Origin: Squalus acanthias
Taxonomy: Eukaryota
DNA length: 64,000 nucleotides
Direction of reading: 5' to 3'
Assembly: GCA_030390025.1 (NCBI GenBank)
Contig: CM059430.1
Location: forward strand, 75,268,001-75,332,000
In this document: piece after piece, positions 1-64,000 of the stretch
Layout of the letters: every line of letters starts with the position of its first letter
How positions within the stretch are numbered: the stretch's first letter is position 1
Position numbers and translations under genes: made by a program
The notes under the pieces: model-generated
The model's input: only the letters and a program-made list of their open reading frames with translations
Databases searched by the model: none
Told to the model about the DNA's origin: nothing

Positions 1-1250
1 CTTAGAACAAAATCCCCTATCACTATTGCTCTCCCGCTCTTTTTCCCTCCGTCCTGTGCAGCAGAACCACCCATGGTGCCAGGAAGTTGGCTGCTGCTGC
101 CTTGTCCCTAATAGCCATCACCCTCAAAAATATCCAAAGCGGTATATCGGTTTGAGAGGGGGATGGCCACAGGGGACGCCTGCACTACCTGCCTGCACCT
201 ACTACTCTGCCTGGCGGTCACCCATTCCCTTCCTGCCTGTGCGGCCTTTACCTGCGGTGTGACCAACTGATTAAACGTGATATACACGACGTCCTCAGAA
301 TCGCGAATGCTCCAGTATGTATCCATTCGCAGCTCCAGCGCCGCAATGTGGTCTGCCATTAGCTGCAGCTGGATACACTTCCCGCACACATGGTCGTCAG
401 GGACACAGGAAGTGTCCCTGATATCCCACATAGTGCAGGAGCAGCATGCCACTGGGCCGAGCTATGCTGCCATGATTTACACTTTAATTAATTAAATTAA
501 ATTAAATCAAATCAATGTCACTAATTAGTCTACAATTAAATGATATACTCAAGGGCCCTTGTTTACTAGCACTCCCGGATACACAACAGAGACCTTAGAA
601 AATATAACAAAAATAATTAAGACCGTCTAAACTTTTATCCTTAACTGTCAAACTGTAGAGTAGTATAAATACTCACCTGGCCTTGCTCACCCAATCAGCT
701 GCTTCCTCTTGCCCGCATCACTTTTTGAATAATGGCGTGACTCTGGAATGCCGCCATCCATCTGCGAGATTGACCAGCCTTTGAAAAAAGCACGCAAAAG
801 TAAGTTTAAATACTCACTGTACTCTCCTGCTGCTCCTGACACCAGCCTCTTCCTACAGGGTGAAAAGTTAGGAAAAACAAAGGCGAAGCAAGGGAGCTCC
901 TCCTTCCACTCCTCACCTAACTCTGACTCACCCAACTCGCAGCACTCTGTCCAAACCGTACTCAGTGCAAAATCGCCCTTCAAAGCCTGTTTTATAGGCC
1001 CTGAAACAAAGGAGATTTGCTGAGCCCAGCCAAGGAGAACCAGCTTAATCTGGTTTCCCTAATTAACTGCCTTCAGCTGCTTTGAATTGTCGGCCTTGCA
1101 TATCCCTTTATAACCCTGCTTAAAGCTGGGAAATATAGATTTTAAACAGTAGACAGTAACAGTAAATGTGAAACAAACAAAAGTTTGATTTTAGCAACCA
1201 GTTAAGCCTCCCTGACTCACCCAACTCGTAGCACTCTCTCCAAACCGTTG
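1..1250 (-). mobile_element. 5' part of a CR1-clade LINE (5'UTR plus degenerate ORF1), continuing off the left edge
   Basis: Minus ORF 108..452 (CCSC...CGKC zinc-finger-like motif, then heptad LQLMADHIAALELRMD and PVAIPLSNRYTAL) is typical of vertebrate CR1 ORF1. A 37-bp direct repeat (923-959, 1212-1248) lies in the presumed 5'UTR. Confidence 0.8.
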
Positions 1251-1453
1251 TTGATGGAAGGCGCTCAGCCTAATGGATGGCTGTCGGTGAAGAATAGTAT
1301 GTAACAGATTGACCCGCCTTCTGAGCATCATGGTAAACAATTGAAACCATATAACGCAAAATATGGGGAAGTCACTGTAAGTACCAGACGTTCTCAGTAC
1401 TGTTGATTATTGTAGGATATGGCTGGCGCTAGTTATCGCTGCTGACATTCTAA

Positions 1454-2219
1454 GGGACCTTAAATTTGTGATCGGAATAACGGTGAGGCTAACAGCACTC
1501 AGTGTTATTATGGAGTAAATCGGCACAACTTTCGGAGTCAGCACATGCAAAGTTTAACATTGAAATGCGAATGTTACTGTATGAGTTGCTCTGATCCTCC
1601 ACAAGCTTCGGTACATCAGTACCTCGCCGATAGATTCAACATTAAAATAGATGAAGAGCGAGTAATTGCGGTCCTTACCAAATAGTTACCCACTATACAT
1701 GGCAGATAAAGTTAGAACTGGTGCATTCAGGTGTAAGTGATTTTTTAACAACGTGATAAGTCTTACTTACTGCCAACCAACCACTCTGGCCGGGAACATT
1801 TTGTTTTACAAGTGTGGACTTTCATTCCTTCAGAATTTAATTATTATTGGAGATTATAAAGATGTATAGTTTTTTACTTTTTATTTCTGCCACTTTTAAC
1901 TCTCTCCCTCTCTCAAAAACCCATCTTTAATTCGCTCTCTTTAGTTCTATTTTTCTATATCATCTTACATTGAATAAAATATTCTAATTCGTACCTGCTG
2001 CTTCAGATTCTGCATGTCTCGGTGTGGATTCTTCAAACTGATTGGTGGAAGAGACACGCTGTTGCTTGCCCTGCGCACACACGCCACAGATCCCCTGTAG
2101 AAAAGGATCTCATGCAACCTTAAATTGACACTCAAAAGCACAGGTAAAGTATTTGTACAGCTGTAAGAGCAATGAATGGCGAGATCCCTTCTTTCGCCCC
2201 TGATCACAATATCCGGGCC
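1454..2219. mobile_element. Non-autonomous MITE-like repeat (probably PIF/Harbinger-derived)
   Basis: Imperfect terminal inverted repeats (gggacc..tttgtgatc / gatcacaatatccgggcc). The internal sequence recurs at ~56700-57390 (tattatggagtaaatcgg..actttcgga). Confidence 0.55.
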
Positions 2220-3293
2220 ATTATCTTTCTATACTTCATTGTTGGGAATCAGTGGATATTTTATGCATTGACTGCCCTGGTGACCACTTTCCATTGTCCG
2301 TGTTCCTCTCTCTTTCGAGCCCTGCGATGTTCTGTGTCAAAAGCCTCTCCCCCCACTCTCACCTCCCAAACCCAATCCCTCTGTCCCTGATCAAAAGATG
2401 CATCAAGGAACCTGGGGTCTCTTTGTCCTCCTGCAAACGTGCCGGAGATTAGTTTACTACAACCCTATGTACTTTTACACGTATCTGTTTTGGGTTTTGT
2501 CTGCGCCACTGCCGTTTGAAGCATCTGCAAGCCATTAATTCTGCAACAGCCTACCCCGCCCCCAGGCCCAAAGATTTATTGACCTTGGTCACTGAATGAC
2601 AGCGACGACGCTTCACAGTATGGATGAAACATGGAAAAGATCGACATTGCTGTTGATATTTTGAAAGCAGAATCACAGACCATTGAGCAGATAGTCGTTC
2701 CTAGACAACCACCTACGGTTACCAATCATCAAATAAATTAATTGCGCAAAAAACGGCATAACCGGCAGTATTGAACATGATACGTGATTTATGTAGTGTT
2801 TGCGTTAGTCTGCCAAACCATCACGGGAGATCTGAAGATATCTCACTAAATTTGTGGGCTGTAGTGCTTTAAATCTTTCACAATTTCCTACAGCACGGTC
2901 CGAAACATCTTTCCTGTCTGATCTGAAATGGTATAGTACACTAAGGGAGAACGTTGCTGCAGTTCTCACAACCTTCAACGTATCTTCGCAGGATGATCAA
3001 CAGAACCCATGCAGATACGAAGTAACGATCATGATTAGCCAATCCCGGAGGATTCCGCCGGTCTCCCGTCAGAGAATACCGTGGAAAATCTAGGCGCAGA
3101 GCACTGAAGTATGGAATGTTCCAGGACCTTTTAATCATAGCTTTCCTTAGAGTAGGAGGACCCGCGGCATGGTCTGTCCAGCTGTCTGTGCAGAAACTTC
3201 AAATTCCGAACTGGCGCCTCTTCTGGCGCATGTACAACTGTTTCTGCAAATCTCACCAATGGGACAAAAAAGACGTGTTCTGAACAGGATGTC

Positions 3294-3348
3294 ACGCTCA
3301 GCGTGAAGTATTTCATTCTCCGGCGCTTCAACCTTCAGCCAGTTCACG
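3294..3348 (+). other. Candidate degenerate leader exon of gene A
   Basis: Reads ACG-LSVKYFILRRFNLQPVH-G|gtctgt, a phase-1 donor compatible with the V exon. It starts with ACG rather than ATG, has RR in the hydrophobic core, and has a weak donor. Confidence 0.25.
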
Positions 3349-3596
3349 GTCTGTCGCTCCGAGTGATCAATTGGTTCAGAATGTTGGCGAGTGCTGTACT
3401 TCAGTGCCTCTCTGTTCTGGGGATCATGTTCACCGGTACCTGTTGTTTCTATACCTTGCTTTCTAGCTAAAACGTGGAGTTTCTTAACTTCCATTTGATA
3501 CAACATGTTTTATTGTCCTTTGCACACATTGCCTGACTCGCGCTTTTTCTCCTCTAATATTCTCATTAATTCAGTTTTGATTTTCTTTTCTGACAG

Positions 3597-3917
3597 ACTC
3601 CTGCGAAGCTTCGGTCAAAGTGACTCAGCTCCCTGAAAGCGCGAACATAAACACGGGTACAAGCGTTTCCTTTCATTGTTCGATTCCGTTCTTTCAGGAC
3701 GGACCACGGGTGAAGGTGTACTGGTGGAAACAGGGTGATAATAAATATCTAAGCACAGGACCTGATGACAAAAAAGTAACTGGCTCCAAAACGAAATTCA
3801 GCGGCTTCCTTCAGATAATCAATTTGAGTGTACAAGACTCGGGAGTATATTATTGCACTGTCGCCCTTCGAGGCAGAATAGTTGGAAACGGAACTGGATC
3901 CAATTTAGCTGTCTGGG
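3597..3917 (+). CDS. Gene A exon: Ig V-set domain with germline-joined J-like G strand
   Basis: Acceptor ttttcttttctgacag|, phase 1. Encodes DSCEASVKVTQLPES..VSFHC..VYWWKQ..LQIINLSVQDSGVYYC..GNGTGSNLAVW. Donor G|gtaagt. Canonical Cys-Trp-Cys and DxGxYxC. Confidence 0.95.
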
Positions 3918-4891
3918 GTAAGTATTATTGAAGCGGCGAATGAGATCCATTGACTATTATTTCACACTGCGAAGCAATTTTCTATTGTGCTTTGCAGGAT
4001 TCACAATGCAACTTAAATTCCGGTCGTTTTATGTGTATATATTCAAATTGCACTGTTGACTGCTTCACGTTACATGCTAATTTGTATTACAATATTTCAG
4101 CAATATTAATCAAGAGAATCATTATCGGTTTCATCCAAAGTACACAGTAAGCATGTATACAGCAAGTATTTGAAGTTAAAATTGCAGTGTCCGTTAAGGA
4201 TGTGTATAATGGATGGGAGCGGGAATCCGCCACTGTATGCACCGATCTTACCCTATTTGATGGTTTATTTTTTTCTGCGTTGGTTACGGAGGGCTGGCTA
4301 TTTGTATTGGGATTCAGATTCGCACATTTATAATTTAATGGTCTATATCTTAAGAAAGCCAAAATGCTAACTGTTAATGTCCGCACTCTGTAGCTTGAAC
4401 CTCGGACCCCTTATTTTAATCATCATTGCAGCCTCCAGCAAATACGGTTTCACACGGACCTCCGTACCATAGCCCCTCTATCTTGGGTAAATTATACTTC
4501 CTCATCAGATGTTATGCTCAACGGTATGGAATTTGTCCGCAGCCGTACCGCAAAACAAGCGACAGTGAATCGGCAGCCCGATATACACCACACTCGATGT
4601 GCTTTCCCATTAGAAAAGAAAATCAGTCGAGCTGTAAAAAGGGTGGCCTATTCGCTGTCATCCGGTTTTCGTCCCGCGAAAGCAGTTTAAATTACCGCCG
4701 ATATAAAGTTGAAATGTATGAAGAAGACATTTACGATGTTGGTACCAATAGCGCACAGTGAATACCAGGCCCTCACTACCACCTCCACCCACAACGCCCA
4801 CGTTGTGCTGTTAGGAATGGGCTGAAAGAAAATGTTGTGTTGATAATCTTGAATAATGTCCAAGTAACGTTCTTTTCTTCCATTTTTCTAG

Positions 4892-5200
4892 TTCCGCCAA
4901 CTCCACTGAAAATTGTCTCTCAGGAACATAAAAAGGATTCACCTGCGTCTCTGACTGTACTGTGCACAACATCTCCCTTTTACCCGCAGAATATCAGCTT
5001 CACTTGGTATAAGGATGGAACCAAAATTACAACAAGGATAAATAACATTAATCAACACAACACTGATGGACTATATGAAGCTTCCAGCCGGTTGGAAGAG
5101 ACGCAGGCTGTCCAGACTGGGACCGTTTATACCTGCCTGGTGTCTCACATTACACTCAAAATTTCAGCAACGGCCACTCACATTGTCACGTACCCTACAG
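4892..5200 (+). CDS. Gene A exon: Ig C1-set domain
   Basis: Acceptor catttttctag|. Encodes PPTPLKI..LTVLCTTSPFYPQNISFTWYKDG..DGLYEASSRL..YTCLVSH. FYP, W, GxY and YxCxVxH are C1 signatures. Donor G|gtagga; 309 nt, phase 1-1. Confidence 0.95.
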
Positions 5201-5214
5201 GTAGGATTTCAGAT

Positions 5215-6645
5215 AGAATCTTTGAATCTTACAGCCAAGAAAGAGACCATTATGCCCGACGTGCCTTGGGAGGGTTCTTTGAAAGAGCTGTCCAATTTAA
5301 TCCCCCACACCAGCTTTTTCCCCATAACTCTGCAAATTAGTCCTCTTCCAGTATTTGTCCAATTGCCTTTTGAAAGTTCCTACGAAAACTGTTCCCACCA
5401 ACCTTTCTGTTAATGCTTTCTGAATCCTAACAACACTTCGTGAGAAATTAATTCCCCTCAATTCGCCTCTAGTTTTTAACCAATAATTTTAAATCTATGA
5501 CTGATTGTTCCTGACCCATTTTCCAGAGGAAACAGTTTCTCCCTCCTAGTTCCATCAAAATCTCTCATTTTTTTGAATTCCTCTATTACGTATCCCCTTA
5601 ATCTTCTCTGCTCCCTTGAGAATAATCCCACTTTCTCCAATCTCTCTGCATAGCTGCAGGCTCTCATCTCTGTTATCATCCTGGTAAACCTCCTCTGTAC
5701 CCTTTCCAAGAACTTGATATCCTTCCTAAATTGTGGTGCACAGGATTGGACACAGAACTCCAGCTGAGGACTAGCCAGTGATTTGTAAAGGTTTCGCATG
5801 ACTTCCTTGTTTTTCAATTCACTGCCTCTATTTACAAAGTTCATTATTCCATGTACTTAATTAGCCATCTTATCATCTTGCCCTTCCACCTGCAAAGATT
5901 TGTGAATATGCACCCCAGGTTCCCCTGCCACTGTAAGCCCCTCAAAATATTACTATTTCAATTACACTGCCTCTCCATTTTGTTTCACCCATGTGCACAC
6001 TTCACATGCCCGCGTTAAATTGATCCTGACATGTGTCTGCCCGTGTCACCACTCTATCTATGTCCTGCTGAAGTCTTCTACTATGCTCCTCACTATTTAC
6101 TACGTTGCCAAGTTTTCCATCTTCTGCAAACTTCGAAATTGTACTCGCTGTATCCAACTCCTAGTAATATAGGCATACCAAGTAAGGCATTGGTCCTAAT
6201 ATCTATCCATGGGGGTCCCCCAACACATAATTCTCGGCAGTCAGAAAAGGCATTCTTTCACCACTACACTCTGCCACCTTTCAATGAACCAATTACGTAC
6301 CCAGGATACCACCATCCCTAAAACCCTATGTGCTTCCACTTGCCGAATAAGTCTATTATGAGTTAACTTTTCTAACGTTTTTAAATCTTTTTAAATCTTT
6401 TTAAAGTCCATATATATTCTGAACGACCTTCATCAATCCTCTCTGTTATTTCGTCAAAGAACTCAATCTGGTTAATCAGACATGATATATCTTTAACAAA
6501 TCCATGTTGGCTGTCCCTTATTAAGCCTTGCTTCTCCCAGTGAGTTTTAATGTTGTCCTTACCGAGGGTCTCCAGTAATTTTCTAATTAACGTTAGATTA
6601 ACTAGACTGTAGTTAACTGGTTTATCTATCTCAATTATCGTGCAA
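5215..6645 (-). mobile_element. Degenerate CR1 LINE 3' half (RT), intronic
   Basis: Minus ORFs 5476..5844 (LERVQRRFTRMI..LFSREQRRLRG) and 6381..6668 (SQHGFVK..CLINQIEFFDEIT). Confidence 0.85.
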
Positions 6646-7326
6646 GTAAACGGTTTGCTGTGATCCATCCCCCTATCATTTGTTTACTTTTTCTCAGATA
6701 CAATTATCCGCGGCATTCTGCCAGGTATTGTGCTCCATGGTCTCTGCAACAGCTGTTCGACATCTTCTGCCACAATGGAAGTCACGGTCGTGGTGTGGAA
6801 CTGAAGTGTGGGACAGTATCCCGCAGTAACTCGCACCCTGTGGTTCCATGTCGCAACATGTCGGAGCTGGACCGCTAGCTCCTGCATACCTTAAATCGTG
6901 CTGTAATGTTCAGCAAGCTCTAAATTTAGCAACTTCAATTAGCCGACTTATAAAACAGTAAACTAAACATGATCGCACGGAAGCCAGTGGAAATAAAAAT
7001 GGGGAGAAATGTAAATCAATCTGCCGACTGGCTATCGCCCATTTTACAGTAACGCACGATGTAAGAATTACCCCCTGATATCCCAGTCTTATTTCAACAA
7101 GAAACAAGGAAACAATCACATTTGAGATTAAGACAGGTTAACTTAAAATAACGATTCTTTAAGCATGAAAAATTAACAAAGACCAACACTTATATTATGT
7201 TTCATAAAATTGTAACTTCTTAAAAGAAAATTAAAATATTTTAATGTTTCTGATCTTTTTGGTCATGGTCTTATTGAATTGAACAGTGTAGGGCTTCATA
7301 TTGATATATTTAATTAAAACTTGTAG

Positions 7327-7437
7327 GTGGTGAGATCATCCATTACTTGCTGATTTCTGCAAGTGCAGGGGGCGGGCTGGTAGTCTTGCTGCTGGCTCTC
7401 ATCATTGGGAAGCAATGTGTCTCAAAGGAAAACATAG
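7327..7437 (+). CDS. Gene A exon: transmembrane segment
   Basis: ttgtag|..|gtaaga, 111 nt, phase 1-1. Encodes GGEIIHYLLISASAGGGLVVLLLALIIGKQCVSKENI, homologous to gene B TM exon (YLLI..GG..L.II.GK). Confidence 0.9.
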
Positions 7438-8069
7438 GTAAGAAATAAATTAGACTTTTTACTAAAGTAAGATCAACGTTCAAACAGAGTGTGAGCGAGA
7501 ACTTCCTGTTATATGTCGAGAGAAAGTTAGTTGATTGCAACTGAACGGTTCAAAGAACAGTTACTCTGTCTCACAGGAACAGGGGCGGTTGCTGAACGTA
7601 ACATTGTATCCTGGGTTTTAAGCTGTATGGGACGCTATACAGTCACCCCTATCTGCTTCATTTACACAAATTGCAGCACCTGATGTATTGGATATTGGTT
7701 TCATCACTACCGCTGTAGTGGTAGATTCGAATTTCTAAAATGTTTTGGAATTTTCCGAGGGCCCACAGCCACCGGCGGACTGGCACTCCGCTTTATTGAA
7801 AAATATTGTTCACTGTGTTCGAGTTTAAGCCCATTCCGGACAATGAACCTAGAATTGTGGGTAGTGCCCCCGTGATTTTCCAATCAGTATACCGTCGCGT
7901 GCAATGCCTCGCCGGCAACTGAAAATGTAATTGTCAAAAATAAGTCGGAAACCAAGCAATACGTTAAAATGTGATAGCTAGATCATGTTCTACTTTAAAT
8001 TGAATCTACCGAAGTTTCTTTCCAGGCTGAGTAAATGCCTCATTTTAAAGTCTTGAACTTCATTACCAG

Positions 8070-8113
8070 GAGAACAGAACGATGGCGAAAGATCCGACTA
8101 TCGCGAACAGCCG
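8070..8113 (+). CDS. Gene A exon: short cytoplasmic exon
   Basis: cattaccag|..|gtatgt, 44 nt, phase 1-0. Encodes GEQNDGERSDYREQP. Gene B has a 44-nt exon of the same phase at 28946-28989. Confidence 0.75.
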
Positions 8114-8414
8114 GTATGTGTGCATGATTCATTTTAATGTAACTCAGGTGTAAAAATATACATAACAGTTATAATCTATTTAAAGCAATCATATTTCACG
8201 TTATAATCTATTGCTCTAAAGATTCATAGAAAAATAGCGCAGAGTGAATTCAGCACTTATGCAGCACACACATGGAAACGATCTTCGTCAGTAGGTCAGA
8301 GGCAGCTGAATTGTAACTGTCATCTGTTGATTGTGAATAAACATATTATTTAAATTTACCATCAACTTTAATTAATAGTGAATAACTGCTTTTGCTTCCT
8401 GGATACAGCGGACA

Positions 8415-8805
8415 GTATGTTGGCGGCAGTCCATAAAGCTGTGCCGAATAACTAACTCTGGACTTAATCTAGTGTACGTGAGTTCAAATCCTATCATTGT
8501 AGCTGGAGATTTTGAATTCAGTTTTTTTAAAACCTGTAAATAAAAAATGTTAGCTGCAGAAGTGACCATGAAGCTGTGGGATTGTCTTAAAACCACAACT
8601 GGTTCACTAACGCCCGTCAGGGAATGAAACCTGCCATTCCTACCCGGTCTGCACTGTATGTGACTCCAGTCTACACCAAGGTGGTTGAATCTTAAATGCC
8701 TCCTGAAGGCTCCTCTGAAGGCCAGCACTACCACTTTCTGAGGCAAACCAGGGATGGGCAAAAAAGCCGGCCTTGCCCGCGATGCCCACATCTCTAGAAT
8801 TAATA
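8415..8805 (+). mobile_element. tRNA-derived SINE with LINE-derived 3' tail
   Basis: B-box-like gagttcaaatcc (~8480). The 3' tail cactaccactttct..ggcaa..gccggccttgcc..cccacatc matches the 3' end of the LINE at 50990-51680. Confidence 0.7.
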
Positions 8806-9420
8806 TAAAACCAAGCACAATGATACAGGCTGGCGGTGCCAGTTTAATGATTTGTTGTTCCCGCGCCTGCCCAGAGCACAGAAACTGAATTTTGGGTGAA
8901 TTTGCGGAAATGTTAAGAACACAACGAGGCAGGTGACGATCAATCGGCATTCCCTTCAGTCGCCTCGTTCTCCCGTCATATTATCTAACTGAATTTACTA
9001 CACCTCTAATGTCAACGCCCAACCTCCACCTCCTTGGGCGGAATTTGCTGCTTCACCGCACAGGCCGTGAGACCAAGCAAGCATGGATAAACTTATCGGA
9101 AGATTGAGGGTTATTTGCCCGCCATCTACCACATATTGAAATGAATAGACAAAAACGAGTTGGCATTAACTATAGATTTTCCAATATATATATCGCCTGT
9201 TGCATGTGATCAACGATCCCGGGAAGGAACCCGAGTATTCCAGCCCATCAAGAGACTTATTCGAAACATATCTGATTTTGTCAGTGTATATGATTTTCCT
9301 GATATCTGTTCGACATTGGTTTTCCATTTGTATCCCTAGTTCTAATTCTTCTCCGTGATTGAGTCATCAGGGTTTAATTAACGTGAAAGAGAGATGGACA
9401 TTGATGTAGAAAGAATCATA

Positions 9421-9447
9421 AATATATATATATATATATATATATAG
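9421..9447. repeat. (TA)n microsatellite
   Basis: Direct reading. Confidence 0.9.
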
Positions 9448-10545
9448 ACATATATTATACATAGTTATAGATAAAGAAATAGATATTATGACATTGTAGA
9501 TGAATTGAAAGCTGAACATAAAATTCTAGTCCTGGAGATCAATGAGAAGCTTTAATAATATCTCTTGTTCCATGTTCTGATCCTTGATTCCAGAATTCTA
9601 TTTGCTGTTTACTTGTCTTAACAGCGAAAGTGAGCTGACTACTGTTAACCCCAGACCCCTTTCTGTCTCCCTGTGCTAATTCAATTCGAACCATTGTATA
9701 ACAATGACACATATTTCCCTATTATGTCTAAAGCTCGATTTTATAATGACTCTAAATGATTTTATTATGTTTTGCTGCAACGAAAGTGTAACTTCAACTA
9801 TGGAAACCGTGCCAGATTGAGGTTATTTTAACGAGACGACTCCTATCAATGGACTTCAGGGATGAACTTTGATCCCTTATTGTTCTTTATTTTCCTGACC
9901 TGTAAATTTCGCGTGATTTCCGTAACTTCGGCGGGATGCCAGTGGAAGTTCCAGACAAACGAGGTATAGGACGCTTTCAGCCTATTACAACGTTCCTATG
10001 GGGCTTCTGGTGGTCATCCAGCGAAGTGAGATCAGGAGACTGGTTGTAGATCCGCGGATTTGAGGGGGTTGATTTTAGTATTTAGCGTCTGAGCGTTAAG
10101 CAATGCATGGCGGAGCGCAGAAAGGGAAATCTTGTGGGGAGGATCGCTCGTCCCGAGGGAATTTTTTGCATTCGTTTCAATGGTAGGAAACTGCACGGGT
10201 TCTGTTGCCAGCAGCAGCTCCGCAAAATTTTCTAATCCATGCTCAGCCCTGACGATGCCTCAGGTCCAGGGGGTAAAGAGGAAAGCTCCTTACACCCTAC
10301 TCAAATTATCGAATATTTGTGATAATGCGACTGATTCCGCCTGCTGGGCACTGACGGCGCAGGCACGGAGCACAAACAAGGAGGTTGTGGCAGCCGTGTT
10401 TGATATTCCACCCATTCTTTTAATGGATGGACCTTGGACCTGCGGTTTTCGGGCCTGCTCACATCGTTCTGCGCAGGGAGCGCCCAAACGTGGTATCTGT
10501 CCTAAGAGCATAACAAGATATATTTTTACCGTTCCTTCCATGCAG

Positions 10546-10644
10546 GGAGCAGCCGATGTGATGGCGCCTTATGCCGCACTAGATCTGACCAAATCCCGGA
10601 AAGATCCAAGACCAACGCATAAAGAGAGGACAGTGTATGCCCAG
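10546..10644 (+). CDS. Gene A exon: cytoplasmic, tyrosine motifs APYAAL and TVYAQ
   Basis: ttccttccatgcag|..CAG|gtttgg, 99 nt, phase 0-0. Encodes GAADVMAPYAALDLTKSRKDPRPTHKERTVYAQ. Confidence 0.85.
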
Positions 10645-10857
10645 GTTTGGCTGGGGAGCAGAACAAAGAGACACAGATTACCTGCAATTAACGGGCATGC
10701 GGGGTAGTGTAAGAAATACCTTGATAGTACTTTAGTAATCTTTTATATTTAATGCTAATTCTGCGAGGATCCAGCTATTCCAAGGAATATGCTAAACATT
10801 ATTTTGTAAATAACTACAATATCGAAGTAATGATATTTCCAAACATTGATTTCACAG

Positions 10858-11073
10858 ACCAAGCAAAGGGCGCCGGATAATAAGCTGACCTACGCTGCTG
10901 TAGACATGACAGGCTCCAAGAAAACAACAAAGCCTAATTTTAAGGATAAGAGCACGGAGTATGCTCAGCTACAGATGAAAAATCAAACAGCAGACGTTAT
11001 TTACACGGAAAGAAAAGCCAAGTTATATTGGCGTCCAATGCAGAACCCGTTTTATTTGTGTATAACTAACTAG
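10858..11073 (+). CDS. Gene A last coding exon: ITIM LTYAAV and ITSM-like TEYAQL
   Basis: gatttcacag|, phase 0. Encodes TKQRAPDNKLTYAAVDMTGSKKTTKPNFKDKSTEYAQLQMKNQTADVIY..CITN*. Confidence 0.85.
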   Translation, partial: TKQRAPDNKLTYAAVDMTGSKKTTKPNFKDKSTEYAQLQMKNQTADVIYTERKAKLYWRPMQNPFYLCITN

Positions 11074-11699
11074 ATGCTCATTAACCTAACATCAATAACT
11101 GGCAAAATGATTGCAACTATTCTAAGGGGAATGGTGGGGAGCATCAGGTTAGAAATAGTTAGCAACTAACGCCCAGCATGGATTAAAAGCGGCGCTCCTG
11201 TCTTTCTGCCCCATTGGCCTTATTTTCGCAGCTGCGGATGAAATAGAGTGTAAAAACACACTGACATGACGCCCAAGCTTTGCTCTAACAGGTCCCAGCC
11301 GTCCAAGGCCAGACATCCGATTCGTGTTCGCACTTTTATTTGATAGTTGCTGTTTTGTACTGCTTGAATTCTGTGCAGCTTTGGAAATGTTTGGATTTGG
11401 CGCAGTTTCCAGATTGGCAGATAAATACTGAATCACAACACCGTGATCGCACAAGTATCAGTAACTTGAGTTATTTGAAAATTAATAGGAACGTACATTT
11501 AATCTTCATGGGGTATAAATTCGTCTTGAGCGGGAGCACAAAATGGGCGCTAGAGAATAGACAACTGGCTTACACTCGATTTTCCTTTATATTGAAGTCA
11601 TGGGGTTTGGATTGGCTGCAAGGAGCAAAATTAATCTCAGTGAACAGGGAATGAGTTGGATGAAAGTAATAATGAAACTGCATGTATATATGCCTTTCT

Positions 11700-12110
11700 G
11701 AGATCTCCACTCGTCCAACATCGCTTCATAGTCATGGAAGTACTTTACAAGCTTAGTCACTATTGTCATGTAGGGAAAATGGGACAGACAATATACGCAC
11801 AGCAAGATCCCACAAACAGTAAATAAATGTATGATCAGATAACTGTTTCATTGATGTTGGCTGAGGGATAAATATTGGCCAGGTGTCCAGGAGAACTTCA
11901 CTGCTTTTCTTCAAATTGTGCCATGGGATCCTTTACGATGAGAGGGCAGCCGTGAATTTGATTTAACGGCTCATCCAAAAGACGACACCTCTGACAGTGC
12001 AGCACCCCTCAATGCTTCCCCGACGTGTCAGATAAGATTATGTGCTCAAGTCTGTGAGTGGCCATTGAAAAAATTACTCAGAAAGGAGAGTGCGACCACT
12101 GAGACAAGAA
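11700..12110 (-). mobile_element. Deu-domain SINE (SacSINE1/AmnSINE-like) in the probable 3'UTR of gene A
   Basis: Reverse-oriented Deu core: gcacagcaagatcccacaaacag, gagggataaatattggccagg, gccatgggatc, ctctgacagtgcagcac, gattatgtgctcaagtc. Further copies at ~14960-15165, ~36760-36985 and ~56020-56450. Confidence 0.75.
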
Positions 12111-12617
12111 GGGCACTAGAGCAAGTCAAGCACTAATGCCTAGGAAGAAAGCAGTTAATTTAGGAATTAACTGTAATCTGTAATACAGTAAATAGTACAG
12201 ATAAGGTGAATGCCTAATTTAAAAGTAAATCCCGGAAGCAGTACTGAAGGACAAAACATAACTAAACAAGAAAGAAATAGTTTTAAAAAACAGGTATTAG
12301 GAAGTGTTTTTTTTTACTCAGAGGCTTGACTAATTCCTCAAAACAGGGTACAGAAGCAAAATTGTTAGGTGTTTTGTAAATGTGTCTGGACGCTCCAATG
12401 GGAGAGCTGGGTTGTTGGGCGACGAGTTCAGTGGGCTGACTGGTCTTTAATGGGCCTTGACTTTCATTATGTTGTTATTATCAATTTAGCTGTAATCTAC
12501 TTTTCAGTGTATCACTCTTATTCGAGAGTTAACAGAATGCCCACATGAAAGAGTATTAACATAATAGTATATGCATAGCGTATTTTGACTTTTTTATTTT
12601 ACTGATTTGTATTCTGT

Positions 12618-12656
12618 AATAAATCTACTTGTAAGCTTGTGTTCTGTTAAAATAAA
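12618..12656 (+). promoter_or_regulatory. Candidate polyadenylation signals for gene A
   Basis: Two AATAAA hexamers (12618-12623, 12651-12656) about 1.5 kb after the stop, in T-rich context. Position only. Confidence 0.35.
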
Positions 12657-13051
12657 TGTATATCACATTCATTCCTGCCACCTCTTCACGTTGCAGCTGC
12701 AGTAAGCTTAAATTTATAGATTTTTTCTGAACATAAACATATAAAAGCACAATTTTGTGTGCAGAAATTTCAGGTCGCCATGGCTCTGTAATATACATTC
12801 GGTTGTATAAACTGGAAAATCAACTTAGTATCAGATATCTTGCGAACCCTGGGGACTGTTAGAAATTAGGGTCTCCAAAATATATCGGGTTATGCGAATG
12901 AAACTGTGACGTGAATAGAACTGTGTTTACATGATTGTATCAGAACTTGAGACAACATTTATCTTACCACTAGTATTAGAGTAACTAAATAGATGCTTAG
13001 AATCAGCTTGTGTTTTGGTTCTCTGAGGATGTTATAGCATTCCGCACTGTG

Positions 13052-13082
<31 letters not shown>

Positions 13083-14959
13083 TCCTGTTTCCAATCTAGC
13101 TATCTGCTTTTGGTAAATTGGGATTTTGACTTTGTTTGACAAAACTACTTTAAAATGCATAAATTAACCGGTATATGAGAATAGAATAGAAGATATATTT
13201 GGAAATATAATGATTCATTCCATGGTATAATAGCTTGAAAAGGAAATAGTTGGTTTCGCACAGCTAAAGCTACATGAACAGTTTGAACATAAATAACTGA
13301 TAACAAGCAGCTACGGACATCTGAAGGCCAAGAATGGCATGTTTGACTCCAAACGTGGGAGGATTTCAACATTGTTTTGTGTGTCGTTAATTTGACCAAC
13401 ATGAGCTCAACACCTATGTTTCTTCCATTATTGCAAATAATCATATTATAACGCTAAATTAGAATTTGGAGTTAATTTAACAAAATAGCATGCAAAGATA
13501 ATTAATATCAAAGATATAGAAAAAAAGGAATTTATGGGAGTTAAGGTATTATCCCATGATGGAGCATTCTGGCCGATCAAAGGGAGATCGTTTGGCTAAC
13601 GATAGGCTGAGCAGACAGCTCTAACATGGGCCCCTAATTAATAGGGTATAAGGTCAGGGCTTGTACTGGATGTACCAGGGAGGATAAGTGACAAGAGAGT
13701 TAAGACGAATTCCAATGGAATAGCCTTCAGGATGGATAAACAGTAAAGACAAATGAGCAAAAAGAAAACGAGACCCAGTTGGGGAGGGTTTCCATTCGAA
13801 AATTGAGACGAAGAACTGAACGTGACATTGGCCACCTTGGTTTAGGAAGAACCCTTACATGTCCGATAGCCCTGTCCATATCCTACTTTAGGCCGACCAC
13901 TAAAAAGAGAGTAAAAGAAAGACCTAGAGAGTTTTTTTCACATAGACAGTGAAGGGGAGAGCTTCCAGGACTGCTGACATGCCGAACTAAATTAACACTC
14001 TTGGAGGTTCCAGACGAGTGTAGGAAAGGCCGTAAGCCGGAGAACTGTTTGCGCACGCCAACCATCTGTCCGTTCGGGTCCGGTACCAGCTGTTTGGCAC
14101 GGTCGTATGTTTTTGCTAAATAACTAGTGTGTTGTATCCCGTCCAAATCTCTGGTTAAATACAATATTCCCACCATATTGGTTTGCAGTCGATCCTGATT
14201 ATTTGAAAGACTAGAAATAAGCTGATAAAACTAGACTATCTTCATTTGTAAACACAAACATTTGCTGATATTTTATTGATTCATATCATGACGAATGAGT
14301 GAGAAGAGTAAACACGCTCGTGCATACTCCATGAATATACACCAACACTTGATATCCCTTTATTGCAGAGGTAGTCCCATTCAGCTCCTCTGAAAAACAT
14401 TGCACGGTACAAAATGTTGTTTGATGAGTTGCGCGTAAAAATCACCGCAATATTGGCACACTACAAGGGCTGATCCAATGGCCATGGATAGGCGCTTGCA
14501 GGAAACACTCGCCAGGAAATATTTGGTCCGCAGTACTTGATGTTCTGCGTAGATAAGTTAAAGGACCGTAGGGCAGACATTATGGACCACCAATTTGCTG
14601 CTCAGCTCCCCCTGAGGGCACCCTTCGGCCCCTGGAGCTCCCAAAGGCTCGAATCAGTCCCTGTATATGCTTGAGCAGAGAATGCCGTGCAATGCCCTAA
14701 TTATGGTTGTAACTCTTCTCTGCAGAACATGGATTTGGTTTGAGGTGTAATTGCACAGATTCAGGGAAGGTGGAATAGATCATTAAAAGCAGGGGAACAA
14801 ATGAAAATTGTTAACTGACCTTGTGCACGGTTTATAACAAGAACTAACAAGGGAAGCGAACACAATTAAAAACACTAAATGAAGACCCAGGCTATTAGCG
14901 GAGTACATTAATGTTGAAAAAATATAGAGAGCTATCAGAACGAAGGAATGCAAAGAAAG

Positions 14960-15165
14960 AACAATATGGAGCCTTTCATTATATCAAGACCTCCCAAAGC
15001 GCTTTGCATACAATAAACTACTTTCGCAGCGTCACTGCTATAATGTACGAAACTCGGCAGCCAATTTTCACACAGCAAGATCCCAGAAACAGCAATGAAA
15101 TAATGACAAGATAATCTCTTTTGATGTTGTTGGCAGAGGGATAAATATTCACCAGGACACCTGTT
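14960..15165 (-). mobile_element. Deu-domain SINE 3' fragment
   Basis: cccaaagcgctttgca..cacacagcaagatcccagaaacagcaatg..gagggataaatatt, same family as 11700-12110. Confidence 0.7.
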
Positions 15166-16504
15166 CTTTCATTAAATATCCACGGTTCACTAGAGAAAGC
15201 GAAACCGACATGTCAAAGTATTTTGAGATTAAGTCGCATTTCTCTAACATGACTCTGAAACAAATCCGCTCTAAACTATAACATCTTCATTATAGGAATA
15301 AATACTACACTTGGATTTTTTTGAAAATTACTGAAGAATTGTCTTGTTTAAAATGGTCTAATATCTTTGAGACTTTACTAAATAGTGAATTACATCCCGC
15401 ATAAAACTCCTCCATCAGGTTAGTCCAGATATAAGCATTCCATCATCTCTCAGTTAATAATTTTCATCCATCTGTTTACAGACTCGGCAGTGTGTTTAAT
15501 CATTGCTCCAAGCAAAGCCTCATGTGGGAGATTTGAACATCTATCACATACCAATTCTTCACTTTCTAGTGATTGGTCTGTTGATTAAAAATGCTGTTTT
15601 CACGTGTTCTTATATTTATCTGGGATACATTTCACGCCTTCTCGGAGCAATTCCCAAATTGTCTGACTGAATGTCAGTTAGCGAAGTCTTTAACCCTCAG
15701 CTAAGTGTACATGGGATGAGAAGGTTTTGCTGTGGCTCTGGAAGAATGCAATATATACGTTACTAAACAGGCTTATGGGTGTAAATAAGTTCACGAGTTC
15801 GTTAAGGAGGTGCACACATCTGCAATGGAACCAGTGAGCTGCAGATAGCTTGCACAAAAATGTCATCACTTTAAAGTGCTACTAGGATAGACTCGGCCAA
15901 ACAGGAAGAGATGTCATTAATCTACAGCAGTGACGGGGTTAATGAGTGGATAATTTACTGCTCGCGTACACAGCTAGATATGACTTAATCTGACCTTTTA
16001 ACAAAACTGTGATGTGGTTTCTTTTGTACTGAATACTAAACGTTTATTCTATTATCGCTGTTTACGAGTAGGTGAGGAAGCGGTTATTAGCACCTCTCGG
16101 GCCATCAAGCTTTGAGTTTATTGCAACATAATGGAAACAAGTCATGTGGTTTGCAACTGTAACTATTAAACATCACCTTTCAATATAGATTTAATAACTG
16201 AGCTGTTTTTATACATAGAAGGTTAACTCTGCCTCTTAGGCTGCGAGCATGCACATGAACCATTGGATCTGCTCAGTGGCAGTGCTGGATTCAGAGGAAG
16301 GACAGGGAATACTGAGGAGGCCTGTGTGGTTATTTCACTGCAGGATTTCACTAAACTCACATGCCCTATAAATGTCAATCCACATGGGGGTAATTTTTAC
16401 TTTGTGTGATGTTATAAAACAGGTGATAACAAATCGGAAGCCCGATTTATATCTCATTCATGTTTTTATTTCCATTGGGATAATCGCTCCACACTATCGC
16501 ACAT

Positions 16505-16686
16505 GGAGTAATTTTAACTTTGTGCCGTAGTGTAAAACGGGCGCTATCGAATTTGCCGTGCATTATACGCCACGCCCGATTTCCTTTCCGTTAAAGTCAA
16601 TGGAAGGCAAATCGATCCGGACATATAATGGCGGCCAAATCAATATCCCGAATGTTACACCACAGCCCAAAGTTAAAATTACCTCC
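16505..16686. mobile_element. Palindromic ~180-bp MITE, preceded by a partial copy at 16386-16500
   Basis: Ends ggagtaattttaactttg / caaagttaaaattacctcc, arms roughly self-complementary, flanked by cat/cat. Confidence 0.7.
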
Positions 16687-16789
16687 CATAGACGTGGTGC
16701 CCCAGATGCATTTGCAGCCCTGCTCCTGTTCAATATCACATTGAGATGGGTCTCTGTACTCTGATGGACCGGACACGTTTGAGGATAAG

Positions 16790-18550
16790 AACACATAAAG
16801 CTGGAAATATTTAACAACTCAGGCAGCCTCTGTCGAGAGAAAAACAGAGTTCACGTTTCAGGTCGTTGACCTTTCGTTAGAACTGGCAAAAGTTAGAGAT
16901 GTAAAAGATTCTAAGCAAGTACAGAGGCAAGGATAGTAGGGAGGGGAGGAAATAACAAAAGGGAAGATCTGTGATACAGTGGAAGACAGCAATGATTAAA
17001 TGAAAAAAGGGTTGATAGTGCAACGCAAACGGGGGTGGTAATGTGACAAGAAAAGTTACAGAAGGTGTGTCTAAGGAGCTGTAAGTGGCAATAGCAGATT
17101 CATTCCAAACAGTTGCTGTCTGAAAAAATGGGAGCAGTGGTTATGATCTGAAATTGTTGAATTAATGTTGAAACGAGAAGGCTGAAAGTACTTAATTAAA
17201 AGAGGTGTTGTTCTCAAACTTCATTAGAACAGTATAGGAAGCCGAGTGGGAGAGGTCAGAGAGAGAGTGCAACGGAGAATTAAAATGACAAGCGACCAGA
17301 AGCTCAGGGTGATACTTGTGGAATGAACGGAGATGCTCAACAAAGCATTCACCCAATCTACGTTTGGTCTCCCCAATGTTCAGAAGACCGCATCATGTGG
17401 AACAAATACAGTATATTGAATTAAAAGAAGTACAAGTAAATCGCTGTTTCACCAGGAAGGAATATTTAGGGCCCTCGACTGTGGGAAGGAAGGAGATAAA
17501 ATGGCAGGTTTTGCATCTCCTGCACTTGCATGGGAAAGTGCTGAGAGAAGGGGGGGGGCGGTGTTGGGGTGATTGAAGAGTGAACCAGGGTTTTCCTTTG
17601 GAATGCTGAAAGGGGAGGGAAGGGAGGGGAAGAAGTGTTTGGTGATGGCATTAGACTCAAGGTTGTGGAAATGGCATAGGATGATCCATTGAACCTGGAA
17701 GCTGGTGGGGTGGGAGGCGAGGACAAGGGGAACCCTATCGTGGTTCTGGGAGTGAGGGGAAGGAGTTAGAACAGAAGTGCGGGAAATGGTATGAACAACG
17801 GGGAGGGCCCTATCAAACACAGTGGAGTAGTCTCCCCGGTTGAGGAAAACGGAAAACATATTGGAATCATTAATATGGAAGGTATCATCATCAGAACACA
17901 TGCGATGGAAACAGAGAAACTGGGAGAATGGTATATAGTCCATGCAGGAAGCATGGTGGGAAAAAATGTAAAGAAAGCTACTGGGCTTATAGTAGATATT
18001 GCTCGACAGCCTATCCCCAGAACTGGAGTTAGAGGAGTCGAGGGAAGGAAGGGATGAGTCAAAGATGGACATTGTGAAGGCGAGGGAGGGTGGAAATTGA
18101 AAGCAAAGTTGATGACATTTTCCAGTTTGGAGCAAAAGCAGGAAATGGCACTGATACAGTCATCTGTGTAAAGGGAAAAGAGGTGAAGAAAGGATCCAGT
18201 GTAGGCCTGGAACAAACATTTTTGCCCTTATCAGAAGAATAGGCAAACATAGCCAGGACCCATACGGTTTCCCATAGCATCAGCTTTTATTAGGAGAAAG
18301 CGAGCGGTGTGAATGGAGAAGTTGTTCAATGTAACAAGAAGTTCAGCCAGGCGGAGTAGGGTGGTAGTGGATGGGGACTAGTTGGCCCTCAATTCAAGAA
18401 AGAAGCAGAAGGCCCTCTGGTCGTCCTGGAGGGTATGAATGTGTAGTTGCACTAGACATCCCTCCACAGATGCTACCTCAACTGTGGAGTATTTCCAGCA
18501 TTTTCATTTCTTATTTTAGCTTTCCAGACTCCGCAGTATTTTGCTTTTGC
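16790..18550 (-). mobile_element. Degenerate Penelope-like retroelement (RT to GIY-YIG region) with pLTR-type ends in inverted arrangement
   Basis: Minus-strand fragments YTDDCI (YIDD-like), NIYYKP, IPFSQFLCFHRMCSDDDTF, DRVPLVLASHPTS. The terminal unit gctggaaat..ggcagc..gagagaaaaacagagtt is inverted at 18460-18550. Confidence 0.8.
16848..16884 (-). ncRNA. Degenerate minimal hammerhead ribozyme motif in the Penelope-like terminal repeat
   Basis: Minus strand agtt-CUAACGA-a-aggtc-aac-gacct-GAAAC-GUG-aact: stems I and II present, but the core is CUAACGA (consensus CUGANGA) and the triplet is GUG. Confidence 0.55.
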
Positions 18551-19334
18551 CCACGTTTAAGGAATTGTGACACAGCCACTCTCCCGCAAAGAACATGCGC
18601 ATGGAATCAGGAATTCAGGTGTTAGGGAATTGGAGGTCAGACTTCCAGACTCATTAGACTTAATGTTCACCGGGAATTTTTCTGATTGTTTGTCATAACG
18701 TCGGTGTATGATCTGCGGAATCCCCAGAGAAACAGCACAATCTACTTTTAGCTTAACCTTTCCTGTGGGAAATCGACAGGCTCTTATCTGGCGCAGTAAT
18801 ATTGAAGATAATGGAAAAGTAACTCGGGCGGACTGCATACCGGAACAACGATTTGTTTCCAATGAGAGATCAGCTAGCTATTCCAACAGGAATTCCATCA
18901 GTTATAACAATAAATGGGAATTTCCTTGGGGGTCTCCCACTCTTTGGAGGAGATTCGGTGCAACCAAATATAAGGGTTCGCCGGCAAATCTCCACAGAAG
19001 TTACGGCGATGAAATTTCTACGGTATTTTGACATACTATTGACATTAGCTTTCTGTCTGTCGGGGAGTTCAATTTAGAGGAAGCAGAGGAATTACTGAGG
19101 AGGGGAGGAAGGAGAGACAAGTGTGCTCCTATGAATACCAAGTGGCACCTATCAGCTGGCAGTCCATAAATTATATTATATGACCCAGCTGCAACTATTT
19201 AGAAATGTTGGAAGACACAAATCTTCTTTTACCGAGATTTTTCATATTCTGGAGCGTTACCTGATATTAGCATCCAGCTGAGTGTTATATTCCAACGTTT
19301 CTCCTCCTTTGTTCATCTGTGTGGGACTGCCTTT

Positions 19335-19560
19335 GCATGGTTCCACATTTACCTATCCAGTCGCAGCTAGATATGCTCCTGAAATGGGGCCTCTTCCCGC
19401 TACCGCATTATTAGCTCTGGATTCCCACTAGGATCTATCATTGCCCCCATCCTATTTCTCATCTACATGCTGCCACTCGGTGACATAAACCAAAGTTATT
19501 ACGTGAGATTCAACATGTAGCCTCATGACAATCAGTTCTACTTCACCGTTACCTCTCTCT
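19335..19560 (+). mobile_element. L2 LINE RT fragment
   Basis: Encodes WFHIYLS..GSIIAPILFLIYMLPLGDI, characteristic of L2 RT. Confidence 0.7.
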
Positions 19561-20759
19561 AATATATGTATAAGCTGATGGTGTTCCCATGCAACTGTTG
19601 CCCTTGACCTGCTCAGTGGTGGAGGTCGTACGTTTAAGAGGTGCTGCCAAATTTCCATAGGTAACACTGCTTTCAAGATGGAAATTCGCTTATGTTTCAT
19701 TAGCCTTTTTAGTTCTTGTATTTATTTGGCTCATTTAGATATCTATCAGGATTTTTAGAATATAACAGGGAAAGACTGGGAATTTCATTAGTTCTGCTCC
19801 GACGCATCCACCGTAACTTTACCAGAAGGGCGAGTAAAACTGCATTTCTGGACCTAATTAGAAATAGCGTTTACTAAAATAATTATCATGTTGTAGGAAT
19901 GGAGGGATCATCCTGGCATACACCAAACTGGATAGTGTGTCTCTCGGGGGTTCTCTGGATTGATCACTGTAACTTCAGAGGAATATCGACGCAAACCCTA
20001 GAGAAACGGCATAAACACGGTTTAAAGCTACCTGTAAGGATATTCCAGAAGCTCGGTGTCGACGGCTGCTCATGATTATTGTGATTGGGGATCAACCGGG
20101 GTTTCTTGGAAGTCAAGGTGGCTCGAAGAAAAAAGACCAGGTGGGCGAAGTTTAGAATCGCGTTAAATCTCCATGGAAGACTGGGGAACGCAACACATGG
20201 ACCAGGCACCCAAACGTACGCCACGGCATTGATGATGATTGAACAGGTAGTCTGGCTCAATAATGGGATCCGCAACGTTAAGGTTGTTGCTGGAAGGAGG
20301 GAAACTTCGCAATTAACTCCATATAAGTCTGCATATCAAAATCTTAATGGGTAGAGCGGTCCTGCTCAGGAAAGAAGCAGGAAGCGTACCATTGTGTTGT
20401 GCTGGTTTTATCTAATTAAATCTAGGGAGGCATCAATTTATGTCGCAGTTTGAATTAAAGGTCCAGTAATGATTGGACACGGTCTAGAAACTGTCAAATT
20501 CAGTGAAGAGAGCCTGTAGGTATGATTGGAGGAGGTGACCCTGGGGACAGTAACAATTTCTGTTGCCCGAAATTTAGAAATAGATGACACACATGCTGCT
20601 TTGTTACTAAGAGCAAACTTGATGCCAGTACTCATAAGTGGAGAATAGCAATGAGGAGTATAGATTCCACAATCTTTGGAGCGTTTAATGATGATTGTTG
20701 CCCAGAAACATCTTACGACTGAGAGTAATGGGGTCAAAAATTTTTGAGGGGCAGCAACA

Positions 20760-21870
20760 AAAATATAGGAACAGGAGTAAGCCATTCCGCCCCTCGAGCT
20801 TGCTCCACCTTTCATTTAGATTTTGGCTGATCTGTGACTGAACTCCATTTGCTCGCCTTTATTCTTTATACCTTACTAATGTTTCATAACAAAATTATAG
20901 CAATTTCAGTTATGAAATTACCAATTTACCTAGCTTCAAAGCATTTAGAGGAGAGAGTTACAGATTTCCACTATCCTTTGAGTGAAAAAGTGCTTCCTGA
21001 CAACACCCCTGGAAGATGAACATATAATTTTAAATTTATGCCCCTTTGTTCTGTAATCAACTATATAATTTATTTCTATCAAACCTATCAAATCATTGAA
21101 TCATCTTAAAGATCTCAATTAGATCGTCCCTTTACCTACTATGCTCAAGGGAATACTACTCTTTTCTGTGCAACATGACCCCATGATTTAACTCTTTAGC
21201 CCCGTTACCATTCTGGTCAATCTGTACTGCACCCCATCCAAGGCCAAAATATCCTTCCTGAGCTGCGGTGCCCAGAATCGAACGCAGTACTCCAGATGCG
21301 ATGTAACCAGAGCTTTATACAACTGTAGCATGACTTCCAGACGTTTCTATCCCTTCAGATAAATGCTAATTTTCCATTAAACTTTCACGTTATTTTTCTA
21401 CCTGTCTACTAGATTTTCGTGATTTATGTACATGGAGCACTTAGTCTCTGCTTCTCCACAGTTCCTAGATTGTCACTATTTAGAAAATACTCTGATCTAT
21501 CAGTCTTAGATCCAAAGTGGAAGACCTCATATTTCTGCACACTGAAATCCTTCTGCCACAGATTTGCCCACTCACTTAATCTATCAATGTCCCTTTGCAT
21601 CGTTTTGCTACGGTTAACATTACTTGCTGTGCCACCTAACTTCGTGTCGTCGGCAAATTTGCATACATGGCTTTCTATTTCTTTAGTTGTCCAAGGTTGT
21701 TTAATTACACAAGTAGAGCTCTTGCTGTGTAGGCGTATGTACAGGTCTTGTATTATGACGAATGCTTCTTTGTACACCTCCCACTGTTCATCTGTAGGTT
21801 TACCAGTTAACAGTTCCGCCCAGTTTACTGTGGTTAATTTCTGCCTCCTCCCTTCAATGTCATCCTAATT
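20760..21870 (-). mobile_element. Degenerate CR1 LINE fragment
   Basis: 3' tail aggaacaggagtaagccattc and minus ORF 21424..21777 (KFADDTKLGG..QRDIDRLSEWA). Confidence 0.85.
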
Positions 21871-22449
21871 TGAACATAGGAATGGAAGTGAATGATACCA
21901 TATCGGATTCCCATTCTAGTCCGAAGAAAGGCTCGTATTCTAGAGACAGCTTGCCTTTCAAAATTTCTTGCACATATCAGTGATTACAAATAAGCAACTA
22001 TGTTTATCATACATTCAAGGCCGATCTTGCTCAGACGCGCCCCACCTCCCCCACTCCAAGATACACTGCGTTCTACATTTATACATTTGCCATAACAGAC
22101 CCACATTTGGTTGTATGATCCAACCCAAACACCATGTGCTCTCCCTTTGTCTGAAAACGGACTCAAATCTGATTTGTCCAGCTCTGCAGTGGAACCAGTC
22201 GTCATGTCTTTGTTCAGGTTTATTTGGGCTAATGCTTCATGTTGCATGATAATCCAACTCTCCCCATCCTTAACTATTTTAACTGATACACTCCTAAAGT
22301 CATGTGTTACAAGTTTCATTCCAGATTCTGTTGACTACGGCCAATTTCATACGAACACATTTCATTACTTTTAGACCAGCTGCATTTGATTCTGCATTTA
22401 TACTTTATCTTGGTCAAGCCGTGTTTTTCACATAGATTTCTCTGACACA

Positions 22450-22660
22450 NNNNNNNNNNNNNNNNNNNNNNNNNNNNNNNNNNNNNNNNNNNNNNNNNNN
22501 NNNNNNNNNNNNNNNNNNNNNNNNNNNNNNNNNNNNNNNNNNNNNNNNNNNNNNNNNNNNNNNNNNNNNNNNNNNNNNNNNNNNNNNNNNNNNNNNNNNN
22601 NNNNNNNNNNNNNNNNNNNNNNNNNNNNNNNNNNNNNNNNNNNNNNNNNNNNNNNNNNNN
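22450..22660. other. Assembly gap
   Basis: Run of N. Confidence 1.
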
Positions 22661-23088
22661 ATATATATATCTCGCTCTTTGCCCAGGGACCATCTTCCGG
22701 TAGGCTTTATGTTTAAGTGTCAGAGGGTTGCAGGCCAATTCTATCAGATACAGAGATAGGATGGGGCATTACGGAAGCACTTCCATTATAACTGTGGACC
22801 GACAGCATATGAGTCTCTTACTTCCATCCCCCTTTTGGCGGGAACAGTCTCAGAGGCATGGGTCAGTACATTAAAGACCGAATACCCACTTGGTGTTTGT
22901 GTTTTTACTTTCTTCCTTTTTGAGAAGGTAAGATAATGTTAATAGGTCAGTGGTAGGGGTCCTTGTTTTCCCCAATATGAGTGGATGCATCACATGATAC
23001 TCTGAGGTGCACGGCAGTTAGGCATTTTAAGAAATTGTCTCTGAAGTATTCCTGCGGCAGGCTATGTGATTGGACAGAGTGTTTCTCA

Positions 23089-23164
23089 ATGAAGATGGTG
23101 CTTTAATACTTCATCATATTTTCCTGTGCATGCGTGAGTTATTTTAACACTCAGGTCATCAGAG
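23089..23164 (+). other. Candidate degenerate leader exon of gene B
   Basis: ATG AAG ATG GTG CTT TAA TAC TTC ATC ATA TTT TCC TGT GCA TGC = MKMVL*YFIIFSCAC. Signal-like and shares xYFI with the gene A candidate, but has an in-frame TAA and no clean phase-1 donor. Confidence 0.2.
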
Positions 23165-24241
23165 GGAAACAATAACAAGGCAATGAGGTAAGTGAAGTTT
23201 CTATCTGTGTTACATTCAATCTCTTCCTGTAGTTCTTCGGTGGCGAGGTTGCACAGACTTCGTCAGCAGCCTCCCTGTAAACTGCCTGAACTGCCCTCCT
23301 CTGTGGCGTCCTAACCTGAAGCTTCAACAGTCGATTACTTCTCGCTTTGACAGGAGCTGCCGTGCGTATCAGATTAAGCCCGACTAGAAAGAAATGGATT
23401 CAGAAGCGGAGTTGGTTTGGTGGGGCGGGTGGAAGTTCCGCCTTGAAGGAACTCCGACCCGAAAACTAGAATCTATCCACTGATGACCCTCTTTACCGGG
23501 CCACAGCCTTTGGAAATCTGCGGCATCATCGTATTCCTGATCCGATCCCCTCAGCAAAGGATGCTCAAGACCGAGGAAGGAAAAACAGACGGGTTAGGGG
23601 CCAAGTTATTTGCAGCACATTCAGCTAAAACTATCTTCTTTCTCAAACTTTCCGAACTTCTGTAATTGGCAATGCAACCCTCCCAGCAGCCTTCCCACAC
23701 CCCTTTCTTTATGTAACTTCTATATAATATAAACAGTTTCTGCCTGATCAGGGGGTTTCATCAGAGTGTTGTGAACCTGTCACCTCCTTAATGTTATGCC
23801 ATTGAGATAAACCACGTATAGGCCGACCAATGAGGCTTTGGTAAACTGCAGATTGCAGATCCTGTTTAGATGAGGTGTTCACGCACATTAACTGACATTT
23901 ACGTTCACAGCTCGCCTCTTAAAATAGATTATCGGAAACTGTTTTAGGCACGCGATTTGACATCTCGTGAAATCACAAATCTGATCGGATTATCTACAAA
24001 CTGATATTTCCAAACCATCCGAGCCGCAGTTCAGTGGCAGAGCAACTTCCATTGAACAATGTTTGTGTGTCACTACATATGGGCGCTTGGGGTTATTTAC
24101 AACGGTATTTTCCGTTATAATCGACTACTTTTCTTTCTTGCTCGTTTTTTAAATTTATTTATCTCTCCTACATCGATATATGTATATCTTATCTATCTTT
24201 TATCTCTATTTTGAAAATAATGTGTAATAAATATTTTACAG

Positions 24242-24553
24242 TTGCTCCCGCTACCGTGTTCCAAACCCCTGAAAGCACCAGTGTGATGGCAGGTGTAGAC
24301 ATTACGTTCCATTGCATGACGAGCTCTCTCCAGGGTAATGCAGATGTAAATGTCCATTGGTGGAGACTTGGTGACAATCACTTTATACAACCAGGTTCTG
24401 ACGGCAGAAAACTATTCTTTCCTTTGAAAGACGGAGAGACATCCTTCCAGATCCTAAGTGTCCGTGTCCCAGACTCCGGGCACTATTACTGCGGAGTGAG
24501 ATACACAGGAAACACAATCGTAAATGGAACGGGATCGAAACTTGTTGTGCACG
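24242..24553 (+). CDS. Gene B exon: Ig V-set domain with germline-joined J-like G strand
   Basis: atattttacag|, phase 1. Encodes APATVFQTPES..ITFHC..VHWWRLG..FQILSVRVPDSGHYYC..IVNGTGSKLVVH. Donor G|gtaagc. Confidence 0.95.
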
Positions 24554-24709
24554 GTAAGCGACCTTGGAGAGAGTTGCGGCCGCTCCAATTGTACAACGGT
24601 GTATATATAGTTTCATTCGTTTTTTGATTATTTAGTGAATTGACCTCTACTGCTAGTTTATGGGAGATGATCAGGGAACATTATTTAAAATAAGCCCCAA
24701 AACCATATC

Positions 24710-24711
<2 letters not shown>

Positions 24712-24747
<36 letters not shown>
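24712..24747. repeat. (TA)n microsatellite
   Basis: Direct reading. Confidence 0.9.
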
Positions 24748-24749
<2 letters not shown>

Positions 24750-25429
24750 TTTAATATCTCTTGACTCAGGGGCAATATACAGAAGAAGGATCTAAAGCCA
24801 AAGGTTCTGAAGCCAAAGGCGCAGTATGTGGTATGTTGTAGCATTAAGGACCTTGATTGACTGGCTGTGGATAGAGAAGAAATTAGTTTGTACAAGATAT
24901 TGGTAGGACCACACTTTGAATCCTGTGTGCAAATCCATCACAAAACTACAATGGAAATACGCAAGCAGTGGACGCAGTATAGAACCGGAACAGCCAAATT
25001 GGAAACTCGCTAAGGAACCTGAGTCGCCATGAGACGTTCAGGAGCCTGGGCTTGTTTACTTTGAGGCGCAGAAGGCGCATTGGAAATTTTATTCAAGATT
25101 ATTAATATAATAGATAGTTAGCTCCAGATTGCTACAAAAACAGCAAGAAGTTGACAGCTTTTCAGAGAGAATGTCGGCAGGAAATGTAGATTTAATTGCT
25201 TTCCGCTGAAGGTAATTAACATGTGAAAGGACTCTCCAGTGGAGAGATTACGTGGAAAAACTTAAAGGAGAACTGGATCGAATTTGAGGGAGTGGAAGAC
25301 TCAGTGCTATTTGATTTTGGGAATTGACAGATGGACTACAGAGTATTTTCGGATGCTGCATTTACTGTGTAGTTATTCCTATGCATTCTAAAACTTTTGT
25401 CACAATGAAGTCCACTGCCTCTAATTTTA

Positions 25430-26060
25430 TAGAACCTTATAGCACAGAAAGAGACCATTCGTCCCATTTTGCCTGTGCCAGCTCTTTGAAAGTGCTATCT
25501 AATTAGTCCTATTCCCCCGCTCTTTCCCCAAAGCCCTGCAAAACTTTCTCTTTCAAATATATATCGAAATTCCCATTTGAAAGTTACGACTGAATCTGCA
25601 TCCACCAGCCTTTCAGGAAGGGCAATCCAAATCATAGAAACTCGCTGTGTAAAAATCGATTCTCCACATCTCGCATCTGGTCCTTTTGCCAATTGTCTTC
25701 AATCTGTGCGCTCCTGCTAGTGGAAACAGTTTATGTGTATATAGTATATCAAAGCCCCTCATCATATTGCACAGCTAAATACATCTCTGCTTAACTTTCC
25801 CTACTCTAAGCTGAACAATACCAGTTTCTCCTGTCTCTCCATGCAAATGAAGTCCCACGTCCCTGCTAGTATTCTCGTAAATCTATTCTGCATCCTCTCC
25901 ATGGCCTTGACATCCTTCCTAAAGAATTGTGCCCAGAATGGACACAATACTGCAGATGAGGCCTAACCAGTGATGTATATACTTTTAACAAAACATCCTT
26001 GCTTTTGTACTCTATGTCTCTGTTTTAAAGCCATGGATATCATATGCTTGTTCTGCCACC
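25430..26060 (-). mobile_element. CR1 LINE 3' fragment
   Basis: Tail tagaaccttatagcacagaaagagaccattcg and minus ORF FTQRVSMIWIALPERLVDA. Confidence 0.75.
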
Positions 26061-26609
26061 TTCAAATATTATGGTGTTCAATTACACAACTGATCTGTAT
26101 GTAAAATCCTACCGGTTTGAACTCAAGTCACTGAGCTGTAACTGTAAAAATACTGACACTAATTACTGCAAGGTATGACATACGATTTCGCTGTCCGGCG
26201 AGAGATTTGTACATACATCGTTTCATATTTAGAGAACGGGGACGGAGCGTATACAATCTTTGAACATTTGAATAAACTGCTGGTCAGTTTCAATTTGGTC
26301 TAAGGGACCCTTTGATCATTTTTGCAAGCTAGATTTGATACTAACTGGGAATTATACTGCATGAGTGTCGAACCCAATCTGTGGAATCTCACGCGCTTCT
26401 CCGTATTGGGATCGCTTCTCTGGACGGTAATAATTCCCCCCTTTGTTCCAATTTACAAATCTTAAAGCAATTTGTTCGAAATAAGTTCTGCCTATTTATT
26501 TAAACCTGCCGAAAAGGAAAACAGAGCAAAAAGCTGCTGAGTGAAATTATAAAAATAATTATTTGCCTGGACTAAGCGGAAAGCGGCAACAGCCTGAATA
26601 TCTAATACG

Positions 26610-26795
26610 ATAGCAAAATACTGCGGATGCTGGAAATCCAAAATAACAACAGAAAAGGCTGAAAAAACTCAGCAGGCCAGGCAGCATCCGTGGAGAGAGA
26701 AACAGAAGGACTTCGACCTGAAACTTTAACTCTATTTCTCTCTCCACGGATGCTGCCTGACCTGCTGAGTTTTTCCAGCGTTTTCTGTTGTTAGC
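26610..26795. repeat. Fold-back repeat derived from Penelope-like terminal sequence
   Basis: ctcagcagg.caggcagcatccgtggagagagaaa ... tttctctctccacggatgctgcctgacctgctgag are inverted arms; same unit as the ends of 16790-18550. Confidence 0.75.
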
Positions 26796-27019
26796 CTGAA
26801 TGTCTAGTCGCACTGAATTGCTTTCTCCTCTTCTTGAAAAACGCTTATACATCATCCGCATGTTAGTCTAGAATGTTTTGGGAAGAATCTTATTTCGAAT
26901 TGTTAAATAAGCAAAATGCGAATTGGAATCATCGTATCATATTCAGGAAGATTGGACTCCAAACACTAATCAAATAGCAGAGTCTATTCAATCAGTGTAT
27001 TCTTTACTCTATTCAAAAG

Positions 27020-27328
27020 CTTCCCCAGAACCCGTGAGACTGGTCCCCAAAGTATCCGGAACCAACTCATCTGCTCTAACACTTGTGTGTGAAACGGCCG
27101 AGTTCTACCCGGAGGCTGTCACCTTCACTTGGTATAAAAATGACACCAACATTGTGACTGGGATCAACACCATTAAAAAGCTGAATTCGGAGGGAATGTG
27201 TGAAGCTTCCAGCATATTGCAAACGACACAGCCAGCCCAGAGCGGGGCTGTATATATCTGTGTGGTGTCTCACCTCACACTGCAGAGTCCAGCCGTGGCT
27301 GTTTATTTTGATTCCAGTTCTAACCCAG
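27020..27328 (+). CDS. Gene B exon: Ig C1-set domain
   Basis: attcaaaag|..|gtaaga, 309 nt (same length as gene A). Encodes ASPEPV..LTLVCETAEFYPEAVTFTWYKN..EGMCEASSIL..YICVVSH. Confidence 0.95.
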
Positions 27329-27803
27329 GTAAGATGTTGACATTTGTATAATACTGGCAGCCACTGAGCACTTTAAATCAGCTTTATTTGCTCTCTATCC
27401 GTTTTGTTTCAGAGATGCAATTAATTTTACAGAATGTTCTTTCAAACATTGCTTCTATTTGCTGATTTGTGAAACGGATACAAAAGGCAAGCTTCTCCCA
27501 TCCGAGAAATGGAGTGTAATCTATACAAATTATAATGATCAACTGAATTACACTAATCTTCACCAGATTCAATTGCTCGCCATTTAACAGGGAGAGAAAA
27601 TTCGTAGAATATCTTTTTCTCATTTATTTAATATTTTCCGTTAGTAAGAAGCTGCCGATCCAGACCAGTTCCTGTGATCGCTGTCCCACTTTCCGTGAGA
27701 TGCCACCCGAGAATGAATAATACGGCTGTAAAATGCGCTATAGTCTTCTTAGCTAAAAAGTTCATTATTGTGGTGTAAAAGAAAATTCAAATTAATTTTT
27801 AAT

Positions 27804-27972
27804 NNNNNNNNNNNNNNNNNNNNNNNNNNNNNNNNNNNNNNNNNNNNNNNNNNNNNNNNNNNNNNNNNNNNNNNNNNNNNNNNNNNNNNNNNNNNNNNNN
27901 NNNNNNNNNNNNNNNNNNNNNNNNNNNNNNNNNNNNNNNNNNNNNNNNNNNNNNNNNNNNNNNNNNNNNNNN
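27804..27972. other. Assembly gap
   Basis: Run of N. Confidence 1.
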
Positions 27973-27974
27973 GT

Positions 27975-28150
27975 ATCGATCTATCGTCTATCTATCTATC
28001 TGTCTATCTATCTATCTCTGTCTATCTCTCTATCTATCTATCTATTCTCTCTCTATCTATCTATCTCTCTATCTCTATTGCTCTCTCTCTCTCTATGTAT
28101 AGATCTATCTATCTATCTGTCTATCTATCTATCTGTCTATCTATCTGTCT
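27975..28150. repeat. (TCTA)n/(TC)n compound microsatellite
   Basis: Direct reading. Confidence 0.9.
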
Positions 28151-28367
28151 TTATGTATAAATATAGATTTTAACCAGTTTGCACAGTTAACATTCTCAGT
28201 CCTCGGCTCCGCTGTGGCGAAACTCAAAATGTAAATGGGAGAACTAACATATGTTCAACAGACTGGTTGTATAACACTGCCGACAAAGAAGATCTGGTCA
28301 TTGATTATTACTATTATTAGTCAAAGCAATATTAGGATGATAATTTGTATTGTGATTATGATTTTAG

Positions 28368-28481
28368 GCAATAGACTCCCATCCCTTTACCTACTGATTG
28401 CTGGATGCACAGGGGGTGCAATTATATTTCTAGCCATCATCATCTTGATTGGGAAGAGTTACCAACTCATTAACTGTAAAG
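28368..28481 (+). CDS. Gene B exon: transmembrane segment (GC donor)
   Basis: gattttag|, encodes GNRLPSLYLLIAGCTGGAIIFLAIIILIGKSYQLINCK. The donor position homologous to gene A is AAAG|gcaagg; read-through gives GKEPPM* at 28501. Confidence 0.85.
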
Positions 28482-28945
28482 GCAAGGAGCCACCTATGTA
28501 GTTTCACTGTGATAGATTTGTAATAAAAAAAGGGATCTACAGGACGCCGTGAAAAGGAAGGAACGTTATATCTGGTCCAGGAATGGAATTATGCTGATAT
28601 GTTGAAATGTTATAATTGGTTACATAGTCTGAAAATAAATGTCAAAGCATCATTCAAATTAATTAAAGTAAATGATTAATGAGTACCGAATATTTGCATT
28701 TTTCGGTGGTGTTTTGCTGTTTTGAATCAGTGATTCCCTGTGTTATGGGCCGAAGGCATTTCAGGAACGTTAACTCTAGATTGCTCAACAAAAGGGGCGA
28801 GAGGGGAGTGTTGCGATTACATTTTCAAAACTTGTCATGAGCTGTGATCCTTAAGGCGCTTTTGGCTGAGACTAAGTCGGATTTCCTTGTTCTCGGTTGT
28901 TCACTTCTTGGTGTCTGGCCAAAGTTAAATGTTGTATTTCACTAG

Positions 28946-28989
28946 GCGCACGCGGAAACGAAGAGGGTCCTCGCCACTTCGAAGAGCGA
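28946..28989 (+). CDS. Gene B exon: short cytoplasmic exon
   Basis: gtatttcactag|..|gtgcgt, 44 nt, phase 1-0. Encodes GARGNEEGPRHFEER; same size and phase as gene A 8070-8113. Confidence 0.65.
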
Positions 28990-29054
28990 GTGCGTTTCTC
29001 TACTACATTTTTGAAAATGTTGGAAGCGTAAAATAATGCAACGCTATACTCAAT

Positions 29055-29797
29055 GGCCCAAAAATTAGTGCCGCTACGCGAGAGTACGCACTGTGTACTC
29101 TCGCGTATTCTGTCTCCAATTGCCGGTTTTCTGCATGCACTGCGCATGCGCTGAAAACCGGCACTTGGGGAATTCAAAAGGGGGCGGTTCCTAGGTGAAC
29201 CGCGTGCGCGCTACAGGCTGCGCGCACGCAGTGCACTTAGTGCTTTGAACGCGCAGGTAAGCATGGAACATTTTAGACATAAAGAAAGGAGGCGTAAGAC
29301 CCTCTTTTAACAAGGTAAGTAGTTAATTAAGTATTATTTTGAATTGTTTTTAACAGGTATATCTTTTTTAGAGACTTTAAAGACAGGTAAGTTTATTTTT
29401 ATAACTTTTAAAAAGATTTTAAATTTTTTCAAAAATTTAATTTTTTGTTTAAAGTGGATAATTTATTTAACGATACTTATTTTATTAATGTGATGGTTTT
29501 TAAAAAAAATTAATTGAGGTTTAGCTGTTCTTTTGGGGGGTATAGTATTCATAGCTTTCACAGCCCTTGCTGTGAAAACTATGAATGAAAGATGGTGTGC
29601 TGCCATTTGCTCTAACTGAACCACGTCATCCCACAGCTCGCACGAATTAAATGCGTCTGTGGGATACGCACACACTGCACAGCTGCTGTCTAGAAACTCA
29701 AGTTCGTGCGAGCTCAGAAGGAAAAGGCAGGCGCGCAGTGAGAAAACGCGGGGAAGCCTTACCCCCGCAGGAAGGCTCTGTCTTTAATTTCTGGGCC
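29055..29797. mobile_element. PIF/Harbinger-type MITE
   Basis: TIRs ggcccaaaaatta / taatttctgggcc, 3-bp TSD AAT/AAT. Internal hairpin gccggttttc..gcgcatgcgc..gaaaaccggc is shared with 42251-43012. Confidence 0.85.
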
Positions 29798-29904
29798 AAT
29801 ATATATAATGATGTGAAGTACACGGTTATTTTTACGTGTACATTGATAAATATTTATATGCACGAGGGGCCACTGTACGAAATAAACAAATCCCCTTCAG
29901 TCCC

Positions 29905-30680
29905 ATTCCCTGCTGCAAACATCTCCAGTCAAGTACAGAACGGGTGGATGCCGACCTAAGCTCCATCTGCACTGCCCCATCAAACACTCCCAAGTGTAGT
30001 GCAGTTGGGTTAGATAGAGAGTAAAGCTCCCTCTACACGTTCCCAACAAACACTCGCTGGACAGGTACAGCACGGGTAAGATAAAACATGAATCTCCCTC
30101 TAAGCTGTCCCGTCAAACACTCCAAGGGTAGTTACAGAATGGTTTAGATATATTAAAGCTCCCTCTACACTCCCAGGTGTGGAAAAGCAAGACTACATAA
30201 ATAGTAAAGCTCACTCTGCACTGTCACATCAAACACGCCCAGGGCAGGTACAGCACGGGATAGATACAGAGTAAAGCTTCATTTACCCTGTCCCAGCAAA
30301 ACTTCCAGGGCAGGGAGAGCACGGGTTAGATACAGAGTAAAGCACCCTCTACACTGTCCCATCAAACACTCCCAGGGTAGGTACAGCATGCGTTAGAAAC
30401 AAAGTAAATCGCCCTCTATACTGTCACATAAAACATTCCCAGGTCTAGTGCAGTTAGGTTACATAGAGAGTAAAGCACCATCTAAACTGCCCCTTCAAAC
30501 ACTTCCATGGCCTAGATACAGAGTCAAGCTCCCTGAACACTGACCATCAAACACCTCGAGGGGAGTTACAGCACTGGTTAGATATATAGTAGACCTCCGT
30601 CGACACCGGTCCATTTAACATTCACTGTGACAGTGCAGTACATTTCGATACAAAGTGATATTCCATTACTCTGTTCCAAT
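29905..30680. repeat. ~67-bp tandem minisatellite, about 11 diverged copies
   Basis: Unit approximately tagatacagagtaaagctccctctacactgtcccatcaaacactcccagggcaggtacagcacgggt. Confidence 0.9.
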
Positions 30681-30954
30681 GAATTGCCTGAAGCTCCTCC
30701 TTATGAAAAACACTGCAATTGGACCATGCGATTTCTCCCCACTCTCCCGCCGACTAATCACTGTCTTCTCTGAGTGAGATTCCTTATTCATCAATGTGGA
30801 TTGTTAATTAATTCTACATGTAGTGCTTTAAGGCAGAACACAAGCAGTTAGATTGAGAACGACCAAGTAATGGAGAATAATCCATCAGTACAGGCTACAC
30901 TCCAATCCCAGATCCCAAAGCACGAAGTCACTGCGTCAGATGGTCCTCATGTTC

Positions 30955-31640
30955 TCATAAGAATATAAAAAATAGGATAAGGAATAGGCCATTAGGCACC
31001 TCGAGGCTGCTCCATCATTCAATAAATTCAAGGCTGATCTTATACATCAACGCCAGCCTAGCCCCATATCCCTTAATTCCCCAAAGAGTCCAAAAATCTA
31101 TCTATCTCAGCCTTGAATATACACATCGACTAAATATTTACAACCCTCTGGAGTAGAGAACTCCATAGATACACAACCTTCTGATTGAATAAATTCCTCC
31201 TCATCTCAGTCTTAAATGGCCGACCCCTTATCATGAGACTATGACCCTAAGTTCTAGACGCTCCAGCCAGTGGAAGCATCCTCGCTGCATCTACCCTGTC
31301 AAGTCCTCTAAGAATTGCATACGTTTGAATGAGATCACCTCTCATTCTGCTAAACTACAGACAAAAGAGCCCCATTCTGCTGAATCTCTCCTCATAGGAC
31401 AAACCTCAAATGGAAAGAATCAATCTAGTGAACCACGGTTGCAACTCCTTTAAGGCAAGTATATCCTCCTTTAAGTAATGAGATCAAAACTGTACACAGT
31501 ACCCCAGGTGTGGCCTTACTATAGCCCTGTATAATTGCAGCAAGACTTCCTTAATCTTATATTCCAGCTGCCTTGCAATAAAGGCTAACATACTGTCAGC
31601 CGTCCTAATTGCGAGCTATACCTACTTTTTAAGTTTCTGT
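30955..31640 (-). mobile_element. CR1 LINE 3' fragment
   Basis: Tail cataagaatata..aggaataggccatt; body matches other CR1 3' ends in the window. Confidence 0.8.
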
Positions 31641-31831
31641 ATCGATGGAATAATATCGATAAAACACCTCTTTGTATGTTATTGACCGTGTCTGAAGCAC
31701 ACATTATGAGCACAGTTCAGTTGGTGACTGAATGTTAAAGAAAATTATTCAGCTTTTCATTTCTGTTTCATGCATCACTTTGCTAACTAATCAAGCTAAT
31801 GAGCTTACCGTTAAACGCTTCGATTTTACAG

Positions 31832-31903
31832 ACCATTGGACGGACATTTGATAATAGGCAAAGACGGAAACCTAAAGATAACAAAAAGCATAAGAAGATG
31901 TAG
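31832..31903 (+). CDS. Gene B last coding exon (truncated, basic tail without Tyr motifs)
   Basis: cgattttacag|, phase 0. Encodes TIGRTFDNRQRRKPKDNKKHKKM*. The start aligns with gene A last exon (T..R..DN); the frame continues RQNNEY up to the CR1 junction at 31921. Confidence 0.6.
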   Translation, partial: TIGRTFDNRQRRKPKDNKKHKKM

Positions 31904-31921
31904 AGGCAAAATAATGAATAT

Positions 31922-34900
31922 AGAAACATAGAAGATAGGAGCAGGAGTAGGCCATTCGGCCCCTCGAGCCTTTTCCGCCATTTAATGAGATGATGGCTGA
32001 TCATCCAAATTCATTACCCTCTCCCTGCTTTCTCCCCATATCCCTTGATCCCTTAAGCGTTAAGAAATATATCTAACTCCTTCTTGAATATATTTAATGA
32101 ATTGGCCTCAACTGCCTTGTGTGGTAGAGAATTCCACAGGTTCACCACTCTCTGGGTGAAGAAATTCCTCCTCATTTCAGTCCTAAATGGCTTACCCCAT
32201 ACCCTTAGACTGTGACCCTTGGTTCTGGACTCCCCGCCATCGGGAACATCCTTCCTGCATCTAGTCTGTCCAGTCCTGTTAGAATTTTATAAGTTTCAAT
32301 GAGATCCCCTCTCATTTTTCTAAACAATAGCGAATATAAACCTAATCTACCCAATCGCTCCTCATAAGTCATTCCTGCCATGCCAGGTATCAGTCTAGTG
32401 AATCTTCTCTGCACTCTCTCCATGGCAAAAACATCCTTCCTCCGATAAGGTGACCAAACTGCACACAATACACAAGGTATGGTCTCACCAAGGCCTGTAC
32501 AACGGATTGCTCCTGTACTCGAATCCTCTCGCTATGAAGGCCGACATACCATTTGCCTTCTTAACTGCCTGCTGCACTTGCATGCTTACCTTCAGCGACT
32601 GGTGCACGAGGACAGCCAGGTCTCGTTGCACTTCCCCTTTTCCCAATCTGTTTCCGTTCAGATAATAACCTGTCTTCCTGTTTTTGCCACCAAAGTGATA
32701 ACCTCACATTTATCCACATTATACTGCATTTGCCATGCATCTGCCCAATCACCCAACCTGTCCAAATCATACTGGAGTTTCTCTGCATCCTCCTCACAGC
32801 ACCAACGCCCACCCAGCTTTGTGTCGTTTGCAAACTTGGAGATATTACATCTAGTTCCCTCGTCTAGATCTTGTATATATATTGTGAATAGCTGGTGTCC
32901 TCGCACCGATCCCTGCGGTAACCCACTGGTCACTGCCTGCCACTCGGAAAAAGACGCGTTTATTCCAACTCTTTGCTTCCTGTCTGCCAACCAGTTCTCT
33001 ATCCAAGACAGTAATTTACCCCCAAAATCGTGTGCTTTAACTTTGCACGCTAATCTCTTATGCGGGACCTTATCGAAAGCCTTCTGAAAGTCCAAATACA
33101 CCACATCCACTGGTTCTCCCTTATCTATGCTACCAGTTACATCCTCAAAAAATTCCAGTAGATTAGTCAAGCATGATTTACCTTTTGTAAATCCATGTTG
33201 ACTTTGTCCGATCCTGTCACTGTTTTTCCAAGTGCTCTGCTATTACATCTTTTAGAATGGACACTGGCATTTTCCCCACTACCGATGTCAGAATTACCGG
33301 TCTATAATTCCCCGTTTTCTCTCTACCACCTTTTTTAAATATTGGGGTTACAATAGCTATCCTGCAATCCATCGGAACTGTTCCAGAGTGAATAGAATTT
33401 TGGAAAATGACCAGCAACGCATCTACTATTTCTAGGGCCACTTCCTTAAGTACCCAAGGATGTACATTATCAGGCCCTGGGGATTTATCGGCATTCAATC
33501 CCATCAATTACCTAACACCATTTCCCTACAAATACTGATTTCATTCAATTCCTCCTTCTCAATAGACCCTATGGTCCCCGACATCTAGGGAGGTTATTTG
33601 TGTTCTCCTTTGTGAAGACAGAACCAAAGTATTTATTTAATTGGTCTGCTATTTCTTTGTTCCCGATTATAAAATCCCCTGATTCTGACTGCAAGGGACC
33701 AACACTTGAAGTAATGAATCTTTTTCTCTTCACACATCTATTGAAGCTTTTACAGTCAGTTTTTATGTTCCCTGCAAGCTTACTCTTACAATCTATTTTC
33801 CCCCTCTTAATTAATCCCTTTGTCCTCCTTTGCTGAATCCTAAACTGCTCCCAATCCTCAGGTTTGCTGCTTTTTCTGGCCAAATTATATGTTCTCTCCT
33901 TCGATTTTATGCTCTCCTTAATTTCCCTTGTTATCCACGGTTGAGTCACCTTATTGTTTTAGTTTTATGCCAATCAGGGATGAACAAATTATGCAGTTCA
34001 TCCATGCGCTCTTTAAATGTTTGCCTTTGCCTATCCACCGTCAATCCTTTAAGTAACGTTCCCCAATCCATCCTAGACAACTCGTGCTTCATACCATCGT
34101 AGATTCCTTTATTTAAATTCAGGACCCTAGTCTCTGAGTCAACTACCTCAATCTCCATGTTAATGAAGAATTCTAGCATATTATGATCTCTCCTCCCAAG
34201 GGGCCTCAAACAACAAGATTGCTAATTAATCCTTTCTCATTACATAATACCCAGTCTAAGTTGGCCTGATCTCTAGTTGGTTCCTCGACATATTGATCCA
34301 GGAAACCATCTCGCATTCACTCTTGGAATTCCTCCTCCACAGCATTGTTACTAATTTTGTTAGCCCAATCTAAATGTAGATTAAAGTAACCCATGATAAC
34401 TGCTGTGCCCTCATTGCACGCATCTCTAATTTCCCGTTTAATGCCATCCCCAGCCTCAGCATTATTGTTTGGTGGTCTGTATACAACTCCCACTAACGTT
34501 TTCTGCCCCTTGGTAATTCTCAGCTCTGCCCATACAGATTCCACATCACCAGAGCGAATATCCTTCCTTACTACTGTGTTAATCTCTTCTTTTACCATCA
34601 ATGCTATCCCACCTACTTTCCTTTTTTCCTGTCCTTCCTGAATATTGAATACCGCTGGATGTTGAAATCCCAGGCTTGGTCATCCTGGAGCCATGTCTCC
34701 ATAATCCCAATTATATCATGTCCGTTTACATCTATTTGCGCAGCTAATTCATCCACCTTATTACGAATATTCCTCACATTAAGTCACAAAGCCTTCAGGC
34801 TTGCTTTTTTAACCCTCTTTGTCCTTTTAGAATTATTATTTACTGTGGCCCTGTTTTATTTACATCCTTGATTTCTCTGAATCCACTTTTGCTTTTCTCC

Positions 34901-34960
34901 TTCCTGTCTTTTGTTTCTATCCTAGCTTCCCTTTCCTCTGTCTCCCTGCACAGGTTCCCA
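31922..34960 (-). mobile_element. 5'-truncated CR1 LINE (EN + RT, frameshifted) inserted into the last exon of gene B
   Basis: Minus ORFs 34317..34601 (VGVVYRPP, endonuclease), 33569..33949, 33217..33507, 32658..33170 (LDFQKAFDKVPH..PQGS..FANDTK), 32205..32468. Tail agaaacatagaagataggagcagg. Confidence 0.95.
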
Positions 34961-34999
34961 ACTTACGCACATCTAACAGAACAAACAGCTCAATTATGA
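34961..34999 (+). pseudogene. Stranded 3' end of gene B last exon (TYAHLTEQTAQL*)
   Basis: Begins at the first base after the CR1, is in frame with the pre-insertion sequence, and aligns to gene A EYAQLQMKNQTA. Confidence 0.6.
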
Positions 35000-35439
35000 T
35001 AATATTTGATGTAACATTTGACTGGACCGTGCTGGTCATATCTAGTATGTTAAATATATATGAAGCCCAACCAGACAGCTCTATTTTATTCGCAAATTAA
35101 AATAGAAACTGGTAGAACACACACTAGGATGTGATGTCAATACGCCTGTGAGGCGTTCCATCCAAGACTTCAAACTAGCTTTCTTTTTCAGATGCAGATC
35201 TTACTAACGTTTATTTTTCATTAGTTGTAATATTTCTGGTGTGTTTATATCAACATTAAGACGTCCTTCTATGACTTCCTGTTTAATGAGACAACTATTA
35301 AAGTGTAAACTGCAGTGAATGCAAGCGGATAGAGTCTTATTTAAGAGATATCCAGTTAATGTCAAAGTCAATGTATTGCTCCTTGCTAATAATATTTGAG
35401 TTAGTCATCAGTGAATAGATTATTAAATCATCGTGTGGT

Positions 35440-35990
35440 ATAACACAGAAGGAGGCCATTCGGCCCATCGAGTCTGCACCGGCACTTTCGAAGAGGAATC
35501 CAGTTAGTCCCACTCCCCCTCTCATTCCCCATGTCCCTGATGTTTTTTCTCCTTCAATTTCTTACCCGATTCCCTTTTGAAAGCTACTGTTGAATCGGCC
35601 CCACCACCCTATCAGGCAGTGCATTCCACATCGTATCCACTTGTTGTGTAAAAATGTTTTTCCTCATGTTGCCTCTCATTCTTTTGCCAATCCTCTTAAA
35701 TCACTGCCCTCTGGTTTCAGCCATTGGAAAGAGTTTCACGTTATTTACTCTATCTAAACACTTCATGATTTTAAACAACTCTATCAAATCTCCTCTTGGC
35801 CTTCTCTGCTCTAAGGACAACAACCAATGTTACTCCAGTGTATCCACGTAACTGTAACCACTCATCCCTGGATCTATTCCAGTAAATCTCTTCTCTACGC
35901 TCTGCAAAGCCTTAACGTCCTTCCTAAAGTGTGCTGTCTAGAAATGAACATGATACTCCAGCTGGAGCCGAAATATAGTTTTATAATTCT
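35440..35990 (-). mobile_element. CR1 LINE 3' fragment
   Basis: Tail cacagaaggaggccattcggcccatcgagtctg and RT 3' sequence. Confidence 0.8.
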
Positions 35991-37109
35991 TTAACATATG
36001 TAGCATTCCTCAAAAAAAGCTTTGGCATTTCAATTTAAGTATATACGTGCTACAGAACGAAAATCGTTTATCTATTTATGCCACCCATATCAGATTCTCG
36101 ACTTACCAGGGCAGATATAGGTGGCAGTGTAGAGCTCCCTCTATTCAATATCAAAATATGCCGCACTAACACACCAGGAATAAGTGTGACATTGGCATTT
36201 CCAGTACGCAGTATCCTTGTGTCCTTTCAACGAGTTTGCCAATTTACTGTCAATTTTATGGTGTGATCCGACAATTGCTGTCAACTTATTCCAAGATATC
36301 CTGTCCAAGACCCTCACTGAAGGCTGCATGGAGAGGCGCTGAGGATCAGTCTAGGTAAATTCAGACTCAACTTAGAGGAAAACGGACCGAGCGCTGTCGC
36401 AATGTATAAAACGATCTATTCATCACTGCATGATAGCATGCGGTCTTACTTTGAAAAAAACTGACTGAAAATAAATGTTGTGAACAATGCGATGTCTTTA
36501 TGACATATATAGGAAAGATACTACAATCTTTGCTAAATAATGAGACAAAAAAACATCTGGAGATGGAGCACATAACCGAAAAATTCAGCAAGGATTTCTA
36601 TAGAGAAGGTACCATGTTTAACTAACCTTATTTAATTTTTGAAGGAATAACAGTAAGAGTAAATAAGGTCAATGCATTGGATGTGTTATACATAGATTTC
36701 TCGAAGGTCTTCGCTAAGATAGGACAAGAGAAACTCTTGACAATGTCAGGTCGTTTGGACTCCTGCTCTTCAAATAGTGTCACGGGGTGTTTGACGTCCA
36801 CCTGACAGGAAAGACAGGGACTCGGTTTATCGTCTCATCCCAAAAATAGCATCTCTGACAGTGCAGCACATCCTTAGCACTGGAGTGTCAGCCTAGATTA
36901 TGTGCTAACGTTTCTGGAATTGGAGACGGACCAGAACCTTCTTACTCAGAGGCAAGAGTGCTAGCGACAAGTAAAACCTAACACCAGAGGAAAAAACAGA
37001 TCTGGGAATACAGGTACATGAATTGTTTGAAGTAGCAACACAAGTTCAGAAGGTTATAATGATTGCAAACAAAGTAATGGGGTTCATTTCGAGAGGAATA
37101 TGAGTGTTG

Positions 37110-37420
37110 GAATTTCAGCTCAGGCTGAAGAGAATGCTAATGATACAAAAAGTCTGTTGTGGCAGAGGCCAAAGATGGTGGCTTCAATCTTCCCGATGTT
37201 TAACTGGAGGAGAAATTGCTTCCTATGAAGTTTGGGGTCAGAGGCTGTGGAGAAGTCAAAAGAGGTGTTGCAGAGACAAACCTGGACAATGTCATTATAC
37301 ATGTGATGACTGAACCCCTTCCTTCCGATAATATCGCCCAGGGGAAGCATGCACGTGAGGAAGAGGAAGGGGCAATAATAAATCCTTGGTGAACTGGGGA
37401 GTTGTGTTTCTTCTGTGGGA
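37110..37420 (-). mobile_element. L2 LINE RT fragment
   Basis: Minus ORF ..PFLFLTCMLPLGDIIGRKG.SHHMYND..LQLNIGKIEA. Confidence 0.7.
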
Positions 37421-38004
37421 GCAAAGGCAATTCTGGCGCAAATGGTGGCCAAAGTTTTACCCATTTTGAAAAATGTTTGAAATATCACCAAACACAAAAT
37501 ATGCCATGAACCAGTGCAATTGGGTAGGATTTTAAAATATAATTTAAAGAATTGCTTTAAAAATGTTCCTTAATATATTTAAGAATGTTAACTTGGTAAA
37601 GTTTGATTCATACAGCTGAAAATAAATTATCACAGAGAATAAGAATTATAAATGACAGTTTCAGTGCACCACCTATGGGTAACCCGATTTTAAATGACTG
37701 AAAAGGACTACTACAAATTATGCAAAACTATTTTCCAGTTAGTTTGTACAGTAGTCAGTTCCTTATTAAATTGGAAAAAAATCATTTAAAACCTTTCAAA
37801 ACGTATCTATTAGCGTCCTTGTGCCCAAAAGTTCTGGCTTAAATTTTAAGAATCCTCGAAGGCCTGCAAACAAGGGCAATTAGTGGAAACTCCCGATGTT
37901 GATTAATTCACCCTGGGGGGTTGTGATCAATTTATGTGCACGGGGCTTCTAGCATGATTTTTTTTTAATTGGCGCAAAAGATCACAGAAACTTGGGATGT
38001 GCTG

Positions 38005-38372
38005 ATCGATCTCTGTCTTCAATATACTAAACGATTAAGCCTCCACAGCCGTCTGGGATAGAGAATTCCAAATATTCACCACCCTCTGAGTGAAGAAATT
38101 TCTCCTCATCTCAGTCATAAATGGCCGACCCCTTATTATGAGACTGTGTCCCCTAGTTCTAGACATCCTCTCTGCATCTACCCTGTCATGCCCTGCAAGA
38201 ATTGTGTGTGTTTGAATGAGATCATCTTTCATTCTTCTAAACTCTCGGGAATATAGGCGTAATCTACTCAATCTCTCCTCATTGGACAATTTCCCACTCC
38301 CAGGAATCAGTCTGCTGAACCTTCATATGCCAATTATATCTTTCCTTAGGTAAGGAGACCAAAACTGTACAC
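38005..38372 (-). mobile_element. CR1 LINE RT 3' fragment
   Basis: Minus ORF 38035..38289 (EERLSRL.LYS.EFRRM..RRNFFTQRVVNIWNSL). Confidence 0.85.
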
Positions 38373-39194
38373 GTTGTAAACATGGGCTAAAGGGTTGCGG
38401 AATGGAAGTTGGAATGTTGAAAATGCTGAGAGAGGCAGTTTTAGCAGTTCAAAAGCGAGAACTGAGAAAAAGATTGGGACTCTCGACTGAATATTTAGCG
38501 TTCCCTTCATCATTTAATCTATGTCTTTGCACACTTCCATATACCAGAGGAAACTTTTTTAAGAACTGTGCAGAAGGTAACAGGCTTGGGTGAGGACACA
38601 GAATGTGAGCTTGAAATTTTAAATCAGTACAGAATGGGATTCATTAGAAAACATCAGAAATTTAAAATTTTGTGAAGGAGAAAAGGATTATTAGTTTTTG
38701 ATGGAATAAAGAAGAAACGGGAAGCTCCTGTCTCTTTTCTACTGTTCTACGGTTATTTTTTGTTTTCAGTGTGGATGTTACTTTATTTTTACCAAACATG
38801 TGTGAATGTTATGGTGTTACTGCGGATGTGGCTCCTCCCTCTTTTTCAAGCTGGAATGTGTTATGAGTTTAAGATATATGGTTCCTTCAGCACGTGCAAA
38901 ATCAGATGCAGAATAAAATATTTCAGAAACTTCAGATTAAAACAAAAGCTTGGCGTCAGTTGGTTATTTTTTCATATTCATCTCCACTTCTTTTCAAATT
39001 TAGCGCTACCCTGCTCTCTTTCCTTATCTTTCATTTGACAATGTCGTTATCTGATGGCAACACTCCAAACTCAACTCCCAGAGAAGTGTTCGTTTTCCAC
39101 AACCTTTAAATATCAAAGATCCCAATATACAGATCCGTGCGGTGCGAAAACTTTATCCGCCTTTTCTCTATTGCCCTTGATCCTCCAACATTCT

Positions 39195-39825
39195 ACATCA
39201 TCCAACGTCCACGTATATTGCCACCTAACCCAACACAGGCAAGCAGAACCTCCAGAACGAAGCGCTCGCTGTGAGCCTTACCCCAGCCCATCATTTGTTT
39301 ACTTTCAATCAAATACCATTATCCATTGAATTCCACCCGGTGTCCGGCTCCAACTGCTGTTTGGCATCTGCTATCCCGGAGGGAAGCACGGTCGAGATGT
39401 CGAACTGACCCTTAGGGCAATATCGGGCAGTAACTCGCGTTCTGTCATCCCAAGTCGCAACGCGCCGGAGCAGAACCGCCGTAAACAGTGCACACGATAA
39501 GCAGCAAACTGTCATTTTAGCAAGAGCTATGAGCCATTTTAAAAAGGTAACAAATAATTATTATCACCCTCAAGTCAATGGAAATAAAAATCGGGAGCGT
39601 GGTAAAACGGGCTTTCGATACATTATCGCCCAAATCACAATTACACGCTGATATCGCAGTTTGATATCATCAAGAAAGCAGGATAAGGCAAGACAATGCA
39701 GAAACAAATGTTCTTGAAGCATGAAAGCATAAAACATAGCTCAACATATTTTATTCTGTTTTATCATACTATACCTTAAATGTAAAAGCAATAAAATAGC
39801 AACAATTGATTAAAATATTTCTGAT
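39195..39825 (+). pseudogene. Relic of a third V-C1 paralog: 3' end of C1 exon plus following intron
   Basis: ccaacgtccacgtatattgccacctaacccaacacag|gcaag matches the gene A C1 end gcaacggccactcacattgtcacgtaccctacag|gtagg (TAC to TAA). 39260-39825 is colinear with gene A intron 6645-7255. Confidence 0.7.
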
Positions 39826-40535
39826 CAGGGGGAAATCCCGAAGTTGAGGTCAGTCATTGACATCTCCGACATAGGCTGCGCTGTGCCCACCCCCTCAGAA
39901 GAGTCAGCAAACCGTGTAATCAGCCAAATCAGGGAAAGTGATGAAAACCTCGGCTATTGCGCGGTAAGTACGCTTTTAAATTCGCCACTAAAAGTTAGAT
40001 CCAAAGGGAATAGGTTCAACTGGGATTTAAATAGCATTATTACTGCTAAACAAATGTTAAGGGCCTCGAAAACTAGTTTTCATTTTGTGTAGTATGAAAT
40101 TTGTCCATTTTAATAAAAAAATGAAATTTTGAAGAAAATTCTCAAAATATACTTTGTCCATCTTTACTTCAGGTTTGCAATTCCCCCTCTGAGAGCACCA
40201 ACCCTTTTTTTCCTCCCTCTAACTATTTTTTTAGAACATTAGAATTTTAAGAGCTTACTCACTTCCTTGTTCACTGTCTGTGAGAAGTCTGCGTTTTGAT
40301 TGGCTGCTCAGACAGCTAGTTGAGGTCACAGTAGTTGGCACAAGGGGAACCCCATTGCAGTTCCTTGATTTGAATTGCACCGCGCGAAACTGGAAGTTCT
40401 CGACACATTGATCGCAAAATCCTTGTGCGAAGCGCACTTCGGGGCCAACAGCTAAGAAAGAAAGTCCTCTGTGCGGGCTTCCGAAATCGATCTAGGACTA
40501 AGAAAAACAATGAGGTTGCGAACTGCTAGTCCTGG
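39826..40535. mobile_element. MITE-like repeat related to 1454-2219
   Basis: Similar internal layout (gtaagt..tttta..tactgc..aac; AT-rich core; ctgattgg..ttgc). Ends not clearly resolved. Confidence 0.4.
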
Positions 40536-40689
40536 CTCATTTTGTGGTTCAGCTACGATACAACTACTTCAGGCAGAGGTTGGGGAATATGTGGAACAGT
40601 CTAATCACAGAGCTAGTGGAAGATGTTATCAATTTGAAATGTGTTGGATAATTTTTAGTCGATAGCTCCATTGAAGATTGTGCAAAATG

Positions 40690-41055
40690 AGGGTTGTATC
40701 TCTGTAATCTCCTTCAGCCCCACTGCCCCCAGAGATATCTGCGCTCCTCTAATTCTGCCCTCTTGAGCATCCCTGATTATAATCGCTCAACCTTTGGTGG
40801 TCGTGCCTTCTGTTGCCTAGGCCTTAAGCTCTGGAATTCCCTCGCTAAATCTCTCTGCTTCTCTACCTCTCTTTCCTCCCTTAAGACGCTCCTTAAAACC
40901 TACCTCTTTGACCAATCTTTTGGTCACCTGCCCTAATTTATCCTTATGTGGATCGTTGTCAAATTTGCTGTCTTAAAATACTCCTGTGCAGCGCCTTGGG
41001 GCATTTTACTGCGTTAAAGGCGCTATATAAATACAAGTTTTTGTTGTTGTTTTTG
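40690..41055 (+). mobile_element. L2 LINE 3' end
   Basis: ORF 40694..40936 (YLCNLLQP..LRSS..GGRAF..LWNSL..LKTYLF), then aaaggcgctatataaatacaagt and a (ttg)n tail. Confidence 0.85.
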
Positions 41056-42250
41056 TTGCTTTATGGAGCTGGCCTATGAATTGGAATGGTATATTCTCAT
41101 CCTGCAAAGTTATGTTCTCAAGCAAAATATAGCCTCTGTGCGTAAAGGTATGGTACGTAAATAGATCGCATGATGAGTCATCAGTGACCATGTTTCCTGC
41201 AGCTTTCTCCGAATGATAAAGTCATAGAATTTCCTAGAATTACATAAGGACATAACATAAGAACATGAGAAATAGCAGCAGGAGTAGGCCATTTGGCCCC
41301 TTGAATTTGCTGCGCTATTCAATAATATCATGGCTGATGGTTTACCTCAACTGCACTTTCCTGCACTATCGCCATGTCCCTTGATACCCTTAATATCGAA
41401 AAATGTATCGATCTCAGTCTTGAATATATTCAACGGCTGAGCGTCCACAGGACCCGGGGTAGAAAATTCCAAAGATTCACCACACTCTCAGTGAAGAAAT
41501 TTCTCCTCGTCTCAGTCGTAAATAGCTGACCCATTGTTCTGAGACTGTAACCCCTGCTTCTAGACTCCACAGCCAAGGGAAACATCCTTCCCTGCATCTA
41601 CCCTGTCAATTTCTGTAAAAATGCATATGTTTCAATGAGATCACCTCTCATTCGTCTAAACTCTAGAGAATATAGGCCTGGTCCACTCAATCTCTCCTCA
41701 TATAATAATCCCCCCATCGCAGGAATAAATCTGGTGAACCTTTGTCCCACTCCTTCTATGCCAAATATATCCCTCCTTAGATAAGGAGAACAAAACTATG
41801 CAAGCTGTAAGCATGGTCCAAACGGATGCGGAATGGAAGTTGGAATGTTGAAAATGCTTAGAGAGGCCCTATATACTCCAGGGCCCTATATAATTGCAGT
41901 AAGACGACTTTATTCTTATACTCAAAACCCTCTTGTTATAAAGGCCAACATACCATATGCTTTCCTAATTGCTTGCTGTACCTGCATGTTAACTTTCAGT
42001 GGTTCGTGAACAAGGGCACGCAGGTCCCTCTGAACATCAACATATCCCAATCTCTCACAATTTAAAAAATACTCTACTTTTCTATTTTCCTACCAAAATG
42101 GATAACTTCACATTTCTCCACATTATATTCAATTTGCCATGTCATTGCCCACTCACATAGCGTGTCTATATCACCTTGACGCCTCTTTTCCTCCTCCTCA
42201 CAAATTAGATTCACACCCAGATTTGTATCATCAGCAAACTTGTATAAATT

Positions 42251-43012
42251 GGGCCAGAAATTCGGATCTCCAAGGGTGAATACGTGCAGTGTACTCACCC
42301 GTAGACCCAATGAAAGTGCCGGTTTCGCACATGCACTGCGCATGCGCTGGAAACCGGAACTTCCATTCCCTTGAAGGAAGGGGTTCGGAGGTCAAACGCG
42401 TGCGCTGGAGAGACAGTGCGTCGACCTGGAACTTCCGTTTTTTTTCTGGTTTCTCCGTGCGGGTAAGTGCCTAGCAGGTGCGCGTTGAAAACGCAGGTGC
42501 AAGGCCTGCTTTTAACAAGGTAAGTGGTGAATTAAGTAAAATTTAAACATTTTTTCCACAGGTTTATCTTTTTTAAATACTTTAAAGAAATGTAAGTTTA
42601 TTTTTAGCCCCGTTAAAAACTGTAATTAATGTTTTAAAAAATTAAAATTTTTGTTTAAAATAGTTACTTTATGTAATTAATAGTTATTTTAAAAATGTTA
42701 TTTTTTAAAAAATTTATTTGAAGTTTTAATTAGTTTTTGGGGCCGATCTCTATTCATAGATTTGACAGGTCTTCCTGTCAAATCTATGAATTGAGATCCC
42801 CTGCTCCGATTAGCTCTCCGTGGCCCACGTGATCCCAGGGGATGCTTCGAACTCACTGCGCTCCTGGGATACACAAGCACTGCACTCCAGCATCTGGAGG
42901 AGGCCCAGGATCGGAATCCCACCCAGGCCCACTGCACAACGGCAAGCGCGCTAGGTAAGTGCAGTTCGGGGGCTTGTACCCGAGGGAAGCCTCCGACCCA
43001 AATTTCTGGCCC
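42251..43012. mobile_element. PIF/Harbinger-type MITE
   Basis: TIRs gggccagaaattcgg / ccaaatttctggccc, 3-bp TSD ATT/CTT. Same family as 29055-29797. Confidence 0.85.
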
Positions 43013-44066
43013 CTTACATTTGGTGCGCTCATCCAAATCATTGATATAGATGGTGAATAGCTGAAGCTCAAGCACTGATCCTTGTGGTACCCCACTAGTT
43101 ACAGCCTGCCAACACGAAAATGACCCGTTTATTCCTACTCTCTTTTTTCTGTCCGTTAACCAATCCTCAATCCATACTAATATATTACATCATTTCCCAT
43201 GCGCCCTAATTTTGTTTAATAACCTCCTGTGTGGCAACTTATCGAATGCCTTCTGAAAATCCAAAACAACACATCCACTGGTTCCCCCTTATGTATTCTG
43301 CCAGTTACAACCTAAAAAATCTCTAACAGATCCGTCAAACACGATTTCCCTTTCATAAATCCGTGTTGACTCTGCCCAATCCTATTACTATTTTCTAAGT
43401 GCCCTGTTACCACTTCCTTAATAATAGATTCTAGCATTTTACCAACTACTGATGTCAGGCTAACTGGTCTGTAGTACCCCGTTTTCTCTTTCCCTCCTTG
43501 CTTAAATAGAGGCGTTACTTTTGTTACCTTCCAATCCGTGGGAATTGTTCCAGAATATATGGAATTTTGGAACATGATAACCAATGTATCCACTATATCT
43601 ATAGCCACCTCTTGCAAAACATAGGATGTAGGCCATCAGGTCCAGGGGATTTATCTGCTTTCAGTCCCATTAATTCCTGCAGTACTATTTTTTTACTAAT
43701 ACCAATTTCTTTCAGTTCCTCATTCTTGCTAGACACTTGGTTCTCCACTTCCAGGAACTTTTTTGCATCTTCTTCCGTGAAGCCCGACACAAAGGCCGAC
43801 ATCTTGCCGACCAAGGTGGGACTGGGGCGGGAGAGGTCATTGACGGGCTGCGATCCCACTGCGAGCTACATCCCGCCTAGGAAAAAGATTTTCGGTTAAT
43901 GGACCGTTGCGTTTCCTCTCTTCGCGTTCCCCGACCCTAATACAGTGTGCGGGTCAGGTGACGTCTGCGCTGACTCTTGGTATACTTAAGGGGCTCATGG
44001 CCTTACTTCATTTAATTTGCTCCATTTAAAGCGTGCATTACAGATATACCTTGTTCTGCTCCAAGA

Positions 44067-45953
44067 ATGACCTGAGAAAGGCAGAGGGCTGCCCTTCGCT
44101 TCAGTGATAACTACCTCCATGTTCTTGTGGAGGTATTCCGAGCACGCAGGGAGGTTCTCTTCCCTGCCAGTGGGCAGAAGGGACGACCCCAGGAGACCAA
44201 GGCAGCCTGGCTGCAAATAGCTGAGGAGGTAACGTGCAGGTGTGTGGTCAGGACGACCTGGGTTCAGTGTCGCACGCCTTTTCATGAACTTCTATGATCG
44301 GGAAAAGTGACTGTGAAGCCACACTTACCTTAATGCTGCTGTGTGTGTTATCACTTCTCCATCACTCAGCATTCCCAACGCTACTCCTGCACATCGCAAC
44401 TCGATGCAAGATCCCTTGGACGTTCACCAATCCCTCTCTATCTATGTGCATTATTGCATCCCCATCTTACTATGCACCCCTCAGACTCACCCTCATCCGA
44501 ATGTAATGACACCAACTAGCAACACTAAAGGATGTGCCTTGTTACAGCTTCCCCACTCCATTATAGTCTCCCTATCCAGATCTAACACAGCCATTCCTTT
44601 TACTCATTCCATCAGTCTCGCTCAGCTTTCTTTTCTGTCCCTCCTTGCAGGAGAAGAAAGACCTGAATAAGGGGGAGAGGATGATTACAGGAGGTGGCCC
44701 TCAATCAGTCATTCTGACTCTACCAGAGGAGGCTGCCCTGTGGATAACTGGAGTGGTGACCCGGCCGGAAGTGCGGGATGGAGAGAGGGGCTCATCTGAC
44801 CAACCGGTGCCAGAATCATTTCCCATACACCTACATATCATTCATCAGTCACTCATATGAGGGCTACTGTCAACAGGAATTGATTGCTCATAATGCAAAA
44901 ACTGGTATGTGTATGCAATGTACATATATATCTAACTGATGTCTTTACATTCCCACAGGTCCATCAAACCCTACCCCCACCCCCTATGTCCATGAGGAAA
45001 TGGAAGAGCACACCTCAGAGGAGGCTGCAGCCACTGAGTGCGCATCATCATCTCAGACAAGGCAAGCCAGCACCAGCATAGATTCAATCACCTCGGTTGG
45101 TCCATCGTGAGATAGAATAGAGTTGTCACCTGGTGTCTCACACATCACACGTGAGCAACAGCAGTTGGTGGATACAGGGTCAGCAGTGTAGAAACGTCGT
45201 CGCAGGGTGCCGGAGTCTCCTAGCTCTGTTCAGCTTCATGCAGACGCTGTGCCTCGGGGGCCATCAAGAAAGATGGCGGTCTTGGAGCTGGAGCAACAAG
45301 TGCAGGAGGTTCTGACAGGTATTGCAACCGGGTGACTGCGAGTGTGCAGTGCATGGTGGAGTCAATCTCAAGCATGAGCACCACCGTGACGCAGGCAATC
45401 GCGGCTGTAGGTTCCTCCATGGATAGGATGGCCACTTGCATGGAGGACCTAATGTGCCAGTCGCATGAGCACATTATCTCAAAATAGATGATTATCTATG
45501 GAGGATAGATGTGCATCTATGGAGGAGAGAAACCAAAGGATCATAGAGGTCCTTGTTCGGAGGAATGACAGGATAAACATGAGTCCTCATGGCCCACTCA
45601 TGTGCCGGAAGGTGCTCCCCAGCTAGCATGTGGACCATGAGAGGAATGATGGTGGGAGAGCACATGGACGTAGGGGCTTCTCTCCAAGCACTCACACTTC
45701 AACCCTCTTGCCTGCCCCTCAGTCAGAGCCGCAGATACCTCCACGGACAGCAATGGCCGAGTCTGCCACTGCACAGTCGCAGGTGGAGCAGACTTTGGCG
45801 GGGCCCACACAGGCTCCAAAACCCGGAGGACGAGCGCCAAAGGCGTCTAAGCAGATGCAGCAGGGATGTGAGCAGGCTGCCTCTACCTCTGCTGAAGCCA
45901 TAGGGGTTGCACCACATAGAAACACTCGGAAAAGCAAGAGGACACACCAATAG
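44067..45953 (+). pseudogene. Harbinger Myb/SANT-like DNA-binding protein gene (spliced, with stops)
   Basis: Exon 44067-44306: MT*ERQRAALRFSDN..RARREVLFP..TKAAWLQIAEEV..RTTWVQCRTPFHELL*. Exon from 44651: EKKDLNKGERMITGGGP..EEAAL. Third exon from ~44960. Confidence 0.8.
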
Positions 45954-46241
45954 AGTCACAAGGGTAGTCACTTGAGTGTTTCTTTCATTATTCATGACAA
46001 GTTTCTCTTAATTTTATTTTGTATGAATAGATCTTTAATTCGTTCTGATATTGTTCTTCCGCAAATGTGTGTTGACACTTGGAAGTGGCAGAGTGGATGG
46101 TTAGGGTAACGTCAATCTCCATCAATAATGGTGATATTGATAATGTAGGACTGGTCATTCTAGGAATGTTTAATGGTGTTGATGTGGGCTGATGCCAATG
46201 TGCTAAATCACGTGGCAGCCACATATCTGTGTATCGTGAAC

Positions 46242-47440
46242 TTAGCTAAGTCTGGCCATGATGAGGTGAATCCTGACCTCACGGGCAGCAATGCGTTTGG
46301 TTACTGGTGGCATTGGTGGCGCCGGCTGATCAAGGTCTTCCTCATAGACGTCCTCAAACTCCTCCTCCTCCTCCAAAGAGGCTGTGCACTCTGCGCGTTC
46401 TTCAGCATGCAGCCCAAGCCTCGCTGCTTCGCTATATTGTGCAGGGTGCAGCAGACCCCAATGATTCTGGAGACCCTGGCTGGTGCCGATTGCAGGGCAC
46501 CTCCAGATCTGTTCAGGCATCTGAAACGCATTTTAAACAACACAATCGTCTGCTCTATGACACTTCTGATGGAGATCAGGCTTTGATTGTAATGTTCCTC
46601 GAGTTCATTTGTTGTCCTCCTCAAAGGTGTAATGAGCCACGTCTTTAATGGATTGCCCTTGTCTCCAAGCAGCCAGCCAGAAAGACTGTTTGGAGGTCCG
46701 AACAGCTGAGGAGCGGCGGAGTGGCGCCGTATGTAGGAGTCATGGAAGCTCCCAGGGAACTTGGTGCATAAATGGAGAATGATCTTCCTATGGTTGCAGA
46801 CCAGCTGCACATTGAGGGAGTGGAAGCCCTTGCGGTTAATAAACACTGCTGGGTTATGATGGGGTGCCCTGATGGTCACATGTGTGCAGTCGATTACGCA
46901 TTGCACCCGTGGGAATCCAGCCAGAGCTGTAAAGCCAACCGAGCGCTCAGCAGCACTGGCTTCATCAGTTGCAAAGTTTATATAATTTACTGCCTTGTCA
47001 AATAGGTCATCAGAGATGCCGCAACTGTCTTCTGTAGAGGCGTGAAAGGAGCCTGAGGCGAAGAATTTGAGGGCAAGGGTGACTTTCACAGATATTGGTA
47101 AGGGGTGACCCCCCGCTCCTCTGGGCTGCAGCTCTTGCTCCAGCAATCTGTAAATGTCCACCACATCCTGGCGTGTTAGCGTAAGCCTCCATTGGCACTG
47201 CTGGTCAGTCATGATGTGGAACCTCATCCTCTGCCTTTAAACCCTGTGCTGGGTGTAGCACCTCCGCCGAAGTCCAGCCCTACGCTGCTGCCTTCTGACC
47301 TGTGCAGCTTGAGGTTGTTGAGGCGAAGGCTGGGCTCTTGCTGTTTTTGTGGCTGCTGGGGTGTCTGGTTCTGCTGGTGTTGGAGCTCTTCGTGGTGAGA
47401 TTCTGAGGACCAAGCTGAGAGAGTGTAAACTGTACCCATT
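46242..47440 (-). pseudogene. Harbinger (HARBI1-family) DDE transposase, degenerate
   Basis: ORF 46301..47227: [72 protein letters not shown]- and C-termini lie in other frames; apparent deletion after CGIS. Confidence 0.92.
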
Positions 47441-47637
47441 CTGATGTAATGGACGGCAGGTGACAGAGAGATGACAGAAGCAACAATGCGAATGCCGAGA
47501 GAGGTTGTTCCAATGAGGTGGAACTGGATGGAGAGCTGGCTCCAAACACTTGCAAGCTGCACAAGGCTGTATATGTCTTCTAAATGCAGTAACCAACAGT
47601 TTCTGAGCTCTGAAAGTGAAAAACTGCAATATGGCAA

Positions 47638-49870
47638 TATATTCCACTGAAAAGAAAAGGGTGTAAAAGAAAGGACAGTCATCCGTGGCTAAGTAAAGAA
47701 ATTAAGAATAGTATTCGACTAAAAACAAGGGCATATAAGGTAGCGAAATCTAGTGGGAGGACAGAGGATTGGGAAAACTTTAAAAGGCAGCAAAAAATAA
47801 CAAAAAGATTGATTAAGAAAGGGAAGATAGATTATGAAAGTAAATTAGCAAAAAATATAAAAACAGATAGTAAGAGTTTTTATAGTTATATAAAAAGAAA
47901 AAGGGTGGCTAAAGTAAATGTTGGTCCCTTAGAGGATGAGACCGGGAAATTAATGGTGGGAAATATGGAGATGGCAAAAACACTGAATGAATATTTTGTA
48001 TCAGTCTTTACAGTAGAGGACACTAAGAATATCCCAACACTGGACAAACAGGGGGCTATAGTGGGAGAGGAGCTAAGCACGATCAAAATCACTAAGGAAG
48101 TGGTACTCGGTAAAATAATGGGACTCAAGGCGGATAAATCACCTGGACCTGATGGCTTACATCCTAGAGTCTTGAAGGAAGTGGCGGTAGGGATTGTAGA
48201 TGCATTGGTAATAATTTTTCAAAACTCCCTGGATTCCGCTAAGGTCCCGGCAGACTGGAAAACTGCTAATGTAACACCCTTATTTAAAAAGGGCAGTAGA
48301 CAGAAGGCTGGTAACTATAGACCGGTTAGCCTAACATCTGTGGTAGGTAAAATTTTGGAGTCCATTATTAAGGAAACAGTAACAGGACATTTGGATAATC
48401 ATAATTTAATAGGACAAAGTCAGCATGGTTTTACGAAGGGGAAGTCATGTTTGACAAATTTGCTGGAGTTCTTTGAGGAAGTAACATATAGAGTGGATAA
48501 AGGGGAACCAGTGGACGTAGTGTATTTAGACTTCCAAAAGGCATTTGACAAGGTGCCACACAAAAGATTATTGCTTAAGGTAAAAAATCACGGGATTGGG
48601 GGTAATATTCTGGCATGGATAGAGGATTGGCTATCTAACAGAAAGCAACGAGTTGGGATAAATGGTTCATTCTCAGACTGGCAATCAGTAACTAGTGGTG
48701 TTCCACAGGGGTCAGTGCTGGGTCCCCAACTCTTTACAATCTATATTAACGATTTGGAGGAAGGGACTAAGTGTAACATATCAAAATTTGCAGATGATAC
48801 TAAGATGGGAGGGAAAGTAGTGAGTGAGGAGGACATAAAAAACCTGCAAGGGGACATAGACAGGCTAAGTAAGTGGGCAGAGATTTGGCAGATGGAATAC
48901 AACACTGGAAAGTGTGAGGTGATGCACTTTGGCAGGAAAAATCCTAGAGCAATTTATTATCTTAATGGCAAGAAACTGGAGAGTACTGAAGTGCAAAGGG
49001 ATCTGGGGGTCCTGGTGCACGAAACTCAAAAGTTTAGTATGCAGGTGCAGCAAGTGATTAAGAAGGCAAATGGAATGTTGGCTTTCATTGCTAGGGGGAT
49101 AGAATGTAAAAATAGGGAGGTATTGCTTCAGTTGTACAAGGTAGTGGTGAGACCGCACCTGGAATACTGCATACAGTTTTGGTGTCCTTACTTAAGGAAA
49201 GACATCCTTGCTCTCGAGGCAGTGCAAAAAAGGTTCACACGGTTAATCCCGGGGATGAGGGGGTGGTCATGTGAGGAGAGGTTGGGTAGATTGGGACTTT
49301 ACTCATTGGAGTTCAGAAGAATGAGAGGCGATCTTATTGAAACATATAAGATTGTGAAGGGGTTGGATCGGGTGGATGCGGGGAGGATGTTCCCGATGAC
49401 GGGTGAGACTAGAACTAGGGGACATAGTCTTAGAATAAGGGGCTGCTCTTTCAAAACTGAGATGAGGAGGAACTACTTCACTCAGAGGGTGGTAGGTCCA
49501 TGGAATAAGCTGCCACACAAAGCTGTAGAAGCTACATCATTAAATAAATTTAAAACAGAAATAGACAGTTTCCTAGAAGTAAAGGGCATTAAGGGTTACG
49601 GGGAGCGGGCAGGAATTTGGACATGAGTCTAGGTTCGGATCGGTCATGGCCCTGTGGGTAGTGGAGCGGGCCCAGGGACCGTGTAGCCTGATTCTGCTCC
49701 TATTTCGTGTGTCCAATTCTGTTAGATGCAGGAGATGGTTCTGTGATAGTAGATAGTAGATTGGCGGTTAGGATCAGATCAGCCATGATATTATTGAATG
49801 GCGGAGCAGGCTCGAGGGGCCGATTGGCCTACTCCTGCTCCTATTTCTTATGTTCTTATGTTCTTATGTT
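47638..49870 (+). mobile_element. Young 5'-truncated CR1 LINE nested in the Harbinger element
   Basis: Frame open from 47641 (IPLKRKG..HPWLSKEI) to 49626, followed by 3'UTR and a (ttcttatg)n tail. Confidence 0.95.
47809..49626 (+). CDS. CR1 ORF2 reverse transcriptase (lacks the endonuclease N-terminus)
   Basis: 605 aa with KSPGPDG, NYRPVSLTS, QHGF, LDFQKAFDKVPH, GVPQGSVLGP, FADD. No stops or frameshifts. Confidence 0.93.
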   Translation: MIKKGKIDYESKLAKNIKTDSKSFYSYIKRKRVAKVNVGPLEDETGKLMVGNMEMAKTLNEYFVSVFTVEDTKNIPTLDKQGAIVGEELSTIKITKEVVLGKIMGLKADKSPGPDGLHPRVLKEVAVGIVDALVIIFQNSLDSAKVPADWKTANVTPLFKKGSRQKAGNYRPVSLTSVVGKILESIIKETVTGHLDNHNLIGQSQHGFTKGKSCLTNLLEFFEEVTYRVDKGEPVDVVYLDFQKAFDKVPHKRLLLKVKNHGIGGNILAWIEDWLSNRKQRVGINGSFSDWQSVTSGVPQGSVLGPQLFTIYINDLEEGTKCNISKFADDTKMGGKVVSEEDIKNLQGDIDRLSKWAEIWQMEYNTGKCEVMHFGRKNPRAIYYLNGKKLESTEVQRDLGVLVHETQKFSMQVQQVIKKANGMLAFIARGIECKNREVLLQLYKVVVRPHLEYCIQFWCPYLRKDILALEAVQKRFTRLIPGMRGWSCEERLGRLGLYSLEFRRMRGDLIETYKIVKGLDRVDAGRMFPMTGETRTRGHSLRIRGCSFKTEMRRNYFTQRVVGPWNKLPHKAVEATSLNKFKTEIDSFLEVKGIKGYGERAGIWT

Positions 49871-50989
49871 TATATAACTTTTGCAGCTGTCGGGTAATCA
49901 GATAATGCAATGCAGAGTCAACTCACGACATGGTGAGCTGATGTGTTCCCCGCGCAAAATTGAAATGCAGCCTTAAAATAGCAGTTAATTGGATGTTAAC
50001 AACCCAGTTAATGATTTGAAATGCCTCCCGCGCTGCTTGGCATCGGGTGTGTTTTGCGGTGACTCACCCGAAACCTGGGAAACTCGCGTGGAGGCGGGGT
50101 GACAGCGGGTTCCCTATCCGTTGTCAAACTTTACGGTTTTGACTCCTAATCCACCCAGAAAACGCCCTCTGAGCACTGGCAAGATCGCGGCCAACGTATT
50201 TGTTTAATTTCACTGCCATTTTATTTTCCCCATTATAATTTCTCCTGTCTCAGCGTGTAAGGACCCACATTTACTTTCGCTAATCTTTGCATTTTAACAT
50301 AGCTATAGAATGTGTTCCATTCCGTTGTTATGTCTCTCGCAAGTTTACTCTCATATTATTTTTTCCCTTTCCAAATCAATTTCTTGGTCATGTAAAGCAC
50401 AGAAAGATACAATTCGGACCATGCTATATACGAACCTTCTCCCAGCCCTCGTCATCCAACCATATCAAACATTATTCGCAAGTTATCTTTCAAGCGATAA
50501 TACTACTTGTGTGCCTGCGTGGATTTGTATGGATGCATTGAGTGGGTTACTTAAGTAGATCGCTTGATTTGTCACGAGTAACCATTTTTTCCTGTAGTTT
50601 GCTCAGAATGATCAATTCATTAAATTTTCTAGCACTAAACGACGCCTTTCGGCACAACTCGTCCGTACCGGCTCTCTGAAAGAGCTGGCAATTTCCCTCC
50701 GCTTCAGTCCGTTCCATCATGCACCGCGTTATACGTATCCACACTTAGGAGTTGATCTGTTTCATCTATTCAGTTATCTTTGCAAGTTATCGATCTGACC
50801 TTCATTTTTCACATGATGCAGCTGGTTGACAGCGGTTTACTTAACAGACTATGGCTCTGGTATATACATAGGCGCCCAGTGATTTGTTCCAGCCACATAC
50901 ATTTACCTATATTGACATGTTATTAAAAAGTCGGCTCATAAAATGTGTTAGAGAGGTTAGGTTCGTTCACGGAATTATAGAATCTTACA

Positions 50990-51680
50990 GGAGTTCCTCA
51001 GGGCAGTGTTCTAGGCCCAGTCATTTTCAGCTGCTTCATCAATAACCTTCCCTCCATCATAAGGTTGGACGTGGGGATGTTCGCTGACGTAAATGTTTAT
51101 AAATAACGTGGCTACTAGAGCAGGTCAGAGGTTGGGTATTCTGCGGCGTGTGTCTAACCACCTGACTCCCCAAATCCTTTCCACCATCTACAAGGCACAA
51201 GTCAGGATTGTGATGGAATATTGTCCACTTGCCTGGATGAGTGCAGATGCAACAAAACACAAGAAGCTCACACCATCCAGGACAAAGAAGCCCACTCCCT
51301 CCAACACCAGCGTACCGTGGCTGCAGTGTGTACCATTTATAAGTTGCATTGCAGCAAATCTCCAATGCTTCTTAGAAAGCACCTCCCAAATCCGTGACGT
51401 CTACCACCTAGAACCACAAGGCCAGCAGGCGCATGGGAACGCCATCACCTGTAATTTCCCCTCCAAGTCACGCACCATCCTGACTTGGAAATATATCGCT
51501 GTAACGTCATCGTTGCAGGGTCAATATCCTGGAATTCCCTCCCTTGAAACACTACGGAAGTACCTTCACCGCAGGAATTGCAGCGGTCTAAGAAGGCGGC
51601 TCACTACCACCTTCTTAAGGGCAATTACAGATTGGTAATAAATGCTGGTCTTGCCAGATACGCTCGTCTCCCAGGAGCGA
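50990..51680 (+). mobile_element. LINE (CR1/L2 group, distinct family) RT and 3' end, internally deleted
   Basis: GVPQGSVLGP..FSCFINNLP..MFAD, then RAGQRLGILRRV..TIYKAQVR..MEYCPLAW. Tail gggcaatt..aataaatgctggtcttgcc. Confidence 0.8.
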
Positions 51681-51689
51681 AAGGATATG

Positions 51690-54600
51690 CAGAACAATAT
51701 GCAATTCGGCCGGTCCTGCCTGTGCCACGTCCAAAATCCCAGCTTTTTCCCCATCACTATTCAAATAGATGTCTAATTGCGTTTTGATAGTTGCTGTTGG
51801 ATCTGATTTCACCACAATTTCAGGTACTGCGTTCCAGATCCCAACAACCCTCCGTGTGAAGAAATGTCTTCTAATTTCCCCTCTAGTTCTTTTGCCAATC
51901 ATTTAACTCTATGACCTCTGGTGATCGACCCACTTGCCATGTGAATTAGGAGCAGGACTAGACCACTCGGCTCTTCGAGTCTGCACCACCATTCAATAAG
52001 ATCATGGCTGATCCGATTACTCCACATTCCCGCCTACCCCCGATAACTTTTCACCGCCTTGCTTACCAAGAAACTATCTACCTCTGCCTTAAAAATATTC
52101 AAAGACTCTGATTCCACTGCCCTCTGAGGAAGAGAGTTCCAAAGACTCATGAGCCTCTGTGAGAAAAAAATTCTCCTCATCTCTGTCTTAAATGGGCGAC
52201 TCCTTAATTTTAATCAATGAACCCTAGTTCTAGATTCTCCCACAAGAGTAAACATCGTCTCCTGATCCACCCTGTCCAGACCCCTCAGGATCTTATATGT
52301 TTCAATCAAGTCACCTCTTACTCTTCTAAACTCCAGCGGATACAAGCCTAGCCTCTCCAAACTTTCCTCATAAGACAAACCGCCCATTCCAGGTATTAGT
52401 CTAGTAAGCCTTCTCTGAACTGCTTCCAGCGCATTTACATCCTTCCTTAAATAAGGACACCAATACTGTACACAGTACTCCAGATGTGGTCTCACCTGTA
52501 TAACTGAAGCATAACCACCCTACTTTTGTATTCAATTCCCTTCGCAATAAATGACAACATTCTATTATCTCTCCCAATTACTTTTTGTACCTACATAGTA
52601 ACCGTTTGCGATTCATGCACTAGGACACACAGATCCCTCCGCATCTCAGAGCTCTGCAATCTCTCACTATTTAGATAATATGCTTCTTTTTTATTCTCCT
52701 GCCAAAATGGGAAACTTCACATTTTCCCACATAATACTCCACTTTGCCAGATCTTTATCCACTCACTTAACCTATCTATATCCCTTTGCATCCTCCTTAT
52801 GTCCTCTTCACAATTTACTTTCCTACCTATCTTTGTGCCTTCAGCAAATTTAGCAACCATACATTCGTTCCCTTCATCCAAGTCATTTATATAAATTGTG
52901 AAAAGTTGAGGCCCCAACACTGATCCCTGTGGCACACCAGTCGGTACATCTTGACAATCAGAAAATGATCCATTTATGACCACTCTCTGTTTCCTGTTAG
53001 CTAGCCAATCTTCTATCCATGCCAATATGTTAACCCCTACATCATGAGCTTTTATTTTCCGGAATAACCTTTGTGGTGGCAACTTATCAAATGCCTTCTG
53101 GAAATCGAAGTACAGTACACCGACCGGTTCCCCTGTATCCACAGCACATGTTACTTCCTCAAAGAACTCCAATAAATTGGTTAAACATGATTTCCCTTTC
53201 ATAAAACCATGTTGACTCTGTCTGTTTCTTTGCACTTTTCTAAGTGCCCTGCTATAATGTCTTTAATAACAGCTTCTAAGATCTTCCCCAGGACAGCTGT
53301 TAAGCTAACTGGCCTGCAGTTTCCGGCTTTCTGTCCCCCTCCCTTTTTGAATGAAGGAGTTACATTCGCTATTTTCCAATCTAATGGAACCTTCCCTGAA
53401 TCTGGGGAAGTTTGGAAAATTAAAACCAACGCATCAACTATCTCACTAGCCACTTCTTTTAAGTCCCTAGGATGAAGTCCATCAGGACCTGGGGACTTGT
53501 CAGCCCGCAGCTCCAACAATTTGCTCAGTACCACTTCCCTGGTGATTATAATTTTCTTCAGTTCCTCCCTCCCTTCCATTTGCTGATTTACATCTATTTA
53601 TGGGATGTTACTTGTATCCTCTATAGTGAAGTCCGATGCAAAATATCTGTTCAATTCAACTGCCATCTCCTTATTCCCCAGACTCACTTTTGTATAGGAC
53701 CAACGATCACTTTGTTAACATTGTTCTTTTTTAAATATCTATAGAAACTCGTATTATCTGTTTTTATATTTCTAGACAGCTTTCTCACGTACTCTAATTT
53801 TTCCCTGCTTATTAATCTTTTAGTCTTTCTTTGCTGTTTTTTATTTTGTCCAATCTTGTGAGCTGCCACCCATCTTTGCGCAATGATATGCTTTTTCTTT
53901 AAGTTTAATACTATCTTTAACTTTTTTAGTTTACCACGGATGGGGGGTCCTCCCCTTGGAATTTTTCTTTCTTACTGGAATGTATATATTTTGTGTATTT
54001 TGAAATATCCCCTTTAATGTCTGCCACTGCAACACTATTGACCTATCCCTTAACCTAATTTGCCTGGTCACTTTAGCTAGCTCTGTTTTCATGCCCTCAT
54101 AATTGCCCTTATTTAAGTTTAAAATACTAGACTTGGACCCACCTCTTCTCTCTCTCAAACTGAATGTAAAATTCAATCATATTATAATCGCTGCTACCTA
54201 GGGGCGCCTTCACTATGAGGTCATTCATTAATCTATCTCGATGCACAATACCAGGTCTAGTATAGCCTGCTCTCTGGTTGGCTCCAGAACACGCTGTTGT
54301 AAGAAACTATCCCGAAAACATTCCATGAACTCCTCATCTAGGCTACCTTTGCCCATCTGATTATCCAGTCTATATGCAGATTAAAATCCCCATGATTATT
54401 GCCGTACCCTTCTGAAAAGCTCCCATTATTTATTCCTTTATACTCCATCCTACCATGTGGTTACTGTTAAGGGACCTGTACACCACTCCCACAAGTGACT
54501 TCTTGTCATTATTATTTCTCTTTTCTACCCAAACCGCTCCTATATCCTGGTTTCCTGTACTTAGTTAACAGTTTCTCCCTACTTACTCAATCAAAACCCC

Positions 54601-54840
54601 TCCTAATTTTGAATACTTTTATTCGGTCTCCCCTTAACCTTCTCTGCTCTAATAAGAAAAATCCCAGATTGTTCATTCTCTCTACCTAAATGAAGTCCCT
54701 CATCCCTGGTACAACCAGGTAAACCTCTCCAAAACCGTCCCAGGGCCTTGACATCCGTCCTAAATTTTGGTATCTAGAATTGTACACAATACTCCAGCTG
54801 AGGCTTAGCCAAAGATTAGTAACGGTTTACCATGGCGTCC
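51690..54840 (-). mobile_element. Cluster of CR1 LINE pieces, including a degenerate EN-RT copy at ~51945-54520
   Basis: Minus ORFs 51615..51902, 52214..52495, 52717..53235, 53199..53579, 53684..53869 and 53931..54176, all CR1 ORF2-like. Confidence 0.9.
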
Positions 54841-54863
54841 TTGTACAGCGACAACGAAATTAT

Positions 54864-55888
54864 ATCTTAAAATGAAATCTTTGCGATTTCGTTCAGTCAG
54901 GACGATTCTTCTCCCACAATGTGAGGACCGTCGCTGGGTGAAGCAAAGGTCAACTTCTGGAGGCAGAATGAAGAAAGTACAAGATAAGTAGAAAGGTATT
55001 TTGCTTCCCACTCACGAAATTATTTCAAATCAGCCTCTTTTCAATTAGGGTCAAAAAGTGAAAAATGAAAATGGCTGCTGCTCTAATCTGAATGTCCTTT
55101 GATCGGTTAGCTCTGAAACTAATTAAATTCAAAAGTTACTATCGCAACAGAACGATTGTTTACTATCAATATTTGAATGAAGTAAGATGGTCACCAGGAA
55201 AAGTAGTAAGTTATAAACAATTTAGCTAATTTTAATCATATTTACAGGGCATTGGGCTGTATGTCGAATGAAATATTCGATTTTGTTGTGTTTAACATAA
55301 ACCATATTTAACCCTTTCTCCCATATTACTTTGCTGGCAGCTCACATTGGCTTCGTACCTCCTTCAGTGCACTTTTTTTAAGGAAATGCACATTTCATTT
55401 ATTGACACTAAATTTGCCCTCTCGCAATTTTTGGCAATCAAACATTCTTAATATCCTTTTCAGTCTTCCTCCCTGAAATCAAAAATTGAAATCATAATCA
55501 TTTCCATCCACGATACTGTGGCCCCATCAGAAGGTTGTTCTCTGGCTTTCTTTTCTACTTGGGAGCGACATCTGAAGACTTTTGCGTGAGCATTAGAAAT
55601 CTGTTCCTTGACTATTCAAGCAGTTATTTAATCAGGAATGATACATTATGATAATTAAGTAGCGACGTTATAAAACTTATCCTGAAACATTCAGTTGCTC
55701 GGTATTTCCAGCAAAATCATAAACACCCAAAAATGGATGAATGGACGATTTCATTTGCTGTGCAGGCCAAAGGAAACATTTTTTTATACTTTTTTTATTC
55801 CAATACACACAGCGTCTTGAGGTCTTCAACCAGCGAGTGAGAAGAATTGTCCTGATGGTGCGAAATCACAAAGATTTCATTTTAAGAC
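54864..55888. repeat. Pair of ~65-80-bp inverted repeats about 0.9 kb apart
   Basis: 54864-54943 (tcttaaaatgaaatctttgcgatttcg..caggacgattcttctc..tcgctgggtgaag) is the reverse complement of 55824-55888 (cttcaaccagcga..gagaagaattgtcctg..cgaaatcacaaagatttcattttaaga). Confidence 0.8.
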
Positions 55889-56019
55889 ATGAGAATATAT
55901 TGTACATAGCGAACAGAGCAATTCTTGGGCCACATGACGCAAATAGAGATCAGCAATCTATAGTAAGTTGCCTTGTTTGAAGCATCACAAGAGCTGAGTC
56001 CAAGAAATTGTAAACAATG

Positions 56020-56450
56020 GATTTATTCAGCATCTCTCATGACCTCAGGACGTTCCAAACCGTTTTACCGACAATGAATTAGTTTAGAAGTCAAATCACT
56101 GCTCATTTTTAGGGAAATGCCAGCAACCAAATTAGCAGAGCAAAATCCCACCAAGTGAAACGACATAAATGACCGGCAATCTGTTTTGGTGGTGTTGGTT
56201 GCAGAATGAATGCTGACTAGGACACCTAGAGAACATACTTGCTTTTCTTCAACTATTGCCATGGAAGCTTTCTTGTTCACCTCAGAGGCAGACACAGGGT
56301 GCTCGTTTGAGGTATCAACCGAAAGGCGCATTTCCCTCAGTACTGCACTGAAGTATTGATCTTGATTATGTGCTCAAAACTCGGAGACGGGCTGGAACCC
56401 TTGGTATACTTACTCAAATCCGAGAATAGTACCACTGTGTCAAGCTCACA
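56020..56450 (-). mobile_element. Deu-domain SINE
   Basis: ccctcagtactgcactgaag..gattatgtgctcaa; same family as 11700-12110. Confidence 0.7.
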
Positions 56451-56694
56451 CTCAAAGAACACAAGGCTGCTTCATGTAAGAAAGTGACAATTCGCACTGA
56501 TGCAATAGGGGAGCTATATAGAGTCTGGGGGAAAAGTATATTCCAGGGCGAATACAGAAGTAGCTTTCCTTTGCCAACAGACCATGCTATACCTGCCTGC
56601 TCGAAATGGATACGAGTACCCAACATAGAAAGTGTCCCATTCCCCAACACAAACATTCTTCTCAACGAAAAATGTAATTGCACTCATTTTGCAT

Positions 56695-57390
56695 TAAGAA
56701 AAGCGGTGAGGTTATTATTATGGAGTAAATCGGACAGGGACTTTCGGAATCCACACTTGTGCAGTTACATGTGGAAATCCGAAAGTTGCTTTCTGGTTTT
56801 CCCCTGCTCTTCCACAAGCTGCGCTATACAGGTCCCTTGGGACAGGCTCAGCATTGAAATCCATATAATGGCATGAAGTTGCTGTACTTACCCACTAGTT
56901 ACCCACTAAACAAGCCAGAAAAAAAATTACGACTGGTGCATTGAGGTATAAGTGAATTTTTAACGACGTGTAAAGTCTTAATTATTGCCAAGCAACCTGT
57001 CTGGTACTGACAACTTTAAAATATATAACTACAATTTAGTTTTACTTTTCTTCCTGTCTCTGTTAGCTCTCTTTCCTAATCCTATCTTTCTTACAATCTC
57101 TTTATTTCGCATGTTGTACATAATGTTACAATTAATTTCATATTCTAATTTTAACTTCCTGATTTAGACTTTGCGAGTCCCATTGAGGATCCTTCAAATT
57201 GATTCGTGAAGAGGCACGCTTTTTTTCCGCCTCGTGCATGCCACAGATCCCCTGTAGAGGGCCAAACGCTGGAAAAAGATTTCTAAGAACTGTAAATTAC
57301 GGTCAAAAGCCCACAGAATGTCTGTGGGCAATTATAAGTGTAATGAAAGGTGAGCACCGTTCTTTACCGGTGACCGGAAATCCGCGATAA
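56695..57390. mobile_element. MITE-like repeat, same family as 1454-2219
   Basis: Shares gcggtgagg..tattatggagtaaatcgg..actttcgga, tagttacccact and gccacagatcccctgtag. Confidence 0.65.
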
Positions 57391-59697
57391 TATTTTATGA
57401 TGAATTTGAAATCTCCGTACAATAATTGCTGCAGACGAAACCCATCAAAGAGGTAACATTGGCGACACCCCTAAAGTCGGGGGACGGTGCCGAGACACAA
57501 AAAAAGCTACTGCTGGTGACACCCTTAAAACAGGTACTGATGGAGGAAACAGGTGATCGGCGTATTGACCTGGTGCATCTGTGCAAATTTATTGCTGCGG
57601 ATCAACCAACACGAAACCAGAATCACCCTCTCCTCCCGCATCAATGAGCAGAATTATGGAGTTAAGACACTCGTTACTTGGCCAGTTTCTGTTGTTTAAG
57701 TCCATTCTCCTTGGAGGAGGAACCTCGGCGTTAAGAATACCGCTGAGAGTCATCTTTTCACTTGGTCAACGGGAAACCTCTCGCAGTTCTCAACATCTGC
57801 TTCACGGTTATGATCACCTTCGAGTTCAATAAACATTTTACACGTATTTCCCAATCACCTTCGTCACTCTGCTGAACACTTGTTACCTTGTCAACTTCAT
57901 ATTTGAAGTTCTGCGGTCTTCAAATTAAAAGGGCATTCATGATTTTAGGCTACTACTGTTTTAATATTCGCCCAGTTATCCCTTGAACAATAATAATTCC
58001 ATTGTTTATTTTCAAAGCATGAAACTTCCATTCAGCCCATCAACCCTGCATCCAAGCTGCATACATAATTATTCAATCTTATACACCCTTCTTACACCAC
58101 CTGCTCCCCCCAAGAGAACACTAATTTATTTCCCCAACCTGCCCCAAGAACGAAAAGAATCAGGATGTTAAATATCTTGAGAAAGCTGCAGCTTCTCAGC
58201 ATTTGTGGAAGTACTTTGATTAGAGGGCAAATTGTGAAAATCTGTATTGCTTATTGGAGGAGGAAAATAATTTCCTGATGTTAAATCAACATATCTTCTT
58301 TGACCCTTCCTATCCTTAAATATTAAACAATTAAAGCTGTGTTTCTTGCAGTAACGTTATATATATTATTTCGTCATTAACAAATCGAGGTATTATTCTG
58401 TGAGGTTCAGATATTTCTGAATATATGTTTAGATTTATAAACGCCATCTTGCGAGTTGTGAACATATTTACGAAAACTGGTCTACTCAGGTTATTGAGTA
58501 TGGAGGCCGAGACGTATGCATGAAAATTGCAGTCGGAAGCTTGCTATACGTGTACGCCTCCGAACTGCAGGAAAACTCTATTCTTACCTGGTGTCTCTGG
58601 AGCTTCGGACACTTGGGACACCTGCGTAAAGGGCCACGCATCCCAGGGGCGCAGGCGGTTCGCAAGCGTCCCTGGGATCACTTGCGCCAGGCCAATCAAT
58701 GAAAAAGAGCGATTCCAATTTTGCTTATGGCGATTCCATTTAGGTACGGAATCCCCATAAGCCTAATAGGAATCACCTAATAAATGCAATTTCACAGCAC
58801 CTGAAATAAAAATAAATAATCACAGGTTCAAAATTAGTTAAAATATTCTTAGATTTAACATTTAGAATAAAAATTATTTTTTGAAAAATAAATGTTAACA
58901 TTTTTAAAAGGGACAAATATTACCGAAATTAATTTTAAATGTAAGTGATGTTTAAATCATTTTATCATTTATTTCAACCCTTACACTGGTAAAAGAAGGC
59001 CTTAGGCCTGCTTTTATCAGTCATAAGTGTTTGATTGGTATTCGCAGGACAGTAGTTGGACAAATAGCTCAACTCTGCTCTAGTGAAAATGAATTTACAG
59101 CAGATGGATACAATCTTTCACGGTGAAACTTGAAAGATTGCAAGGTCCGTGTTTTCGCCTTGCGCATCGCATTCGGAAACCCAGAACTTGCGGGTCACGT
59201 ATGCTGTGCATAGGCTGTCATAGAACCCGTTAAATCAGGCCATTACCTTATCTCTGAAAAATCGGAGGGCAGATTTTCATTACATTCGTTGGGTGTCACG
59301 CCAGAAATGTTTAATGGCATTGTTAGTCTTTACAGTTATATACTCAAATCCTATCGGCATGACGTAAAAATAAAGTTTGTTATCTTAGAATCAGAGTTAA
59401 TGTAGGTGATTTTCCTCTAACTGTGCATAAAAAACATAATTGGGAATGATAATTGACTAAATGGAGAATTGTTACAGAAAATACGTGCTGTGAACTTAAA
59501 ATACACGCAACCAAGTGAATAGAGGGATAGAGAGGGAGCAGAGGAATAGCTAGTGAACAGAGAGCTGAGAAAAAGTGTAGATGGATTTCCTTTTCAGATG
59601 GCAGGAGGTGAGTGGTTGTGTTTCCCATGTCTCTTTACTAGAAATCTATGCATTCTCCTTTCATATCAAAATTTCGGACATAGTTGCAGGATAGTAT

Positions 59698-60058
59698 GTA
59701 ATATAATAGGTTAACAGCCAGGCACAGGTTTCTAAATTGAATGGTGTATATGTGGTACAACATTGCCATCTATTGGTGTGGTCGCACATAATACATGCGG
59801 ATCACATGACAATAATCTCAGAATTGATAAGTTCAGAGCAAGTCATCCGACATGTTTTATTAACTATCCTCTGACTGTATAAAATAGATCACAATCGGTA
59901 AATCTTTGATAGTCTGTGCTGAGAACTCGCCTGGATTGGATAGCAATTCGTGTAAACGTGTTTGTACTTTCAGTCATTATTAATAAAACCAACACGTTGA
60001 TTTATCTCTGGTGTTGGAATCTTTACAATTTGGATGAATCTACTCGGTTAATCTAACA
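59698..60058 (+). mobile_element. Possible solo LTR
   Basis: TG...CA ends, with internal TATAAAA (~59878) and AATAAA (~59982). No TSD found. Confidence 0.3.
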
Positions 60059-60265
60059 ACAGGCACAAGAAGAATGTTGCTGAAGTTTCCTGATAATACC
60101 AAATCACTAACGTTGAATAATAATAAACTGTAAGCCATTTCAGTAGGACATAGCCAGGTATGCAGAGTGGGCACATAGGTCAAAACTTATAGAACAATGC
60201 ATAGAAGAGTGAAGCAATAAGGTTGATGGAAAATTGTAATGAAAGTATGTATACTTCAAACAGTA

Positions 60266-61166
60266 GGCCGGAATTTTGTTCGGGTAGGCGGGTTGGGGTC
60301 GAGGGGAAGGGGGAGGTGGCGGTCCGAGGCCAGCAGTGGCAAATTTGAATGCGATACCTCGGATTCCCGCCCACAGCCAGTCAGCTTGAGAGGCTGGCTA
60401 GTTGCGGGGGTGGTAGGCCTCAGTTACGAGTAGTCGGTCCGGGGAAGGGATCGCGGGAGGGTGGTCGGGATTGGCGGGGGTGGGGGGGTCAGCGATCGTG
60501 TTAGGGTTCGGAAATCGTGATAGGCGTCGTCAATCGGGAGGTGGGAGAGCAATCGGGAGGGACGAAGATGAACTTGGAGGGATCGGTGATCAGGAGGGTG
60601 ATCGTAGATCGTGGGGGATTTGGCCAAAAATGGGGGGAGGACCGGCGGGGGCCGGAGTATCGGTGTCAACCACCGTAGGGTCATGACCGACCTCATCATC
60701 ATGGTTGGGACGGGAGGCTTGGGGTTGGTTGGGGAGAGGGTCTGGGAAGACACTCGGAGGCCGGGGTGGGGAGTGGGGCTCGATCGCCGAGTGTGGGTAT
60801 GGTCTGGACCTTGGATCCAGGAGGCAGCCAAACAGACACTTACCAATGGATGCAGCAGTTTCCGTTTCTGTTTAAATGTTGGGTTTCACAAATTGTGTGA
60901 AACCTGTCCAAAGGCAGTTAAGCACAAAGATCGAGTGAAAAAAAAACTTCCAGCCTCATTAAAATATATTAAATTGTGATAACGCCCTCTGGCAGCGGGT
61001 TGGCTGCCACCCCCCACTACGATCCCGCCATCCCGCCGCATCCAGTCTCCGGGAAAAGCGGAAGGTGCCGGTTGAAGTCGGGATCAGGTCGGGATTTACA
61101 TTTTTTTACAATTTAACTGCCGCCACGCTCCAAACCCACCCGTTTTTTATTGGGAAAATTCCACTT
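60266..61166. mobile_element. GC-rich PIF/Harbinger-type MITE
   Basis: Ends ggccggaatttt / aaaattccactt, flanked by GTA/GTA. Confidence 0.55.
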
Positions 61167-61858
61167 GTAATGCGTAACTGACTTTCAAACAGATTTCTAT
61201 GGCTGCGAATCGGTCTAAGCCAGTAGCACCAAGTGGGCTCTTGGCAATCTGCAGTACATTTTACACCAAGACTGGGGATTTCATTTTCCATTGATGTCAA
61301 TGAAAAAGAAAATCGGTTAGGATGAGAAGGTTGCTGCCTTGGCTTAAATCTGGCATTGCAGATCGACCGACCATTTAATAAAACGAAGGATTTTCATTCC
61401 TATAGGGAATCTACCCGATCATCTCATTATTGTGCTTTACGTTAGCATGATTTTGCAGTATGTAATTTGTAAAAAGGCTTCTCCTTCTATGAGCTGTATA
61501 TACCAGTCATATGGGCACGATTGTACCAGGCCCGATGAGCCGAGTTTCGAGGCGTGTGAGTTGTAAAAATAGCAAACAATGTGGGGCGGATCCAATCCCG
61601 CCTCCATCCCGCCTCTGAGCAATTTTCCCACAGTCCTGATTACAGACCACGCTTCCACCCCGCCTCCAAGAGGAGGTATATTCCCTTAGCTCCCCTAACA
61701 ATCAGTTAATTGCCTCTATAATCCCATTTTGAGAGGCCTTTCTGAATTTAAGGCATTTCCCCCGTGATGCCCATCTCCTCTGGAACACACCAGTTAATCC
61801 TGTCGATCTCACAAGTGGATTGGCTAATACCAGCTGCAGCTTCACCAGTAGAATCATA

Positions 61859-62619
61859 GGGCTGGATTTTGTCTTGGGTTCGGGTTGGGGTCGTGTGAAA
61901 TGCATTTCGTGTTGCCCCCCGCCCCCCACCCCCCCGACTCCAGATTAACGTGGATGAATGATGCAATTTTAACTTAATTGGGCAATTGAGTTCCAGCATG
62001 TGGGAACCCATGAACCAATTAGTGGTTTGAGTCTGAATGTCGCCTCTGATGATGTCATCATTTCAGAGACTGCCTGATCTCAGAGATTGCCTGGTCTTTG
62101 CTGTGAGTGGACCTGCCTGGCTTTTGCTGTGAGTGGACCTGGATGCAAAATGAGAGGGAGAGAGAGAGAGAGATAGATGGAGAGATCTCACATCAAGGCC
62201 AGGCAGTCTCTGAAGACATTCAATGCAGCTGGATCAACTTTCAGATCTAATACTACTACTATCTTCATCACATCTCCATTGTAATAGTGGACCTGCAGCC
62301 GATAGTCAGCTATCCACTTGTGCTCCTGCCAGGTTTCACTGGAGTGTTTCCTATCAGGCGTACTGCAAGTCGGAAAAGGGTTAAACTAGCTAAAACGTTT
62401 CAAAATGACATTACAGAGCGAATTTAGGTCTTGTTAAGGGCTTTAATGGCCTCTCCCGCCTCTTGGAGGCGGGACGGAGGCGGGAATCCCGCGACTGATC
62501 TTGTCAAAATTGCGTGGAGGCGGGATGGAGTCGGGATGGGGCCGGGACCCCCGACCCCGCAACTTTAACACCCCACATGCCTCCAAACCCGACTACACGG
62601 GTCATTGAAAATCCAGCCC
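61859..62619. mobile_element. PIF/Harbinger-type MITE inserted into a CR1 tail
   Basis: Perfect 12-bp TIRs gggctggatttt / aaaatccagccc, TSD ATA/ATA, within a (tagaatca)n tail. Confidence 0.9.
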
Positions 62620-63730
62620 ATAGAATCATTGTAACTTACAGCACGGAAGGAGGCAATTTCAGCCCATCCTGTCTGCGCCGGCCAACAAAGAGCTATCCAG
62701 CCTAGTCCCACTTCCCAGCTCTTGATCCGTAGCCCTGCAGGTTAGAGCATCCCAAGTGCACATCCCAGTACTTTTTTAATGTGGTTAGGGTTCCTGCCAC
62801 TACCACCATTTCAGGTATTGAGTTCCATACCCCCACAACCCTCTGGGTGAAGAAATGTATCCTCAAATCCCCCCTAAGCCTGCCCTCACTTACTTTAAAT
62901 CTGTGCCCCTTGGTTTTTGACCTATCCGCTAAGGGAATTAGGTCCTTTTTATCCACTTATCTGTGCCCCTCATAATTTCATACATCTCAATAGGGTCTCC
63001 CCTCAGCCTTCTCTGTTCCAAGGAAAACTGACCCAGCCTATCCAATCTTTCCTCATAGCTAAGATTCGCTACTCTCGGCAACATACTTGTAAATCTCCTC
63101 TGTACCCTCTCTAGTGCAATCACATCTTTCCTGTAATGTGGTGATCAAAACTGCACGCAGTACTCTAGCTGAGGCCAAACTACTGCTTTGTACAGTTGAA
63201 GCATAACCTCCCTACTCTTGTATTCTAGGGCACGGCTAATAAAGACAAGCATTCCGTGTGCCTTCTTAAACACGTTATCCACTTGGCCTGCTAACTTCAG
63301 GGATCTGTGAACATGCACTCCAAGGTCCCTTAGTTCCTCTACACTACTCACTGTCCTACCATTTAATGTGTATTCCTTTTCCGTGTTACCCCCCACCCAA
63401 ATGCATTACCTTACACTTCTCCGGATGGAATTCCAATGCCACTGTTCTGCCCAACTGACGAATTTATTGATATCTTCCTGCAGTCTACAGCATCCTTCTT
63501 CAGTATCAACCACACAGCCGGATTCAGTATCATCTGCAAACTTCTTAATCATATCCCTATATTCAAGTAAAGATCGTTGATATATACCACAAAAAGCAAG
63601 TAGTGAGCCCAGCGGAACCCCACTGGAAATATCCTTCCAATCAGAAAAACACCCATCAACGATTACCCTCTGCTTCCTGTCTCCGAGCCAGTTTTGAATC
63701 CAGCTTGATACTTTGCCTTGGATTCCACTA
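62620..63730 (-). mobile_element. CR1 LINE 3' half
   Basis: Minus ORFs 62702..62956, 62938..63123, 63145..63396 (RDLGVHVHRSLK..LEYCVQF). Confidence 0.9.
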
Positions 63731-64000
63731 AAAAGAAGTTTTCACCAATGATCATTTGCAGGTGGCAGAACATTTTTTATCTCAGGTCTTGGGAAAGTTT
63801 TAGCACGTCTACTCATTGTTATGGGAGTTTGGCGCCTGACACCCATCTCCAGTGTGACCTCCTGGGAAACCGCTTTCCCCACCTTGATTGAACGCTTCCT
63901 CAACTGAGGCATATACCAGAACCATGGGAACCATTTATTTCCTTTCCTCCTGGACATCAGAGTGGGACGATGACCAGCCACGGCAGCAGCAGAACCCTGA

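Follow-up and report, generated by a model that had tools for sequence, protein, structure and literature searches.

A stretch of 64,000 nucleotides of Squalus acanthias DNA (hereafter the window) contains a gene, gene 1, whose ectodomain recalls an antigen-receptor chain and whose cytoplasmic tail recalls SIRP-alpha, the "don't eat me" receptor of mammals, which raises the question of whether it belongs with the SIRP receptors or with relics of an antigen-receptor precursor. An initial annotation had described it as a non-rearranging VJ-C1-TM gene with a SIRP-alpha-like four-tyrosine tail, a description with which the exons, Pfam assignments and tyrosine spacing reported below agree.

Gene 1 is an intact gene with seven coding exons

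Sequence reading and exon-by-exon translation identified gene 1 as an intact gene on the + strand, with seven coding exons between positions 3381 and 11073 (Table 1). All acceptors are AG, all donors are GT and the phases are compatible throughout. The exons named in the initial annotation fit in phase, but phase 1 of the TM exon versus phase 0 of the first tail exon (cyt1) requires an additional 44-nt mini-exon, and the leader exon also lies outside the range originally noted.

Table 1. Coding exons of gene 1 and domains of its tandem paralogue, gene 2, in window positions
Feature	Position	Strand	Remarks
Gene 1, leader (signal peptide) exon	3381..3435	+	ATG at 3381; 18 codons + 1 base; donor GT at 3436
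Gene 1, V-set exon incl. J-like G strand	3597..3917	+	321 nt; phase 1/1
Gene 1, single C1-set exon	4892..5200	+	309 nt; phase 1/1
Gene 1, stalk + uncharged transmembrane segment + juxtamembrane exon	7327..7437	+	111 nt; phase 1/1
Gene 1, cytoplasmic mini-exon EQNDGERSDYREQP	8070..8113	+	44 nt; phase 1 to phase 0
Gene 1, tail exon 1 (cyt1), Y1 + Y2	10546..10644	+	99 nt; phase 0/0
Gene 1, tail exon 2 (cyt2), Y3 + Y4	10858..11073	+	stop TAG 11071-11073
Gene 2, tandem paralogue	24244..28489	+	V about 24244-24549; C1 about 27025-27306; TM about 28388-28489

Database proteins of cartilaginous fish match these exons in the same order, with 62–90% identity, indicating that the exon set is not due to chance. 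The leader and V exons show 83% (18 residues) and 67% identity, respectively, with the N-terminus and V domain of a Heterodontus protein (XP_067905935.1, P0151), and the C1 exon is 78% identical to a Heptranchias homologue (P0173). The TM exon shows 63–66% identity with the matching region of both proteins, and in P0173 the mini-exon (62%, 13 residues) likewise lies between TM and tail. Compared with these nearest relatives, the tail (cyt1, 90% over 30 residues; cyt2, 80% over 55 residues, both with P0173) is more conserved than the ectodomain. As deduced from its sequence, the product of gene 1 is a germline-joined type I membrane receptor consisting of a signal peptide, V(J), one C1, a stalk, an uncharged TM and a tail. 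The reading frame of gene 1 extends 16 codons beyond the usual end, as judged from P0173, and the gene is surrounded by LINE and DNA-transposon debris.

A V domain with a J-like strand and a single C1 domain

The V exon matches Pfam V-set (E 4.3e-10) and ends in GNGTGSNLAVW, fitting the J-like pattern G-x-G-S-x-L-x-V; the family consensus of this motif is GNGTGSxLxV. A heptamer/nonamer scan of the 64-kb window did not find any RSS in or beside either V exon, with 9 weak matches against 5.55 expected from shuffles, in agreement with the earlier report of a complete V exon without RSS. The second domain is assigned to Pfam C1-set with E 3.6e-14, versus 0.032 for C2-set_2, and contains the three C1 hallmarks listed in a section of Hatherley 2009 (PMC2785349): FYP opening the BC loop, 13 residues from the B-strand Cys to the C-strand Trp, and the F-strand Cys motif C-x-V-x-H, which here reads CLVSH. 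Since tblastn did not retrieve a second C1 exon in gene 1, these features indicate a single, true C1-set domain, as originally proposed.

The transmembrane segment and the tyrosine tail

The TM segment YLLISASAGGGLVVLLLALIIG does not contain charged residues, as previously noted, and the short stalk lacks Cys, i.e. any for an interchain bond. The four tail motifs of the initial annotation are all present, although, against the ITIM and ITSM consensus motifs, the first two are not canonical. Y1 (APYAAL) and Y2 (TVYAQ) are both on cyt1, 22 residues apart; APYAAL is not a canonical ITIM because of the Ala at -2, and TVYAQ, which spans the exon junction as TVYAQT, is canonical neither as ITIM nor as ITSM. 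Y3 (LTYAAV, a canonical ITIM) and Y4 (TEYAQL, ITSM-like) are both on cyt2, 23 residues apart. Each pair thus occupies one exon, with 14 residues between the two units.

This 22/14/23 spacing compares with 24/18/28 in a bichir SIRP-alpha-like protein. In local alignments, cyt2 matched the tails of SIRP-alpha-like proteins from echidna (z 5.8) and bichir (z 3.8), in both cases with 0/500 shuffles scoring as high. By its tyrosine spacing and sequence, then, the predicted tail of gene 1 resembles that of SIRP-alpha. ITIM and ITSM pairs are present in many unrelated IgSF receptors, so the likeness could be convergent.

A multigene family found in cartilaginous fish

A protein search with the C1 exon of gene 1 retrieved 680 proteins at E of at most 1e-3. 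Relatives with 40–78% identity were chondrichthyan in every case where the source was looked up, as were 51/51 matches in a search with the Heterodontus homologue. As far as found among the sequences examined, the family thus appears only in cartilaginous fish, and the set that we assembled, 128 proteins from about 20 chondrichthyan species, bears out the earlier assignment to this group. The exon order of gene 1 recurs in P0151 and P0173, and 126 of the 128 proteins have one C1 domain.

In 48 of the 128 proteins, a plain TM is combined with 60 aa or more of tail and two or more ITIM/ITSM-like motifs; nearly all of these inhibitory-type members (46/48) contain a Y..Y pair 20–25 residues apart, and 24/48 the full four-tyrosine pattern. 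Another 18 of the 128 are charged within the core of the TM, through a single Arg in 14 of them, and tails are shorter than 60 aa in 15 of these 18.

NCBI automatic names for family members are mostly SIRP-alpha-like, and also include 'Ig lambda-1 light chain-like', 'SIRP beta-1-like', 'tapasin-related-like' and 'NCR3LG1-like'. The suggestion that the family may be undescribed was overstated in that its sequences are already public under these names, in sets from about 20 chondrichthyan species; what we did not find in the literature searched, with subscription journals outside reach, is a paper describing the family or, specifically, a single-C1 SIRP-like variant.

Placement of the C1 and V domains

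The careful tree of C1 domains recovers the family as a clade with support 99/99, sister (76/77) to 12 rows, namely B7-H6 and 11 C1 domains of SIRPs (eight from lungfish, and the first one from each of three amniote SIRPs); support one node further out is 67/21. The family C1 appears, weakly, to group with SIRP and B7-H6 C1 domains. A tree constrained to unite family and SIRP was not rejected (p-AU 0.63), and scored 8.7 lnL above the quick free tree. The AU test rejected a union of the family C1 with Ig, IgNAR, UrIg2-like and multi-C1 rows (p-AU 0.013); the groups for this and the V test were defined once the trees had been inspected.

In the quick V tree, the family and the B7-type V domains come out as partners (split support 95); since both lie on long branches (1.17 and 1.07), this may be an artefact. 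Grouping with SIRP V domains was not recovered in this tree, and forcing it costs 6.4 lnL (p-AU 0.10). A union with IgNAR and UrIg2-like V rows, likewise a group named post hoc, was disfavoured (p-AU 0.031), and the family V HMM scored only 7.2 bits on the UrIg2-like V domain. The separate V and C1 trees advised in the initial annotation thus place C1, weakly, with SIRP and B7-H6 and leave V unplaced; neither domain nests strongly inside SIRP, C1 support being weak and V support absent. They speak against its view of the family as intermediate between SIRP/NKp30-type receptors and a pre-RAG ancestor, a verdict that is not final because lambda constant, TCR and PRARP domains are absent from the trees.

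Searched against 7505 solved sequences, the family profile ranked UrIg2 2nd, SIRP-alpha 3rd and SIRP-gamma 10th; the 126.8 bits of UrIg2 are summed over three matched stretches spanning four UrIg2 domains. The best colinear match was a lambda V-J-C chain, with 75.3 bits versus 67.4 for SIRP-alpha V-d2, consistent with the antigen-receptor-like ectodomain noted earlier. For C1 taken separately, SIRP-alpha d3 (46.3 bits) matched best of the three chains with alignments listed. The family HMM on C1 domains gave 27–57 bits for SIRP, not above UrIg2-like, B7-H6 or IgNAR (42–49 bits). A protein language model places P0151 next to SIRP-alpha clusters (0.97 and 0.96), and the sole shark matches of a lungfish SIRP search were members of the family (P0221, P0222).

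A probable counterpart of the SIRP family

We consider it likely that gene 1 is an inhibitory form within a large multigene paired-receptor family, including Arg-TM/short-tail forms, and that, in sharks, this family comes closest to being the counterpart of the SIRP family, in a single-C1 variant; the two presumably share common descent. As in SIRPs, these are type I membrane proteins in which C1-set domain(s) follow an N-terminal V with a J-like G strand; inhibitory members carry four tyrosines in the tail, arranged as two pairs and comparable in spacing and flanking sequence, there are also basic-TM/short-tail forms, and the C1 domains of both stand side by side in the tree. The family differs from SIRP in its one C1 instead of two, in a J-like motif that opens N-G-T, an N-glycosylation sequon, instead of F/S-G-x-G, and in being a clade of its own, with V apart from SIRP V domains. 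Its basic TM residue is Arg, whereas that of SIRP-beta is Lys. SIRP-beta combines its basic TM residue with a short tail, as stated in part of PMC12975943.

If so, the V domain would bind a ligand and Src-type kinases would then phosphorylate the tail tyrosines, upon which the Y1-22-Y2 and Y3-23-Y4 units would bind SHP-1/SHP-2-type phosphatases via the tandem SH2 domains of these enzymes and dampen cell activation, as in SIRP-alpha. An inhibitory role of gene 1 via SHP-1/2 recruitment is a reasonable inference, and the gene is presumably expressed. The Arg-TM/short-tail relatives would signal oppositely via a DAP12-like adaptor. Against the SIRP reading we count the non-canonical Y1 and Y2, the one C1, the V domain not grouping with SIRP V, the weak C1 support, the higher score of the lambda chain, the overlapping HMM scores and the gene 1 exons that are not under any contig (see below).

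Alternative explanations

It is unlikely, in our judgement, that the family is instead an independent VJ-C1 lineage from an antigen-receptor or light-chain-like precursor, a relic of the PRARP/UrIg kind, with an ITIM/ITSM tail gained by convergence or exon shuffling and no SIRP kinship. The colinear V-J-C1 layout with one V and one C1, as in lambda and TCR chains, the lambda chain as best single solved stretch, the second rank of UrIg2, the lambda-like names of several members and the V outside SIRP V domains favour such an origin. UrIg and UrIg2, as described in portions of PMC12227049, are non-rearranging elasmobranch antibody-like genes in which one exon likewise encodes VJ and C1-type domains follow, and PRARP (Fu et al. 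2019, in the citing description of PMC10751288) shares the non-rearranging VJ-C1 layout and is taken there as an antigen-receptor-precursor relic. However, both unions with such rows fared poorly in the AU tests, on groups chosen post hoc, and the tail aligns to SIRP-alpha beyond the tyrosines. Unlike lambda and TCR chains, gene 1 has V and J in one exon without RSS, continues into a TM and a long tail for signalling, and has no interchain Cys or CD3-type charged TM residues. UrIg2 has the layout V-C1-C2-C3 and dimerizes through disulfide bonds (PMC12227049), versus one C1, TM and ITIM tail in gene 1, and its C1-type rows lie on the opposite side of the tree from the family.

Very improbable is a B7-H6 (NCR3LG1)-type V-C1 molecule, a ligand of an NKp30-like receptor, despite the common V-C1-TM-tail layout, the NCR3LG1-like names of several members, a B7-H6 C1 within the group sister to the family C1 and the V pairing, itself perhaps a long-branch artefact. 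The best 60 solved sequences include SIRP-alpha and SIRP-gamma and no B7-H6, and the family keeps a J-like G-x-G-S/T-x-L-x-V and a SIRP-type four-tyrosine tail, which is absent from the deer B7-H6 sequence; B7-H6 is also not known to have paired activating/inhibitory forms, whereas Arg-TM/short-tail partners suit a receptor family. Finally, gene 1 could be a silent or decaying copy, a recent unexpressed duplicate despite its intact reading, which seems quite doubtful. The initial annotation advised mapping of RNA; three small runs labelled Squalus acanthias (120–130 M letters, tissue unstated, RNA only a guess) yielded no contig on the TM, mini, cyt1 or cyt2 exons, and the 16-codon extension and the transposon debris point the same way. 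On the other side, the reading frame is open through all seven exons, the splice sites are canonical, the tail is 80–90% identical to a homologue from another shark order, and the runs are tiny.

A tandem paralogue in the window

The window contains a second member of the family, gene 2, which matches Pfam V-set and C1-set. In tblastn comparisons with gene 1, it shows 38% (V), 46% (C1) and 38% (TM) identity, and in the trees it falls in the same family, within a different subclade.

Structure of the gene and its domains

The sequence from 3300 to 11400 was inspected and each candidate exon was translated singly, which confirmed the coherent forward-strand gene (gene 1) described in the initial annotation, with V, C1, transmembrane (TM) and tail exons in matching phases. 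The exons listed there all hold, but the list lacked the mini-exon at 8070-8113. All six introns start with GT and end with AG, in phases 1, 1, 1, 1, 0 and 0, the change from phase 1 to phase 0 being due to the presence of this mini-exon; the coding length is, by arithmetic, 1155 nt. Full-length comparisons were made via database proteins, including the Heterodontus homologue XP_067905935.1 (P0151) and a Heptranchias perlo homologue (P0173), and exons were otherwise compared one by one.

Exons of gene 1 and domains recognized in its tandem paralogue, gene 2 (window positions)
Feature	Position	Strand	Remarks
Gene 1, leader exon	3381-3435	+	ATG at 3381; MLASAVLQCLSVLGIMFT + 1 base
Gene 1, V exon	3597-3917	+	321 nt
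Gene 1, C1 exon	4892-5200	+	309 nt
Gene 1, stalk/TM exon	7327-7437	+	111 nt
Gene 1, mini-exon	8070-8113	+	44 nt
Gene 1, tail exon 1 (cyt1)	10546-10644	+	99 nt
Gene 1, tail exon 2 (cyt2)	10858-11073	+	stop TAG at 11071-11073
Gene 2, V	~24244-24549	+	38% identity to gene 1
Gene 2, C1	~27025-27306	+	46% identity to gene 1
Gene 2, TM	~28388-28489	+	38% identity to gene 1

The first domain of gene 1 is V-set (Pfam, E 4.3e-10) and the second is C1-set (E 3.6e-14, versus 0.032 for C2-set_2). Among C1-set hallmarks, Hatherley et al. (PMC2785349) describe FYP at the BC loop, 13 residues from Cys to Trp and CxVxH, and the C1 exon of gene 1 displays all three, with FYP, a Cys and a Trp separated by exactly 13 residues, and C-L-V-S-H at the F-strand Cys. 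Positions C24, F29, W38, C81, V83 and H85 of this domain are invariant across 30 family sequences. Tblastn did not reveal a second C1 exon between the V and TM exons, leaving a single C1. The TM lacks charged residues and no Cys was found in the stalk; apart from two intradomain pairs, the only cysteine encoded by the ectodomain exons lies close to the N-terminus.

The V exon contains D-S-G-V-Y-Y-C and ends in NGTGSNLAVW, conforming to G-x-G-S-x-L-x-V. V domain and J-like strand share one exon, and a GT donor follows directly. Scanning the 64-kb window for recombination signal sequences (RSS; heptamer and nonamer with spacers of 11-13 or 22-24 bp) gave nine weak matches against 5.55 in shuffled sequence; none was near the V exon of either gene, in agreement with the earlier claim that gene 1 has no RSS in or next to this exon. 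The J-like motif starts at 3887-3895 with a sequon for N-glycosylation, N-G-T; the consensus of the motif in the family reads GNGTGSxLxV. In Ig and TCR, the FGxG bulge supports V-V pairing; as a speculation, a glycan at the N-G-T of the family motif might prevent such pairing.

The cytoplasmic tail

The four tail motifs reported initially are all present: APYAAL, TVYAQ/T (which spans an exon junction, here marked by the slash), LTYAAV and TEYAQL, spaced by 22, 14 and 23 residues. We take LTYAAV to be the sole canonical ITIM and TEYAQL to be ITSM-like, and the first two motifs to be near-misses. The tyrosines lie at about 32, 54, 68 and 91 residues after the TM in the family, versus 31, 55, 73 and 101 in a bichir SIRP-alpha-like protein. 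ITIM/ITSM pairs are common among inhibitory receptors of the immunoglobulin superfamily (IgSF), which speaks against a link to SIRP, since the likeness of the tails could be convergent. The likeness between cyt2 and the tail of an echidna SIRP-alpha-like protein (z 5.8) extends beyond the tyrosines (R-x-x-D...L-x-Y-A-x-x-D-M...K-D-x-S...E-Y-A), and cyt2 also resembles the bichir tail (z 3.8); in both comparisons, none of 500 shuffles scored as high. Comparisons of cyt1 alone with the same two tails were not significant (z 1.5-1.6, with 53 and 38 of 500 shuffles scoring as high). At the 3' end, the reading frame of gene 1 continues over 11026-11073 for 16 codons (LYWRPMQNPFYLCITN) beyond the end of P0173, which finishes in ...ERKAK; the position of the stop codon has changed in either the one or the other lineage.

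A V-C1 family in cartilaginous fish

A search with the C1 exon of gene 1 against 1.84 billion representative proteins retrieved 680 matches at E<=1e-3, 207 of them at E<=1e-10. Among the best 150 of the 680 there were dozens of proteins of 200-400 aa with 40-68% identity and one match at approximately residues 120-225, which corresponds to a V-C1-TM-tail layout. All the relatives with this layout whose source was looked up are chondrichthyan and represent some 20 species (sharks, rays and a chimaera), and a word-seeded search from P0151 likewise returned chondrichthyan proteins in 51 of 51 matches. The family is already in public annotation, under inconsistent automatic names: the commonest one at NCBI is 'tyrosine-protein phosphatase non-receptor type substrate 1-like' (that is, SIRP-alpha-like), and others are 'SIRP beta-1-like', 'immunoglobulin lambda-1 light chain-like', 'tapasin-related protein-like', 'NCR3LG1-like', 'CD276 homolog' and MHC class II beta-like. 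In our literature search, no publication describing a SIRP-like or VJ-C1-ITIM family of sharks came up; such genes may figure in the supplements of PMC12227049 and PMC10751288.

All but one of the seven exons of gene 1 have a match in P0151 (388 aa), in the same order and with 61-83% identity; between TM and tail, P0151 has a mini-exon-like stretch that gave no BLAST match to the mini-exon of gene 1. Identities with P0173 are 78% for C1, 66% for TM, 62% for the mini-exon, 90% for cyt1 and 80% for cyt2. From these exon identities between gene 1 and its homologues, the tail is therefore the best-conserved part. The public model of P0173 is without a V domain, and its N-terminus, SSIFLVPPTPL, corresponds to a translation of the intron directly 5' of the C1 exon, and the same residues can be read from the window at ~4877-4909; the 5' end of this model looks mis-annotated.

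We defined a family set of 128 proteins by a C1 score of at least 70 bits against the family HMM; 126 of them have a single C1 domain. A TM was not found in 33 entries, which are partial or secreted models. In 48 members, a plain TM is followed by a tail of 60 aa or more, with two or more ITIM/ITSM-like motifs; 46 of these inhibitory-type tails carry a tyrosine pair 20-25 residues apart, and half (24/48) show the full four-tyrosine pattern. In a further 18 of the 128, the TM core contains a charged residue, a single Arg in 14 cases, and 15 of these 18 have tails shorter than 60 aa (e.g. P0007 and P0011). Judged from these sequence features, the family is one of paired receptors, with inhibitory-type and activating-type forms.

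Three proteins of 900-2200 aa from white shark, stingray and manta (P0001, P0004 and P0012), auto-named 'titin-like' or 'uncharacterized', have up to 15 C1-set matches each and gave the top summed matches to the C1 exon of gene 1. Their C1 domains group with UrIg2-like and Ig rows in trees. Each could be either a genuine multi-C1 protein or a set of tandem genes that were merged.

Relationship to SIRPs, B7-H6 and antigen receptors

In a C1 tree of 68 rows and 101 columns (LG+C20+F+G4), built without lambda constant, TCR or PRARP domains, the family forms one clade (99/99). Its sister group (76/77) consists of 12 rows, namely B7-H6, the first C1 of bird, hedgehog and echidna SIRPs and eight lungfish SIRP C1 domains, and the next node takes in the remaining SIRP C1 domains (67/21). 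In a quick V tree of 42 rows, without TCR or PRARP domains, the V domains of the family pair instead with B7-type V domains (split 95, both branches long). As to the case raised in the initial annotation against novelty, in which both domains nest with strong support inside a characterised shark family such as SIRP, the C1 domain is sister to SIRP and B7-H6 rows at 76/77, and the V domain goes with the B7-type domains. In AU tests whose groups were picked, for C1 and V alike, after the trees were seen, joining the family with SIRP was not rejected for C1 (p-AU 0.63; 8.7 lnL above the quick free tree) and cost 6.4 lnL for V (p-AU 0.10). In the same tests, joining the C1 of the family with IgNAR, IgM, teleost kappa-like, UrIg2-like and multi-C1 rows cost 62.5 lnL and was rejected (p-AU 0.013), and joining its V with IgNAR/UrIg2-like rows cost 6.5 lnL (p-AU 0.031).

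When a whole-protein family profile was searched against solved structures, SIRP-alpha ranked 3 and SIRP-gamma 10 among 7505 sequences at E<=1e-10. SIRP-alpha aligned in one colinear stretch over V and d2 (67.4 bits), d3 adding 46.3 bits, and in this alignment NGTGSNLAV of gene 1 falls on FKSGAGTELSV of SIRP-alpha. The rank of SIRP is unreadable in single-exon searches of solved structures, because multi-domain antibodies dominate the lists. The neighbours of P0151 in a protein-language-model atlas are two SIRP-alpha clusters (0.97 and 0.96). A word-seeded search from a lungfish SIRP-like protein returned lungfish proteins in eight of eight matches; a second lungfish SIRP query matched bird, hedgehog, echidna and bichir SIRPs and a deer B7-H6, and its shark matches were family members only. 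Domain HMM scores were discarded as a test of SIRP membership, with SIRP, UrIg2-like, B7-H6, IgNAR and multi-C1 sequences all at 27-57 bits; that the family HMM rates SIRP domains no higher than other C1 or V domains weighs against a link to SIRP.

By the features that PMC2785349 and PMC12975943 describe for SIRPs, gene 1 is like them in having, at the N-terminus, a V-set domain whose G strand is J-like, and in having a true C1-set constant domain; the layout is V-C1-C1 in SIRPs, against a norm of V-C1 in the cartilaginous-fish family. Inhibitory SIRPs recruit SHP-1/2 through a tail of four tyrosines or ITIMs; gene 1 has four tail tyrosines, the third of them alone in a canonical ITIM, and might recruit SHP-1/2 as well. 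The paired activating SIRPs, short-tailed and with a basic residue in the TM, have counterparts at the level of the cartilaginous-fish family. Gene 1 is intact and an ordinary member of a large family of SIRP-like paired receptors, found here in cartilaginous fish only and with a V-C1 norm; the family may share its descent with SIRP, come from a light-chain-like precursor or go back to the common stem of the two.

An affinity to antigen receptors has to be weighed against a descent with SIRP. The best colinear stretch with the family profile among the chains aligned was in fact that of chain 2rcj_C (75.3 bits), whose residues 7-206 we read as lambda V-J-C, and UrIg2 gave a colinear stretch of 59.7 bits. 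However, IgL and TCR have separate V and J segments with RSS and an interchain Cys or a charged TM for CD3 assembly, whereas gene 1 has its single VJ exon, no RSS nearby, no stalk Cys and an uncharged TM. UrIg and UrIg2, as described in PMC12227049, have VJ plus three C domains in a dimeric, antibody-like molecule, unlike the single C1, TM and tail of gene 1. As to B7-H6, a ligand of NKp30 with a B7-type V domain and a C1-like domain, its C1 falls within the sister group of the family C1, and no B7-H6 chain was among the best 60 of the 7505 solved sequences. The family could also be the surviving line of a single-chain, non-rearranging V(J)-C1 membrane receptor ancestral to both SIRP-type and light-chain-type chains, signalling through an ITIM pair before the RAG invasion, with its near-equal likeness to lambda and SIRP-alpha reflecting that position and not noise; we regard this as quite improbable.

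The union of a VJ-type V domain with C1-set domains is the reason why a kinship of SIRPs with the precursor of antigen receptors has long been debated; this discussion in PMC2785349 places SIRP genes, at its writing, in animals with adaptive immunity only, and cartilaginous-fish SIRPs do not figure in it. Joined-VJ members of the IgSF named in PMC11599192 are CD79, NITR, SIRP, CD8, NKp30 and PRARP, and PMC10751288 presents PRARP and NKp30 as MHC-linked VJ genes. With a large paired-receptor family in cartilaginous fish, the SIRP-type design would be as old as the jawed vertebrates, and trees of antigen-receptor origin would gain a further non-rearranging VJ-C1 lineage next to UrIg and PRARP. 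Gene 1 is by itself one ordinary member of this family, which is marked by a single C1, a lambda-like V-J-C ectodomain and a SIRP-alpha-like tail. To shark immunology, the family suggests a large and rapidly evolving repertoire of receptors, inhibitory as well as activating.

Sequencing runs

Contigs from three small runs labelled Squalus acanthias (X1-X3; 0.00-0.02 of sampled words) were mapped to 5076-11075 at a likeness of at least 90%. In these runs, depth was 0 over the TM, mini-exon, cyt1 and cyt2 of gene 1, and intronic repeats were covered. Contigs of 190 nt from X1 and 466 nt from X2 align to the last part of the C1 exon at ~92% (7 and 11 differences), within 5076-5208, and diverge at 5208, 8 nt beyond the donor; they probably come from a close paralogue or allele of gene 1, and may be spliced. 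A 192-nt contig from X3 matches intron sequence at 9899-10090 exactly, on the minus strand, and the organism is therefore present in the runs; this contig could stem from DNA carry-over, from a transcript left unspliced or from an unrelated one. The run data neither support nor refute a gene 1 transcript. The intron between mini-exon and cyt1 contains an (AT)n microsatellite (9420-9447), and 9408-9487 was skipped as repeat in the mapping.

Gene 2 and other contents of the window

Gene 2 belongs to another subclade of the family than gene 1, its nearest relative being P0185 from Pristis. A tyrosine tail was not found by similarity within 28-36 kb. Its TM is uncharged, and the window holds no charged-TM family member. 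The content of the 64 kb is two family genes plus repeats. An open 311-aa DDE_Tnp_4 (Harbinger/PIF-type) transposase ORF (46304-47236, minus strand; E 2.6e-31) adjoins an open 668-aa LINE reverse transcriptase ORF (47620-49623, plus strand; RVT_1, E 4.1e-31), and a further reverse transcriptase fragment lies at 32661-33239 on the minus strand.

Follow-up and report, generated by a model that had tools for sequence, protein, structure and literature searches.

A probable SIRP-gamma-like, motif-less V-C1 receptor gene of Squalus acanthias and the CR1 insertion behind its stop codon

Introduction

SIRP-gamma (CD172g) combines a short tail lacking a signalling motif with an uncharged transmembrane segment (TM) and is encoded in a cluster with ITIM-bearing relatives (PMC12975943, PMC3533184, PMC12678352); its gene, SIRPG, is called primate-specific. 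SIRP ectodomains, composed of a V and two C1 domains, are described as highly homologous. Enhanced T-cell proliferation is reported for SIRPG (PMC12678352), so the lack of a tail motif does not necessarily mean the lack of signalling. More generally, paired receptor families (KIR, LILR, PILR, SIRP; PMC3533184) combine very similar ectodomains with an inhibitory, ITIM-bearing member and an activating member that has a charged residue in its TM. Among elasmobranch molecules, UrIg and UrIg2 are non-rearranging VJ-C1 proteins with an unsplit VJ exon followed by C1, UrIg2 having nine C1 domains and forming an Ig-like dimer (PMC12227049, PMC10751288).

Here, we analysed two immunoglobulin superfamily (IgSF) genes, A and B, in a 64-kb window, the whole stretch of S. 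acanthias DNA under study. The original prediction regarded them as paired receptors and proposed that gene B had lost its tyrosine motif through a stop codon and a CR1 insertion in its last exon, leaving either a SIRP-gamma-like form or a gene in early decay.

Results

Genes A and B share the leader-V-C1-TM-cytoplasmic IgSF layout (Table 1), and the predicted equality of their C1 (309/309 nt) and short cytoplasmic exons (44/44 nt) was verified together with the coordinates. Gene A is orthologous to Heterodontus XP_067906080.1 (78% identity with the Heterodontus ITIM group), and its ITIM-type motifs LTYAAV and TEYAQL are conserved in orthologues. Gene B is orthologous to Heptranchias XP_067853498.1, with 75% identity in the V exon and 79% over V and C1, and both of its Ig domains exceed the Pfam cut-offs. 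Its TM is uncharged, as had been noted, which does not distinguish it from gene A, whose TM is likewise uncharged. The 44-nt exon of gene B was one of two stop-free AG..GT candidates of that length, and its homology was confirmed by the match of its product to the Heptranchias model; its donor at 28990 is weak. A single juxtamembrane tyrosine (YQLI) is kept three residues past the TM and is not conserved in the clade. This tyrosine, the GC donor of the TM exon and the extra tail exon of gene A had gone unnoticed in the original prediction. A gap of 169 N lies inside the gene at 27804-27972.

Table 1. Features of genes A and B and of the CR1 region in the window
Feature	Position	Strand	Remarks
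Gene A, whole	3381-11073	+	
Gene A leader	3381-3435	+	
Gene A V	3597-3917	+	
Gene A C1	4892-5200	+	309 nt
Gene A TM	7327-7437	+	
Gene A short cytoplasmic exon	8070-8113	+	44 nt
Gene A extra tyrosine-bearing tail exon	about 10546-10644	+	
Gene A last exon	10858-11073	+	LTYAAV and TEYAQL
Gene B leader exon	24059-24104	+	46 nt; matches N-termini of P0005-P0009
Gene B V exon	24242-24553	+	joined VJ-type, GxG motif, open; Pfam V-set E 4e-8
Gene B C1 exon	27020-27328	+	309 nt, open; Pfam C1-set E 3e-11
Gene B TM exon	28368-28481	+	uncharged TM, juxtamembrane Cys; GC donor at 28482
Gene B read-through beyond GC donor	28482-28500	+	alternative short tail, ends GKEPPM-stop
Gene B short cytoplasmic exon	28946-28989	+	44 nt; homologous exon product in XP_067853498.1
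Gene B last coding exon	31832-31903	+	23 codons and TAG; start homologous, ITIM position destroyed
Remnant of last exon after stop	31904-31919	+	3' UTR
CR1 LINE	about 31920-34959	-	5'-truncated, decayed; left end uncertain by a few bases
Post-CR1 flank reading TYAHL	34960-34999	+	non-coding; possible relic of second tyrosine motif (weak)

Gene B is apparently spliced. Two contigs of RNA type, the type being a guess, break at its TM acceptor, and one of them carries 730 letters upstream of this acceptor, where 667 are predicted from the ATG. One contig extends to 28490, past the GC donor, and a GKEP continuation past the TM is also present in the Mustelus model XP_078066430.1; two short-tailed isoforms, one spliced from the GC donor and one read through, are likely. 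The contig mapping covered 28200-35400 at a likeness of 84 with 4 of the 21 listed runs, the C1-TM junction lying outside this stretch. It was dominated by CR1 and minisatellite contigs, and the joints listed are repeat joints only. The three RNA-type runs gave no depth at 28986 or 35124, which carries no weight either way.

To place gene B, a tree was built from 40 chosen homologues together with A and B; a separate tree, in which 11 of 43 proteins were missing, showed the same two clades. Gene B falls into a clade of nine rows, including eight RefSeq models from seven shark and ray species, with a support of 100/99. A sister relationship of A and B was rejected (p-AU 0.006), and their identity amounts to 37% in V and 43% in C1. 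Judged by sequence, A and B are distant paralogues and not a classical pair, A being neither the source nor the sister of B, and the designation as paired receptors was therefore abandoned. A tail motif of the type YxxL/V/I was found in none of the eight orthologous models (0/8), which are automated and could be cut short. Both tyrosine motifs are retained in P0030 and P0063, the nearest long-tailed relatives, which polarises the change as a loss.

The branch leading to gene B (0.082; median 0.17) is the shortest shark branch in its clade, and its leader-V-C1-TM region holds no disabling lesion in 781 nt compared with 3.3 expected at the rate of CR1 (P about 0.04, in a test biased by the choice of an intact-looking gene). 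In this it differs from a pseudogene, which would be expected to carry such lesions in the ectodomain or TM. A gene functional elsewhere and decaying in S. acanthias would fit a single Tyr-to-Cys exchange in C1, at a position where nine of nine relatives have Tyr, the GC donor with its read-through contigs and the presence of two CR1 copies close to the last exon. Against this stand the open frames with both Ig domains recognisable, the short branch, the lesion test and the splice-type contigs, and we regard such decay as quite unlikely; the early decay named in the original prediction is likewise disfavoured. The exchange in C1, the GC donor and the weak donor at 28990 are nevertheless signs of relaxed constraint.

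The stop codon of gene B is TAG at 31901-31903 with the CR1 element behind it, as predicted. The damage to the motif begins further upstream. In a local, frameshift-aware profile alignment, only the first nine codons of the last exon are retained, and the canonical ITIM position (codons 10-15) is destroyed; already at codon 12, where A has its ITIM tyrosine, gene B no longer matches, 12 codons before TAG. The Heptranchias model stops exactly at this codon. Downstream of B, no tyrosine-motif exon was found in the window, as the only matches of the tail HMM are the two tail exons of A; the remnant in gene B is too decayed for detection by this HMM. The first ITIM is gone independently of both TAG and CR1.

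The orthologous models end variously, either after the TM exon or at codon 12 (Heptranchias), and gene B ends at codon 24, so that independent losses are possible. A tyrosine tail kept past the main elasmobranch splits and then lost several times by different lesions would account for these ends and for the recognisable start of the last exon that persists in gene B and in Heptranchias. It would, however, need several independent events without any survivor in eight models, and the Heptranchias stop and the break in gene B fall on the same codon; we consider such parallel losses unlikely.

The CR1 element contains seven frameshifts and one stop over 641 aligned codons. No target-site duplication is evident, and its left junction is therefore ambiguous by a few bases. 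Its right end (34959) is fixed by the match of an 847-nt contig of a related organism, which aligns from its letter 64 to 34960-35396 with 52 differences (about 88% conservation of this flank). The first 63 letters of the contig diverge, with no continuation into the CR1 of the window, so the element appears to be absent at this place in the related organism. Of the CR1-free site that the original prediction had asked for, this contig would represent the right-hand side (from 34960). This contig may derive from a paralogue, as a second B-like sequence is present in the mapping.

Orthologues without motifs, the break at codon 12 upstream of the stop and the CR1-less related contig indicate that the loss likely predates CR1. 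Moreover, any sequence lost to the CR1, which is placed behind the stop codon, had already ceased to be coding through that stop. The causal role attributed to TAG and CR1 is not supported, and the implied timing does not fit.

The flank behind CR1 reads TYAHL, which is plausible as a relic of the second tyrosine motif and is not statistically established. When the post-CR1 peptide was replaced by random window DNA, equal or better scores were obtained in 39/400 trials with the family profile, 91/300 with the sister-clade profile, 167/300 with P0030 and 32/300 with gene A, and its reading as a relic of A's motif is not confirmed beyond chance in this comparison. Local DNA alignments of each CR1 flank with the last exon of A were not significant (117/1000 and 495/1000 shuffles). 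The global alignment of the CR1-excised, joined exon with A was significant (1/1000 shuffles) but includes the acceptor. As many as 23 possible joins across CR1 bring YAHL in frame. The KK-to-Tyr spacing of 14 residues noted in the original prediction matches depending on the frame chosen, most frameshift-aware alignments placing one or two shifts in the joined exon.

These data also bear on the possibility that gene B still encoded an ITIM receptor in the recent past and was converted by TAG and CR1 in the present lineage. YAHL is no more than about 10 nt away from the place expected for the second motif, a coincidence of about 0.5% by chance (31 occurrences of YAx[LIV] among 127,996 six-frame codons, or about 0.5% per 21 nt); the joined exon surpasses random acceptor-anchored DNA (5/400 as good); and in one alignment TAG stands opposite the Gln of the sister-clade sequence MQKQ. 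Nevertheless, the eight motif-less orthologous models, the destruction of the first ITIM upstream of TAG and a remnant beyond detection by the tail HMM render a recent conversion very improbable.

Discussion

We consider it probable that the product of gene B is an intact single-pass IgSF receptor of V-C1 type whose TM is uncharged and whose short tail has neither ITIM nor ITSM, and that the inhibitory motifs were lost in its lineage very long ago, before the split of sharks and rays, with TAG and CR1 as later lesions in a stretch of tail that was already dispensable. In the ancestral last exon of the family, the ITIM sits at codon 12 and a TxYxxL motif at about codon 35. An ancestor of B may then have been inactivated at the ITIM tyrosine, exactly where the Heptranchias model stops, other models ending just past the TM exon. 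In the present lineage, the frame would have been shifted by a small deletion around codon 12, adding a basic extension of 12 residues up to TAG, and CR1 would then have landed in the 3' UTR, 16 nt past the stop. The protein was presumably kept for its ectodomain, which would bind a ligand while neither SHP-1/2 nor an ITAM adaptor is recruited, and might serve in adhesion, as a co-receptor or as a competitor in analogy to SIRP-gamma.

Alternatively, gene B might signal through a partner chain from the family that carries an ITIM or a TM arginine, or through acylation and partitioning by way of its juxtamembrane cysteines, and would then not be a decoy. Its joined VJ plus C1 layout resembles an antigen-receptor chain, UrIg2, the closest solved relative, is a dimer, and a small-residue TM motif and the juxtamembrane Cys recur in the B clade. 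Gene B has no conserved hinge cysteine, and we consider this mode of action rather unlikely. It is compatible with the history of an old loss, from which it differs in the mode of action only.

The conversion of an inhibitory receptor by a transposon would have made an attractive example, but the data favour an old loss and an incidental insertion into a 3' UTR, an ordinary event in a CR1-rich shark genome. The comparative value of the locus lies in a motif-less V-C1 lineage that is conserved across sharks and rays and clustered with inhibitory and likely activating forms; the design of inhibitory, activating and neutral receptors would then date back to early jawed vertebrates.

RefSeq models of chondrichthyan V-C1 proteins such as XP_067853498.1 and XP_067906080.1 belong to the same family as A and B, and their automatic names are inconsistent ('SIRP-alpha-like', 'NCR3LG1-like', 'Ig lambda-like', 'tapasin-related-like'). 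B7-H6 (NCR3LG1), after which three models in or near the B clade are named, was absent among the 60 best PDB matches. We found no description of this family in the literature searched; papers exist on NCR3 genes of sharks and VJC1 genes of Xenopus, and these may cover it. Tentatively, the genes may represent an undescribed SIRP-like, non-rearranging VJ-C1 family of cartilaginous fish with a three-way split (inhibitory with ITIM/ITSM, activating with a TM arginine, neutral without a motif), in which B would stand for a neutral orthologous lineage maintained in both sharks and skates. It would have arisen independently of primate SIRP-gamma and be far older, with a fossil of the inhibitory exon in its 3' UTR.

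The best PDB match of the family is UrIg2 (9DMX; E 1e-33), whose unsplit VJ exon and C1 are shared by B; unlike UrIg2, B has one C1 domain followed by the TM and has relatives with ITIM tails. This gene set would allow one to ask whether SIRP-type receptors descended from non-rearranging VJ-C1 genes.

The likeness to paired receptors holds at the level of the family, which has members with ITIM or ITSM, short members with a TM arginine and neutral short members. Seven TM-arginine short forms were found, and Callorhinchus P0035 and P0046 share 222/233 residues and have opposite tail types. Within the window, A qualifies as the ITIM member, whereas the ectodomains of A and B are too dissimilar for a pair, B with its uncharged TM is not activating as far as its sequence tells, and no arginine-type TM exon was found in the 64 kb.

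The second non-antibody PDB match of the family is human SIRP-alpha (2WNG; E 6e-25 with the profile; 3e-14). In contrast to the SIRP family, A and B each have a single C1 exon, as do the orthologous models, and B is only about 40% identical to its ITIM neighbour. Nevertheless, B and SIRP-gamma share the V plus C1 ectodomain, and the predicted end state, in which a receptor lacking the motifs and having an uncharged TM stands next to an ITIM receptor, fits. Because SIRPG is called primate-specific, this likeness would be convergent. All three SIRP-family types, ITIM-bearing, charged-TM and motif-less, occur by sequence among the relatives of B. Gene B is best read as an old member, without the motifs and similar in this to SIRP-gamma, of a SIRP-like V-C1 family of chondrichthyans that also includes ITIM and TM-arginine forms.

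Organization of the Two Genes

The window, otherwise rich in repeats, contains two IgSF genes on the same strand, the ITIM-bearing gene A and its motif-less paralogue, gene B. V-set and C1-set domains scored above the Pfam cut-off in both genes alike, and the transmembrane segment (TM) is uncharged in both. The extra tail exon of gene A (near 10546-10644), absent from the original prediction, is a tandem relative of the last exon; the acceptor of Heterodontus is apparently missing here, and the next AG (10545) is frame-preserving.

Features of genes A and B and of the surrounding repeats
Feature	Position	Remarks
Gene A leader	3381-3435	
Gene A V exon	3597-3917	
Gene A C1 exon	4892-5200	
Gene A TM exon	7327-7437	
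Gene A 44-nt exon	8070-8113	
Gene A extra tail exon	near 10540-10644	APYAAL, TVYAQ; tail HMM hit; match to Heterodontus XP_067906080.1
Gene A last exon	10858-11073	LTYAAV, TEYAQL, VIYTE
Assembly gap (N run)	22450-22660	
Gene B leader	24059-24104	
Gene B V exon	24242-24553	
Gene B C1 exon	27020-27328	
Assembly gap (N run)	27804-27972	inside gene B C1-TM intron; could conceal sequence
Gene B TM exon	28368-28481	GC donor
Gene B 44-nt exon	28946-28989	
Degenerate 66-bp minisatellite	29938-30611	gene B intron; very abundant in all four runs examined
Second CR1 fragment	30940-31700 (-)	gene B last intron; more decayed, 9 stops in 202 aligned codons
Gene B last exon	from 31832	TAG at 31901-31903
CR1 behind gene B stop	about 31920 to 34959 (-)	
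Non-CR1 element	42250-43010	nested in CR1 copy; by eye similar to repeat at about 29000-29800, directly behind gene B 44-nt exon
Transposase remnant	46301-47236	presumably Harbinger-like; adjoins CR1 ORF2 stretch
CR1 ORF2 stretch	47620-49626 (+)	668 codons open; young copy

In the last exon of gene B, codons 1-9 could be aligned with the family and codons 10-15 bear no ITIM resemblance; most frameshift-aware alignments placed a frame shift at or adjacent to codon 12. The tail carries one juxtamembrane YQLI, which is unconserved. Neither a further tyrosine-motif exon nor an arginine-type TM exon was found downstream of gene B within the window.

Gene B Probably Belongs to an Old Motif-Less Lineage

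The homologues retrieved form a multigene family that spans sharks, rays and chimaera and carries inconsistent automatic names. In a V+C1 tree of 40 chosen homologues plus genes A and B, gene B fell into a nine-row clade (support 100/99) with models from Heptranchias, Heterodontus (two), Mustelus, Scyliorhinus, Pristis, Leucoraja and Amblyraja, and gene A into a different nine-row clade (100/100). Forced grouping of A with B was rejected (p-AU 0.006), and the two share 37% identity in V and 43% in C1; gene B is thus not a recent copy of A.

Counting from 40 residues past C1, none of the eight gene B-clade models, all automated annotations, has a tail YxxL/V/I, and seven end at most about 20 residues from the TM. 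The Heptranchias model goes on through the 44-nt exon into the last exon and stops there at codon 12, the ITIM tyrosine position in family members. Since the nearest long-tailed relatives of gene B (models P0030 and P0063) keep both motifs, the direction of change was loss. Sharks and rays separated ~250-300 million years ago; the differing end points of the clade models allow parallel losses.

The original prediction had ascribed this loss to the TAG and the CR1 insertion. The CR1, however, begins 16 nt behind the stop and leaves the coding sequence untouched in the present frame; relative to the intact copy at 47620-49626 it has accumulated seven frameshifts and one stop in 641 codons. An 847-nt contig of run X11, from a related organism (D), aligns from its letter 64 to 34960-35396 with about 88% identity, and its opening 63 letters do not run into CR1, which fixes the right end of the element. 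This points to a close relative in which the CR1 is lacking, although the contig, whose join to the left flank is not visible, may come from a paralogue. If absent there, the insertion would be younger than a trait common to skates.

Behind the CR1, a TYAHL lies within about 10 nt of the expected second-motif position; YAx[LIV]-type motifs are rare (31 in 127,996 codons, six-frame). Random acceptor-anchored DNA did as well as the joined exon in only 5 of 400 trials and in 5, 9 and 8 of 300, whereas the post-CR1 piece gave no significant gain over random DNA (39/400; 91, 167 and 32 of 300). Shuffled joins reached the joined-exon score in 19-35 of 300, and the tail HMM did not detect the last exon of gene B in a window scan. 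TYAHL may plausibly be a relic of the second tyrosine motif; its decay is more in line with long disuse than with two recent hits.

Integrity and Possible Expression of Gene B

Leader, V, C1 and TM of gene B (781 nt) contain no stops or frameshifts compared to 3.3 expected at the rate of the CR1 (P about 0.04, a test that carries ascertainment bias), and its end branch is short, 0.082 where the median is 0.17. Contigs from putative RNA runs start fitting at 28366, two bases 5′ of the TM acceptor, as expected for a C1-TM splice; record 26 of run X9 has 730 letters upstream compared to 667 predicted from the ATG. X9 pieces stop at the GC donor; record 17 of run X7 extends 9 nt beyond it, differing at 2 of 125 positions, and for a contig of run X10 bin arithmetic suggests about 50 nt. 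Read-through past this donor would yield GKEPPM-stop, which resembles the Mustelus model, but such contigs could also be obtained from unspliced precursor. Weak donors and a Tyr-to-Cys exchange at a C1 position occupied by Tyr in 9/9 relatives count against the health of the gene.

In X7 (organism A), two TM-exon versions differ at 28388, 28389, 28408 and 28447, one of them having differences in common with organisms C and D; they represent either a divergent allele or another B-like paralogue.

Functional Implications and Comparison with Known Receptors

The anatomy and largely also the observation of the original prediction stood, whereas its cause was not supported: with no motif in the clade models and the CR1 behind the stop, we regard gene B as probably an old motif-less receptor lineage, into whose 3′ UTR the CR1 came later and incidentally.

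Established routes of signalling are the recruitment of SHP-1/2 by ITIM tyrosines and that of ITAM adaptors by charged TMs (PMC12975943). Seven short-tailed relatives (P0042, P0046, P0050, P0064, P0099, P0115 and P0197) begin their TM with an arginine, which makes them candidate activating receptors, so that by sequence all three classes are present in the family. Callorhinchus P0046 and the ITIM-bearing P0035 have 222 of 233 residues in common, as a true pair or as splice forms of one gene.

No description of this chondrichthyan V-C1 family was found among the papers searched, which included PMC12227049, PMC10751288, PMC11599192, PMC3533184, PMC12975943 and PMC12678352; other work on shark NCR3 and VJC1 genes may cover it. 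The best non-antibody PDB matches of the family were UrIg2, an elasmobranch non-rearranging VJ-C1 gene, and human SIRP-alpha. Given the rejected grouping and the low identity, genes A and B fall outside paired receptors as defined in the review PMC3533184. Membership in the SIRP family failed on domain count, as the gene B family has one C1. Lacking an ITIM and a charged TM, apart from the YQLI, gene B likely acts via its ectodomain, by analogy to SIRP-gamma.
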